A program made the translations under genes and the position numbers. This document shows positions 1 through 64,000 of a DNA stretch of 64,000 bases, piece after piece (within the stretch, counting starts at the first letter, position 1; every line of letters begins with the position of its first letter). The notes beneath the pieces were generated by a model. It worked only from the letters and a program-made list of their open reading frames with translations, ran no database searches and was not told where the DNA came from. Location of the stretch: assembly GCA_964106645.2 (NCBI GenBank), contig OZ067039.1; one strand, 5' to 3'. This DNA comes from Podarcis pityusensis (lineage: Eukaryota).

Positions 1-695
1 GGAATTGAGCTTGGGAGCTTATGGGTTGTGCTGCACCACATGCTCTCCATTTGGAAAGACATTCATCCTGGTGGCCCAACTGTAAGGACAAGATATTGTG
101 CAAAGGATCCACATTTCTGGGCTGTGGGGATCAGAAGCTCTGATTCCATCCTCCCAGATTTCCATTTTGGAACTGATGCTACAAAGCCAAGGGGCAGTTA
201 GCTTAAATCCCTCCTATCATGCTCCATTTTGACCCTTTTTTTCCTAGCACTGCCAAGGAATCATTACACCCTTGTCAAGGTGCAGGGATTGTCCCCTCCA
301 TCATGCATGTGGGTATCGTTACCTCCTGATGCATGTTAGTGAATGGAGATGCCTCTCATTAAGGACAGTTCTTGCCTTGCTACTTAATGAGACAACAGCT
401 ATGTAAGCTTGCTCTGGAATGGATTTTCAGTCCAGGAACCAAGTCTCCTGTTATTCCTTAACTTATTATTACAGAAGACAGCACTTCTGAGCACATACAG
501 AACATCTCTCTCTTGCCACTGTGCCATCACAACTGGCCTAAGCGGTGCCTGGGTAGAAAGCCCAGGTCCAGGCAGGCTTGTGCCTTCTGTCGTCTCATTT
601 TACAGAAGTAGCAATGTTCTTGTTCAGAATTGCCTTGCTACAAGCCTTATTTTAGTTTTATTTGATTTAAGCTGCTTTTTGCCTGTGTCTTGCAG

Positions 696-710
696 GGTAA
701 AACAGCCCAG
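696..710 (+). CDS. TWF2: Candidate 15-nt microexon of twinfilin-2 (GKTAQ)
   Basis: Acceptor ttttgcctgtgtcttgcag, exon GGTAAAACAGCCCAG, consensus donor CAG|gtaagt. Length 15 nt, phase 0-0, compatible with the phase-0 acceptor at 9951. Confidence 0.6.
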
Positions 711-3700
711 GTAAGTGCTTTTTGTTGCTTGCTTTCTATCATTTCTCTGTCTTTCCAATTTCCTTGAGTGAAGGGCAGAGCTCTGACGACAAAAGCCTGA
801 AATACGTATTAGTACTGGTATCTTTTCCATAGGCTCAAGTACTAGTGACGCAGACACAGAGAGAGGTTTAACTGGGCAATCTTTGTATCTCAAGGTGCTA
901 GCATCATGTTAGGCATTTAACACGTAAGGGCCCATCCCTGTCCCCGGCTTCGCTAAGCCCTTTGAAACTTAAGACTGCCCCTTTCTCCCTCTGCCTTAGT
1001 TTTCAAGTGCCCTTGGCATGTCTAAGTAGACTGAGGGGCAGAATTTATTAGACTCGACAATTAGGTAAAGAACGCTAGCAGATCCCCATTGATAAGCCTC
1101 TGCTAGCCTTGACCTGTTTGTTTACTGGAGGCAAATGGCTGGTGATAACAGTTCTGGACCAGTAGGGAAAATGGCACACGTTATTGACTGCAGGGTTCAT
1201 AATCAAGCAGTGGATTTTAGCTGGTGCTAGAAGGGGGGCTCTGCTTCTTTAAAGGGTGGTGGTGGAAATCGGTGTGCTGTGAGTTGTATTTCTTCCATGC
1301 TTGCCTTTCTGTGCCTAACGCATGAGTGCCTGTTTGTGCAGTGCTTCTGTGCTCCTTCACCCCAAGAGAGAGGTTGCTGAGTGTTTGGAGTGTTGCTTTT
1401 CTGTGACTTGCCTGACTTCCCAGGACGGCATTCAGGTGGCCCATTAGGCACATCTCGGCGTTTCTTTCCCAACCTTCTAGTGTTCAGGTTGAATGCTCTC
1501 AAAACTAGTTTTGTTCTTTTCAAAAGCTCTCTGTCGTAGTACTCTGTCATGTTCTTGCATCAGAGTCACATCAGTGTTGGAAAAGCAAGCTGTGTAAGTA
1601 GCCTAAAGGAAATGGGACAATTTAACAGCACCGCCCTGTGCATGTTTACTCAGAAGTAAGTCCCTTTGAGTTCACTAAAAACTTGCTCCCAGGTTTTATT
1701 CTTAATATCCCTTCATCCCTGTGCAGCAAAAAAGGCGTCAGTCTTCTTGCGTAAGATCGTTTTGGCTGTGCACGGCTGTTTGCCCATGTGAAATGCTTGA
1801 AGGCCAAATCCTTTTGCACTCCTGTTCTTCAAATCCAAAGGACGTTAAGAGGGTTTCCCCTCCCCCCCCCCAACATCACTTTTAAATATAATACAAATTT
1901 CAAAGGTTTTGAAAGCAGTAGTAAATCGCAAATTAGAAGTGCCCATGGATCATAGGAGCCAACTCCTAGAGACCAAGGTACCTTTGCACACCCCTCCAAT
2001 AAAATAATTGAGGGGGCCACCCCCCAAAAGTTGATGGGCACTGCCATTCAGATGGTGGGCATGTATCGTGTTTTGTGATCAGTTATGTGGTGTGAGGCTT
2101 AGCTCCCCTCTCCCCCCTGCCAAATATTTCATTCAAGTTGGCACCCCTGCCTTGGATAGGATGGATTTGGTTAAAATCAGTGCTATTTTTATCAAAAAAA
2201 GAGGTGCTAGAACTCACCATGAATGCCTCCTTCTTTCTCTTAGAATGGCAATGGCACCCACCTGAGAGGTGCTGGAACTGCGTTCTGCCAAGCTCACTCT
2301 GAAAATAAGCTGTGGTTAAAATGCATCATAGAGAAAGCTGTGAGGTTTTCATGGGATCGTTCTCTACAATGAATATGAAAACTCCATGCAGTATCTAAAA
2401 ACCATTTTGAATGACTGCTGTGTGTTCACATGCGCTAGAATGTGCATGCCAGGTTGGAAAGTTTTTGAATGCGGCCACCATTGAAATGTTCTACTCTGCA
2501 TAATAAATCATTTGGAAATTATGACAATTATATCACTTTGAAACATTTGTTAATTTGGAGAGGCATAGAAATAAAAATGGGGACTTCAATGTGTGTGTCA
2601 AGGCAAGTATGCAAGGTATTTGGAGTCTGGCACGCAGTACTGGACGGTGTCTCTGAAATGGCAGTAATTTGTATTAGTTCAGAAATACCCAAGAATGAAT
2701 GTGAAGACTTCAGTAGTATACCATGTTCTATGGAGTTAGAAAAAATAGGCTGTCAAATAATCCAAATGTTACACCAGTGCAGATTTCCTTTTGAAATCTC
2801 AGGTGTAAAGGTGCTACTGACTCTTTTGGGGAGGCAATATTTTGTGCTTTTAGTGCATACCATTAAGATTACTCTGATTGTGGATGTTTACCAAAGAGAA
2901 GTAGAGAAATGATGGATACCATATTTGGCTGAGTTCCAAGGGCAGGCTTAAGACTTGGGAATTTCCGGACTTTCAGCATTAAACCCTTCCATCTTATTCT
3001 GGTTTCTTGTAACAGAACATAAAAATGCACTTGAAAGTTCTTTAGCCCATCTGAAACCTGCATAGTTCTTTAGCTCAAATTAACATAGGAGTGATTTCTT
3101 AAGACAGAATTGCAGTTTCTCTTAGAACTTTTTATTGCAATATCTTCAGAGACAGAGAGAGAACAGTTTAGCATTTCCTTTTCAGGGTCCAAGGCCCTCT
3201 AGACACAGTTACCTGGTTGTATGTCCCACCAAAGTCAATAGGGCTTTCTTCTGAGTAGACATACATAGGATCACACTGTGAACGACTAGGGGCCCAAACC
3301 AGCCACCCATTCACCCGCTTGCCATACTAGATGTGAAATGTGTCTGGAGAAAGTAGCATTTATGGTAACAAAAGTTGCTGGCAGATTTCTTTTTAGGAGA
3401 TGGAGGTTGATGCGCTGACCCATAGTCCATGTCTCCGTTCAGGAAAACTGGCTGATGCTCAGGGTCATGTTACCTCGAAAAACGTTGTTCTGTCAATAAA
3501 TCCTGTCACTTGAACCAAGTGGGCCTCTTCGTTCCACTGCAGAGTCTGTGACTGACAGGTGGTTCTGAACCCTAAAGCACGATGGCTTCGCTTGTTCAAT
3601 TTAAGTCAGTACTTTATTGTACTGTGCTAGTCCACAAGTCAGTATATCAAACATGGTCTTCTTTGGAAATTATCCAAAAAGTAGATCCCAGTGTTTTCCA

Positions 3701-5539
3701 CTGCAGGTTAACCACATCTTATCTGTTATGGAAGATTCTAAACCAACTGCAGCCTGTGGTTTATGATCCTGACTTGTTCTGTAACTGGTAAAAATAGTTT
3801 CTAGGATCAGAGGAAACATGAAACTGTGGTTAAGTAGAGACTTCCTGGTTAATTGTAGCCCATTCACAGGGAGGAGCAAAGCACTGTGTGCATGGCCAAA
3901 AAGCTCATTATTTTTTAATTCGTTCTTTATGTCTTTCTTCAATGATACCTTTTCCCCAAAAGAAACAATATAACAAAACGAAGTATAGGTTGCTGAAGGC
4001 CTGAAAATACAATACACATATTATAAGCAAAACTGAACATTATCATTAATTTAAGAGAGTTATTCATGGAATTAGCAATTATAATATGTTCATATAGCAA
4101 TCAAGTCCTTTCAATAATATTGTTATTAAGCCAAATAAGATAATCTGAATGTGGCCATTCTGTATTTTGCTTTCTTCTTCATCTTCTCTGCATATTTCTG
4201 TATGAAGGAATTGTGTGGCATTCCTTCTAGTTTTCGTAAAAGTAACCCTGTGTGAATGAACTCCATTAGAAGGCCTGTGGTAAATGCATGAAACTATTTT
4301 ACTGTCTTGTGCACAATGTCAGGGTTTGCTAAAACGTTTAGATACCGCAAAGACTTTCTTTAGCGTGGCTCAAACTCTGATCCATTTCTGTATTGGTGAA
4401 CCTCCTTTCTGGAGGGCTTTAGTACAGAGCTAACCTTGTTGCCATTTTGTTTTGCATGTGCTCCAAGGATCTTCATTCCCTGGCCTCCAGCAGTGAGATG
4501 GTAGGCCCTTGTCCTCCTCAAAGTCTATTTCACTTTTTTTGGTGACAATTCCCCAATACACTGTATATAGCATTATCCATTGTCCTCTACAATGAACCGT
4601 TTTCTCAAATGGTTCTGCATTTATTTGCTGTTCCTGTTTCTTCGCTTCACTTGCCCTCAGTACGTACTCAGATTCCCAGGAGTCTTACACTGAGAAGATG
4701 GTAGGCTTGGTGATGTGTGTTCCTCCTCCCTCACAGTTATGTTTTCCTTATGGAGCTCCTTCTCTTGCATGTGCCAGCTCTCACCTCAAGCTCAAAGCCT
4801 CTTTTTAAGAGGAAGAGCTACTGTCGTTCTATAGAAGCCACTTCACCCAGCAGCTTGTAATGCAACCATTTTCAGAAATAGTAAACACTTATTGCCTCCT
4901 TCCTGCCTCAGCAGTGTGTTGAGTTAATCCATTGTAGTCCCTCATGGTGTGGTGAGAAGTTCCAGTCTCAAGTCAGCCAACGTCTCTTCAGGCATGCCAC
5001 CCCCACCCCCCTCTCTGTGCCTCTGTTTCTCTCTCCAAATGCCTTATTGGGGTATCATAAACATTACTGATGCAATCTTTGTGGAGCACAGAGCAATGTA
5101 AATACTGAAATATAAATATGACTCCTTAAAATTAGCCTCATTAAAATATTTTGTAAACCTTGAGTTTTCCCCAAGCCTGTTGACACTCCCCCTTGGGCAT
5201 GGATGTTGCCATGTTGGGTATATATAAGATTGACAGTCGTGGAATTAATTTATCATTTAACTATAGAGTAATTTGGGGGGTGGGGAGGTCAGGAATCAGT
5301 GGGACTCTAGGGCTTCCTTATTTCTCAGCCTGCTGGCTCTCTTTTGTGCCATTGCAAGAAGGTGAGGGCTAAAGAGTCTTTTTAGCCTCTGTTTTTATTA
5401 CCTTACATTTAAAGTAAGTACAAACTCACTTCTGAGCTACCAAGTATCATAGTAAGTTACCTAGTTTGTTTATTCATTTGATTGTATTTATAGTCCATTT
5501 TACTTCAAGCCCCTCAAAAGTAGTATACATAGTCTTCAC

Positions 5540-5695
5540 CCCAACGCGAACTATATCAAAACTTGTAGAGTAGCAGAGGCGGAGAGATTGTGACTGGCCC
5601 CAAATCATGCAGTAACTTTGTGCATGAATGGGAATTTGAACCCTGGGCTCCCAGTCCTATTTCAACACTCTATCCACCATACCACACTGGCTCTC
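5540..5695 (-). mobile_element. Old MIR/Ther1-like tRNA-derived SINE fragment
   Basis: Degenerate ...ggaatttgaaccctgg...ccaccataccacactggctctc end, the reverse complement of a tRNA-like head. Confidence 0.55.
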
Positions 5696-6604
5696 ATTTG
5701 CTTGGGAATTTTGTTTATACAGTGAAGTGGAGGATATGTGGCTGAACGCCTGTACATTTTCTTGGCTGGTCTTTCCCTGTGAAAGTGGGACAGATTATGT
5801 TGCTAGTGCTGCCTTCTGATAATATCAACTGAGAAATTTTCTAGAAAAGGGAATGCTGACCTGAATAGCAAATGGCATTCTTATGAAAGTGCATAATGTG
5901 ACGTTTAGTGTGAGTGTGTATTGTGGGAAGATGTTAATGCTGCCCTCCTGTTGCACTTCTGCACCATGCAGATGTAGGCAAAGCCTTGCAGACACAACCT
6001 CAGCCTCTTTGGCTTCCCAGGGCCATTGTCCAACTGAAAGCATTTGGCAACATTTTTGGATGGCGTTGGTCAACAGAAAAAGTAATTGTGTGCTTTCCAT
6101 TGAAAAATGGCCACATCCTCTTTGCACACAATACGAAACAAAAACCTACAAGCAACACTCGAAACCACTTCCCCAGCCATTGTGCAATCAGTCACATACG
6201 CTTGCTTGGCCCCACTGAGTGCATGCTCAAGACTGTGGGACGGAAGCCATCATCTTTAAGTTCAACGGGGGTTTGAAAAGCTGGCTGGTTCCTTCCACCC
6301 CCAAAGTCAAGGCAGAACCCATTGCAGAAATTTCACCTCCAAAAAATGGGCATCTGTGCCTAGTGAAGCAGCTCTTCTGTATCTGAGGTGGTATACCTGT
6401 TGGCAACATTTCAGACCAGGAGTGGGGAATCTCTTTCAGCCTGAAGACTATGTTACCTTACAGGCCACCTTGGAAGGGTGGGCACATGCCAGTGGTGGCT
6501 GAGGCCAGAGGCAAAGGTAGACTGAGCAATGGGTGCAACAGCAGGCTGGATTCCAGCCTCACAAAAGCCAGAGGTTTTGACACTATCCCACACTGCTCTC
6601 TATC

Positions 6605-6711
6605 TGTTTAGGGAAGCTTTTAATGTTTAATAGATTATTGTATTTTAATATTCTGTTGGAAGCTGCCCAGGTGGCTGGGGAAACCCAGCCAGATGGGCGG
6701 GGTATAAATAA

Positions 6712-6749
<38 letters not shown>

Positions 6750-6750
6750 C
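6605..6750 (+). mobile_element. L2-type LINE 3' end with (TTA)n tail
   Basis: ctgtttagggaagc...gtggctggggaaacccagccagatgggcggggtataaat followed by (tta)n; same sequence occurs inverted at 22.7 and 42.7 kb. Confidence 0.7.
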
Positions 6751-9700
6751 ATCATCCTGCAAACAAGGACACATTCCAGGCAGGCAAAGGCACTCTTGTG
6801 GTGAGGCAGAGCAGTGAGGTGGGTGGGAGGGCACAGCTGGGGGAAAGTTTCAAGGGCCTAGAGGGCCGCATTCTTAACCCATGCGGCAGATGTTTTCCAC
6901 CCCCCTTTTAAGGATTGTGTTCTCCTGGAGTGCTTAGCGGCCCTTCTTGTCTATTAGCTCAGCCCACAATATGTGAAGACTTTCAGGTAACTCTTTTCTC
7001 TTGTCTCTGTCACAATGTGACTCCGTTTCCCTACGTTCTGCATGACAGATGGTAGTGGGCTGTTGCTGCTGCCCATCAGTGGTTGAATACCCTCACCTTG
7101 AGGAGGTAGGCGGCGTTGCCTGCATTTTGCTTTCTGCTCTCGCTGGGGGTGTGGTGGGGGATTCTTTCTCTTGATTGCCAGTTTGGTTGCATCCTTCTCT
7201 GTGTTCTCTCAAAGAAACAAACATTCCCAACAAACCAGAGTTCCGTTCCTGTGATGCTCACCAAGTGAGCGTGGGTCCCATTTTTCTAAATGGCCTTGAG
7301 AGAAATAAGTTCCCTAATGGGAGATGTGGATTTCTAACAGAAAGAAACTGATTCCCCGCCTTCCTTTTTGGAGTGGTTTTGGTATATACTGGTGAGCGAG
7401 TTTTGCTAATAGGGCATTAGAGATCTTCACTAATTCAGGGCCTATTCTGTGGAGGATTCCTTGTAACGCATGTAATTGCTTAAATGCTATCGTGATAAAT
7501 GTGGCACAGAGTGAGTGCTCCTGGATAAAAAAAAACAAACCACAGGAATTCAAGATAAATATGTTAAAGGGGGTGTTTATTTTTGAATTTGAAGGACATC
7601 AGGACAATCCTTACAATTCAGCCAAAGAATGTGGAAGCCTCTCCCAGTTTCTGTCTCGTGATGATAAACTTAGTAGGCTGCTTTGGAAATGCATAGATAA
7701 TGCCTCTGTATAGTAAGGATTTGTGCAGGTGAGATTGGGAGAGTGTTCCCTACACCGTGGGCAAGAGTTTAACTTACTTATTTACTGCATAGCATTGAAT
7801 GAGACCATCCCTGTAGTCTCAAGTCCAAGCAGATTGCTATGTGATCTCCTGGCTTCCATTTTAAATCCTGATCCTCATTTGAACGCTGGGGCTGGCTGAG
7901 ACAAAATGTTGGCCTTCAGAGCATTTTCAAAAGATTGAGGGAAGCTCCAGGCCTTGGTTAGAAGCTAGCAGCAAACTGAAGTGAGGTGAAATGTGTGGTT
8001 GTGTTTAACATATCTATCCCCACCACCACCACCTTCTGAATAAACAACCATGGAGATGGAAGTGAGTGATCAGGATTGAGACTATACCCTGTGAAGAGGG
8101 AGATTTCACCCTCTCCTGTGCTGCAGTCCCAGTGAAAATGTCCCCCAGACATCTGCTGCTACCCTCAGGAAGAAAGCTTCTGTTGATGCTTCCTTCGCAG
8201 GACGGGGTTGCAACTTCAGAAGTGGGGAGGAATCCCAATTGTGGCAGGATCTGTAATTTCTGTGTATACTACATAGGACTGTTCAGGACATCTAAACTGC
8301 CATTCACCACCACCTCATGTGGCTGCAAGTTCCTTAAATGAAGAACTACTTTCTTATGTCTGTCCTAAATGGCGTTTTCACAAGTTTGTCTTGTAGTTTT
8401 GGGTTCTCTGCCTCCTTTGCAGTAAGCAATACAGGGGTAGCCAACAAGGTGCCCTGCAGATGTTGCTAGACTCCAGCTCTCCTCAGTCCCAGCCAGCGTG
8501 ACCCAACTGGCTACTCCTGAAATAATACAGCATGATCTATTTTAAGTAGTATTATTTTCAGGCATTCCACATTTCCGGCTTTCTAACTGTGTCACTCATG
8601 GATTCTTCTACAGACCAGTTCCTTATTCTGATACTTAATATATTCCAAATTATATATGGGCAGAGCTGGGATTTTAATAATTTTTCATCTACTGGAAAAT
8701 GACATTTCTCTCTCATGATAAAAAGCAAAGCCTCGCTTTCACTCCTTTATCAAGAACGAAAGTGAAATATTGATAGTTACTCAATGAAGCGTGTGACCTA
8801 TTTCTTGCTCTTCTATAAAGCAGGAAGCAAAAAGCTAATGATTTTTCCTCTGGTGACACTGTGCAAAGCCTTATAAGGCTGTGGTCTACAGCCACTTGCA
8901 GTTATTTTGGAATGAATTTATTATTATTATTTTTAAGCTAAGACTGCGAGGATGTGTATGTGTTAGTGCACCAAAGTCGCCAGAATTAGTCACAACATTT
9001 CCCCTTCTTAAGACTGTATTTTAATTATTATTTTTTTAAAAAATGTGACATTTGAACTGCAACAATTAACCAATTTCATAAATCTAATGAGAAACTTCCT
9101 TTCTCTCTCCTCTGTAAATCTTGTCCCATTCCTCCACAAAAAACCTTCTCTGATTTAAAAACAAGATAAAACATGGGCAGGTACAAAAGAATATGGTGTG
9201 TGTGGTGGAGAGGGGTTGGATAAAGATCGGAACAGATGTACAATTTGGTTTTCAATGAATGCTTCTATTCAGAACCTATGGAATACACTTGACCAAAAAT
9301 TGGGGAGGGATTGCATGTGTTTTTCTTTTCAGCTGGTCTAATGTTAGGGGCTAGCTCAGGGAGCCTGATTTCTGGGTCTTTTGTGCTGGGCCCCATATCT
9401 TCTGCCCCTTTCCTCAACTTAAACTTTGCTTTTATTGCAAAGCACAGTGCTGGCGAGACCCCAGCCACTCACTGTCTTAATTTGCTCAGAGACCTAAATT
9501 TGTGCATATATAGAGCACACGCAAATTTATTTCATATTCCATTTCCCAGAGGGGTTTTTTAGGTACTGAGAAGCGCCCCTGCTTGCAACTGCCTACCAAA
9601 CCTGGTGGTGGTGTTTTGAAAGCAAACTTTGCCAGTGCCTCAATGCAAAACCTGCCCCAGGATTCTTCTTCTGGCCTCCAGACTTGATGCATCAGTCTAG

Positions 9701-9950
9701 GGAGCAGGGCACCAGGCTTCTCCACTGGTCCTCTCCTTGGTCCAGCATTGTGGACAGGCTCCATCCCCATGTGCCATGGCAGCTGCTAGCAGCCCCTTGC
9801 CACAGGCTCTTTCCCTTCCAGGGTGCATCAGCTTCTGAGCGCCCCGAGTCCCAGCAGCATGGCTTGTGTTTTGCTGTCACCTTTGTTTCTTTCCTCCTTC
9901 CTTCATTTCACCTCTGTTCCTTTTCCCCCATCCCCACCCCTGTTAAACAG

Positions 9951-10076
9951 GTCAAGACTGAAATCAGCGTCGAAAGCAAACACCAGACCCTCCAGGGACT
10001 GGCTTTTCCTTTGCAGCCAGAAGCTCAGCAGGCCATCCAGTTACTAAAACAGAAGAAGATCAATTACATCCAGCTG
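9951..10076 (+). CDS. TWF2: Twinfilin-2 coding exon ([12 protein letters not shown]...INYIQL), 126 nt
   Basis: Translation matches the twinfilin-2 linker and start of the second ADF-H domain. Boundaries aaacag| and |gtgaga. Confidence 0.96.
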
Positions 10077-10220
10077 GTGAGAAGTCCGTTTTTCACTATT
10101 CAGTTTGGCCTTTTGAACATCTCTTGGACTTCTGTGCAAGCCCTGCTTGTTCAAAGGCTCTTGGTTTCCCCCGAGCCAAATGTTGTTCTGAACTGTGTCC
10201 TCTTGCCTTTGTTTATACAG

Positions 10221-10371
10221 AAGCTGGACCTGGAACGGGAGACCATAGACTTGGTCCACACCAACGCCACTGAGATAGCAGACCTGCCTAAAAGAATTCC
10301 TCAGGATTCGGCCCGTTACCACTTCTTCCTGTATAAGCACTCTCACGAGGGAGATTATCTGGAGTCAGTTG
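10221..10371 (+). CDS. TWF2: Twinfilin-2 coding exon (KLDLERETI...DYLESV), 151 nt
   Basis: [20 protein letters not shown] motif. Boundaries tacag| and |gtaagc. Confidence 0.96.
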
Positions 10372-10673
10372 GTAAGCTCTGGCCAAATCTACAGCCTTGT
10401 CTTTGTTTTTTTTACAGACCAGAATTTTGCTTCTGTATCTGTGCCTGTCCTTTCTTTCTTTCTTTCATTCATTCATCCTTCCCTCCCTCCCTCTAGACAG
10501 GCATAGGAATTTATTTTCTGAATGTATCAAAGGGTTCTCCCCACCAGTGCAGATTCTTCTGTCCATGAATCTGGGGAACCGTGAGAATGTGCCTGTTAAG
10601 TCCTTTCTGATGATATGTATTTGCTCATGCAATTTCTCCAGTGCCAGAAGCCTCATAAGCCATCGGTTTAGTG

Positions 10674-10809
10674 CAGTGATGGCCAAACTTGGCCCTCCAG
10701 CTGTTTTGGGACTACAATTCCCATCATCCTTGACCACTGGACCTGTTAGCTAGGGATGATGAGAGTTGTAGTCACATAACAGCTGGAGGGTCAAGTTTGG
10801 CCATCACTG
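10674..10809. mobile_element. hAT-type MITE
   Basis: TIRs cagtgatggccaaact / agtttggccatcactg, internally palindromic, with perfect 8-bp TSD gtttagtg (10666-10673 and 10810-10817). Confidence 0.88.
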
Positions 10810-11033
10810 GTTTAGTGCAAAGAATTCCGATATAACCAATGCTAGAGCTTTTAGAAACAATACAGTACATGAAAAGGAAAATGCTCGCCTGCAAAACTTT
10901 TTCCTACTCTTTGTGTTCTGCACTTCCTTCCATTATAGTTGTTGCATGCATGGTTTTGCTCCCTATAGTTTTGTGGAATTAATCATGGCTGTGCCCAGGG
11001 ATGACTGATTGCCCTGTTTTCTCTTCCTTGCAG

Positions 11034-11155
11034 TATTTATCTACTCCATGCCTGGTTACAAATGTAGCATCAAGGAGCGCATGTTGTACTCCAGCTGCAA
11101 GAGCCGACTGCTTGACTCCGTGGAACAAGAATTCTGCCTAGAGATTGCAAAGAAG
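11034..11155 (+). CDS. TWF2: Twinfilin-2 coding exon (VFIYSMPGYKCSIKERMLYSSCK...IAKK), 122 nt
   Basis: Conserved ADF-H motif KERMLYSSCK. Boundaries ttgcag| and |gtaagc; phase is consistent with the previous exon. Confidence 0.96.
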
Positions 11156-11349
11156 GTAAGCCTAGGCTGCCGCCACCCCTTGACCCTTAAATTTATATTT
11201 GATGAAATCCTCCTCCTTCCATATGGACACTGGGAGCTGTGGATGGTGTGAAGGACTGGTGGGACAGTAGATGAAGATTCTTCCGGAGGAATTCCTCAGG
11301 ACCCAGTATATAACTTGTGGGAAGTGTCCCAACGTTGGTCTTAAAAACC

Positions 11350-11790
11350 TTAAGACCAATCATTAAAAAAATATTTAAATACTTTAGTAGCAGAAGATCA
11401 GCTAGAGAGGCAGTTGGGCTTTTGGATGACAAGGGTGTCAAATATGTGTTAAAGAAGGAAAATGAGACTGCAGGAAAGGTGAATGAATCAGCTGCATCTG
11501 TCTTCCCAGCAGAAGATGTAGGTCAAATCCTGGCCATCTAAGGAAACTGTGCCTTGTCCCTAAGAACAGATTGCAGATTGGAAAATTGCTGATTTTTAAA
11601 AAAAGGATCCAAGGGATTACAAGCCAGTTAGCTTAACTTGTGTTTTGGGGAAACTGGTGGAAACCATTATTAAGGATAGAATTACCAAGCATCTGAAAGA
11701 AGAGTTCTTTGCAGTCATGGGATGAGAGGACAGGTCCTCTCTTAGATGAGTAACGGCTTAAGGAAAAGGAAGCAGAGAATAGGAATAACT
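11350..11790 (+). mobile_element. Decayed CR1-type LINE ORF2 fragments in the last TWF2 intron
   Basis: Translations KIFKYFSSRRSAREAVGLLDDKG...KVNESAASVF and GKLVETIIKDRITKHL resemble CR1 ORF2. Confidence 0.65.
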
Positions 11791-12122
11791 GGGTAGTTCT
11801 CACAGTGGGGGGGGGGGGAATGGGAATGAAGGAACTCTTGGCCAAGAGAAATTTCAAAATTGCATGGCTGACCTACGAAATGATGAAAACCTCGTTGCTC
11901 AGATGAGGAGCTGTGATACTCAGATTCTGGAGATGAAAAGTAGATCTGGTTGGAAGCAACATTTTAGAGTTGCTGCTGGATGGTAGAAATGACTTTGGGG
12001 AAAGAGGTGGATGAGGGAGGTAAGAGTGGCATTACGAGGAAGACAGTCCTTGTCTCATCTGAGATGTAGGTGTTTTCAGAGGCCAAGGCAGAGGACTGCA
12101 TCTCCTCTTTCCTCTTTGCCAG

Positions 12123-12290
12123 ATTGAAATTGATGATGGAGCTGAGCTGACAGCAGAGTTCCTGTATGATGAGGTCCACCCCAAGCAGCATGCCTTCAAG
12201 CAGGCCTTTGCCAAACCCAAGGGGCCTGTGGGAAAGAGGGGACAGAAGCGACTTATCAAAGGACCAGGCGAGAATGGTGAAGACAGTTAA
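12123..12290 (+). CDS. TWF2: Twinfilin-2 last coding exon ([35 protein letters not shown]...GEDS*)
   Basis: Acceptor ctctttgccag; C-terminal capping-protein-binding tail FAKPKGP; TAA at 12288-12290. Confidence 0.96.
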
Positions 12291-15200
12291 ACCCTCGTGG
12301 ACAGGAGGACGGGTCAGGAAAGGGGCTGCGGGTGCCTACCAGCCTCCGGAATCGCAGCTCCAACCAAATCCACCTCTCTGCGTCTGAGCCTGTCCACCAA
12401 ACTCCAGAGCTGTTTCCTCCATCTCTTCTTTCAAAGTCGTCTCCACCTGGTTTCATTAGGGGGAGGGAGGGTAGGAATCTGGGGGCAGGGAGGAAGAGAG
12501 AGAACCTCCAAGCCATTTCTCTTCCTTTTTGCTCTGTCGTTGTGTAAATCCTGGGATGGGGGAAAACAATAACTGTTCTAGATTGAAATGACTCTTTAAA
12601 ACTGATGCTCCTGTTTACTGCTTCATATTGTGACCTGGTTTACTTGGAAACGGCACCACTCAAAGGATTTTCTTCACCACTTATCTGGGGTGGGGTATTC
12701 ACACGCAAAGATCAGAACTCTACCCACCCCCCACAAAAAACCCTCCAAATGCCTTTTCTCTCACTGTTACAAAACAGTTCATCAATAGTCTTTGGAAATT
12801 CCCATACCATTAATGTCATGTTTTACCAAGATGGCAAGTTTGCCTAGGAGTTGACTCAGTGCTCACTATTTGAGGTTTAAGGAGTGTGTTCCAGGGATTA
12901 ACACTGCAGCAGGATCTCCCCTCCCCCTTTTTTGTTTAAAACCATGGAGTTGGTGGGGGAGGTGCTAGAGGTTAGTGGGATTTGCTCAAACGACACAGGT
13001 GTGTTGTTTGGATGAAGAAAAGCTGTTCATCTCCAGGCAGCTGAAGGAGAGGCAGCTGTTCCTGACAGTGGCTCTCATTTCACCAGTGAAGAGGCTTGGG
13101 TCCAGTTCCAGGCCTTACCAGGCAGCCTTGTTTGTGGCACCACAAATCCACATACAGGTCCTGGATTTCACTGTCCACTTTTATGAGTTTTGTAAAGCTG
13201 TTTCTCCCCCAACCTCCTCTGCCTCACTTTGATGGCTCGTTGCCTCACGCTGTTGCAGCCACATGAGAAGATGAGAGCAATTAGAAATCAGGAAGTGCAA
13301 TCCCTGCCCAGTTCCTCTTGGTTGGCTGCTTGACATTCTTAATTTAAGGCTGCCACTTCTTCTTTCTTTCATGTCACCTCCATGTATAGCTCTGGTATGC
13401 TTTACCACACATTGCCACACCAGCGCCTCACCTTGCAATTGGCTCCCAGCCAAATGGCCGCATCAACTTACCTAGCTGTTGCTCTGACTTACAGGAACTG
13501 CCTTTTCTCAAGCTAGATGGTTCCAAACGTTACATTCAGCCGGCTGTCGGCTGTGAAGCCTTTGGGCTCCTTGGCCCAGTGACGCATTTGCTCAGGTGTC
13601 GTCCTCCTCCTCCCTCGATCGTGACACCTGCACTGGCACCAGTAGGTTACGATGCAAAACCACGCTGATCCTTAGCTATACAGTAAAGCTTTGCCAAGCT
13701 AAGGGAATATTGGCACTTTCAAAGGATGCTGAATGCTGAACGGCTTGTCTTCTTCATGGGATGCACTTTCCCCGTGACAGATGTTGTTCACCATGGCGGG
13801 AATGTTCTGTGCCCCAGAATGATTGCTGCAGATCCATGTAAACCAGGTGGAAGGAAGGGGCAGCTGCTGGTGTGAGGGTGTTACCCATGTGCAGGGGGGC
13901 TGGAGCAGCTCATGACGGAAGGGCAGTTGCATTGCCAGGGGTGGTGGTGGTGGTGGTGGTGGTAGAAGTCTTCTCAGTCCGCTCTGAATGCAAGAGTAGA
14001 AGTAGGCCCTGACTCAGCTCAAGCCAGCAACGTGACCCAGATTGGGGACTTCTGAAAACCATTGTAGTAGATGACGATGTGTTCATTCCATGGGGGTCAC
14101 TGAATTTAACGTGCATGATTAAACTTCTCCTTCTGACCCCTGGGGAGCTTCTTAGTGGTCTGTTTCGTGTCTCATAAAAAAAAAAAACAACCTCCACACA
14201 AATGCTAAGCCTTTTTTCCTCCCTTTTCTCTTTTTTCTTTTCTTACATAGCCAATTGTGTGGTGTTAGCTTGATGGCTTTGAATCGTGATTTCTTCCCTG
14301 CCCCTCCCTCCACCCCCCTTTTATGAAGTCAGTGTATTCTTTTGAAGTCTACAGAAGAGGCAGATAAGTTAAGCAGCAAAGAATGCTGCAACAGTTGTGA
14401 AGGAAAGAGCCTGGGTTTTCTCTATCTCGCTCATTCCCATGGTGGAAGCAGCTGGGACTTGGGCCTACGATTCAAGAAAGGAAGGGCAGGTTTCTCCAAG
14501 TTCAAAGCACACTGCCCTAGGGCAGTTTCAAGTATCTGGCTTTTTAAAAATGATTTAAAAAATACAGAACAGCTCATGCCATAATTTCAGAGGAGAAACC
14601 TAGATTTTTAGCTCTCCCATAATCTTTTTATTTTCCTGAGAGGTGTGCTGGAAGGATTTGGAAGGACAGTTTCTTCTAACTTTTAAGAATTTCCTCCACA
14701 TTGGGCAGCAGGCCTTGCTTCCAGTATGTAGCGATAAGAAGACATTGATTAGGTTAAAAGATTGGCCTAGCTCAGCATGTCATGTTCAGCCAACAGGATT
14801 CAGATTCAAATAGGGATAATGAAACCCTCTACTGGGGGTTTCCTCTCTCTTTTGCCTATATTTTCTGTGACCAAAACCCAAACTGTCAAGCTACATTCAG
14901 GGACTGCAGTGGTAGGTTGTCTCACAACTCCACCCCCAATTCTTGTTCCTGGAGCACCGTAACTGTTGACAACTCTAGGCCAGGAGTTGCCAAGCTGGTG
15001 CACTCCACATGTCAAACTCCAATCCCATCAGCCCCTGCTAGCATGATGGGAGCTGCATTCAAACAACATATGAAGGACACCACGCTGGCTGTCCCTGCTC
15101 TAGGCTCCCCAGCCGCCATTATTTGGCTTATCCCTAACCCCCCACCTCCAGGTAACAATCCTGTGGGGCGAGTCTGCATTCTAGGTGGAGTGTGCTATGC

Positions 15201-15541
15201 ACGTGTGGGGTTATCTAGCCCACTTGTTCTTTCATTCATGTGCTTCTGGATGTTGCCACCCTCTGTGGGCATTTTTACTGCCACTGTGAGACATAGTGAA
15301 TCAGCGAAAAGCTTTCTTGTCTTGAGATAATGCATACTGGTGCCTCTGTCATCCCATTCCCTCAGGAATGTGCAAGAAGTCCAACATTTTTAAGAGCATC
15401 TACCCAAGGCCCCAAGCAAAGGGACATCCAGATGTGAGCATTTGCTGACTCAGATGCATTTTCCATTCTGTAGCTGGAAGATGGTAACCAGCATGTCACA
15501 GAGGATACATTTCTTTGGGATCCCCACCGCTGCCAAAGATT

Positions 15542-15547
15542 AATAAA
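15542..15547 (+). terminator. Candidate TWF2 polyadenylation signal AATAAA (alternative ATTAAA at 14118-14123)
   Basis: First canonical AATAAA I found after the TWF2 stop codon; usage is not verifiable from sequence alone. Confidence 0.4.
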
Positions 15548-15739
15548 ACAAGGATTTCATTCCATTTTAAGTTTGTCTAGCAAGGTCACTGTTGACATGT
15601 TCTCTGCCATGTTGCATTTTATGGATTAGCCCCGTGTTCATTATCCCACAACATGTCCCAAAGGAATTTGGTGGCTAAAGCAACCAAGACCCAGCTTGGC
15701 CTTGTGTGATATTTGGACTCCATTAGATTGGTCTGAATC

Positions 15740-18700
15740 TATTCTTTTGCTGTATTAATTCAGAACATTACCATGTAATGGTGATGGTCCAATCAGCAAC
15801 CTCAAGTGCATGATCAGTTATAATTTAAGGACCTATCAGAACTTCCATGAAGGAAAAAGAGAGAATTGGTAGCCTACATCTCAGTACTCCCTTTCTTGTC
15901 TCATTTTCTCCTCTCCACTAACACTAAAGGCCAAATCTCAGGATTTCAGAGAGACTAGTTACAGAATTGTTGTGTCTCCCACCGCCTACCCACTGACCCA
16001 TGAACATGACTGGTGCCTGTGGTTACTCCACTATGTGATCTAAATATCTGGAGCTTCTCTCTTTTATGGAGGGGTAACCCTTGTTTCCGAGGTGACGAGA
16101 AGACTTTCAAAATCAGCCATGCTGGATGAAGATCACAATTATGTGACAATCCCATAAATATCCAGTCTTCCCGCACCCCATCCTTCACAAGTATCCATCC
16201 AATCTGCACAATAGAAAACTCCCCACACACACACCTTACCTGTTTTGGAGGAAACACCCCAGCACTGGAACACTTCTAAGCTGGAGAGGAATGTTCCTCT
16301 GAGCATGGGATATCCTTCCTCCCATGGGTATCCTCAGGTATATCTGCCTGTGGAAATCATTTCCCACCCCTAAAACATTCTCTAAATTTATTAGGCTGGA
16401 TCAGAATCAATGAGTCAAGATAACGTCATAATTTTGCCATCTAGGAGTCAAGTCAGAGAAACAGAAGACATGGTTTCTTCCCTTTTAAAATGTTTCAGTT
16501 TATTTTAGTGGGCCCACTAATATTGCATCATTATGGTGGCCAAGGTAGTTGCTGTGCTCTCATTTGGAACTTGTTTTGACTTGAATCGTTTTGGCACTAT
16601 ATGGAAGCCCAGGGGCAATGTTTTGAAGGGCCCCAAAGTGGCAGGAGCCCATAGAGCGTTGAGACTATGCTGCTACTGAAGAACGGTAGAGTATTCCTGC
16701 ACATGCTCGGTGGAGGCTGTGATAGATTTAGTGCACACTCTGCTCTAGCAGGTGCTTAGCTGTAGTGGCTGAAAGGCAGGGCCAATGGACAGCATGGTAA
16801 AAGTGATGAGTTCTTTGCAGCCGTCACTTGACGGTAACTTGCCACAGTGACGAGCAGGCCAGAAACTACGACTACCTTATTCACACTAACAGCACGCAGA
16901 ATCTTAACATGAGCACCAGAGGTTTGGAGAAACTTAGGAAATGCACATTCCTGATTGGACTGGGTGATGATGTGGATTTGTAGATTATGGGGGAGGCAGG
17001 GCACACTGTACTGAATGCTGTATTTTCTAAAAAATAAAAAGTATTTTTAAAACAGTTGGTTTTTGTGTATTTCTTTAGTAGGTTGAGGCAGCTGCCAGCC
17101 CTGTGTTGGCTACTTGAAAGTGCACTATGCAAAGACCGCAACCTGGCAGAGACTCAGTCATTGGTGGTACTGAGGTGGTACTTCCGGTGGCTATTTCCGT
17201 GCACCAAAGGGAGATGGTGCTCCATTTGCTTCTAACAGCCCATCTCCCAAACTCTGTCGCCACTCAGTTTACTGACTCGTTTCGAGAATGTTGCTGATGT
17301 TCTTCTGCCTTCTTGGCTGGTTCCAGCACAGCAAAGTGTACAGCAAGCAGAGAAACGTGAGATCTGTTTCTTTTGTTGTTTCGCAGCTGCTCAGGAAAAT
17401 CACAAAATATCCCTTTGATTTACTGCATAGAAAAGCTGTTCATCATCAGCATGCGCTCAAGGCTGAGAGCAACTTGCCCAAGTTAGAGTAGGTGTTTTGC
17501 AAGAGCATGAGGAGGAAGAATATTCCTCTGAAATAGAATGTACACACTTGACCCCAAGTGTACTTAACAATAGCTGAAACTTGACATTTTGGTGCGTATT
17601 CCTGCTCTGAGAGATCTTGAGGACGAGTAGTTCTATTTGCTGTGAATTTTGTAATAAGTAGGGTAAATTCCTAAGTGAGTGGAAGGAGGCATTCACCCAT
17701 GTAATCTGGGTGGCTGCTCCCAGACTCTGGAGAAGGTAGACTGGCTCCCTCTTAGCGGTCTGGAAGACCTTGTTCCAACAGGTTTTGCGGAATTGACTGC
17801 TTTTAATGAAAGGGCTGGTGTTGTGTTCTTTGTGTTGTGATTAGTCGTATGTTTAAAACCAATTTTATATATCTATCGAGTTTTAATTCTATTCATGTTT
17901 AATTGTTTTTTAATGCTAGTCTCCCCCCCCCCCCCTGTTTTTAGCAATTCTTGTTTTTATCTATAAGCTGCCCTGAGTCCCATTTGGGGGGTGGGGGGGG
18001 AGTGGGGTATAAATAAATAAATACATAATATGAATCCTGTTTATGTTCCCAAAATCAAGCCAGAGCTGCCATGCGCATAATGGGACACAGTTATGGATCC
18101 TGTTCTTGTTCCTGTATGAGATCAATTTCATTCTGAATCTCTTTATTCTCAGCACTAAGAACAGCTTAGTGCTGAGAATACTAGTGCTAACTAGTTTTAG
18201 GCACCTGTAGACCACAGTCTACTTCATCATAGGTGTGATAGGATGAGGGTTTCTTCAATAAGCTTGATGTGACATTCTGGCACATTGAGGTGAGTGAGGG
18301 GGACACTAGGAGGAAGACACAGAAGTTCACATGTTCTGCACATGATAGCAAGTCTGGCAGGTGAGGCCCTAAGAAATATGGGTTGAGTGGCAAGGTGTCT
18401 TCATAGCAAAGCTACCCCCCAACTGCTTTGCTAGGACTGCAACTCAACCCGGTTTATTTTCAGCCCACATTCTTACCACACCAGTTTGGCCATGGGTCTT
18501 TGAGGGCTCATTTCATGCAATATTCCCCCCCCCCCCTTTTACCTACTTCCTGTAAACTATTATGTGTGTCATAGTGGCCTGTTTTCTAGATTGGTGTTCA
18601 GCCTTGCAAACCCCAGTGTGTGTGTAGCAAGCAGGTGTGTAAATTATGAATCAACCCCAGCCGATAAGCATGCGTTCAGTTTCTAGGTAAAGGTCACTGT

Positions 18701-19320
18701 ACTAATTTAGTCAAGCCTTTTCCTTAAGCGTTTGCAGTAGCCAGCTTGACAACAAGAATACAAGTTTGTGTCTCTGGAATGTGCAAGGGACAAGTTGGAG
18801 CAAAGGCAGGAATGCAGACCCCTCATAAAAAGGGAGCTATTGTCTGTAGGCAGCATGTAAGATCACCTAATTGCTCTAAACTTAACCAGCAGTGTATAAT
18901 CGTTAACTTCGCTGCAACTCTGTGGGAGGGCCAGAGCCAAAGGAATGTGATTGCCAGTTCCAGAAAACAGCAAGTGCTGGCTTGTGCGCAGTCAGGTCTT
19001 CCTGCCCATTGATTCAGACTCTTGTTTTCATTGATGCTGCATGCCTTGGTTGTATTCTGGCTGTAACTGGGGGTGCCGCCTTCTTTTCATGAGAGCCTCC
19101 ATGCCTTCAGCAGCTGTGTGATACCCAGGCATTAAATAGGTTTTGCCAAGGATGGGGAATGTGAAACATGCTGAATTCCTGCCTGTCAACACAGATATGG
19201 AAGCTTCTGTTTTCCATTTGGGATTGCCACCCTTTCTCAGTCTCTCTCCTGGGGTCTCTCGGTGCTTAAAAGGAGATGGCAGTCATTGCCTGCTGGGTAG
19301 ATTTTGGTGCTGCTTAGCTT
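15740..19320 (+). pseudogene. TLR9: Highly decayed TLR9 pseudogene (remnant of the single large coding exon)
   Basis: Collinear motifs broken by stops and frameshifts: TLPC (15768), RIGSLHLS (15862), FMEG/NPC (16063), CGNHFPPL/TFSKFIRLD (16349-16401), TWFLPF*NVSV (16468), FDLLHRK..HHQHAL..NLPKLE (17414-17488), NLTF/VRIPALRDL (17578-17618), DEGFFNK (18242), AFAV (18728), SSRKQQVLACAQSGL (18956-19000), LQQLC (19105). Same strand as TWF2 and between TWF2 and ALAS1, as for mammalian TLR9. Confidence 0.7.
17680..18022 (+). mobile_element. Old L2-type 3' end inserted into the TLR9 remnant
   Basis: gtggctgctcccagactctgg...taagctgccctgag...ggggtataaataaataaata tail. Confidence 0.55.
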
Positions 19321-22111
19321 GCTTTTGAAGGTAACTCTGAATATCAATCAGTTCAGCTGGAGCACTGGAAGGAGGTAAGGTGGCTTTGCAAATGAATGGA
19401 CTTCAAACTTTGAAGACACAGGTATGTTGCCTGGTTTGTTTGTTTTTAAGCAACACACACACACCAGATGTTTGCATCTTGATCCTATTGGTATTTAGCA
19501 AAACCTTCCATTCTCAGTCTTTTTGGGTCTTGTAGGTAATGACCTAGTTGCTTGAAGACTTTATCCACAAGACAGCCTGGACTCATAACAAATTTTAATT
19601 CCATCTCGTGGAAAATAATGTTCCCCTTAGATTACATAAATTGGTTATCCTTGGTTTATAAGGCCCTGGAACCATTTTTCATGATTACAGGGGACAGATG
19701 CTCTCTAAGGGGGGGGGGAGTCTGCTGTCTTCTAATGCAGGGATAAACACAACTTCTGTATTCTGACCAGGTTTTACACTCGCACACCATCATGTCCCAG
19801 AATGCCAGCCTTGTAATGGGTCCCCCACACCCCTTTCCCAGCTTTTGCCAATGTATTCTTGCAAAATCCAGGAAATGGAAGAATAATTCATTTGATGATG
19901 TTTGTATATCAGTGCCATCAAGGAAATGAACATACCTTTTTGGCCTTGTGTTGGAAAATATACACCTGACTTTCCCTGGCAATTGTGATCAAAAGGTGTG
20001 GTAGACCCCTCCCCTTCCCATGCCTGTTAAAAGTGGAAGCTAGGACTGGACCTCCTGTCTAATCCTTTGTTTTTTTGATCTCATAAGCATAGGACAGAAA
20101 AGTTTGACTTGTTAAGGCAGGTGGAGAAACTACTTCAACGTCTGAATGAATACTGAAAACTACATGGCGTATAACCAACCAAAAATAAAATAAATGGAAG
20201 CGCTAGCGATGGGATGAACGTGAATGCTTGCTATCTCAGCATTTCCCAGGCCATCTTTCATGTGTTACTATTCTCCCATCATGGCTTAAATGGATGATCA
20301 AATATTGTGTAAATCTAAGTTGCAGCTTTTAATCATCTGGAGGGCCACAAGGTTCCACTATCTAGATCAATCTTGCGGCTGATGCTTGGGGGAACATCTT
20401 ACTGCCCACCCCCTCTGCCTCTTTTCCTATATGTAGCAGCAGTCCAGGACCAAAGGATAAGGTGGTGGCAGCAAAGATCCTTCCACTCACTCCTCCTTTT
20501 CATGACCCTTTGTTTTGTTCCTGCTCCCATCCCTGCTGCATAGCACAGACAAAAATGGCTGGGCCTGGGCAGGGGGAGAATTGATAAAACCAGGAGAGGA
20601 CCTGCTGAAGGGAGCTGTGTCTGTGCTTCTCCTGCAACATTAGAGCTATGTGCCTGTGACTCTAGATTTGAGTTAACACCATGCACAGAGATTGCGATGG
20701 CGGTGGCAGCAGCTCCTGAAAACACTGCTATAGATGTTGATGAGCTACAAGTCTCATCAGCCCCAGCCAGCATGGTGAATGATCATGGATCTTGAGAGCT
20801 GTGGCCCTGCAAATGTTTCTGGACTACACGATCCCCATCCCTACAGGAAAGATGGGGAACATTTGCTATTGAGGGCTGCATTCTCTTACAGGTAAGTGTT
20901 CAGGGAAGCAGGGCAGCTGTGGGCAGGGCTGAAGCCAGCAGGGGAGAAGAACCACTTCTTTTCTTCCACCCTTTCTCCCTGCTCAGCTGGCTGCCGGAGA
21001 AGTAGATTGCTGTTACCAGGAGTCTAACCTGGTTCTCTTGCAGAAGGCCTTTGGAATTAGGCTAGGTCTGCAGGTGGCCCACCCTAGTCTAGATCATAGT
21101 TTCTCATCTGGTGCGCCACAAACTCCATTCAGGTTGTCAAACAGTTTAGAGTATCTGTATTTGGCTCTGCAATTGATTTATTCTTTGTGGCGACTGAGAT
21201 TAAGGCTTTTGACCTGAGATTACAGCTGACAAACATGACACCTGAGAGTACAGAACTTCGCTCAGAAAAACAGGCGCATCCATCGCAGTTGGAAAACAAA
21301 GACTACTCTTACAGTCTGTCAAGAACCTCCATGCACCCAATTTTTACATGGTCCATGGGTTTGTGGTAAGGGGGGGACGTCTGAGAGCCACTGATCTTGA
21401 ACAGTGGTGGTTATGGCGTTCAGTAGGTGACAATATTGAAATGCTAGGTCAATCTGTGTCACATGAAAAATATTTACTTTAAAAAGTTTTTTTAATCTTG
21501 CCCCCGCTTAATAAGAGAGGTAGCTTGACGTATACAAACGCACATCAGACAGACACACATCAGTTAAACAGTACCAATCACATTTGGAGGACTCCTATCT
21601 GGTTCAAGTAGGAAATTTCTTCTGTATAAATAATCTGCTTAAATACAGTACAGTGCTGTTAAAGGTGACTGTGCCATTATTTAACTGTTATAAATATCAG
21701 ATCCTGACTGAATTAACTTTTGTTTTTTTAAAAAAACAATTAGAAAACCACTGTTCTTGTCACAGTTTAGGAAAATATGCAATGCTGAATATTAAAGCTG
21801 CAGCTATGCTGGTGAAGAGAATTACAAAACTTTAAAAGAAAATCTTCAGTGTGTTGGAAGAATAGAATCCTGCATAGGTCATGGAAGTTGTTGGAGGGTA
21901 AAATCCATATGTGCTCACTTTTCCAGAGAAACACAACAAGGAGAAGGAACATCAGTGGGAGCCACAGATCACTTCACAACACCTTTGTCACCAAAAACCA
22001 TGCTTGTCTTGGTCTTCCCTTCTCACCAATATGCAGAGAGTCATGGGATCCACTTCACCCCTGTGGGCTTCACACAAAAAATCCACATGTATCACAACTG
22101 GTCCAAATGGC

Positions 22112-22504
22112 TCACAAACAACACCCCCACAGTGTGGACAGGAGCACCCCAAGAATTAACCAATCACTTGTTCGCAGCCAGAAGCCCCGCCCCCGGGCAG
22201 AGCAGCGCTCTCCATTCCAGCCCTGGTAACAGTGACACACAAACTCTTCTCTCATTTTGTCCTCCTGCCAACGTCTCAATTGCCCCCTCACCAGCACTCG
22301 GGTTTGGTTGCCCTCTGCTACTGTTTGGATCTGGAAGGTGTCAGGGCTGAGGTGCAAGTAGCTGTCCGAGTCCATCCATCGGCGAACGCAGCGGCCATGG
22401 CTGTTGCAGATCTTCTGGCTGCAAAGTTTGGTCGCCGTGGTCACGTTGACAATATAAGGGCCTAAAGTGCTATTCAGGTAGTCCTGAATCTTTAAGCAGT
22501 TGGT
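22112..22504 (-). CDS. Hyaluronidase last coding exon (EGF-like domain plus hydrophobic GPI-type tail)
   Basis: Acceptor tttccctcacag; TNCLKIQDYLNSTLGPYIVNVT...CSQKICNSHGRC...CHCYQGWNGERC, then hydrophobic WLILGVLLSTLWGCCL*. Confidence 0.93.
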   Translation of the reverse strand, partial: TNCLKIQDYLNSTLGPYIVNVTTATKLCSQKICNSHGRCVRRWMDSDSYLHLSPDTFQIQTVAEGNQTRVLVRGQLRRWQEDKMREEFVCHCYQGWNGERCSARGRGFWLRTSDWLILGVLLSTLWGCCL

Positions 22505-22684
22505 CTGTGAGGGAAACAGTTATTACAAGAGTTAACAAAGAGCTACAAATGCCAGAGAAAGTCTGTGATGCAAAACTAAATAAATCTATTAGAAAATACT
22601 GGAATTTAATTGCATTGGGGACTTGTTTATTCCTATTTGACTAGCACTTAAAATGTCCTAATTGAGGCTGGGGTCCTGTGGAAT

Positions 22685-22687
<3 letters not shown>

Positions 22688-22723
<36 letters not shown>

Positions 22724-23068
22724 TATTATTTATACCCTGCCCATCTGGCTGAGTTTCCCCAGCCACTCTGGGCGGCTCCCAATCGAATATTAAAAACAAT
22801 ACAGCATTAAATATTAAAAACTTCCCTAAACAGGGCTGGCTTCAGATGTCTTTTAAAAGTAGGATAGTTGCTTATTTCTTTGACATCTGATGGGAGGGCG
22901 TTCCACAGGGCAGACGCCACTACCGAGAAGGCCTCTGCCTGGTTCCTTGTAACCTCACTTCTGGCAATGAGGGAACCGCCAAAAGGCCCTCGGTGCTGGA
23001 TCTCAGTGTCCAGGCTGAACAATGCGGGGGGGGGGGCGCAACGCTCCTTCGGGTATACAGGACCGAGG
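22688..23068 (-). mobile_element. L2-type LINE 3' end with (AAT)n tail
   Basis: Same family as 6.6 kb and 42.7 kb; minus-strand translation AFSVVASALWNALP...FKRHLK is a typical L2 ORF2 C-terminus. Confidence 0.75.
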
Positions 23069-23612
23069 CCACAAAATCCTCACAAAGGGGTTGATTCTGC
23101 CTTAAAATTATTCCCTTAGCATTACACAGGAGGGTCTGTTACAGGAGAGGTTTTGTAGTTCATTCTGTAACTTAAATATAGCACCTGAACACTGGCTGCA
23201 TACCAATGTCTAGGCCAAAAGTTCTCATGACAGTGGCAAATCTGTATCGGGGTGCAGCATTTCAGACTGTAGGAAAAGGGTTGTTGTTGTTTTTAAATAC
23301 CCCTTGCATATCAGGAGCTAGGATGTCAAGGAAAAGACTAGTCTAGAAACCTTCTCCCTGACATTTTTTTTTAACATGCAAGGAATTTGTGTATCTGCAG
23401 ATGTGCATATAGAAGAGCAAGCAGCGCTGTGTGAAGTTAGAACATTTTAAATACCCCATGGTACTCTCTGCTAGTCTTTTAAGTAGCCAGTATACAAAGT
23501 AGAACCTCTGCTTCCTCCCTTTGCCCATCACCTGATGCTGAACAATAAACAAGAGAGATGAAAGAAAAGAATGAGTAAGAAAAGCAGCCTCAAGGCCTGC
23601 TATTAAAATTAC

Positions 23613-23702
23613 CCGGTTGCGAGAATACTCTGCGTCTCCCCAGAGTACAATGCCGTGAGCCCCCATGGCTGCAGCCTGCCCAATGGTGTGCACCAAGTCT
23701 GT
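23613..23702 (-). CDS. Hyaluronidase 90-nt internal exon (TDLVHTIGQAAAMGAHGIVLWG...)
   Basis: Short internal exon typical of HYAL genes, with the IVLWG motif. Boundaries gttctag| and |gtaatt, phase 0-0. Confidence 0.94.
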
Positions 23703-24664
23703 CTAGAACAACAGAAACCAGCACACATTAATTTGCAAGTTTACGGTAAATGCCTAAGCCGTTTTTGGTGGACGTCGGGCACCAGAATATATTTGGTATA
23801 ACGTTTCTCATAGAACTGTTCCCCATACATACAAAGATCTGAGTCAGTTGGCTTATAAAGAAAGGGAGCTTCTACATGAGTATAAATCATGATGCTCAAC
23901 TGAATAAACACAGTTACGAATCCGGGTTTGACTTCTCGTTCTGAAGCTTTGGGACAAAGCCTTCTAGATATTGTTGGACTTCAACTCCAGCCTGCATGGC
24001 CAGTGGTCAGTACAATGAGAGTTGTAATCCAATAAGATCTGGAGGGGCCAGGTCCAGGTTAGCCACCCTGCTTCAAGACATTTACCAGTATTTCTCTTTG
24101 TTCAACCATGAGGGCGACAAACTTACAGGCAATTCACACACTACTTGTATGAAATCAAGCCCTCTAATGCATGTTTTTCAGAAGTGGTCAGTACAGGCAG
24201 CAAGGGCTGGGAAAGGAGGGCCAAGAGTATTGGTAGCAATTCCCAACTATTCACTAAAGCTTTAGCAAGGGCACCATGTTCCACTGCTGCCTTCTCTTTG
24301 GTACTGCCCCCATGGAGAGGCGAGTTGCTGGCAACTTCTGGATCGCATCTCCTTTTGAATTAAAAGCAAAGACCACCAGGAATCTGATATTCGCTCGCAG
24401 TTTGGATATCCTCTATTCCTGCTATAGTCAAGAACAAACACCCAAGCTGTGGATTGTGTCCAGTGCTGCAATAATGGGACTCTGCTCAACACAATAGGAC
24501 ATCCTATCTTCTCGCTGCACGTGCCCCCCCCAAATGCTCTGGAAGGTCCTCTGGGTGGATTTTGATTGTGCACGGGGGCTGCAGAGGAAAGGAGAAGGAA
24601 GTTCGATTGAGCAAACAGAAGCCTGTTGCATGAGCAGAATGGCACCATTGTATACAGCCCAATA

Positions 24665-25208
24665 CAGTGGTGCCCCCCAAGACAAATGCCTCGCAAGACG
24701 GAAAACCCGCTAGACGAAAGGGTTTTCCGTTTTGGAGGTGCTTCGCAAAACAAATTTCCTATGTGCTTGCTTCGCAAGACGAAAATGTCTTGCGAGTTCC
24801 TGCGGGTTTTTTTCCCTCCCCCCCCTTTTTCCCAAGCCGCTAAGCCGCTTAACAGCTGATCGCTAAGCCGCTTATCAGCTGATCCGCTAAGCCGCTTAAC
24901 AGCTGATCGCTAAGCCGCTTATCAGCTGATCCGCTAAGCCGCTTAAGAGCTGATCCGTTAAGCCACTAAGCTGCTTATCAGCTGATCCGCTAAGCCGCTT
25001 AACAGCTGATCGCTAAGCCGCTTATCAGCTGATCCGTTAAGCTGCTTAACAGCTGATCGCTAAGCCACTTATCAGCTGATCCGCTAAGCCGCTAATACTG
25101 TAGCGCTAATCCGCTAAACCGCTAATGGGCTTGCTTCGCAAGACGAAAAAACCCACAAGACGAAGAGACTCGCGGAACGGATTCTTTTTGTCTTGCGAGG
25201 CACCACTG
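24665..25208. mobile_element. Tc1/mariner (Tigger/pogo-like) MITE with internal minisatellite
   Basis: TA|cagtggtgcc...ggcaccactg|TA termini and repeated subterminal cgcaagacg motifs. Confidence 0.85.
24837..25095. repeat. Minisatellite, about 10 units of 23-24 bp (cgctaagccgctta(ac/tc)agctgatc)
   Basis: Directly visible tandem units with no unique spacers. Confidence 0.92.
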
Positions 25209-25294
25209 TACGGCCACTGCTGATGCTCAAATGACTAGACAGGAATATCAGTCTCACTTGATGCAAATGACACTGCACAGTGTAAGGGAAGACT

Positions 25295-25296
<2 letters not shown>

Positions 25297-25339
<43 letters not shown>
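25297..25339. repeat. (GT)n microsatellite
   Basis: Visible in sequence. Confidence 0.95.
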
Positions 25340-25344
<5 letters not shown>

Positions 25345-26241
25345 TGGAGCATGAGTAGGAGAAAGTTTATTGTCAAACCATAAACCTAATCCATTTCACT
25401 TTCTGTGCAACAGAAGCAGTTTTTGTTATCCTGTAAAACAGTAAAATTTCCAGTCCTGAAGAGAGATGGAATGGCATTTCCCAACACAGCACACACACAC
25501 ACATTTTAAACATTTTTATGACTGAGTATTACACCACCATAGAAAATCAAGATTCCTAATGGATCTCTACTCCTGCCACAGGGCCCAAAATATTTGAGAA
25601 TTGCTCACGCAGACACACTTAATTGGAACTTAGTTGGAGGGGAAGAAAACCACGGCAAGCATGGCCAGTAAAGTGGTGTGAAATCTGCGTGCAGGTATTA
25701 AATGTTCAACATTAGTGCCATGTGTATCAGATTTAATAGTGTATGTTGAGAAGGGATGTTCACATTGTGAAGGAAGAATGTGGTGTGTGTGTGTGTGTAT
25801 TGGAAGTGTCATCTCTTCCAACCCCTCGTAATAGTTACATTTAAAAAAAAGGATGCCATTCATCGTGGAGTCACTTTAGATGAAGAGGGTATTGAAATGT
25901 TTGCAATAAATATTGTGTTTTAATCCAAAGGTCTCTCCCAATAGCCCTCTCACCCTCTATTTGGTTGCATCACCATGGCCAGGAGTGAAGTTGGTGGCAA
26001 CTCACACAGTCCTGAGATAAACTCAGAAATCAACTAACACCTTATCTCTTTTCCATTCCTCTTTGCCACAAGGCTGCTTTCTTCATTGGCTACCATTGAT
26101 CAAGAGCTCTAACTAAGACTCAGACGTGTTAGCAACCTTGCTGAGCAGTAAATCTACTGGGCCTCAAAGCATGGACACTACACACACACACACACGTGTG
26201 CAGTTTAGGAGCAAGGGCGGGGAAGAGGGCAAGTATCTCAC

Positions 26242-27250
26242 CTGAGACAACTCCTTCAGCGTGTAGGTGTAGAACGGCCTGGCATACACAAAGACAGGGA
26301 GGGAATGTTGAACAGAAGGCAGCTCCGCCACTCTCAGGGCTTCCCCCACTTTGGCCCACACAAACTTCTTCCCTTGCGGAGAGGTCCTCAGCGCCTCCTC
26401 CATGTAGATGGAAGGGTAGAGGGCTTTGCTGTTCTCCCAGAGCCAGATCAGCTCGTTGTTGCGCTGCACTTCCAGCGGAGGGCAGTGCCCTGTGAAGTTC
26501 TCAAAACTATCCAAATAGTGGTAGTTGTAGCACTCTGGGAAGAGGTAGTAGCCCCACCAGCCCTGGGGGCGGAGAGAGCGGGCCAGCTGCAGGGTCTTAG
26601 ACATGAATTCCTGGGCGGCCGTCTCAAATTCCCACTTAGCCTGCATTTCGGCCTGGGCGTCCGACAAATGGCGATTCTTTTGCCTGACGAGCTGGACAGA
26701 CATGTTCCGATAGACGTTTTTCTTGTCCCAGTTCCTGACCCACTGGGGCCTCCAGTTTTCCCAGTCTATCACAGAGAGGCCCGCAAAGGAGCTGGAGGGC
26801 ATGGCTGCCGTCAGGTCGCTCTCCATCTGCTCCAAGTGCCTTGTCAGGCTGGCGTTCTGAGGGCAGCCGCCGTTGACGGCAGTGGGCGGCACCGTTGTGT
26901 TCAAGTAGTAGGGATACAAGCCCAGCTGGTCGTAGTAGAAGATTGTGACGTTGCTGCCCACAAAGGCTTCCTGAGCATTCGCCAGGATGCTGTAGGAGTC
27001 CAAGCGGAGGGGCACCCCGTAGGCAGCCGAGCACCGGGCGGTTGGCGCATTCCAGGCCACCAGAAAGGGGCTCTCTTGGACAATGGGAGGCAAGGACGGC
27101 TTCAGGTTGGGAGACGCCACAGGCAGGTCTGGGAACAAGAGCAGGAGCAGCAGGAGGGCATGGCGGCTGAAGGGCTGGCACAGCCTCAAGGGTGCGGATG
27201 CCCACACGGGTGGCCCGGCTGAGCACGAGGGTGCTGTGTCGCATGCAATG
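26242..27250 (-). CDS. Hyaluronidase large coding exon (GH56 catalytic domain), SPAM1/HYAL4-like
   Basis: PFLVAWNAPT, IFYYDQLGLYPY, NGGCPQ, catalytic VIDWENWRP, WGYYLFPECYNY, ALYPSIY. Acceptor tctttcctgcag at 27251; donor CAG|gtgaga at 26241. Confidence 0.95.
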
Positions 27251-28659
27251 CTGCAGGAAAGACAAGAGGCCCGTCAAGAGTTACATGAGCATGATGCTTA
27301 CTGGCCAGGTATTCTAAAACAAACCCAACCGTATTCCAATCTGGAACTTCGGTTAACAGCTAACAAATCAGTTTCCCCATGCAGCAATGTTCGGAAGTCC
27401 CCAGGCGCACTTTGCTACTGCCGCGGGTCCAATTTGTGGGATGGAAGCACCCAAAATGCTAAGTAAACGGGTTAATGCTCACAAGGGCTATAGAAATCTG
27501 TACTGTCACACACCCCGAGGCAGTTATTTCAGTTGGTACAGTTATGGCAGTTAGTCTTTCATGTGAGAGCAGCTGAACTGTTGTTGTGCTGCTGTCTGTC
27601 TCAGAGTTAGTCAGTAACAGTATTTATATGTAAGATGTATTAGCAATGTAGGTTAACACCTACCTGTGTTGTGTATTTTAGTTTGCAAGTTGCAAGTACA
27701 TTAAGTACAAGTTATGTTGTTTAAACTTTAAAAGAGCGTGTCTTGGATAGTTTTGGGGGAAAGCAAAGTGATTAAAGGATCAAACGCCCCAGGCTGTCTT
27801 CCACATAACTCTGTAAATGGGAGTTTAATTTCCCCACAATTGCAGGCCCAGTTGCAGAAATCTACGTGGAGATTTCTGGACACCAGGTTGGCAATTGACA
27901 TCTCCATCAAGCCAGCTAACTTGTGTGCAGCAAAAGACAAGCATCTTGTTCTTCTGTGCAAACCATGAACCCTTTGCTGGGCATCTTAGTCCTCCATCAT
28001 CCCATCAAGCAAAGTCAGTGCAGGGCTGAATGCAGATATATTTGACTGCGTTGCAGCCTTTCCACAAGTCACCCAAATGGAACTCAGATCACAGTTTAAA
28101 AACTTCTGCCTTAGCCCACAGTTAATACTATTTCCATTTCCACCGTGTGTGTCTTTCTCCTTCTTGCATATTGGGGACAAATGAACTGTTGTAAGAGCAA
28201 GATACAGTCAAGCAAAGTAGTTGAGATCATAGAATCGTAGAACTGTAGCATTGGAAGGGTCATATAGAGTCCAACCCCCTGGCAAACAGACAATCGCAAC
28301 CTAAGTTTAAGGTGCCATTTAGCGCAACTGAGTTTCTAACACTGCACAGAGTGTGACTGCTCCCCAGTCATCCCAAGGCTGATCCATTAGGGCAAGTGAG
28401 GCACTGCCCCACCACACTTAACCGCTGCCTGCCTCCTTATTTACAAACAGTCTAATGGTTGACTCTGGCTGCCAGCAACCTCCTTGCTCTTAGAACCCAG
28501 ACAGAGGAAGATGGGGCAAAATTAGAATTAGTTTGCTCTGCCTGTCTTTGGCCCTGGCTCAGCCTACTGTTGGCCACCCTGCCTCCTGCCTCACTAACTA
28601 GTGCTATATATGTAAAGCCTTCTTTATCATAGATGTTTTCATCCGACAGCCACATTACA

Positions 28660-28780
28660 ATCATAGAACTGTAGAGTTGGAAGGCAGTGAATGCAAACCT
28701 CCAAGGAAGGGGAGCCTGACCACCCCTTGTGGGAGTCTGTTCCACCGGCAAACAGCTCTTGCCGTCAGAAAGTCCTTCCT
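28660..28780 (-). mobile_element. CR1-type 3' end fragment
   Basis: atcatagaactgtagagttggaagg tail; minus-strand translation FLTARAVCRWNRLP. A similar tail lies at 28225-28285. Confidence 0.6.
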
Positions 28781-29235
28781 TTCGCTTGTGAGCATCACAG
28801 AGCCGCCGAAGACTCCAGCTGCAAAAAGCACAACCTTGCCCCTTCCCTTGTTTTTGTCTGACATCCCAGGGGTCAGGGGTCAAAAGCAGACTGGGTAGGC
28901 AAGCTCAGGACAATGGGTGAGTGGTGGCTTTTTAAGGGCTCCATTCTCTCCAAATCAGGTCTGAAAGGAAAGCTGCCTTTTTGTTAATTGCCCGGCTGCA
29001 AGAGGTTTCCCTCAAGCTACGTAATTTGCAGAGTAATTCAATTTGCAGCATACATGAGGGAGGGAAGGAGAGCTGCTGCTGCTGCTGCTGCTACTCCTTA
29101 GAGGCCGCCCAGCTCCAGGGTCACAAATCTGCTCCCAGTGCTATTTATCCAAGTGTAGGGTAAATGGTGGCTTCGCTTTGCTGTGTCGCTATAGCCTTGT
29201 CCATTTTGTCATTAGCAGTTTTCTCTGTTTAAAAC

Positions 29236-29375
29236 AGGGATGGGGAACCTGCATTAGCAAGACTCCAGCTCCCATCAGCCCCAGCCAGCATGACTAGTGG
29301 TCAGGGATGATGGGAGCTTGAGTCCAACAACCACCTTTGGAGTCTGACCTAGAGGGCACAGGTTCCCTAGCCCAG
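29236..29375. mobile_element. Degenerate hAT-like MITE (related copies near 8.45, 15.0, 20.8 and 24.0 kb)
   Basis: cagggatggggaacct...aggttccctagccc ends and the ctcccatcagccccagccagcatg core. Confidence 0.55.
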
Positions 29376-32300
29376 TTTATAATTTAATCCATTGATTTAA
29401 AACAAAAAACAAAACAAAACCCTGGTGCAACGTTTGGGTTTATAAAATAACATGGATATACATTCTGAATCGAAGGCCCCAGAAGCTCCAGTTTGTTGTT
29501 GGCACATTCAAGGTGCTCCCTCCCCCTTCTACCACTGCAAGCATCCCGTTCTCCCCTTCTCATGCTCCCAGCTCAGTGAGGCCAATTCCACCAGGAACTG
29601 AGTAGTCACATTAACCTCATTCTGCATAGGCCACAGAGCAGACATCTGATGATTACAGCGTTCAATCATTGCTGACCTGCATTAAAGCCTAGTATTTCCC
29701 TGGAGGTGAAGCGCTTCTTAGTCAAATGCATTACCCACTAATGTCCAGAGCTCTCAGAAAACCTTGTATAATCTGGCAGGGTAGATGCAGTGTGAAAGCC
29801 AGAAAGTTCGTAACATTTGATAAGATCGGGGCGAGGAACAAAGTGCCTCCATGTGAGCTTTTGCAGAGCGGGGAATCAGAGGCTTATTGAGGAACTGGGG
29901 GGGGGGGGCAGAATATCAACCAGAATGAAGGCTAGAAAGAGGCCTCTGGGTGGGTAGGAGCCAGCGGAGCGTGCTCTGCACATGGGCAGAGGACGCAGGG
30001 AGGGAGGCTGGGAAGGTGGCACAGAGAAATCAAAGGCAGTGGTGATGGTAATGCAAGGAGGTCCCGGTACAGGGAGGTCCCGGTTCACATCCCACCTGAC
30101 TGCTGAGCTAGCCATGTGGCCATTCCTCATCCCTGAGTGCTACTCCACAGGGTTGTTGTAAAGGAGGAGGAAAGGCAGGATGAAAAGTGATGATGCCATA
30201 GTGCCTGGAAGGAAAAATCAAAACCTTCTTTTCCTCTTCCTGTCTCCTCCCTATTTATTCTTCCCATAATCTCCAGCAGATCTTTCATCCAGACCTGAAA
30301 AGGCCCTGAAGGTGTATTTGCATATTTAGAAGGGGAAATGCCAAAAAAGCAATCATAATGGGAGTTTAGTGGCTTTTTCAGAGAAGATGACTAGAAAATA
30401 GGAAGCAATAGCCAAACCACCAATTAACTTACTTGGGGAGCAGGGTGCCTGTAAATGGGCCTTCTTTTTTCCTGCTTCTGTCTGTGGTTTTGATCTCCCA
30501 GATAAATCCTATAAGCCACTCAGCATCTCTCCAGCCCCTGGATCTACAGTGAAATCAACAAAAATCACAAGCTCGAAGCAGCGCCAACGTAGTGTGCCAT
30601 GCTGCCCTCTGTTTAAGGACAGCAGCACCACTTTCACCAAGCAACCCAGGAGCAGAATAAGCTTCCCCCCCCAAGCTGTAAAGGAGAAGTTGCTTTTATC
30701 TGAACCCAAGCTTCAGAAGCACTAACTAGACCTCCAGGGAAGATTAAATGGCAACACTGGATACAGAGCTAAGATTTCCTTCTGGAGAGTCAAAGCTCTC
30801 AGTGCAGCAGATTGTATGGGAGGGAGGGGGGTGGAGTTTGTTCCCAGAAGAAAGACTTCCCTCCTCCTCTCTAAGCAGTGGGGATGGAGAACAAACTATA
30901 ATTAAATACTACCTAGCCTTCGGTCTCAATGACATAGCAATTCACCCACTTGACTCCCAAGACATAATTTACATCTCAGGAGTGTTCCTAAACAGTGAGG
31001 GATCTACCAGAGGGATCTACTCCAGGGAAGCCATGAAAACAGCATTTAAATACTTGCCAGCTAGTTTCTTCTCCTAACCAGGGTAGCGTATGTGATTCAA
31101 TCCCATGCACCAATTTTATTTAATAATGCACTAATGTTTAATTATAGTGCTTTCCCCCCTGAAATGTTCAAAGTGCTTCTCATGTATCTCAGTAATCCTT
31201 ATAGCGCCCCTGTAAGTGCTGGCATTATTATCCCCATTTCGCAGATTGAAAGCGAAGACTGAGAGGAGGGCATGCCTAAGGCCACCCAGTGAGCTCAGAG
31301 CTTAAGGAGATTTCCTGCTCGTAATTCATGCTCTTGCTACTGTAGATGCCAGCTCACTTAAGTTCTGAGAAGGCTGCTGGAAGGATGCCAGGCAACTTTG
31401 TGGCAGAGCGATAAACAGGATAACATGGTGCTCCCTAGTGTGCCAATGCATACATATGCATGTTCATATGTCTTACATGGGTAAACAGGTATTCGGGGAG
31501 GGGATGGATTTGTGATGCTACTCTTGGGATCTTTACTGGAGAGGGCAGACAGAATTGCATTTGTTTGATAACCTGGCTTAATTTAGGGGAAAATTTTAAC
31601 ATAGACTAATCTTGGTGTGCTTGTTCCAGAGAGCCAGCAATAACCACACTGCTGCATAGTTGTGATATTTATTTGTAAATCAACAGAGGTTTAAATGATA
31701 ATGTGACAATATAAATGAGTTAAAAGCAGCATCGCGGCTTGAAATGCCACTGCAGAAACATGCCAAAAGGAAAGGGTTGGTAATGCCTCCACTGCCAAGC
31801 CCATCACCTCTTCCTGGACCACTCAATTCCTGTTGCAGAAATGGATCATGAAAGAGACTAGAGGCATGTAATTGCAAGCCAAAGATAAGACTTTGCTACA
31901 GGAAAGTGAAAGAACCAGAAAAGGGGGTCAGGGGGGTTCACATGAAAAGTTTTAGTTTCCCTGTCTTGTAAGAGACGGATTACTTGTGTACTTCCAAGGT
32001 GGAACCTACACACATATAAAAAATGCTGTGAAAATGCTTTAAAAAAACAACACGTTTTGAAAAATACATTGAATTTGGCATAGCTCATGGTCGCCATCTT
32101 GTGTCACATTTGTATATTGCACTTTACAACATATTCACACCAACTTATTTGCAGCTGTATAGCTGAGTCCCAAGTCTTATGTGGAGTTGATGGGAACTGA
32201 ACCGGAGACCTTCAGCACAGAAAGCAGATGTTCCACCACTGAGCCGTGGCCCCTTCTCTGTGTGCAGTTACAAGAGCAGCCAGAAGGACTTGCTCCCAGT

Positions 32301-33894
32301 GTAACAGAAGTGGCGCCCATGGGAACACTTTTCTGGGACTAACAGCAGCCTGGGGGAGAGGAAGAACCTTCATTCGGATCATAGAACTGGAGATGGTGGT
32401 CATGGATAGAGCCCACCATGCTGTAATCCTGGCGCGTCCCCCACACCAGCTGTTTTAAGGTTTTGCACAAACATGCGCCTTCAATTGACAGTTTCAGCAT
32501 CATGCGCACTTCCATCTCGAGGCGAAAGTTCCCATGCCAATCATCGTTAATTATAAAATTGCTATTCTACAAAACGTGCATAGGGCTGTGCCAAAACCAT
32601 TGTTGCAGGAGTCTACAGTGAAGTCATCCCTAAATCCTGGCCTGTGCCAACTCTCCCCTTTCAAACAAATTAATGAGAAAATTTATTCTGAGAAAAATAA
32701 GAGGCCTTGTGATGGAATGGCAATTGTGTTACTGGTGCCATAGCAGCAAACCAGCCTTTTGTGCTAATGTAACTTCCTGGGCCAAGTTTACAGTTACAAC
32801 ACAACCTACAGGTTGTCATAATAATTGCTCTGCCACAATGGCCATTACCGGTAACTATTCCTGCCAATTCTGCGTGGGTCCACTGACCCTCAGGGGTCTC
32901 GTGTTGAGGCACTTAGTTCTGATGGCTGTTAAGTGGATCCCATACAATGATATATAGGAGGATGTGTGTTCAGCATCAGTTGCTCTTTAGAGAATGGTAG
33001 CATCAATGCTCTCGGGGCAGCTATTGATTCTTTAAGCTGTAAATCCAGGTGGAGTTTCTGGAGACACTATGACAGATACAGAAGACTGCCTCCTGCATGA
33101 TCCCATATTCCATAAAGCTCTTAGCTCATCGGACATTGCCCTCAGCCATCCTTTTAAAAGAATTAATATTGCATTTGTGCCTGAAAATACGAGAGCATCA
33201 TGCTGAAAACTAGGTAACAGTAAGTATTCTCAGGTGTAGAATATAGCAAAAATGTTAACATCTGAACGGTATGAAAACTTTGTGAAGAAACTTTGTAAGA
33301 AAAACAAAAACAACGCCCCCCCCCCCGTGCTAGGGTAGCATCCTGCCTGCCAGATGAGTGCTTTGAAATTGCTTACTAAAGAATAAATTAGGACATGGTC
33401 CAGCAAAGGTTAAGGACTCATGCAACCACACATGTCAAACAGAGCAGGATCACTGGTGTAATGCAAAGAATAAAGAAAAAACAAGATATATTTGATGCCT
33501 TTGAAAACATTTTGCTTTCTTTCTCGGTTTGCTCCTCTCACCACCATCACATTCTATTTATTCTTCACACGTTGTCAGCATTTTCTGGGCTTGCAAGAAT
33601 ATAAATAACGAATATTCAATTATCAATGTTTTAAGCAAGGGATGCATTGAATTCCATGAAAGTGAGGGGAGGCACACTTAAGTAACGCTAAGCATCTCCA
33701 TGTCTGTAAATGAGGGTCCTGTGAAATTTGTATTTTATTTTCATAGATTCTGGTCTCCCTCTGAAGTAAAAGGCAGAGAAATTAACACTACAAAACAGGA
33801 ATTTACTCACAACAATGCTACAGTTTAAACATTTAAAACTGCTTTTAAAAATTGGAGCTGTTTACCAAATTGTTTATAGGAAGATGCAAGTAAG

Positions 33895-33896
<2 letters not shown>

Positions 33897-33926
<30 letters not shown>
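33897..33926. repeat. (GT)n microsatellite
   Basis: Visible in sequence. Confidence 0.95.
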
Positions 33927-33928
<2 letters not shown>

Positions 33929-34598
33929 GTAGGTAAGAATTGTTCTCTCTCATTCTTATGCATTTCATGGCAAATAAGAGGCAGGCTATTTTACCTCAGT
34001 CATTTAACAATTGCATTTCAAAGGGAAGGAAGTCACATAAAATTCCAGCAGCTCTACAAATGACAATTATCCATTAAATAAGCAGTAGGACGAGCCACAG
34101 AAAGAATGTGATCAGAAAGTGAGACATAGATTCTCTTTTCTGGATGTTCCAACATTAGACTATAGGAGTAGAGGGAAAGTACAGATACTTTAAAAGCAAG
34201 GAAGCAGCAATTTTCCAAAGGCTTCAGATATCCTGGCTGCTTGCATCAGAAGCAGAAAGCTCTAATTCGCCAATCTCCTTCTGTGTCTTCATTCCATCAG
34301 CCACTTTTAGGTATGAAGAGAATGGGAACCCACTCTGATTTTAAAAGGCCGGCTTTCAGAAGACTAAAGAGCCTGTGGCAAACTTGCATCTCTGCAATTC
34401 ATGACTTCAAACCTCCCCCACCCCCCAATGTCCATGTGAGCGGTTGGATTAAAGATGAGGCTCTGGCTGCTGCTAGCTCTGACAGGTGAATTTCCAGCGC
34501 AGCCCTAATGGAATTCCCACCTCTTTTCCAAAGAACAATACAAAAACAACTGCTCAGCCAAACAAAAGAAAACATGTGGGGGGGGGAGGGGCACCTAC

Positions 34599-34618
34599 CT
34601 GAAGAGTTTTGCAGCCAT
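34599..34618 (-). CDS. Putative first coding exon of the hyaluronidase (MAAKLF + 2 nt)
   Basis: ATG GCT GCA AAA CTC TTC AG|gtaggt. Phase 2 joins in frame to the exon starting at 27250, which has no in-frame ATG ahead of its hydrophobic signal segment. Lies in a GC-rich region. Confidence 0.6.
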
Positions 34619-37426
34619 GGGACCGAGCCACCTCCTCCTGGCCCCTCCAGTGCTCTGTCTGCCTCTTAAGAGTCAGGCTCAGACCGGGAAGATGAGGGCA
34701 CCTGCTAAGCCAGCGCCCTCAGTGGGTCCCCTCTGGCTAGGACCAAGCCCTCTATTTTCTCAGGCTGCTCAGGGTGCCTCAGTGCCTCTCGCCTGCATCC
34801 CTGCCAGATGCATTTGCACATCAGTTTTGTGCTCAGAGACACCCAGGAGGTGGTTCCCTAGACCAAGGGACCCGGAAGGGAGGGGGAACTACCTGTGGCT
34901 GCTCTCCCCTGCATCTGCAGTGGTACAGCCCATGTCTGTGTGCTCTGTGGACAGCTGTGTTTATTGTGAGCACCTCCTCCAGGCTAACCTCGTGCTCGAG
35001 TGCCGTGTGTGCTCATTCAGTCAAACAGAAAGCTCGCCGGCGCTCGACCCCGTGTGAGAAAAGACGGGCGGCAGCGGCAGCGGCAGCCACTTTTGTCCTG
35101 TCTTCACAGCCTCTCTGAGCAGACGGCAGCAGCCTTGCCCTTTGTAGCTCCCTGGTTTTCCTTTGCTCCGATGCATTTTACAGCCCCAAAGCAGCTGTGA
35201 TGTGCAAAGGGACCCCGCGGGCTGCCAAGAGAGACAGTCGCTCAAAAGTTCCAAATTGAATAGGCTGCGCTTGCCAGTTCGGAACAGGAGTGCTAGGCGG
35301 CGTCTTAACTTGCAAACTTTGGAGAGGTGGCATTACAGGAATGGCCAACTTCCAAGAGACTGCGATCTACTCAAACTGGCAGTGAACCCCCTTTTTTGGG
35401 GTTCAGGTCAAAGTTGTTGAGCACAGTTTCTTAGGGGTGCAGGGCAAACTTTTTGAGCTGCTTTGGGGGAGCCAGTGATTTACCAGTGATCTACCACGGA
35501 CATTCAGGGATCTACCAATGCCTGACCTAAGGCATTTGGAGCCTGAAGCAAACTACATAATCACATACACACACACCCTGCCAGGGAAGAAGGGGTGAGT
35601 GGAAATCTACATCAGAAACCACAGAGAAAGAAATAAAGATCTACATCAGGATCTGCTGTCCCTGTGGGTCCTGCCACCCTAGGCGATTGCCTCACCTTGC
35701 CTCATGTGGGCCAACTCTGACAACAGGTCTGAGACTTTAAGTCCCAGGATCAGTTAAGATAAGAACTGGAACGTATGCTTTTTAAAGGGAAATCTTTGTC
35801 TAGAATTCATGAGCCCCCAAACAAGCTTACACTGCTCTTCTGCTACTGCACGGCAATGAGGTTGTCTTGGGAATGTGTCAGACAGTCTTTTATTGGTTGC
35901 CCCTCCCCTCTCCAGAAACAGTAGATCATTCATAGGATGGTCCCAAAAGGAGGAATATTCTAGAGGTAGATTCTCTCAGAGCTACTGCACATGTTAGGAT
36001 TAGGTAACCAGAGAGGTCGCCTTCATGCCCTACTTGTGGGATCCCTAGTAGTATCTGGTGGGCCACCATGCAAAACGGGATGCAGGACTAGATTGATTGT
36101 CTGACTTCGCAGGGCTCTTCTCAGGTACACCTAAACACAGGTGCAGAGCAAGAAAGGCTACTGAATCTGCTCTAGAAAGCCAAGGTATAGATTTTTAAGT
36201 GTTGGCCCTGGTGGGGTGGGGATGAGGGAGAAGACCCCTCTGCTTCAGGGAGCAAAATGTCCCAGACTGGCACCAAAAACTAACTACAACCCCACTTTTA
36301 TATTGCTTTCTGACCCTGGGACCTACTTAAATGGAATGTCTTTCCAGAGTTCAGTTTCAAAACTGCCTCCATGCCTTCGCATTTCTGGGAGAACCAAATG
36401 GTGCAGGGTGAGAATCAAGCCCAAACCTTCCAACGAATTTCAAGTAGGCAACTGAAGCAAAACTGGGAGGAAACAACGGCCAGATATTTCACAACTGGCT
36501 GCCTGGATCAGAGAAACGGCGCTTGGACTAAAGGCTACCTTAGCCCATTGCCAGTCCCCCGAGGCATCAGGTGCCATCTGGTTGGAGGGAAAGAACAGCG
36601 CAGCATAGAGGAAGAGGAGTGGTCAAACGGCTCTGCCAGAGATTCCCAGCACATCTCACGGTGTTATACTCCATTAGTGACGAATCATAATACGTTTGCT
36701 CCACCACAACAGGAAGAAAGGCGCATCCCTCCCCTGCAGTGGTGCCTATTGGGCAAGAGACTCTGGGGCAGAAATCCAGGGCCTCACTCTGCAGAATGAG
36801 TAGCCCCCCCCCCCCAATAAAGCACACAGAGCGTGGGACTCGCTTAGGACATTCTGAAGTAATACACATTACCATAGCAAAGTAATACAAAAAAATACAA
36901 TGCATAAAAAACCTGAGTGAGAACAACCGCTATTTTATATGGTTTTCATTTATGTATTTTACGTATTGTACCTTTATTGTATATTTCTTTGGGGCCAAAA
37001 GGTGGTTTATCAATACACCATACCATGCTATTTACAGAGGGGATGAGTGGAAGACAATAGGGTCCAGAGTCTAAAGCTACCTAACTGCTCTGCTGCCTCT
37101 CTTCAAGGCATAACAGCAACCCAAAAAGCAACCCACAGCATTTTAGTCTACCTTGCTTCACCTGGTGGCTACACACAGGAAATCGGTAAAACAAATACCA
37201 CCAGGCTGAGAGAAAGATTGACAGACCAAATAGTTGAGCATAAGCATGCTTCTCTAAACCTCCTTAAAATATTGGGTCTCCCCCACCCCCCCTTTCCCCC
37301 TCAGTTTAATATTCTCTTGTTACACAGGTTGCTACACAGATCAGTGTGAGTTTCCAGAATGGCTGATTTTTCTACAATCTGTCATGTTGGCACAAAGAAG
37401 GATAGCTCATATCTCAGCTAGTGATC

Positions 37427-37693
37427 AGGGCCAGCCCATGACATTTTGCTGCCTGAGGTGAAGCAACAAATGGAAACCCCTCCCCACTGGTCAAGGTTCA
37501 CATCACCAAAGAGGGGCCAAGTTATTTTGGCACCTGAGGCAGAGAATCCCACAAGTGCCTCTCAACCTCCTTGGCAGTAAAAATGCAGTCATAATAAATT
37601 AAATAGCTGACAATTTGCTGCCTTTTCCTGACACAACCCAAATCAGCTGCTCAAGGCTGCCGCTTTCCTCTGCCTAATGGTAGGGCCAGCCCC
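37427..37693. mobile_element. Non-autonomous DNA-transposon-like repeat (related copies near 53.3-53.55 and 55.8-56.04 kb)
   Basis: Shared agggccagccc..gacattttgctgcctgag start and ctaatggtagggccagccc end. Confidence 0.5.
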
Positions 37694-40600
37694 ATTAGGC
37701 ATCAGTATTTGTGCGACGCTTCAGTGGAAATGCAAAAGGGCAAGTTCCTTATGCTTAAACAGTTTATGTGTGCCTGGTGTGCCTATTCTCCAAAAGCATG
37801 CATATATACTCTGCAAATCCTTGTGCAGCGGTGGTTTGGTATATGCGTGCAATTGTTCAAATTTACTCTTTAATTAAAAACCCAAGCTTGCCACTCCAGC
37901 AGATGTAGGAAAAACAGGAAGTGGTCTGTTCTGGAACGGCAAGTAACAAAACAAAGCAAGCGTGACAAAAGTGTGTGGGTGCGGTGTGGACCCAGGTGTA
38001 GGCATAACTGAAACAACACTTTGGCGATATGTCCTGCTCAGTTTGCTAGTCCCAAAGGATATCTAGCATATGAGAGAATTGGGGAAACCTGACCCAAACG
38101 GCTTCTTGGTCATTCTGATCAGAAAACAAGGAGTCATACTCTACAGAAGAATCACAAGAGATTGCAACATGGTGAATCAAGAGAGTTATTAAAATGAGTG
38201 CGCAAGGACAGAAAAATCTGACCTTTGGACCAGCTCTTTTCCTGAACCATATTAAGAAATTTAGGGCCAAGACTATAAAACAGAAACAGTTAGGTTGGTG
38301 AGGCTGATTGGTTTAAACCAGCTAATTAATACTAACAAGTTAGAAGATTCACTATGGATGTGTGGGGAGGCACACTTTAAGTTGCCAATTCTACATATGA
38401 TAAGGCTCCTGTATCCGTTAACAGTTGTGTACAAAGGAGAACTTTGACAGATGTAATTTCTCTTACCTTAACTATGGCAGAAAAGCCAGGCCTGCTACAA
38501 AACTCCATCCCATGCAGCAATTAAATGGCACAGGTCTCGTGCGAGATCTGTCAACATTTTGCATTCCTGTTGTCTTTCTGTAGTTCTCGCAGTTATCGGT
38601 GCAGATGGCTTGACTGTCACAAATACTGGCGAGCGACAGGCAGACATCTGGAGGCTAGCAAGTGTTGCTGCCAACCCCAAAGTCTTTCATTTCACCAGAC
38701 AGTTTCCCCTGGTCCTCAGCTGTCGAGACTCAGGCTAAAGGGCTGGTGATAATTTGGCTCTGCTGGGACGGTGCTCATTCCAAAGCTTTGCCTCCGAAAG
38801 CAGCTCTTGAATATGCTGAGTTAAATGAGAATCCCCATGAACCGTTGGGAATTGCAATTTCCCGAAGCATATACAGTCCCATCCCACCTGCTGTGGTTCG
38901 TTTCACAATCCAGCAAGATCGAAACGGTAGCTATTTGGTTTTTTCCCTTGGGTCCCCGATTTGCTCGCGGTTCTCGTGAAGCAAAACAGACTTCAAAACA
39001 TTTTCAACAGCGGAAGACGCGGGAGTGGGGGAGAGAAGGAATGTACAGTACAAGTTCAGCAGAGGCAGTTTGAAGCCGCAAGAATCCAAGAACTACTCCA
39101 GGGCTGCTGCTGCTTTTCCTCCAATGGAATAAAAAAAAAGGGGGGGGGGAATAGCGCCACTACCCCCTTTTAAAAACACAATGGAAAATACCACCTGCTA
39201 TACAAACAGTACGATTCATTTAGCTAATGGATTATGATAATATTTAGTGTTTATGTTACATTTTGGAGCAATCTAAACACTTTGCATAAATTTGCTCAGT
39301 TATTCTTCCAACCTACCTGTAAGGTAGGTTTGCAGCATCCCTGCATTGTGGATCATGCTTTCCCCAAGGTTTGGCACATCATTAGCGGTTGTAGTGCAAT
39401 TTGAATCAGGGAGCTTAGATTTAACTCAGTACGCTTAGCTTTACAAAGAGTAGGCAAATGGGCCGGAGTTCAGGGTCAGAGGCACATGTCTTGGATGCTG
39501 AATGTCCCAGGTTCACTCCATTGACAAGTCTCAGGCAGGAAGGCTAGAAAAGAAGTTCAGTAGCAGCCCTGGTCAGGGGTGGGTAGAACATAGATTGGGA
39601 TTGACTGGGTGGTTCACAGTAGGATTGGCAAGTAAGAATGTAAGAAGGACTCTGTTGGATCAGACCAAAGGCCCATCTAGGGCACCCTAGTAACCCATCC
39701 AGATACAAAAAGCCGGCCATGAATGCAATAGGCCCCTCTCCCATTCTCGTTCCCCATTATTCAGAGGCATATCGACAGTGGTAATGGGAGCCAATATTTA
39801 ACCACCGTAACTTGTAATGCGTGGTTGATTAATTCTCCATGAATTTGTTTTAAACCAAGTTGGTGGCCATCACTACATCTTGTGGTAGCAAATTCAAGGA
39901 GGGCGTCAGGGGCTTCTGTTGCCGGATGGTTTCACAACAGCAGGAACAAAATGGCTTCCTCCCCCCTCTCCCCAATTAGGTTGCTGACATCAGACTTGGG
40001 GTGGAGAAGCAGGAGTGGATTTTTGTATGAATTTGTGCGCTCGCCTCTGCTCTTAAGGCCACATTTCGTGCCTGAGCATATGCTCAGGAACATTCTGCTC
40101 CTTAATTCCAAGTGCAAGTCATGCCATTCCCCCCTCCTTCCTCAATACACTGCTTTGCACCCAATTAGTGGACCTCAGGGCTTTGGCCTTTACTCGAGAA
40201 TGGACCAACAGTCTGACAGTATAAGGCGATTTCTTACGTTTCACCAGCTCTCCGTGATAAAAACTGCCTTAACTGAATCCTTGACATCCCAAAGGAGTCC
40301 CAGGCAAATGCACTCAACTATATTTGATCCAAAACTATTCCTAATTTAAATTTGGCCAGATGTGCATTCGTTATTTATTTATAGCTTCATCAGAACAAAA
40401 GCAATTCCCTTTGATTAACTTGGCACGCATATAATGTGTTGTTCAGCGGCAGGAATACCCCCTACAGCTTTTTCATTAACATGTACCAAGCGGAGAGGAG
40501 CTGGCGCTTGATAGATTTTTGCACTGACATGCAGGTTACCACTTGAAAACTGTAATGTTAACATTTGTCCCATACCCAGAGCTGGCAGCTGAGCAATTCC

Positions 40601-40970
40601 TCCTCATTCAGGTACCCACCATCTTTAACTATCATTTCAGTAAAGCCAAAGGAGGTTCTAGCCTGATGGTTCTAGAATATAGTTGCAAAATGAAAATCAA
40701 GCTGATTGTCTCTGGCAACGATTGGCTAGCAAATTTCAAATTATATGCAGTTTTCCAGCTGGGCTCTTGAAGAGTTGGGAGACATCTCTGGAAATCAGAA
40801 AATATGTGGTGATCAAAATAAGCAATAACAGCCAGCTTTTGGAAAATAAGAAAAAGTGATGGCTCTTTGTCAGCTTTTCCACAGCCGTTTTCCTTTGCTG
40901 CTGGAATACAGATTACAGGTGTGATACACAAAGCCATGACAAGCTATTCCTAAAACTTGATGACCCTGAA

Positions 40971-41312
40971 GGGTGTCCTTTGTCACCACTACTATTCATA
41001 TCGGTACTCGAAGTCCTCCTGATGAGGATAAGGAAAACAGAAGAAGTTAAAAAAATTGCAGTCGGAAGAAAGGAACATAAAGTTAAAGCCTTTGCCGATG
41101 ACCTGGTACTAACAACAGAAGAACCGTTAGTCAGTGCTAAGAAAGGATTAGAGGAAATTGAAGAATTTGGACAAGTAGCAGGCTTTAAATTAAATATAAA
41201 AAAGACAAAAATGTTAATTAAAAATATGGATAAAGAAATGGTAGATAAGATGCAACAACAAACGAGCATAAAAGTAGTTTAAAAAATTAAATATTTGGGA
41301 ATTTGGTTGACC
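40971..41312 (+). mobile_element. L1/Tx1-clade reverse transcriptase fragment
   Basis: GCPLSPLLF, AFADDL, GFKLNIKKT and frameshifted IKYLGI motifs. Confidence 0.85.
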
Positions 41313-41439
41313 TCAAAGTTCATCAAGATTTTAATTCAATTTTTGATAGAATATACAATATCAGGGATAGTTCTTTTTTCCAGATTAATTAATTGTGTAG
41401 AGTACAAGGGTTGGATCTTGTGAATGTGGCATTAGCTAG

Positions 41440-41553
41440 ACTCTTCATCTCAAGGTCATAGGTTCAAGCCCCCATGTTGGGCAAAAGATTTCTGTATTGC
41501 AGGGGGTTGGACTAGATGACCCCCATGGTCTTTTCCAATTCTGTGATTCTATG
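41440..41553 (+). mobile_element. Short tRNA-head/CR1-tail SINE fragment
   Basis: ggttcaagccc B-box followed by gggttggactagatgacc...gattctatga CR1-like tail. Confidence 0.55.
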
Positions 41554-42711
41554 AGTGTATACCAGAAGAATGTCTCAGTTAAGAGTCTTACACACACACA
41601 CAGGCTGGGAAACAAGGGAAGTGAACAGAACATAGCAAGAACTCCATCATTAGACCCTGATGATGGAGCATCAGGAGTACAGCAAAAAACATTCCTGTTT
41701 AGACAGGCCTACCCAGATGCTTAGAAATGCTGATGTGAATTTTAATCCGCTTTTAGTATTTTAACTTCTTATATGTTTTAATGTCCTGGGGGGAAATTCC
41801 TAACTTTTTTGGTTTTATATTTTTGTAAGCCACTTTGAGGTTGTTGCTGCTTTTTAACAGTCAAGCGGTGTATACATTTTAAGGAATAAGTAATAAAATA
41901 AATATTTTTAAATGGGGGAAAAATCAAGACTAGCCTTCCCTGTTTTGCAGGCCCTGCTACAGCAAAATAGGAGCAACTGGTGTTCTCTTCAGGAAGGAAA
42001 GGAGCACAGCTCCCATAGATTAGAGATTCCTGACAAATAAAAATACCAAAGGGAAGGACTACAGGGCTTTCTTGTGGCCAGTAACTCTTAAAAGAGGCCA
42101 CCCTGGAGAGCACAGTCATGCAAAGCAGAATGGAAGAATGGAATAATTTCCTCCAAATAGATTGCAACCAAGGACATCTCCACTACCTTTGTGTGCCTGA
42201 TGATTCCCTTTGTGATACAGAATGCTAGCTAATAAATGTCTAGAAATGCAGCTGCCTGGGGAATCTCCTTCACACAATTGCAGGGAGAGATTGTAAAACA
42301 ACTTGAGGTTTGCCCAGGTTGAGGGTTGTTTCCCATGTTCCTTTCTCAGCTGGCCTTCTTCAGATGCACAGAGGGAGGGAGGGAGGGAGCTGTCCCATAT
42401 TGGGGAGTCAAACTTGTAACCTTGGTATTATCAGCATCACATCTGTACTTTTTTTTGGCAGAATTTGATGGAGTTTTCAGGCATCATAGACCCTTCCAAG
42501 GTGGTGAATAACTGCCATGGTTTTCCTGCAAGGATGGGGTTTACAGTTTTGAGGTTAGTTAAAAAAAGGAGTAATCGGTTCTCCTTTTTTGTTATGAGGA
42601 AAACTAGTCTGAAAACAGCAGACATGAGAAAGGTACCCTAGATAAGAAACCTGCTAAAATTTCAGGTCTAGGGAGAACCTTTAAATGTTAATTGGAAGGG
42701 TGGGATTCACT

Positions 42712-43031
42712 AATAATAATAGTAGTAATGTTATTATTAATAATAATAATGGTAATTTATCAATTCCACCCCGCCCATCTGGCTGGGTTTCCCCAGCCAC
42801 TCTGGGTGACTCCCAACTGAATATTAAAAACACAATACAGTGTACAGCTTCCCTAAACAGGGCTGCCTTCAGATGTATTCTAAAAGTCAGAAAGTTGTTT
42901 CTTTCCTTGACAACTGATAGGAGGGTGTTCCACAGGGCAGACACCACTACCAAGAAGGCCCTCTGCCTGATTCCCTGTAACCTCACTTCTCGCAGGGAGG
43001 GATCTGCCAGAAGGCCCTCTGCGCTGGACCT
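42712..43031 (-). mobile_element. L2-type LINE 3' end
   Basis: Close match to 22688-23068. Confidence 0.75.
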
Positions 43032-44057
43032 TCTTGCTGTGTGACTTTGTTTGTGGGCACAGTTTCTGTGGCATTAGCTAGGTGCCCCAGGTGCTACTGC
43101 ACACCAAGAAGTGTTATGGTTTTATGAGAACTGGTGGGGACATTGGAAACATCCTGTACTTCCCCTCATCCAAATCCTCCACAGTTGTTCTTAGTGGGGT
43201 GGGAGTAGGAAGAGACTTGAAAGTGAGAGCTCTTCTCTATGCAGCTATTCCTGACTGACTTCTGTGCCTCGGGGAAACTGGTGCTGTCGGCACAGGTGCG
43301 TTCTAAGGCTGCCACTGGTGCAGTGCCCAGAAACCTTCCCCTTGCTCAGTTGCTTCCTGCAGTAAAAGCTCAAAAAGACCCTGAATGATTCTCTGCTGCT
43401 TGCTTCCACTCCTTGTATTGCCAGCCTCAGAGTGTGAGGGAACCTACATCTGTTGACTATCAATCTAACATGGCTTCATTGTAGGTGGACAGTGGACACC
43501 CTGGTAAAAAAATTATTTTGAAATGGCCCAGAGAATAAGTAAACAACACCAGAAGCCCAAAGCTTTCTATGTGTAATTTTCAAAGGAGAGACAGAGAGAG
43601 AGATGCATTTATCCTTTACTATACAAGGTTCTCTGCAAAGCCTTTCCTCCTGCCTACCAGCCACCGACACTGATGTATCAAAATATACATCAACAAGCAT
43701 TGACTAAACATAACTGGTAGAGTACTAGCAAGTAACAGTTGTGATATTGGAGAACTGTAAGACATTTGTCTTGTGGGTCTTCAACATTCACTCCAAGGCT
43801 GCCTTAGATGGGCAGTCTTGAGACTTCATGGCATCCATGACAACCATAGGGCCCTCTCATTTGTTACTGGCCCAATGCGTAGAGGAGAATACAATCCTCT
43901 ATTTTGTCTTTGCCTCAAGGTGTGGGAGAAAGGATCTGCATATAGTGTGAGCCGAAATAAGTCTGCTGTCAGGGTTAGACCATTTCCTGTTGAGGTTTTG
44001 TCACATGTTGGCAGCTCCTCCTTGCAGAAATGGGATAACCATCCACATCAAAGATTC

Positions 44058-44187
44058 NNNNNNNNNNNNNNNNNNNNNNNNNNNNNNNNNNNNNNNNNNN
44101 NNNNNNNNNNNNNNNNNNNNNNNNNNNNNNNNNNNNNNNNNNNNNNNNNNNNNNNNNNNNNNNNNNNNNNNNNNNNNNNNNNNNNNN
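44058..44187. other. Assembly gap (130 N)
   Basis: Run of n characters. Confidence 1.
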
Positions 44188-46552
44188 TGAGAGGAAACAC
44201 ACTTGCTATTTATTTTGTAAAACCAACTGTAAAAGGGCGAGCTATGTGGCGTGTCTAGTTTGGCTCTAATTTATCTTAGAAAGGCAAGATTAGTAGAAAG
44301 TGGAAAGTTTCACCCTAATCCATAAACAAGCCCAAGCTAGCCTGTTTTTCTCCTTGTCCTTACCCAATAGAGTCAAGTTGCAATCCTAACCATATGCTTA
44401 CTAGAAACTTCGTCCCACTGAACTCATTACAACTTCCTGCTGTGTATACAGGTTTAGGACTGGCCTATCCAGCCCCGAGAACCTGTTGTGAGTTGATAGG
44501 GGAAAAGCAGCCCAAGGCTTTGCCAAACACTTGAGCTGACTAACAACTGTAGGTGAAAATGTGGATACGTGCGAAGGAACGCATGCAGAACTCCCTAGTT
44601 GCAGTGAACTTTTCCATCACAACTAGGTTCTAGTGAAGCATCCCACATATAAAGAGCAACTAGAAGAGGTAGCTTTGTGTCCTGCATCCAGTTCAAAATT
44701 TCCTATTAAGAAAAATGGCCACATTTCAGTTGGCTAGCACCATCACGGAGGAATTAATGGGCTGCGCTTGTACTGTACAACAGCTCCTTTTCTTTCTTCC
44801 TCCTCTTTTGGCTTCGTTGCAGAGGCAGCCATCCACAGGAGACCACGATAATGAACCCCATTCTCTGAACTGTTTTGACATCTCTAATTGCACTGCAAGG
44901 CACTTTTGACATGCGTGGAAGTAAACAAACCATAAAAGGCGGTATAGAATCCATTGAACATTAAAGGATCCGGGCAAAGGACAGAACGGGGAGGCAACTC
45001 TGAGCAGATATGACAACAGCAGATTTCAGTTGGATTTCAGGTCAAATTGGTTTCAGTCTGGAATAGCTGCCTAGCATTCATTTGCTGTAGATTTCCACCC
45101 ATGTAGCAAAGACTACAATGCTGCTACAGTCAGTTTAGTTTTGCCCTTGGTAGCAGCTGACACTAATCTTCAAATAATATTCTCCAGCTTGAGGCGGTAC
45201 TGCTAACCGATCTTCCCTTAAATATCAAGCTCTCCTAAGCATGCCTACTTCTCCAGAAAACGAATTCATGCAGATATATTTAGGTTATGCATCAGGAAAG
45301 AGCACTCACTCTGGATTAGCAAACTGACATCATAATTTCATGTTCATAGCTAAACAAATCCTGCAATGATTTAAACAGCTGGATTCATAAGCTCAAATGT
45401 TGAAACACTCAGCTCAATCAGCCTGCCTTGCTGTTATCTAGCAGTTTCCAGGTCTGGGTCTCATCTGGCAGATGGCCGATTACATTTCAGAAGACTGCAC
45501 AAAACATTTTTTCAGCAGAAGCTCAAAAGGTACCAGGTTTTTCCTTGAGCATATCCCAAAATACTAATTTCTTAATCGGGTTGTAAATATTTTTATCATT
45601 TCAGGCTTCTTTTAAAACATAAACAATGATGTGTTCATTACTCACAGAACAGAACAGGTACAGCAATTTGTGGGAGACAAATCTAACAGTCAACTTGTTT
45701 CCTCTCTTAAACCAATACAAGAAAAGTAACAGATGCACACCCAGATTGTAAGCCTGTTCTCATTCATGATAAAATTGCTTGCATTAACCTGGCTTAGCGA
45801 GGTTGTTAAAGGACTATAACATTATATATACTGTATATTGTAAAATGCCTGTGAATGCTTGCATTCCTGCGCTAAGGAGTATTTATGGATCAAAAGAGCA
45901 GTTAAGGCTCAAAGTACACATGGCAGCAATAGATTCATGTGTTTAAAACATGGATTTGCCCCAATCACAGAGTTTATATGGGGAGAGGAAGAAAGGGGGC
46001 ATGTTTGCAGGGCCGCTTCTACAGCTGTGGTTAAATTGCCCCAAATTGAGGAGGGGAATCAGAGTAAAAGGGGTCTGTACATGATCTGCTGCCATCACAT
46101 GTAGTTTAATACTTAGACTATGGCCACTAATGCGGCCAGTGTGGTGTCATGGCTACAGTGTCAGACTAGGACCTTGTTTGAATCCCCGCTCAGCCACGAA
46201 GCTCACATGTGGCGCCTGCCTCTGTCTGTAGTTTGGCTAGAAATTTGGGAGAATGTTGAGGACAAAATCACCTTTCTGCTATAACACGCTGGAGAGCTGC
46301 TGCCAGTTGACAATGCACTAAAATGGAAACAAGGCTCAATTTGGCAGGTTCATTTCTGTTCATAACCATCTACATTCATAACCGTTGCAGTTATATTCAC
46401 CATTTTCAGTTGATTATAGTATACTACCAGGCAATGCTACTAGCAATAAATAGCTAAGATTAGAGTGAATGCTTTTTTAGCCAGTGAAACTTGTGTTTCA
46501 GCCCATTTCCCAAAGAGCTAGAGAGAATGTTGGCAGGTCTGTTTATGTTGAT

Positions 46553-46791
46553 AGAAGAGTTTGGATTTGAGATCCCGCTTTATCACTACCCGAAGGAGTC
46601 TCAAAGCGGCTAACATTCTCCTTTCCCTTCCTCCCCCACAACAAAGACTCTGTGAGGTGAGTGGGGCTGAGAGACTTCAAAGAAGTGTGACTAGCCCAAG
46701 GTCACCCAGCAGCTGCATGTGGAGGAGCAGAGACACGAACCCGGTTCCCCAGATTATGAATCTATCGCTCTTAACCACTACACCACACTGG
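46553..46791 (-). mobile_element. tRNA-derived SINE (Squam3/Ther1-like)
   Basis: Minus-strand head ccagtgtggtgtagtggttaagagc...ggttcg (A/B boxes), about 240 nt long, CTT-rich tail. Confidence 0.75.
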
Positions 46792-47949
46792 AAGGGTTTT
46801 TGATCATCATGGGGAGAAGTCAGACAAGCAAGTTCATATCCAACAGAAACTGACTGTAGCTATCACCATGCCTGAGAGATCAAGTGGAACTTTTGTCTAA
46901 GCTGGTCCAGCACACTCCATGAACTCCACAGTCCACAATCCTTAGTGCACATCTGTGCTCATAAGAACCTTGTGCTTAGAGCAGTAGCATTTTTCAGGCA
47001 GCTCCTGGCCAGCTGCATGAGCTCAAGATACCTGTGGATGTCACATGTCGAACAGCTTTGGGCACTTCACTGAAAAGGGCACTCTCTCTGTACATGGTGT
47101 GTTGGGGCAGACAAACTGTTCCACTCCATGCCCTGCACTCAGTGATGACAAAAGCCACCACAAATCGTTCAGCTGATGTCATCCACAGCGTCTTCTACAC
47201 AGCAAGCTCCACACAGCTGCTGCAAACCCTTTGTAAACTGCAAATAAAAATCTGATTGGAAGATCAACGGCAGTCCTGGGGGTTGCATAATGAAGGAAAA
47301 GAAATGCCGGGTTTTTAGGAAGGTTTTCCCCCACCCCTCCTCCTTGAGTATTTGCTCACATATGTGGCAATCTCCACAGAAGTATTTTAAGAGAGGACAC
47401 TTGAACAAGGACAGCATGTAAGGATTGGCACAGAAGGAACTTTGGAGAGGGAAATGGGTATTACGTATCCAAGTTTCCCCCAAGGTATCTGTGCTCAAGG
47501 CACATGAGGTCACGATTTTGCTGAAGCTAAGGAGGTCTGGTCTGCCCAGTGCCCAGATGAGAGAAGGTACCTGTAAACCCCATCTTAGAATCACTGAATT
47601 GCAGAGTTGGAAGGGACATCAAGGGCCATCCTTGCTTGACTGAATCAGGACATTATTGAGTAGGCTTGGTCATTTCGGTAATGGGTACAACATGATGCAC
47701 AGGCAACCAGTACATGTTTGAAATTCATCTAGCATACAAAGCCTACCCAACAGCTTTAGGGTGTCTTCACTAAAACAAGACTTAAACACACACACACACC
47801 AAGGTTCAGGTGCTGTGGTCAGGGGAACCATCAATATTCAGAAGAGATGGGGTGAATTTTTTCTCTATAGAATGGCAATCTCTCCAACTATCAAGCACAG
47901 ATAATGAAATAAATACCTAGGGTGGAGTTGCTGGGCAGGGCAGAGACTC

Positions 47950-48950
47950 AACAGGTTGCTGCGATGCCCTCCCCCCCCCCCCCCGTTGATTTTGCCAGTT
48001 GATTCCAGAAGCAAACTGAGGGGTGGGCTTCATTCGTGTCTCCGTCTCTCTCTCCCGCCCCTCACCCCAGCCCCTTTCAGTCGCCGCGATCTTGAGAGGC
48101 GATAAGGGAGTTGCTGCTCTCGGGCTAAGAGATGCAAATGTCAAAGGGCGCGGCGCTAGCGGACCTACACACCTGGATCTACACCCCAGGAAGGGAAAGA
48201 CCCGGGGAACGGGGAGAAGGGGCTCCTTGGGAAAAGCAGCCCCGGAGAAGGCAGGAAGGAAGTGGAAATGCAGGCGGAGGAAGAGGAAGAGGTCTCCAAA
48301 AAGTTGACCCACCACGAAGCAACGGTCGAAGCCCACCGAAACCCATTTCAACAGGTAGAACAGCAACCCCCTGGATTTGAACTCAGCTCCCAAGAGGACG
48401 CTGGTATTTGTATTGCCCGAAGTCTTTGCAAACAAAGGAGTCACTGAGAAACTCGAGAGAGGAAGGGAGCGGGGAGGTTTCCGCTCCCAACAGATAGGAA
48501 GAAGAGAGGACCGGCTTGGGCTTCCCAACGCCGCGACGCAAACATACCTTTGCCGCGTCCTCATCTCTCCCCGTCCAGGCATCCAGGGCTGGACCGCTGC
48601 CTGAGTCCCGCCGGATCCCCCGGCGCCGCTTACCTGGGGGAGGAGGGCACAGGACCGCCCCTCACCTGCTGGCCCCGCCCACCCAGCACCGGCCCCGCCC
48701 ACCGCCTCACCTGGCCGCGAACCCTGCCTGCTCACGCCCGGGAGTCGTCAGAAGTTGGTGCTTCTGGGAGCAGCTCAGCGATGTCTTCACCTGTGACTCA
48801 TCTCTGAGTAAGCAGGAAAAGGCTCGTGAACTCGAGGGTGGGACATGGGGAAAGGGAGGGAGGCAGTCACAGAAGAAGATCAAGGGGGAAATAAGGCGGC
48901 AATTGCAGGTGCCTCAGTGGCTTTTGCCGGGGGTGGTTGCTTCCTAAAAT
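47950..48950. promoter_or_regulatory. CpG island / probable promoter
   Basis: Dense CpG; two GGCCCCGCCCAC GC boxes (48671, 48691); minus-strand splice donors including CAG|gtaagc at 48633. Confidence 0.65.
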
Positions 48951-49955
48951 AAATGGGGCTGCCTGCCAGGAAAGTTGTGCACTGAAAGCTTCAAAACTGA
49001 ATTTAAGAAACTGCTCCATAGCCAACTCACCAGGAATCAGCGCAGCAACACTGCAGCCATGACACATGGATGCAGAAGCAGCCCACCGTGTTGTGACAAT
49101 CTGGGTATCCTGACACACCCCACCATGATTCATTGCATGGTACAGGTCTGGGAAACAGTTCAGCCCCACCAGGGGAACTGGGAGGGGGGGCAACACTCAC
49201 CTTTTGCTTCTCTGGGGGGAAAGGTCAACTCAGGGGGTAAAACAGATGGAGTCCCTGAGATTGGGCCCACATTGCATACACTTCCAAACCGCTTACTGGC
49301 CACTCAGCCACAGCAACCGCTAGCAGTTGCACCCACCATAGGGCATTTGGCACCCTCCTAAGACACCAGGAGAACAGAAGAGGCAGGAGGAATTCTAGCT
49401 TGATGGAGCAACCTGTGTTTTACATGAATCCAGGGAACAACCCCATACTAGAAAATGGGGTGGGGAGCCTCGCACACCTGAACCAATGTGAAGTATCAGA
49501 AAGAACATGAATGAAAGCAGTTGTTGAATCATAGCTCAGTGACAGAGTGTAAGCTTTTCATTCACAAGGTCTTAGGTTCAACCCATAGCACATCCAATGA
49601 AGAAAAGCAGCACTGGGAAAGATTCCCTTCCTGAGCCCCCAAGAAGCAGCCACCAGTTACAGTAGAGGGACAATACTGGGTTAATATTAGAGCAGTTCAA
49701 AGGCTCCTGCAAGGACTTTTGTTTCAGCTGCTCAAAATGAAAAGTATCAATGGTCTTGACTTGAGAGTCCTAAATATTGTGATTCTGCAGCACCACCTGC
49801 TGACGTGTCATGTCACAGCCCTTTATAAATTATGGAACATTTTGTTATACTGTAATTTTATATCGGGGTCAGTTACTTTTGACAGGACTGCTCTGAAGAC
49901 AGTTGCCCTTATTTCAGGACAGTCATCTTACGGTAAATGTGAACTTCGGCATGCA

Positions 49956-50313
49956 GGGACGCTGGTGGCGCTGTGGGTTGAACCACAGAGCCTAGGGCTT
50001 GCCGATCAGAAGGTCGGCGGTTCGAATCCCCGTGACAGAGTGAGCTCCCGTTGTTCAGTCCCTGCTCCTGTCAACCTAGCAGTTCGAAAGCATGTCAAAG
50101 TGCAAGTAGATAAATAGGTACCGCTCCGGCAGGAAGGTAAACAGCGTTTCCGTGCGCTGCTCTGGTTCGCCAGAAGCAGCTTAATCATGCTGGCCACATG
50201 ACCCGGAAACTGTACACTGACTCCCTTGGCCAGTAAAGCGAGATGAGTGTGCAACCCCAGAGTCATCCACGACTGGACCTAACGGTCAGGGGTCCCTTTA
50301 GCTTTAGCTTTAC
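49956..50313 (+). mobile_element. Sauria (Squam1-type) SINE, full length
   Basis: gggacgctggtggcgctgtggg head, ggttcgaatccc B-box, and a tail resembling (acctttt)n; close match to the copy at 59.1 kb. Confidence 0.88.
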
Positions 50314-51329
50314 ATTGACTGTTTCCACACGGGTAACCACATGTTAGCCTGTGGTAGCAAAAATAACAGCAACAACTAGGTTTTTGTGCACCTTAAAGGC
50401 TAACAAATTCATTAAGGTAGAAGCTTTCGCATGCCATAGTCCACATCGTCGGTTTAAGGCTCTTGTGGGCCAGATCATTTTATCAGAAATAAATTGTCGC
50501 AAAAACACAATGTAGAAGTATTGGTCATTTGCTTGGTATAGTTATACTCCATTCTCTCTCACGAAAGCTGTGAGAAGTATTTTATCCTCACAATGGACCC
50601 TGTGAGGTGGCTTATGTTGAGTGGTAGTAACTTGTCCAACTTGCTGAGCAGAAATTTGAACCTTAGTTTCCCCTGCATCCACATCTCAGCACTTCAACCA
50701 CTGTGCCACTCTGCTTTAATAAGGCTGTAATGAACCTTAGGCCTCTCTGCATATCAGCAGTGTGGAAATGGAAGCTTAGGAATGTGCTCTGCCTTTCCCC
50801 ACTTTACACAGGCTGGCTGCAGGAAACTCTGGTGTAGCCATGGCAACACAATTGCTATGCAAATTATTAAGTTTTCCTCAGCCATGAGTAAAAGGGCAAT
50901 TATGCTTCTCCATAGTTTACTAAAATGAATAATAATCCTGTGTTTTGCAAGAAAACGTTTCTTTTTTCTTTGCAGAGACAAATAAATAGACAAAGGCAAA
51001 GAAATGCAAGGACAGTGTACCTTGTTATCAGTTTCCCACAAGGGCTGACCACAGGGAGGTGTAGACCTTCAGTTTAGGGAGTTTCTCCAAAGCGCTTATG
51101 CCTCGGGAATTTGGGCAACCCTTCCCTTAAGCACTTAGTATTTGCCTTGTTGAGAATAAATAGACAATTTGGGGAAAATAACTAACAAGCTGCTTTGTGG
51201 AACAGCTTACTCCAGTATTGTTTTATAAGCAATGAGCAGCCTTATGCCCAGCATTGCTTAGGTATTTTAAGAAACAAACAAAATCAGTGCAGTTTAGAAA
51301 GTTTCAGTCCAGTATCTTGATTCACAATA

Positions 51330-51555
51330 CAGTGGTACCTCTGGTTACATACTTAATTCGTTCCGGAGGTCCGTTCTTAACCTGAAACTGTTCTTAACCT
51401 GAAGCACCACTTTAGCTAATGGGGCCTCCTGCTGCTGCTGCGCCACCGCCGCACGATTTCTGTTCTCATCCTGAAGCAAAGTTCTTAACCCGAGGTACTA
51501 TTTCTGGGTTAGCAGAGTCTGTAACCTGAAGCGTATGTAACCTGAGGTACCACTG
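51330..51555. mobile_element. Tc1/mariner (Tigger-like) MITE
   Basis: TIRs cagtggtacctc.ggttacatac / gtatgtaacctgaggtaccactg; left flank TA, right flank TG. Confidence 0.85.
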
Positions 51556-54371
51556 TGGTGTCCAATTGTACCCCAAAATAGATGAAAATCTGCTTCTTGA
51601 GCTCAGGAACTATCACACAGAATCTGGTTAAGATATCTTAAGAGGTGTCTAAATGCATAAAGAACAGGGGGGAAATGACTTTCTGAATAGTCCTGCTTTC
51701 CTTCTCATCCCTCTGATGAAACAACTGCAGCCAGGTGACTTATAGTCAAAAGACAGCTGTATTTGTTCGGCTGCAGCCCATGGGGACTAGTAGGGTGCAA
51801 GGCAGAGAAACCAACAGTAGGTGGAGCCAGAGTCATTGAGAGGCAGAGCCAACTAATTCTACCTTTATCCCATCATCTTCCTTGCTGAGTTCTGCAAGGA
51901 CAGGAGGACTGAGATTAAGGAGAATGAGAAAGCTCACAGCCAGAGGCCAATGGGTTTTAAGTAAGAAGAGGTGAGATTGGCAAAGGGCAGACTGAGGTTG
52001 CTGGGGCAGTGTCCTGTTCACCTTAAATGTATGTCAAATGACGAAACATGTGTGCCAAATAAAGTGATGGAAATGGCTTGATGTGTTGGGAAAAGGCTGC
52101 AAAAGTGTGCTAGTCTGGTTGTTACACTGCAGTTCATTTTTTCTAATATATTTTGTTGGGGTACAGTATTTGCTCAATGTGCAAGAGAGAGAATAACATT
52201 GTCGGTTCTTGTTTTTTTAACAACGTTCTGTAGAAATTGTATGCGTTACGCATGATGCTTGTGCTTTTAAGTTTTGTGAACTTTAAAAATATTTTTTATT
52301 TTGGCAAAAGCTGTGAAGAAAAGAAGCAGTAAAATAGAAGAGTGGTTTCTTGATAAATCAAACTATCTGAATGACCACTAGGGGCATTTTCATTTATGAA
52401 ATGGAGCAACAAATTATGGGGCGGACACAGATCCTGGGGACCCCCTTTCAGACTGCAAATTTTGTTCCCAGTTCATCAGCCCTATGTCAAAAATAATACA
52501 TCTGTAGCTTGAGGCAGCTATGCATAACATCCAGGCTCTCGTGTAAACACAGTTGTTTATTTTATTTATTTATATTTATATATTTATGTGTGTGTGTGCG
52601 TGTTTTGTATATCAGATAAGTGACTTGCAGGAACAGCCTCATCAGTGTAATAATATTCCAAACATTTGCACGTTTCAAATATGTAATGAAGAGAGAAGCT
52701 CACTTCTTACAACATAGTGTTGCAGTCTTCCTCAATGCACCTACATGGTTAATAAGCATGACTAACTTAGGGCCACATTTACACCAGACATTTAAAGCAG
52801 TATGATACCACTTTGAACAGTCATGGTTGCCCTCAAAGAATTCTGGGAGCTGTAGTTTGTTTGGAGTGTTGAGAGTTGTTAGGAGACCCCGATTCCCCTC
52901 ACACAACTACATTTTCCAGAGCTGCCTGGGAAGAGGGATTGTTGAACCCCTCTGGTTGAAATGGGAATGGTTTCATCACTATCTTAAAAAAATTATAAAC
53001 ACGTCACTTGTCCCTGGGACAGTAGGGGTTATAAATCAAATAAATGGCTAACTAATATTCTGAGTCAATTTGAAAGGGCTAATTGGCAGAAGGAAAGAAT
53101 GGCATCATGTTCCTTGTAACTGATTGGAGTACAACTAAAATAACATTACAGAGCATCACTTAAACCCTGATTTCAACAACAGTCTTCTTTCCCTGATTAT
53201 TCCTGGGGGTGCTCAGCCACCTCCCAACCAATTTTGAGGAGGGCTGTAGCCCCTTCTTGCAGCCTTCAACTTCTATATGAACATCATTGCATGGTAACAA
53301 GAAGCCCAAGGAAGGCCGGCCTAAGACATTATGCTGCCTGAGGCAAAAGGCAAGATTCTCTCCTTATTCCATGTATAGAAGTTGACAAGACTGCAGCTGA
53401 ATGTTACTCTGGCACAGGTTATGGGCAGCACCTCCATCATACCTGAGTTCAGCAGACTAGTTTATGGCACATAACATCCCATTCTGCTCTAAGTTGCTCA
53501 GCATCTGCTGCCTGCGATGGCTGTGCCATTTGACCTAATGATAGGGTCAACCCTGAGTCAAGCAAGATCGTAAGTGGGAACATACGCTAGGCTGGCCAAT
53601 GTGATGCATTTCTGATTTTATTATTTTATTGGTGGTGTTGCCCAACCAAGGGATAACAGAAAGTTTTGGGCTCATGCAGCCCTCCCCAGAACAGCCACCT
53701 AGTAGTAGCAGCAGCAGAGTGTGAGAGAGCAGGTGCTTCCTTCCCCTTTCTTTTCTCCTCAGTTGTCATCTAGGGGTGGAGTGTGGGCAGTTTCTGTCCT
53801 CTGTCCATGCTGAAGCAGAAGCGGAGTGGAAGGAGAAAAACAAAATATTTTTGAGAGAAAATGTGGGTTGGGTGGGTGAAGAGACCAGAAAGGAGTGAGA
53901 CTCTTCATGCTTTTAAAGCAGTTTAGGAGTGAGAGGATCACTTGATATGTGGGCAGTCAGTGCCGCCTGAGGAGAAAATGAGAAACCCATGAAGAGCACG
54001 GCCGGCTCTACTATTAGGCAGAGTGAGATGGCAGCAGATGCTGAGGAGTGGAGGAACTGTGTGCCACATGATCTGCCCCTAAGTGAGACTGCTGGGCAGT
54101 GGAGGATGCTGCCCATTGCCAGTGTTGAAGTAAGACTCATGTGACAGTCTGGTTGGCTTTGATATCTGAAATGTGGAGGATGCCTTGGGCCAGCCCTGCT
54201 GAAGACCATGGCAGCTGTCCAGATTCCAGGCCCTCTCCTGAAGAGAAGCAGCTTCTGGTGCTACTATGACAGAAAGATGAGGGAGGGCAAGAGTGGCAAT
54301 GGGGTCAGAGTTGTCATCTGCCATTCCCATCTTTGTTTGACTGTTCTGAACAAGAACACACAAACAAAAAA

Positions 54372-54405
<34 letters not shown>

Positions 54406-54785
54406 GCAGCTGTGAGATGCAGATTCCATTGTAATCTGCAATGTAGGTTTCAGTGCCTTATCTAGTAATGAGGAACGACAAGTGATTTGTGTTCTGGAAC
54501 CTATCAATTTCCAATGCAGAGTACCACATGTTAGGAAAGCAACAGCAGGGCAAAAAACCAGGCTTCTAATTTCTACCTTCATCCGCCTGATTATATAGCG
54601 AACACAAATCTAAACTGTTTTAGCTGCTCTTTTCTTTTTCATCAGAAGAGAAGTTTAAAGAGTGCAGGACTGAAGAAATATTTCCACAAAGGAAGTTGCA
54701 GGTCCGCAAAACACGCTCCCTCAGTTCCCCTCTTCCCACAAAGCTTGACACTGGCAGGAGGAGGTTAAGTTGAGACTGTAGTTTC

Positions 54786-55391
54786 ACCAGGGAGAAAAGG
54801 CGATGGAAGAAGATTGGAAGAAATTCAAAGACTACTTACAGAAATATTGCAAAATTAAGGAATGTTAGAGGGATGTTGGATTGAAAATAAGTGGTTTCCA
54901 GCTGTACAGGATAAAATTATAAGACAGACTAAGATTAAAGATCAGGATTAAAGAAGTTTAAGGAAACGGAAATTTGGTACTTAAGAGGTAAAATTTTAAT
55001 GCTATATTACATCAAGATTAAAGATTAGGAGTAAATAAGTTAAAGGAAAGGGAAATTTGGTACTTAAGAGGTAAATTTTTAATGCTATATTACACTAAGA
55101 ATAAAGATTGGGGTTAAAAAAGTGGAAAAGAAATTGCTGGAGGAACAATTTGGACTGGAATACAAAAGAGGGAGGTATGAGGAAGTCCAGAAAATAAGTA
55201 AATTTAAAAAAGGGAAATGAAAAAGTGATATTGTTTTTAATTGTTCTGTTTCTTTTTTTGTTGTTGTTTTTTGTTTTTTGTTTTTGTTTTCTTTTTTTGG
55301 AATTTGTATTGTGTATTTGTGTATTTCTTTTTTATGTTTTTTCTGTTCAACTTTTTATTGAAACTTTAATAAAAATTATTTTTTAAAAAAA
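54786..55391 (+). mobile_element. 5'-truncated L1-type retroelement 3' end
   Basis: 20-bp TSD taagttgagactgtagtttc (54766-54785 and 55392-55411); EDWKKFKDYL-type ORF2 end; AT-rich UTR, AATAAA and A-rich tail. Confidence 0.85.
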
Positions 55392-56040
55392 TAAGTTGAG
55401 ACTGTAGTTTCTTTTGTTAACAGGAAAATATGGCTCATGCTGTCAATACATACACTCGGGCGTGTGCCCCCGGGGTGGGTGTTACCTGGTTTCCTAAGTT
55501 CAGCGTTTGCCAGAATAGTATTCTTAGGGGTCCTATCCAGAACCCTCAGTGGTCAGGCCAAAACATTGTTCAGTTTCTCTACCACCTCCAATAAACCAAT
55601 AGGGACCAGTGTTTGCAGTACTCTGAAATATAAGATACTGCACACAAACCTACTCTGGGGCCTTGTTGATGTGGTCTTTTTTGCCTTTAGTGTACTGAGC
55701 TGCAGAGCAACACAGCTGAAGAGGGTCCTCTCTATGCCATCGACAAGACCACATGCTTGAAATCAGCATGGTTTCCAAACTGGATTCAGGAGTGCCTTTA
55801 GCAGGGCTGGCCCGAGACATTTTTCTGCCTGAGATGGAACGGCAAATGGTTGCCCCTCACCTTTTCCCCCAAGCAAGGTGCATAGTACCCAAAGCTGACC
55901 AAGTTACTTTGATGCTTGAATTAGAAAAATACCACAAGCATCTCGCCTAGGAAGTAAGAATAAAGCAATACGTTAAAGCACTACTAATGTGCAGGCCTTT
56001 CATGACACCCAAAACGGGCTGCCTCACTAATGGCAGGGCT

Positions 56041-56171
56041 CCAGTTACAGATAGGTAGCCGTGTTGGTCTGCCATAGTCAAAATAAAAAAAATCCTTCCA
56101 GTAGCACCTTTAAGACCAACTAAGTTAGTTCTTGGTATGAGCTTTCGTGTGCAAGCACACTTCTTCAGATA
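56041..56171 (-). mobile_element. Penelope-like element terminal fragment
   Basis: gtagccgtgttggtctg...gtagcacctt..gaccaactaag...gagctttcgtg, recalled as a squamate PLE end. Confidence 0.65.
56135..56171 (-). ncRNA. Minimal type I hammerhead ribozyme motif
   Basis: Minus strand UAU-CUGAAGA-A-GUGUGC(UU)GCACAC-GAAA-GC-UC-AUAC: both core boxes, a 6-bp stem II and a short stem I. Confidence 0.65.
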
Positions 56172-57287
56172 ATGGCAGGGCTGTCGCTGGCCTTTCACCA
56201 TTGATGTCTGGGGTCAGACATATTGCCAAATTATATTTCGTAAGCACAGAGAAAACTGAATGCAAGAAAGGAGCACAGGTGTCCTTTGGCCTGCTATTTA
56301 TCACTCACATTTCGTGACTGGAGGGCACAATGGCCCTCAGACAAGCTGCCTCACAGGATCACTATAAAGCTCAAAGAATGCTTATTTCTGAGCTCACTGG
56401 AAAGTTGGCATTAGAAATGTGACCATCTTCCCTCAGAACACAGAAGCTTAATTTCTCACAGGATTTTCCTTTTTCCAAGGCAAAACACAAAAGGTTAAAA
56501 TAACATCTGGTTTATTGGATTCAGACCAATCCGCCCGGGTTTAATAAAACAGCTGCTAGCATCTTTTTTGACTTGAATTCAAATATGTGCGGGGGGGGGG
56601 AGGAATATGAGTCCTAATAGTTGCTAACCAGTATCCACCCTCCACTTAGGAATTTGTTTTGGGAATGCAGATAATGAAAGACTCTGAATGGTTTGTTGGT
56701 AAGTACATTTGAAAACTTGAGCTGTTGAAGCAGTCATGGAGCTGGGAAATTAGCCAAGCAATGGATAATAGGGTTTATAGTCTGACTATAATCTTATCCA
56801 GTTTCTCAAAAGAACACCTGGGGAAATAAAGGTGGGGGCAGAGAGAGAGGAGGAGGGGGCTGTGGGTGCCAGCTCCACCTGCATGTCCCCACTGATTCCA
56901 CCCCCCAACCCTTGAGCACTGGGTCAAATATATGCATGGATTAGTAGACGATGTGTGGTTGGAATGTTTTTTCCTACTAAATAGATTTGACACACCCTTT
57001 ACTAATTCCTTTTCACCTACTGTTATGCAATTTTTAGTTATTCAAACATACCAAATCCTTAGCTATGTCTCTATTGGCTTGAAAGGGATTTGTGTGTTCA
57101 TAACTCTTACCTCCAGTAATTTGAGAGTGCTGTTTGCTTCTCTCAGTCCACTAGAGACCATTGCCTTTATTTGAAACAGGAAGTGAAGAGTCATTCTGAA
57201 CATAGTATGTGGAGTTGCACTTCTCCCCTACTCCTTTCTCAAGGTCCGATTACTTTGGAAACTTTTTTTTGTAAATAATCATACCTA

Positions 57288-57301
57288 TGTGTGTGTGTGG
57301 T

Positions 57302-57372
<71 letters not shown>
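57288..57372. repeat. Compound (GT)n(GA)n microsatellite
   Basis: Visible in sequence. Confidence 0.95.
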
Positions 57373-57375
<3 letters not shown>

Positions 57376-58261
57376 ACAATCATCCAAGTTTCTCTGACTT
57401 ATCCCACTGTCTCTCTTATACTTTGAGGAAAGTCCTCACAGAATTTATGACTCACTTAATTCATGCATTTGACAACCCCAACATCCTCACTTTTATATAG
57501 ATGCTGGTATGTGCACACCTATGTAAAATCTAGCAAATTTTTTTTCAGCTGAGACAACATCTGTTTGGGGGAGGCTGAAGTACTAGATATAAAATTACTA
57601 AAAGCTGCAGGAAAACCTTGCTCATCAAGGCCCCGGTACCTTTGTGCATGGAAAGCGGTTTCATCCTATCCCCTCTACTCCTGGGTGTCTATACATTATT
57701 TCTTCCCCAAATCCATTTTTGGAGTTCTGGGACTTGAAAACTGTCTGGGGACAAACTCCACTAGCCCTGATAAAATTTCCTCTCCACCCCAAGTGATATT
57801 ACACGTGTGCTATGTCTTTCTGCATTTACTCCCCGCCCCCCATCTGCATTTCTTCCTGAGCAATTACTGGTTAAAGTCTTTCATTTTAGGTAGATGCATG
57901 GCACTGGAGAACAAGTATGCAACCTACTGATTCCCCAACACCCCAAAAATTCTTAAACTTGCATAAAGGATAACATCTCTTTCCTATTGGCTTTTAGATT
58001 TCTTGGTATTAGAGGGCCTGGCACAGGCAGAAAGAATACCCAGGTTCAGAACCTCGCCAGCTTAGTAACATTTAGGCTAGTCCGTTAAGGCAATTTGTTA
58101 GCACAATTGAAAGACTAGATGAGTTATTCATTAACAGGACCGCAGCTTGTTTCTACTGCTATCTGAACATGCTATTTGTTATATCTGCAATGATTATAAT
58201 TGGAGGATGAGAAAAGAAAACACCACCATAAAATACAGAACTAGTATACACCATCTGAAAA

Positions 58262-58267
58262 TTTATT
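58262..58267 (-). terminator. ALAS1 polyadenylation signal AATAAA
   Basis: AATAAA on the minus strand about 115 nt after the ALAS1 stop codon. Confidence 0.6.
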
Positions 58268-58381
58268 TTCAGGAATTCTGTTCTTAAGCTACGGAATAAA
58301 ATGCATGTCATATGCAGGAAAGAGGCTACAGTGAACATTTGAACACTAGACAACTAGACATAGATAGGACTATAGTTTGCT

Positions 58382-58542
58382 TTATGCAGTCGCTGACACA
58401 AGTTTGCTCATTCCACTGAAGTAGGATCTTTCCCTTTCACTCATTACTTCAAAGTGAAGGGGTCGCCTGCAGAAGTTGCATTCAGCAGAGGAGTGTGGCT
58501 TCAGCTCCAGGCCAACTTCCTTCCAAGTAGCTAACAGATTCT
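58382..58542 (-). CDS. ALAS1: 5-aminolevulinate synthase 1, last coding exon
   Basis: [38 protein letters not shown]...ATA*; acceptor tcttgcag. Confidence 0.96.
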
Positions 58543-59137
58543 CTGCAAGAGAAGAAGGAAACTCTGGTAATTGCAGAGACAAAGCAAACACTCTTGCTAA
58601 TCCATAGCATGAAGACACAGAACAACTAATACAAGGTTCATCCTTATTAGCTTTCTTTAACACAGTAGCCTTGAATTTTAAAACACTAATGACCCCGTTA
58701 TGTTCAAAGGTTTCATGGCCCTTTGCCTGTTACAGGTTTACTAGGAGAAACAATCTCAATTCTGCTAGACAATATTCCCTTTTGGAGGAAGCCTCCAAAA
58801 CCCTACACAAATCTGAAGTGGAGTCTCTAAAATGGTTGGATGGAGCCTTGTATGCCTCCTTCCAGCAACTCCTGCAGCCAAGCTGGTGCCAAACATATTG
58901 CTCAACTTTCCTTTGGATCACATCAGTGAGGCCGAGAGGGGGTTTTGTCATCTGGGCAGTCCAGGACCTCCATACACACTGCCCAGGCTTGCACCACGAA
59001 GAGATCATTTCAGTTTGACTTCACTCCCAGAGATGAACTCCATTGTCTCTTGAGACAGATGGATGCCAACAACTGTTTAGTAAGCTTGTGTGTGTTAGGA
59101 CAGAGATAGCAGATTTACTGGCACTAACCCAGTACTT

Positions 59138-59487
59138 GAGACGCGGGTGGCGCTGTGGGTTAAACCACAGAGCCTAGGACTTGCCGATCAGAAGATCGGC
59201 GGTTCGAATCCCCACGATGGGGTGAGCTCCTATTGCTCGGTCCCTGCTCCTGCCAACCTAGCAGTTCGAAAGCATGTCAAAGTGCAAGTAGATAAATAGG
59301 TACTGCTCCAGCGGGAAGGTAAACAGCATTTCCGTGCACTGCTCTGGTTCGCCAGAAGCGGCTTAGTCATGCTGGCCACATGACCCGGAAGCTGTACGCC
59401 GGCTGCCTTGGCCAATAAAGCGAGATGAGCACCACAACCCCAGATTCGGCTACGACTGGACCTAATGGTCAGGGGTCCTTTTACCTT
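59138..59487 (+). mobile_element. Sauria (Squam1-type) SINE in the last ALAS1 intron, antisense to the gene
   Basis: Full head and tail with 12-bp TSD taacccagtact (59125-59136 and 59488-59499). Confidence 0.9.
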
Positions 59488-60266
59488 TAACCCAGTACTG
59501 TGTTACTGGCACAGTGCTATGGAGTCTACAGGTACTCATGGCTTTCTTTAAAGAAGCAAGAAAGCTGCACATAGCACAGCTGCAGTTTGCCTGTTGGAGA
59601 CTCATGCAATTTAATAGGCAAGGACTCAGCTAGGGTGAGGATCTGTTGATGTACCATGTTTAGCCTTATCATTTGACATAATTATTAAAGAAATATCCAG
59701 CTGTACAAACAAGTGGAACTAAGCCAGCACAGTGCTTCCTTGATACAGAAACTTTTGGAGAGCAATCTAACTCGATCACAAAGAAACCTTACGGGTCTCA
59801 AATTCGGTTTTATATATTGCACTGTCTAAGTTTATGTACATTTTAGGAAGTGGTACTTGCAGTCACCCATCCTGCTTCTCGTGTTTATGACAGTTCAACC
59901 TTAGGGACAAAGCACATTTTTTCTGTAGGGGCAAACCTATTTGAGCATTAATTACTTAGGGGATTCCAGTTACATGTGGGGGTACTGCAGGGCCATGCTC
60001 CACATAAAAGCCTCCCCATGCAGGGTTCAAAGTCACATGGGGGAGTCTGAGTGTAGAGTGGGCTCCTAGCTTCAGCCTTCAACCTTAATGAGAATAAGGG
60101 GTGTTGTGGATACGACAGCCCTACTCTCTGCCACGCATGATTGGAATTGTGCTAGTAGTAAGTGCCCAAATAGTTCTTTAGCACTACAGATTTATCAGGT
60201 TTTCATTGTAAATGTTAGAAAAGTGTTATGAAATGTTGCTGTGCTTTTATGTCTTTGTTCACTCAC

Positions 60267-60429
60267 CAATAAAATAGTTCATCATTTGTGGTGTATGATG
60301 TGGGGTAGGGGCAATACGTAGCAGCTCTTCCCCACGTGGCACAGTGGGGTAGTTTATCGCTTGGACGTAGATGCTATGCTGGCTCATCATTTTGTCACAG
60401 ATCTCAGTATTTTTAGCAGCATCTGAAAC
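60267..60429 (-). CDS. ALAS1: ALAS1 coding exon (163 nt)
   Basis: [26 protein letters not shown]; canonical splice sites. Confidence 0.96.
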
Positions 60430-61094
60430 CTGAGGCAGAAAGATTATTTCTAGACATGTTTCCAAGACTGTTAAAATACATTATTTGCACCACCAAGGAC
60501 CAAGTAGGTGTTCCCATGACCAGACTCCAAAAGTTATAGTTACAAAGACCTGTACTTAGACACTGCCAGTTGCATGAACTATTAACCAGTAAGATACAAG
60601 CTAAAACTAGGAGGCAAGTGCTTTGGGGTGGGGTGGAAGCGGAAAAGGCAGGGAGAACGAAGCACATGTGTGTGGTCCAAGGCCAGTGATATACTCCTGT
60701 ACACTTCTCTTGTGGTGGAGACCTCAGGGTATCCCCATCCCGGGTTCCTTCAACAGACCATGTGGGCTTCATAACAATCTCTTCCCTAATCAATGTCAGA
60801 TTGCTGTATTCTGTGGGTCCTGGGCCGGAAAGCAAAGAAATGCAGGTTGCCATCAATCTCCTACTCCCTCAATCTGTTTTATGCATAAATTTAAACTGAA
60901 ACAGTGGGGCGGGGGGGGGGATTGCTGAAGTCATAACCATTAGGATGCCTCTTGGGGAATTGGGGAAGATGCCATATTCTACAGAGTTCAACAAGAAAGA
61001 ATGTAAATGCATACAGACTTAATTATGAAATTTCTGTGGGGCATAAAAGAACAATGGAGTTTTTATGTACTGGATTAAATCCTTAAATATTTAC

Positions 61095-61363
61095 CCTGAT
61101 AGGAATGATGTGACTGGGACAGTGCACTACAGGGAAGCCAGTATCCATCAGCATCTGTCTCATGAGTTTAACATTGCGTTGATGTTGGCGGCGAAGGACT
61201 TGCCCCTCTGCACTTTTGAGGATTCTCACAGACTCGAGAGCGCCAGCTAAGAGCATGGGGGGCAGGGACGTTGTAAAAATAAAGCCAGCAGCATAGGAAC
61301 GGACAGTGTCTATCAGAGAACTTGTACTGGCCACGTAACCCCCTACACAGCCAAAAGCTTTGC
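61095..61363 (-). CDS. ALAS1: ALAS1 coding exon (269 nt), includes the PLP-binding lysine of GKAFG
   Basis: KAFGCVGGY...[15 protein letters not shown]...SHIIPIR; canonical splice sites. Confidence 0.97.
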
Positions 61364-62368
61364 CTGCAGGAAAAACAAGCAAAAGGTTATTTTATCCTTG
61401 GCGTACAGTTCTTTTGATACCAAACCACTAATTTTGGTAAAAAGCAGATGTTTAACAAGCAATGTAGTATTTTGATCCCTCTTCTACAGAAGAGAGCTGT
61501 TTTAAGTCTTCATGCAACAGAGTAAGGTGGTATGTTCAATGCAGAACTACCACCCCAGTTTTAAATAAGCTGCTTAAAGGTGTGCGCACACAAACACATG
61601 TATACAGGGAAACTGCATAAAGAAAACCCCTGACCACATCTGAAAAGGCAGACATGAAGCCTTCTTTGGGGAATCAGTACATTTTGACATCACATGGTGA
61701 CACTTAAAAACAACTGTCAAACAGGTTTCAGTGGCAGGAGCAGTTTTCTAACTGGCCCACCAAGAGGGCTTCTAGGACCAAAAAATTAGGAAAGATTAGT
61801 ACAATATTCAGTCCTCTCTACTAGTTTTGCTACTTTGTGTTAACAGCATTTTCACAGTGTCTTATTATCTACAGAGAAAGCATATATTTCACTTGCATAA
61901 TAAGAGCAAGCAGTCTGGGGTGGGTACAACTTTGCAGTTGTTATGTAATACCAACTGCCAATTCATAGTTCCTTAAAATTTATGGAGGTAAAGTGCTTCC
62001 ACTGGTACATTGTTTTCATTGCAGCTTTTGAAATTACAATAAGCGATAGCCTTAACTGGTAAAACTTGTTGCTACGACATAGATTTACTACTTCTGTTCC
62101 TACCAAATCTCCTTACACAACTCCCATGTCAGGTTTCAGGATTAAGAACGTTCTACTTTACAGAGTTAAGTTCAAGGTAAGGATAGGAGGACTCTGTAAA
62201 ACAACTAACATTTTCACATACACTGATTTAATGCAGGAATGGAGGACCTACCACAAATACAAATTATCCTTGCAAATGGAATTACAAGGGTATGATCATT
62301 CTGTTTTATGACTCATTCTTAGTCACTCTTACTCAAAATTAGAATGAACAGCACCAGTGTGCACATAC

Positions 62369-62533
62369 CCAGCGTTCCAGAGATGATATCCATTTTATTC
62401 ATGACCCCATCTCTGTCTCCAATGCCTCCACCATGAGTTCCATACAGCCCAACGGCATGTACTTCATCTACAAAGGTGATTGCCCCATGTTCATGAGCCA
62501 CATCACAAAGCTCTTCCAACGGGCAGACTGCAC
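62369..62533 (-). CDS. ALAS1: ALAS1 coding exon (165 nt)
   Basis: [13 protein letters not shown]...DIISGTL; canonical splice sites. Confidence 0.97.
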
Positions 62534-62628
62534 CTAAAACAAGGTAATAGTAATATATCAAGTTCTTGCATTTCAGAACCCATGTCTTCCCAGTTTTCAG
62601 GACCTGGAGCATGATATAGCAAGCATAC

Positions 62629-62808
62629 CATCCATTGAGTGAACAGTTTCAAATGCAACAATTTTGGGAGTCGATGGATCTGATTTTTTCAACAGTTCTC
62701 GGAGATGGCCAACATCGTTATGGCGAAAAATGTGCTTTGGCACTCTGCTGTTTCGAATCCCCTGAATCATAGAAGCGTGGTTTCCTGCATCCGAGTAAAT
62801 TTCACAAC
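62629..62808 (-). CDS. ALAS1: ALAS1 coding exon (180 nt); upstream exons lie beyond the window
   Basis: [20 protein letters not shown]...AFETVHSMD; canonical splice sites. Confidence 0.97.
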
Positions 62809-64000
62809 CTGAGGAGGGAAAGAGGGAGAGGCCAGTCAAATACCACATGGCAGCTTGATCATCTGTAACTGGATAGGATTAGGACAACTCACTAATCCAG
62901 CTAGAGAAAGATCAGATTATCCCAACCTGAATGTAAAGAAACCTAGAGCAATAAGATTCTTGTGGGAACCTGTCAAACAAGCTACTGTATCTGGGGGAAA
63001 GGAGGCAGCGGGTTCAAACCTTGAACCCAGATATTTTGCAAGTCACCTCAATTTTCAAATTCTGTTCTCGGAATTTTCCTGGCAACTATTGCTCAAATCC
63101 AGAATTGTTAGGAGAACCCCATTCTATGATTCTGGAAGGGAAGCAACATCACTGAACAAGGTAGTCTTTTAAGCAGGAAATCTAGTGAGTGAGCAGGGCA
63201 GGAATGATCCAGTGTTGCCTCGGTACTGCTGTGGCCACACATTATATAGGAAGTGTCATTAGAGACCCAGAACATAAGGAAAATATGTAAAGAAACAAAA
63301 AACCAAGTGGTACCTTCAAATTCAGCTACCGTACATTTAACTTGAGCAAGTTTCAACAAGTTGGCTGAAACTGCGCAAGTTAAATCCAAGCCTGGTGGAG
63401 AGGTTAAAAGTTATGTTTTTGCTGGGTCTGCTTGGGGTTACCCAGTGCGTAAAGAGCTTTTAAGCTCCCTATCTTGCCCGCGGGGGGAAATGCGTGCTTA
63501 GCGCACCAGCTTTGGGATTTCTGCACACGATCTTGTGGGGCCCATCCAAGTTCCTGCAAGATCTCATATGAGCATCCCTAGCCTCCCAGAGCCAGTGTGC
63601 CAAGCGGGATGTGCCCAGCAAGCTCTTTTTGCACTGGGCCACTTGGGACTACCTGGCATAAAAAGAACTTCTATGTTTTCTGCTTTTACTTGGGAGGCAA
63701 AGCCTGCCCAGTGCACAGGCTATGGGAGTATGGGGGATTCTCTCTCCTCCTCACCTGCTAGCTGCTGGGGCAGCTCCAAGGGTTTGGGTATAAGCAATTT
63801 TCATGTATACAAGGAATCCTTGGAACAAAACCCTGCACGCTATGCGCTCGTACTGTACTTGCATTTTGTCTTCACACATCTAGTTTGTTTGTTTTTCAGT
63901 TCAAAGCTTTTGATACAATTTCCATGAGGTGGCAAAAACCATTAACATGCACTTAACCTGGCTGGATTGATAAAACTGCTAGCCACGTTCAATTCCAAGC

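Follow-up and report, generated by a model that had tools for sequence, protein, structure and literature searches.

HYAL2 is a GPI-anchored GH56 enzyme whose human gene lies in the 3p21.3 cluster. HYAL2 activity is described as weak and disputed despite an intact active site (PMC11275217), and the vertebrate hyaluronidases are traced to six genes that arose through doubling of a three-gene cluster, an account based on human, mouse, chicken, Xenopus and zebrafish (PMC3581078, PMC11275217). When analyzing a 64-kb window of the Podarcis pityusensis genome (the whole stretch of DNA studied here), we found a further hyaluronidase gene. It is intact and probably belongs to a separate ancient subfamily, closest to HYAL2; its product would be a cell-surface enzyme with a GPI anchor, predicted to cleave hyaluronan and chondroitin. 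A literature search found no description of this gene as a subfamily, and its database entries carry automatic names (hyaluronidase-4-like, -1-like and -2-like). The features of the locus are listed below by position in the window.

9990..12290, plus strand: 3′ exons of TWF2, which begins further left (PDB match to twinfilin-2; stop at about 12290)
21546..22111, minus strand: 3′ UTR up to the limit of the RNA-like contigs (contig cover)
22112..22504, minus strand: exon 4, 393 nt, with the end of the barrel, the EGF-like domain, the hydrophobic C-terminal tail (predicted GPI signal) and the stop
23613..23702, minus strand: exon 3, 90 nt, carrying W364 (bases 795-884 of X1 record 3)
26242..27250, minus strand: exon 2, 1009 nt, with the predicted signal peptide, most of the GH56 barrel, D169, E171, Y242, Y289 and the clade-specific C136
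30433..30543, minus strand: optional 111-nt in-frame exon of the long N-terminal isoforms (tblastn with RefSeq isoforms of 540-551 aa; AG/GT boundaries)
34599..34618, minus strand: exon 1a, first coding exon with the ATG, 20 nt (in-frame GT donor; 503-aa RefSeq isoforms)
48548..48582, minus strand: exon 1b, alternative first coding exon, 35 nt, in a CpG-rich stretch (tblastn with the N-termini of RefSeq 508-aa isoforms)
58382..62648, minus strand: 3′ exons of a 5-aminolevulinate synthase (ALAS) gene, the upstream neighbour on the same strand as the hyaluronidase gene (only ALAS2 matched in PDB)

The four minus-strand exons (20 + 1009 + 90 + 393 = 1512 nt) encode 503 aa with a single terminal stop and are separated by GT-AG introns throughout, which reproduces the intact four-exon gene of the original prediction. 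Four lacertids have 503-aa RefSeq isoforms with the N-terminus encoded by exon 1a, which also occurs in Pogona and a snake. Exon 1b, in a region with a CpG o/e of 0.61 (48-49 kb), has a GT donor and an in-frame junction with exon 2, and 12/12 of its residues are identical to P0250. The optional exon, with 37/37 residues identical to P0245, is practically without RNA cover. The four predicted exons stand, but with exon 1b and the optional exon the full span of the gene is longer than had been proposed. Hexamers resembling polyadenylation signals begin at 21496 and 21182.

In RNA-like contigs of a related lizard, exons 2, 3 and 4 are joined exactly at the predicted boundaries. X1 record 3 (1973 nt) contains all three exons and skips the introns, while X5 record 9 (2163 nt) contains exons 2 and 4 separated by a 90-nt gap. 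X1 and X5 are presumed to be RNA, an assignment that was guessed and is not on record; even so, contigs that skip introns in this way are spliced products. The first 78-82 nt of the spliced contigs found no place in 19000-36500 or 47700-50200, and exons 1a and 1b were not covered by these contigs in a comparison with the same two intervals. Raw reads X23 and X24 give about 1x cover over the exons with no listed junction, too thin for use.

In the P. pityusensis genome, the gene is flanked by TWF2 and the ALAS gene and lies 2.7 Mb from the HYAL1/2/3 cluster, so its location outside the canonical HYAL clusters was borne out. TWF2 was called from its best PDB match, twinfilin-2 (E 7.5e-17, vs 1.7e-13 for twinfilin-1). 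The ALAS neighbour, for which ALAS2 was the sole PDB match, is probably ALAS1, going by human synteny. The predicted placement between TWF2/TLR9 and ALAS1 was right for TWF2 and an ALAS gene but not for TLR9: no TIR domain was found in the window (27 matches lie elsewhere in the genome), so TLR9 is merely a human landmark for this locus. Since both genes lie on the minus strand, the idea of a head-to-head promoter common to this gene and ALAS1 was dropped.

Within the 503-aa protein, the motifs DWE, GYYLFP, PSIY and VLWG occur at positions 169-171, 240, 286 and 362, respectively. An isoform with 98% identity (P0248) matches the Pfam GH56 profile (PF01630) with 460.6 bits (E 3.5e-138, cut-off 23.2) over profile positions 1-334 of 335, and exon 2 of the window scores 381 bits. 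Residues D169, E171, Y242, Y289 and W364 align to D129, E131, Y202, Y247 and W321 of human HYAL1, the catalytic and positioning roles of which are described in PMC9686885. The catalytic D-W-E and the substrate-positioning Tyr and Trp residues are thus intact, as had been claimed. The predicted structure of the P. raffonei orthologue P0001 (pTM 0.77) matches human HYAL1 and PH-20, with hits to the entries 2PE4 (E 5.6e-43) and 9JUB; the best structural match is human HYAL1 (2PE4, TM-score 0.91 by target). The ESM Atlas returned generic hyaluronidase clusters only. The Pfam EGF match (19.5 bits) is just below the 21.5 cut-off, but six C-terminal cysteines are present and the model matches the barrel fold, which agrees with the EGF-like domain seen earlier after the barrel. 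By profile, catalytic set and barrel fold with EGF-like domain, the protein belongs to GH56.

A phylogenetic analysis was carried out on 62 chosen rows (284 columns, exon 2 only; unrooted, without an invertebrate outgroup or a shark HYAL2 row). The new gene and its relatives form a clade of 16 rows with support 100/99, which joins HYAL2 and three cyclostome rows with 98/94. The other clades are HYAL2 (100/98), SPAM1+HYAL4 (99/98) and HYAL6 (100/96), and the query falls outside all of these and outside HYAL1+HYAL3, for which reference rows are few (9 for HYAL1 and 3 for HYAL3). In a larger tree the new clade comprises 105 of 382 rows with support 99. Ten columns are near-diagnostic for it, such as C136 in 93/105 rows vs 0/277 others, and D169, E171, Y242 and Y289 are kept in 105/105; isoforms are among these rows, and the rows are not independent of one another. 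Identity to the query is 80% in Anolis, 76% in turtle, 68% in opossum, 60% in coelacanth and 54% in shark, tracking the species tree. Since the HYAL2 control gives a matching profile (lizard-marsupial 67%, coelacanth 63%, sterlet 53%), the gene is about as constrained as HYAL2.

Members of the clade were found in sharks, gar, bichir, sturgeons, coelacanth, lungfish, caecilians, turtles, squamates, palaeognath birds and marsupials; all 14 members of the marsupial cluster belong to it. The matches listed included none from placentals, neognath birds, crocodilians, frogs or teleosts, absences that rest on word-indexed protein searches with the best 120 matches listed each. The teleost absence is weakly tested: one such search missed 8 of 44 members found by another, including gar and bichir, and in the latter gar scored 324 bits when the lowest listed match had 316, so that a member evolving faster in teleosts may have been overlooked. 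Marsupials keep the gene, and the suggested loss in mammals has to be narrowed to placentals and perhaps monotremes. Judged by equal-sized contigs, the gene shares a chromosome or scaffold with HYAL2 in Zootoca, Varanus, Tiliqua, Carettochelys, Latimeria and Acipenser ruthenus, and with HYAL1-like genes in three sharks. Judged by sequence comparison, the gene is a separate, ancient vertebrate hyaluronidase lineage, neither a relocated named HYAL nor a reptile novelty; the earlier idea of a separate and ancient paralogue was confirmed by a clade that spans sharks to marsupials.

HYAL2 is the nearest clade and resembles the new gene in its barrel, EGF-like domain, hydrophobic tail and rate of change, as well as in its chromosome in the six species checked. 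The two have, however, been separate clades since before the shark split. The new gene shares 49.5% identity with HYAL2 of the same lizard, is 2.7 Mb away from the cluster, carries the extra C136 and was not found in placentals among the matches listed. The short hydrophobic tail after the EGF domain is present in 76/81 scorable rows of the new clade, 37/40 of HYAL2, 0/5 of HYAL1 and 0/2 of HYAL3; the search pattern for the tail does not fit SPAM1 rows (0/55), and the comparison covers HYAL1, HYAL2 and HYAL3. Human HYAL1 aligns in its catalytic residues, but the HYAL1 rows have no such tail, and the lizard's HYAL1 is 46% identical to the new gene. HYAL6 and snake venom hyaluronidase have the same catalytic set at about 49% identity but form their own clade. 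HYAL4, a chondroitin sulfate hydrolase, shares the GH56 fold and is the source of the automatic name; at the Tyr247 position it has Ala, Gly or Thr in 58/59 rows, whereas the new clade has Tyr in 105/105. The PSIY Tyr is therefore retained, unlike in HYAL4, as had been pointed out, but it is no pointer to SPAM1, since every subfamily except HYAL4 keeps it.

The original prediction held the motifs to be more SPAM1/HYAL4-like, and the gene could in principle be the orthologue of SPAM1 (or HYAL4) in squamates, relocated from its cluster. Its RefSeq name is hyaluronidase-4-like, PH-20 scores highest among the PDB sequences (393 bits, vs 368 for HYAL1), although the PDB results contain no HYAL2, and it resembles SPAM1/PH-20 in the GH56 fold, the Tyr247 equivalent and the predicted GPI-type topology. 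SPAM1 was also not found among the seven GH56 loci of the lizard genome, and the 80 kb downstream of HYAL4 are empty. Those loci, however, include HYAL1, 2, 3, 4 and 6 separately from the new gene, with HYAL2 at C2:73.06 Mb, the true HYAL4 on C10 and two HYAL6-type genes elsewhere (HYAL3 is labelled by position and tree, in a set without a named HYAL3). The new gene and SPAM1 differ in clade and chromosome, are 46-47% identical and coexist in seven species (Monodelphis, Sminthopsis, Dromiciops, Tinamus, Gopherus flavomarginatus, Heptranchias and Pristiophorus), a coexistence that refutes such a relocation. The tree joins the gene to HYAL2 instead, and AU tests reject its union with SPAM1 (p-AU 0.037) or HYAL4 (0.033), only modestly, near 0.05. 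We consider this explanation highly improbable. The 2.7 Mb distance and the 35-member snake cluster might suggest a copy transposed in reptiles only, or a hyaluronidase of the venom type. This is hardly credible, since sharks, fishes, caecilians and marsupials have orthologues, which refute the transposition in reptiles proposed earlier as an origin. Moreover, the Ovophis venom hyaluronidase groups within HYAL6, and the retained introns show that the gene is no retrocopy. The gene may nevertheless have reached the TWF2-ALAS1 interval by a later move in one lineage or another.

Given the missing SPAM1, the separate gene might have taken over the sperm-surface hyaluronidase job of SPAM1 in squamates, for which its predicted GPI topology would be suitable. 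No named squamate occurs among the 55 SPAM1-clade rows, which include turtles, birds, crocodile, marsupials and sharks, but these rows were drawn from one list of proteins >499 aa (best 120 of 170). The gene is equally conserved where SPAM1 is kept, which argues for an older main role, and we regard the takeover as quite unlikely. It is likewise unlikely, if slightly less so, that the protein resembles HYAL2 in its least enzymatic form, a weak or tightly regulated hydrolase with a main role in binding or shaping the glycocalyx. This would suit its nearest relative, HYAL2, whose activity is disputed (PMC11275217), and the clade-specific C136, W213, W238 and Q299, which indicate a separate constraint outside the catalytic set. 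The catalytic positions, on the other hand, are invariant in 105/105 rows over >400 million years, a poor discriminator as HYAL2 keeps them too.

We favour an ancient, probably cell-surface subfamily, for which the most likely function would be cleavage of hyaluronan and chondroitin. A GPI signal and a signal peptide are predicted from hydropathy and family likeness, although the n-region before the hydrophobic core, at about 36 aa, is long. The hydrophobic stretch 37-47 would direct the protein into the ER, and a GPI anchor attached near residues 475-480 would replace the tail 488-503, leaving a glycosylated enzyme facing outward. By the mechanism of the GH56 family, E171 (HYAL1 E131) would protonate the beta-1,4 bond, D169 and the aromatic Y242, Y289 and W364 would hold the N-acetyl sugar, and the acetamido group of the substrate sugar would act as nucleophile; the chemistry is probably ordinary for the family. 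Y289 may favour hyaluronan as substrate, as opposed to a HYAL4-like chondroitin-only enzyme.

As to origin, a HYAL2-like gene may have been duplicated locally on the HYAL1/2/3 chromosome before the shark/bony fish split, a duplication later than the shark split being rejected (p-AU 0.0007). Later losses would have affected placentals, neognath birds, crocodilians, frogs and salamanders, and perhaps teleosts. We further speculate, as a long shot, that the first jawed vertebrates had seven lineages, the seventh being lost independently toward human and mouse, chicken, Xenopus and zebrafish and hence missed; that a substrate or pH preference peculiar to this lineage depends on C136, W213 and W238; and that in lizards and snakes, where SPAM1 was lost, it serves as the sperm-surface hyaluronidase.

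A seventh lineage, as old and conserved as HYAL2 and kept in marsupials, would change the six-gene account, and reports of 'HYAL4', 'HYAL1' or 'HYAL2' from reptiles and marsupials that follow automatic names may concern the new gene. The ancestors of placentals would also have lost a matrix-degrading enzyme here, a case that can be tested, with opossum and anole amenable to laboratory study. In the unrooted and thinly sampled tree, genes pair within clusters (HYAL4 with SPAM1, HYAL1 with HYAL3, and HYAL2 with the new gene), a pattern that misfits simple block doubling.

The hyaluronidase gene is encoded by four exons totalling 1512 nt (503 aa), with GT-AG at every intron and a single stop at the end, which bears out the original prediction of an intact, undisrupted gene. 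The motifs it had listed as intact, D-W-E, GYYLFP, PSIY and VLWG, were found at 169, 240, 286 and 362 of the protein.

Features of the hyaluronidase gene and its neighbours in the window
34599-34618, minus strand, hyaluronidase coding exon (GT-AG introns)
26242-27250, minus strand, hyaluronidase coding exon (GT-AG introns)
23613-23702, minus strand, hyaluronidase coding exon (GT-AG introns)
22112-22504, minus strand, hyaluronidase coding exon with the terminal stop
48548-48582, minus strand, alternative first exon (RefSeq isoforms)
30433-30543, minus strand, optional exon (RefSeq isoforms)
about 12290, plus strand, end of TWF2, neighbour of hyaluronidase
58382, minus strand, end of the ALAS gene, upstream of hyaluronidase

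The nearest named proteins are those of wall lizards, with 10 differing positions in the 503-aa isoform of Podarcis muralis and 15 in that of P. raffonei. Two contigs from sequencing runs of a related lizard, presumed to be RNA (X1 record 3, aligning as three pieces, and X5 record 9, as two shown pieces separated by a 90-nt gap), omit introns at the predicted exon boundaries and lengthen the 3′ UTR to 21546; the opening 78-82 nt of the contigs aligned to neither 19000-36500 nor 47700-50200 of the window. The long first intron carries a LINE-type reverse-transcriptase fragment (40860-41282, plus strand; Pfam RVT_1, E 4e-13), and intron 2 a dispersed repeat with inverted ends, an internal tandem array and a very deep read pile-up (24660-25210).

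The gene had been placed between TWF2/TLR9 and ALAS1. TWF2 and an ALAS gene, which we take to be ALAS1 from human synteny, do flank it, but TLR9 is absent from the window, because none of 27 genome-wide TIR matches falls inside it and stop-free frames between TWF2 and the hyaluronidase reach 190 codons at most. Human TLR9 presumably sits at the position which the hyaluronidase occupies in the lizard (window 12290-58382, TWF2 to ALAS).

For phylogenetic analysis, the best 120 of 659, 120 of 170 and 120 of 218 matches were combined with added cluster members. A FastTree of 382 exon-2 rows, from 373 of 374 proteins (one was too short), placed the query within a 105-row clade (support 99). In a second, careful tree of 62 rows chosen to represent every group, this clade was recovered at 100/99, alongside HYAL2 (100/98), HYAL4 (100/100), SPAM1 (98/95), HYAL6 (100/96) and SPAM1+HYAL4 (99/98), and it joined HYAL2 and three cyclostome rows at 98/94. 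The gene is an ancient, unnamed seventh HYAL lineage, nearest to HYAL2 and ranging from sharks to marsupials, as the proposal of a separate paralogue, in the first of its two alternatives (ancient, or transposed in reptiles), had anticipated; it is orthologous to no named human HYAL.

The SPAM1/HYAL4-like character suggested by the motifs did not hold, given the grouping with HYAL2 and the modest rejection of the clade forced with SPAM1 (p-AU 0.037) or HYAL4 (p-AU 0.033). HYAL4 orthology is contradicted by the latter test and the separate clades. Orthology to SPAM1 is ruled out by its test together with coexistence, the stronger argument for a separate gene: Monodelphis, Sminthopsis, Dromiciops, Tinamus, Gopherus flavomarginatus, Heptranchias and Pristiophorus carry both the gene and a SPAM1-clade gene. 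A split from HYAL2 later than sharks was clearly rejected (p-AU 0.0007), and Latimeria and Acipenser ruthenus possess both genes. Nor is the gene a relocated 1:1 orthologue of a named HYAL, since the GH56 tree places it in a separate clade.

Seven GH56 loci were found in this lizard genome (13 matches out of 25 candidates), labelled by tree and named matches, with PDB added for HYAL1, and by position and tree only for HYAL3.

GH56 loci on chromosomes C2 and C10
C2:73.0 Mb, HYAL3, HYAL1 and HYAL2 (three loci)
C2:75.79 Mb, query hyaluronidase
C2:109.85 Mb, second HYAL6-type gene
C10:59.0 Mb, HYAL6 and HYAL4 (two loci)

A turtle SPAM1 query returned only the same seven loci and no SPAM1, no additional copy turned up within 80 kb on the downstream side of HYAL4, and no named squamate occurs among the 55 SPAM1-clade rows of the matches listed; SPAM1 may have been lost in squamates. 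The HYAL6-HYAL4 cluster (C10:59.03-59.15 Mb; extracted pieces L001, L004, L014-L023) lacks SPAM1. Downstream of HYAL4, L015:4400-6100 contains two overlapping frames resembling recombinase and hydrolase genes, presumably a DIRS-type retrotransposon. The fast-evolving second HYAL6-type gene (C2:109847190-109853880; L006, L024, L025) lies outside both clusters and has three coding exons, open frames, many basic residues and, alone among 97 HYAL6 rows, His at the Tyr247 position; its product has no hydrophobic tail and is therefore probably secreted.

In the accessible text of earlier surveys, Csoka and Stern give HYAL gene counts of six for zebrafish, platypus and primates alike, five for chicken, four for Xenopus and seven for mouse, where rodent Hyal5 makes up the seventh (PMC3581078); the Lacerta genome paper names HYAL1, 2 and 4 and no others (PMC6381762), and the stingray paper reports HYAL1, 2 and 6 and remarks on shark HYAL mislabelling (PMC6315956). 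For habu, a single venom Hyal gene is counted beside five non-venom ones, a set that would fit HYAL6, HYAL1-4 and the query gene, and the subfamily may already stand unnamed in its supplementary tree (PMC6062510). The accessible parts of PMC13709620, PMC8410860, PMC8075977 and PMC12254123 held nothing further on the subfamily. Prior description in sauropsids had been raised as a counter-case; a literature search covering mostly papers free of subscription found no description of subfamily or locus. RefSeq/GenBank carry it under conflicting automatic names (hyaluronidase-4-like, -1, -2, -2-like).

The clade comprises 51 cluster representatives: 21 squamate-group (four assigned by nesting among squamates in the tree), 8 turtle, 3 palaeognath, 2 marsupial, 4 caecilian, 1 lungfish, 1 coelacanth, 5 non-teleost ray-finned fish and 6 shark. 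None of the 47 species-assigned representatives is placental, monotreme, neognath, crocodilian, tuatara, frog, salamander or teleost, all of which are listed via other HYALs. Recall of clade members in the shared length range was 36/37 (659-match search) and 36/44 (218-match search). Absence from the tetrapod groups is informative because tetrapod members score far above the lowest listed match; that from teleosts is only weakly tested, since gar scores 324 bits against 316 for that match. The suggested loss in mammals would thus apply, among the matches listed, to placentals and perhaps monotremes, but marsupials keep the gene. Judged indirectly from equal sequence-record sizes, the gene shares a chromosome or scaffold with HYAL2 in six bony vertebrates, in three sharks the sequence that holds it also carries HYAL1-like genes, and it lies apart from SPAM1 in all six species permitting the check. 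Two copies, one faster-evolving, occur in the gecko Sphaerodactylus (proteins P0009 and P0024, different chromosomes) and in the caecilian Microcaecilia (P0030 and P0034, one chromosome). The annotation of the ostrich (Struthio) copy P0304 marks it as partial and of low quality; some palaeognaths may have a decaying gene or a poor assembly of it.

Every testable GH56 feature is present in the gene product. D169, E171, R174, W181, Y242, S287 and Y289 are conserved in 105/105 clade rows; D169, E171, Y242, Y289 and W364 align at one constant offset to human HYAL1 D129, E131, Y202, Y247 and W321, and the model of the P. raffonei orthologue (P0001; mean pLDDT 77.8) matches HYAL1 and PH-20. In published work, the proton is donated by Glu131 within a site lined with aromatic residues (PMC9686885). 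Tyr247, present in every HYAL except HYAL4, helps hyaluronan recognition without deciding it, and CS-A is cleaved by HYAL1 and SPAM1 roughly as well as hyaluronan (PMC4030862). Y289, aligned to Tyr247, confirms that PSIY keeps the Tyr absent from HYAL4. Along the protein, hydrophobic residues form a stretch at 37-47 and again a tail at 488-503, and there are nine N-glycosylation sequons. Such a tail is found in 76/81 scorable clade rows versus 37/40 for HYAL2, 36/74 for HYAL6 and 0/7 for HYAL1/3. HYAL2 is described as GPI-anchored and of disputed activity (PMC11275217). From family features, we infer that the product would be secreted, GPI-anchored near 475-480, and act at the cell surface, cleaving beta-1,4 bonds of hyaluronan and chondroitin by a predicted substrate-assisted mechanism. 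Such cleavage involves an acetamido step. Conservation of the gene equals that of HYAL2, which would argue for a lasting somatic role. Ten alignment columns mark the clade, one of them holding an extra cysteine, C136, which occurs in 93/105 clade rows versus 0/277 others, where other HYALs carry an aliphatic residue; it is predicted to be probably buried and unpaired.
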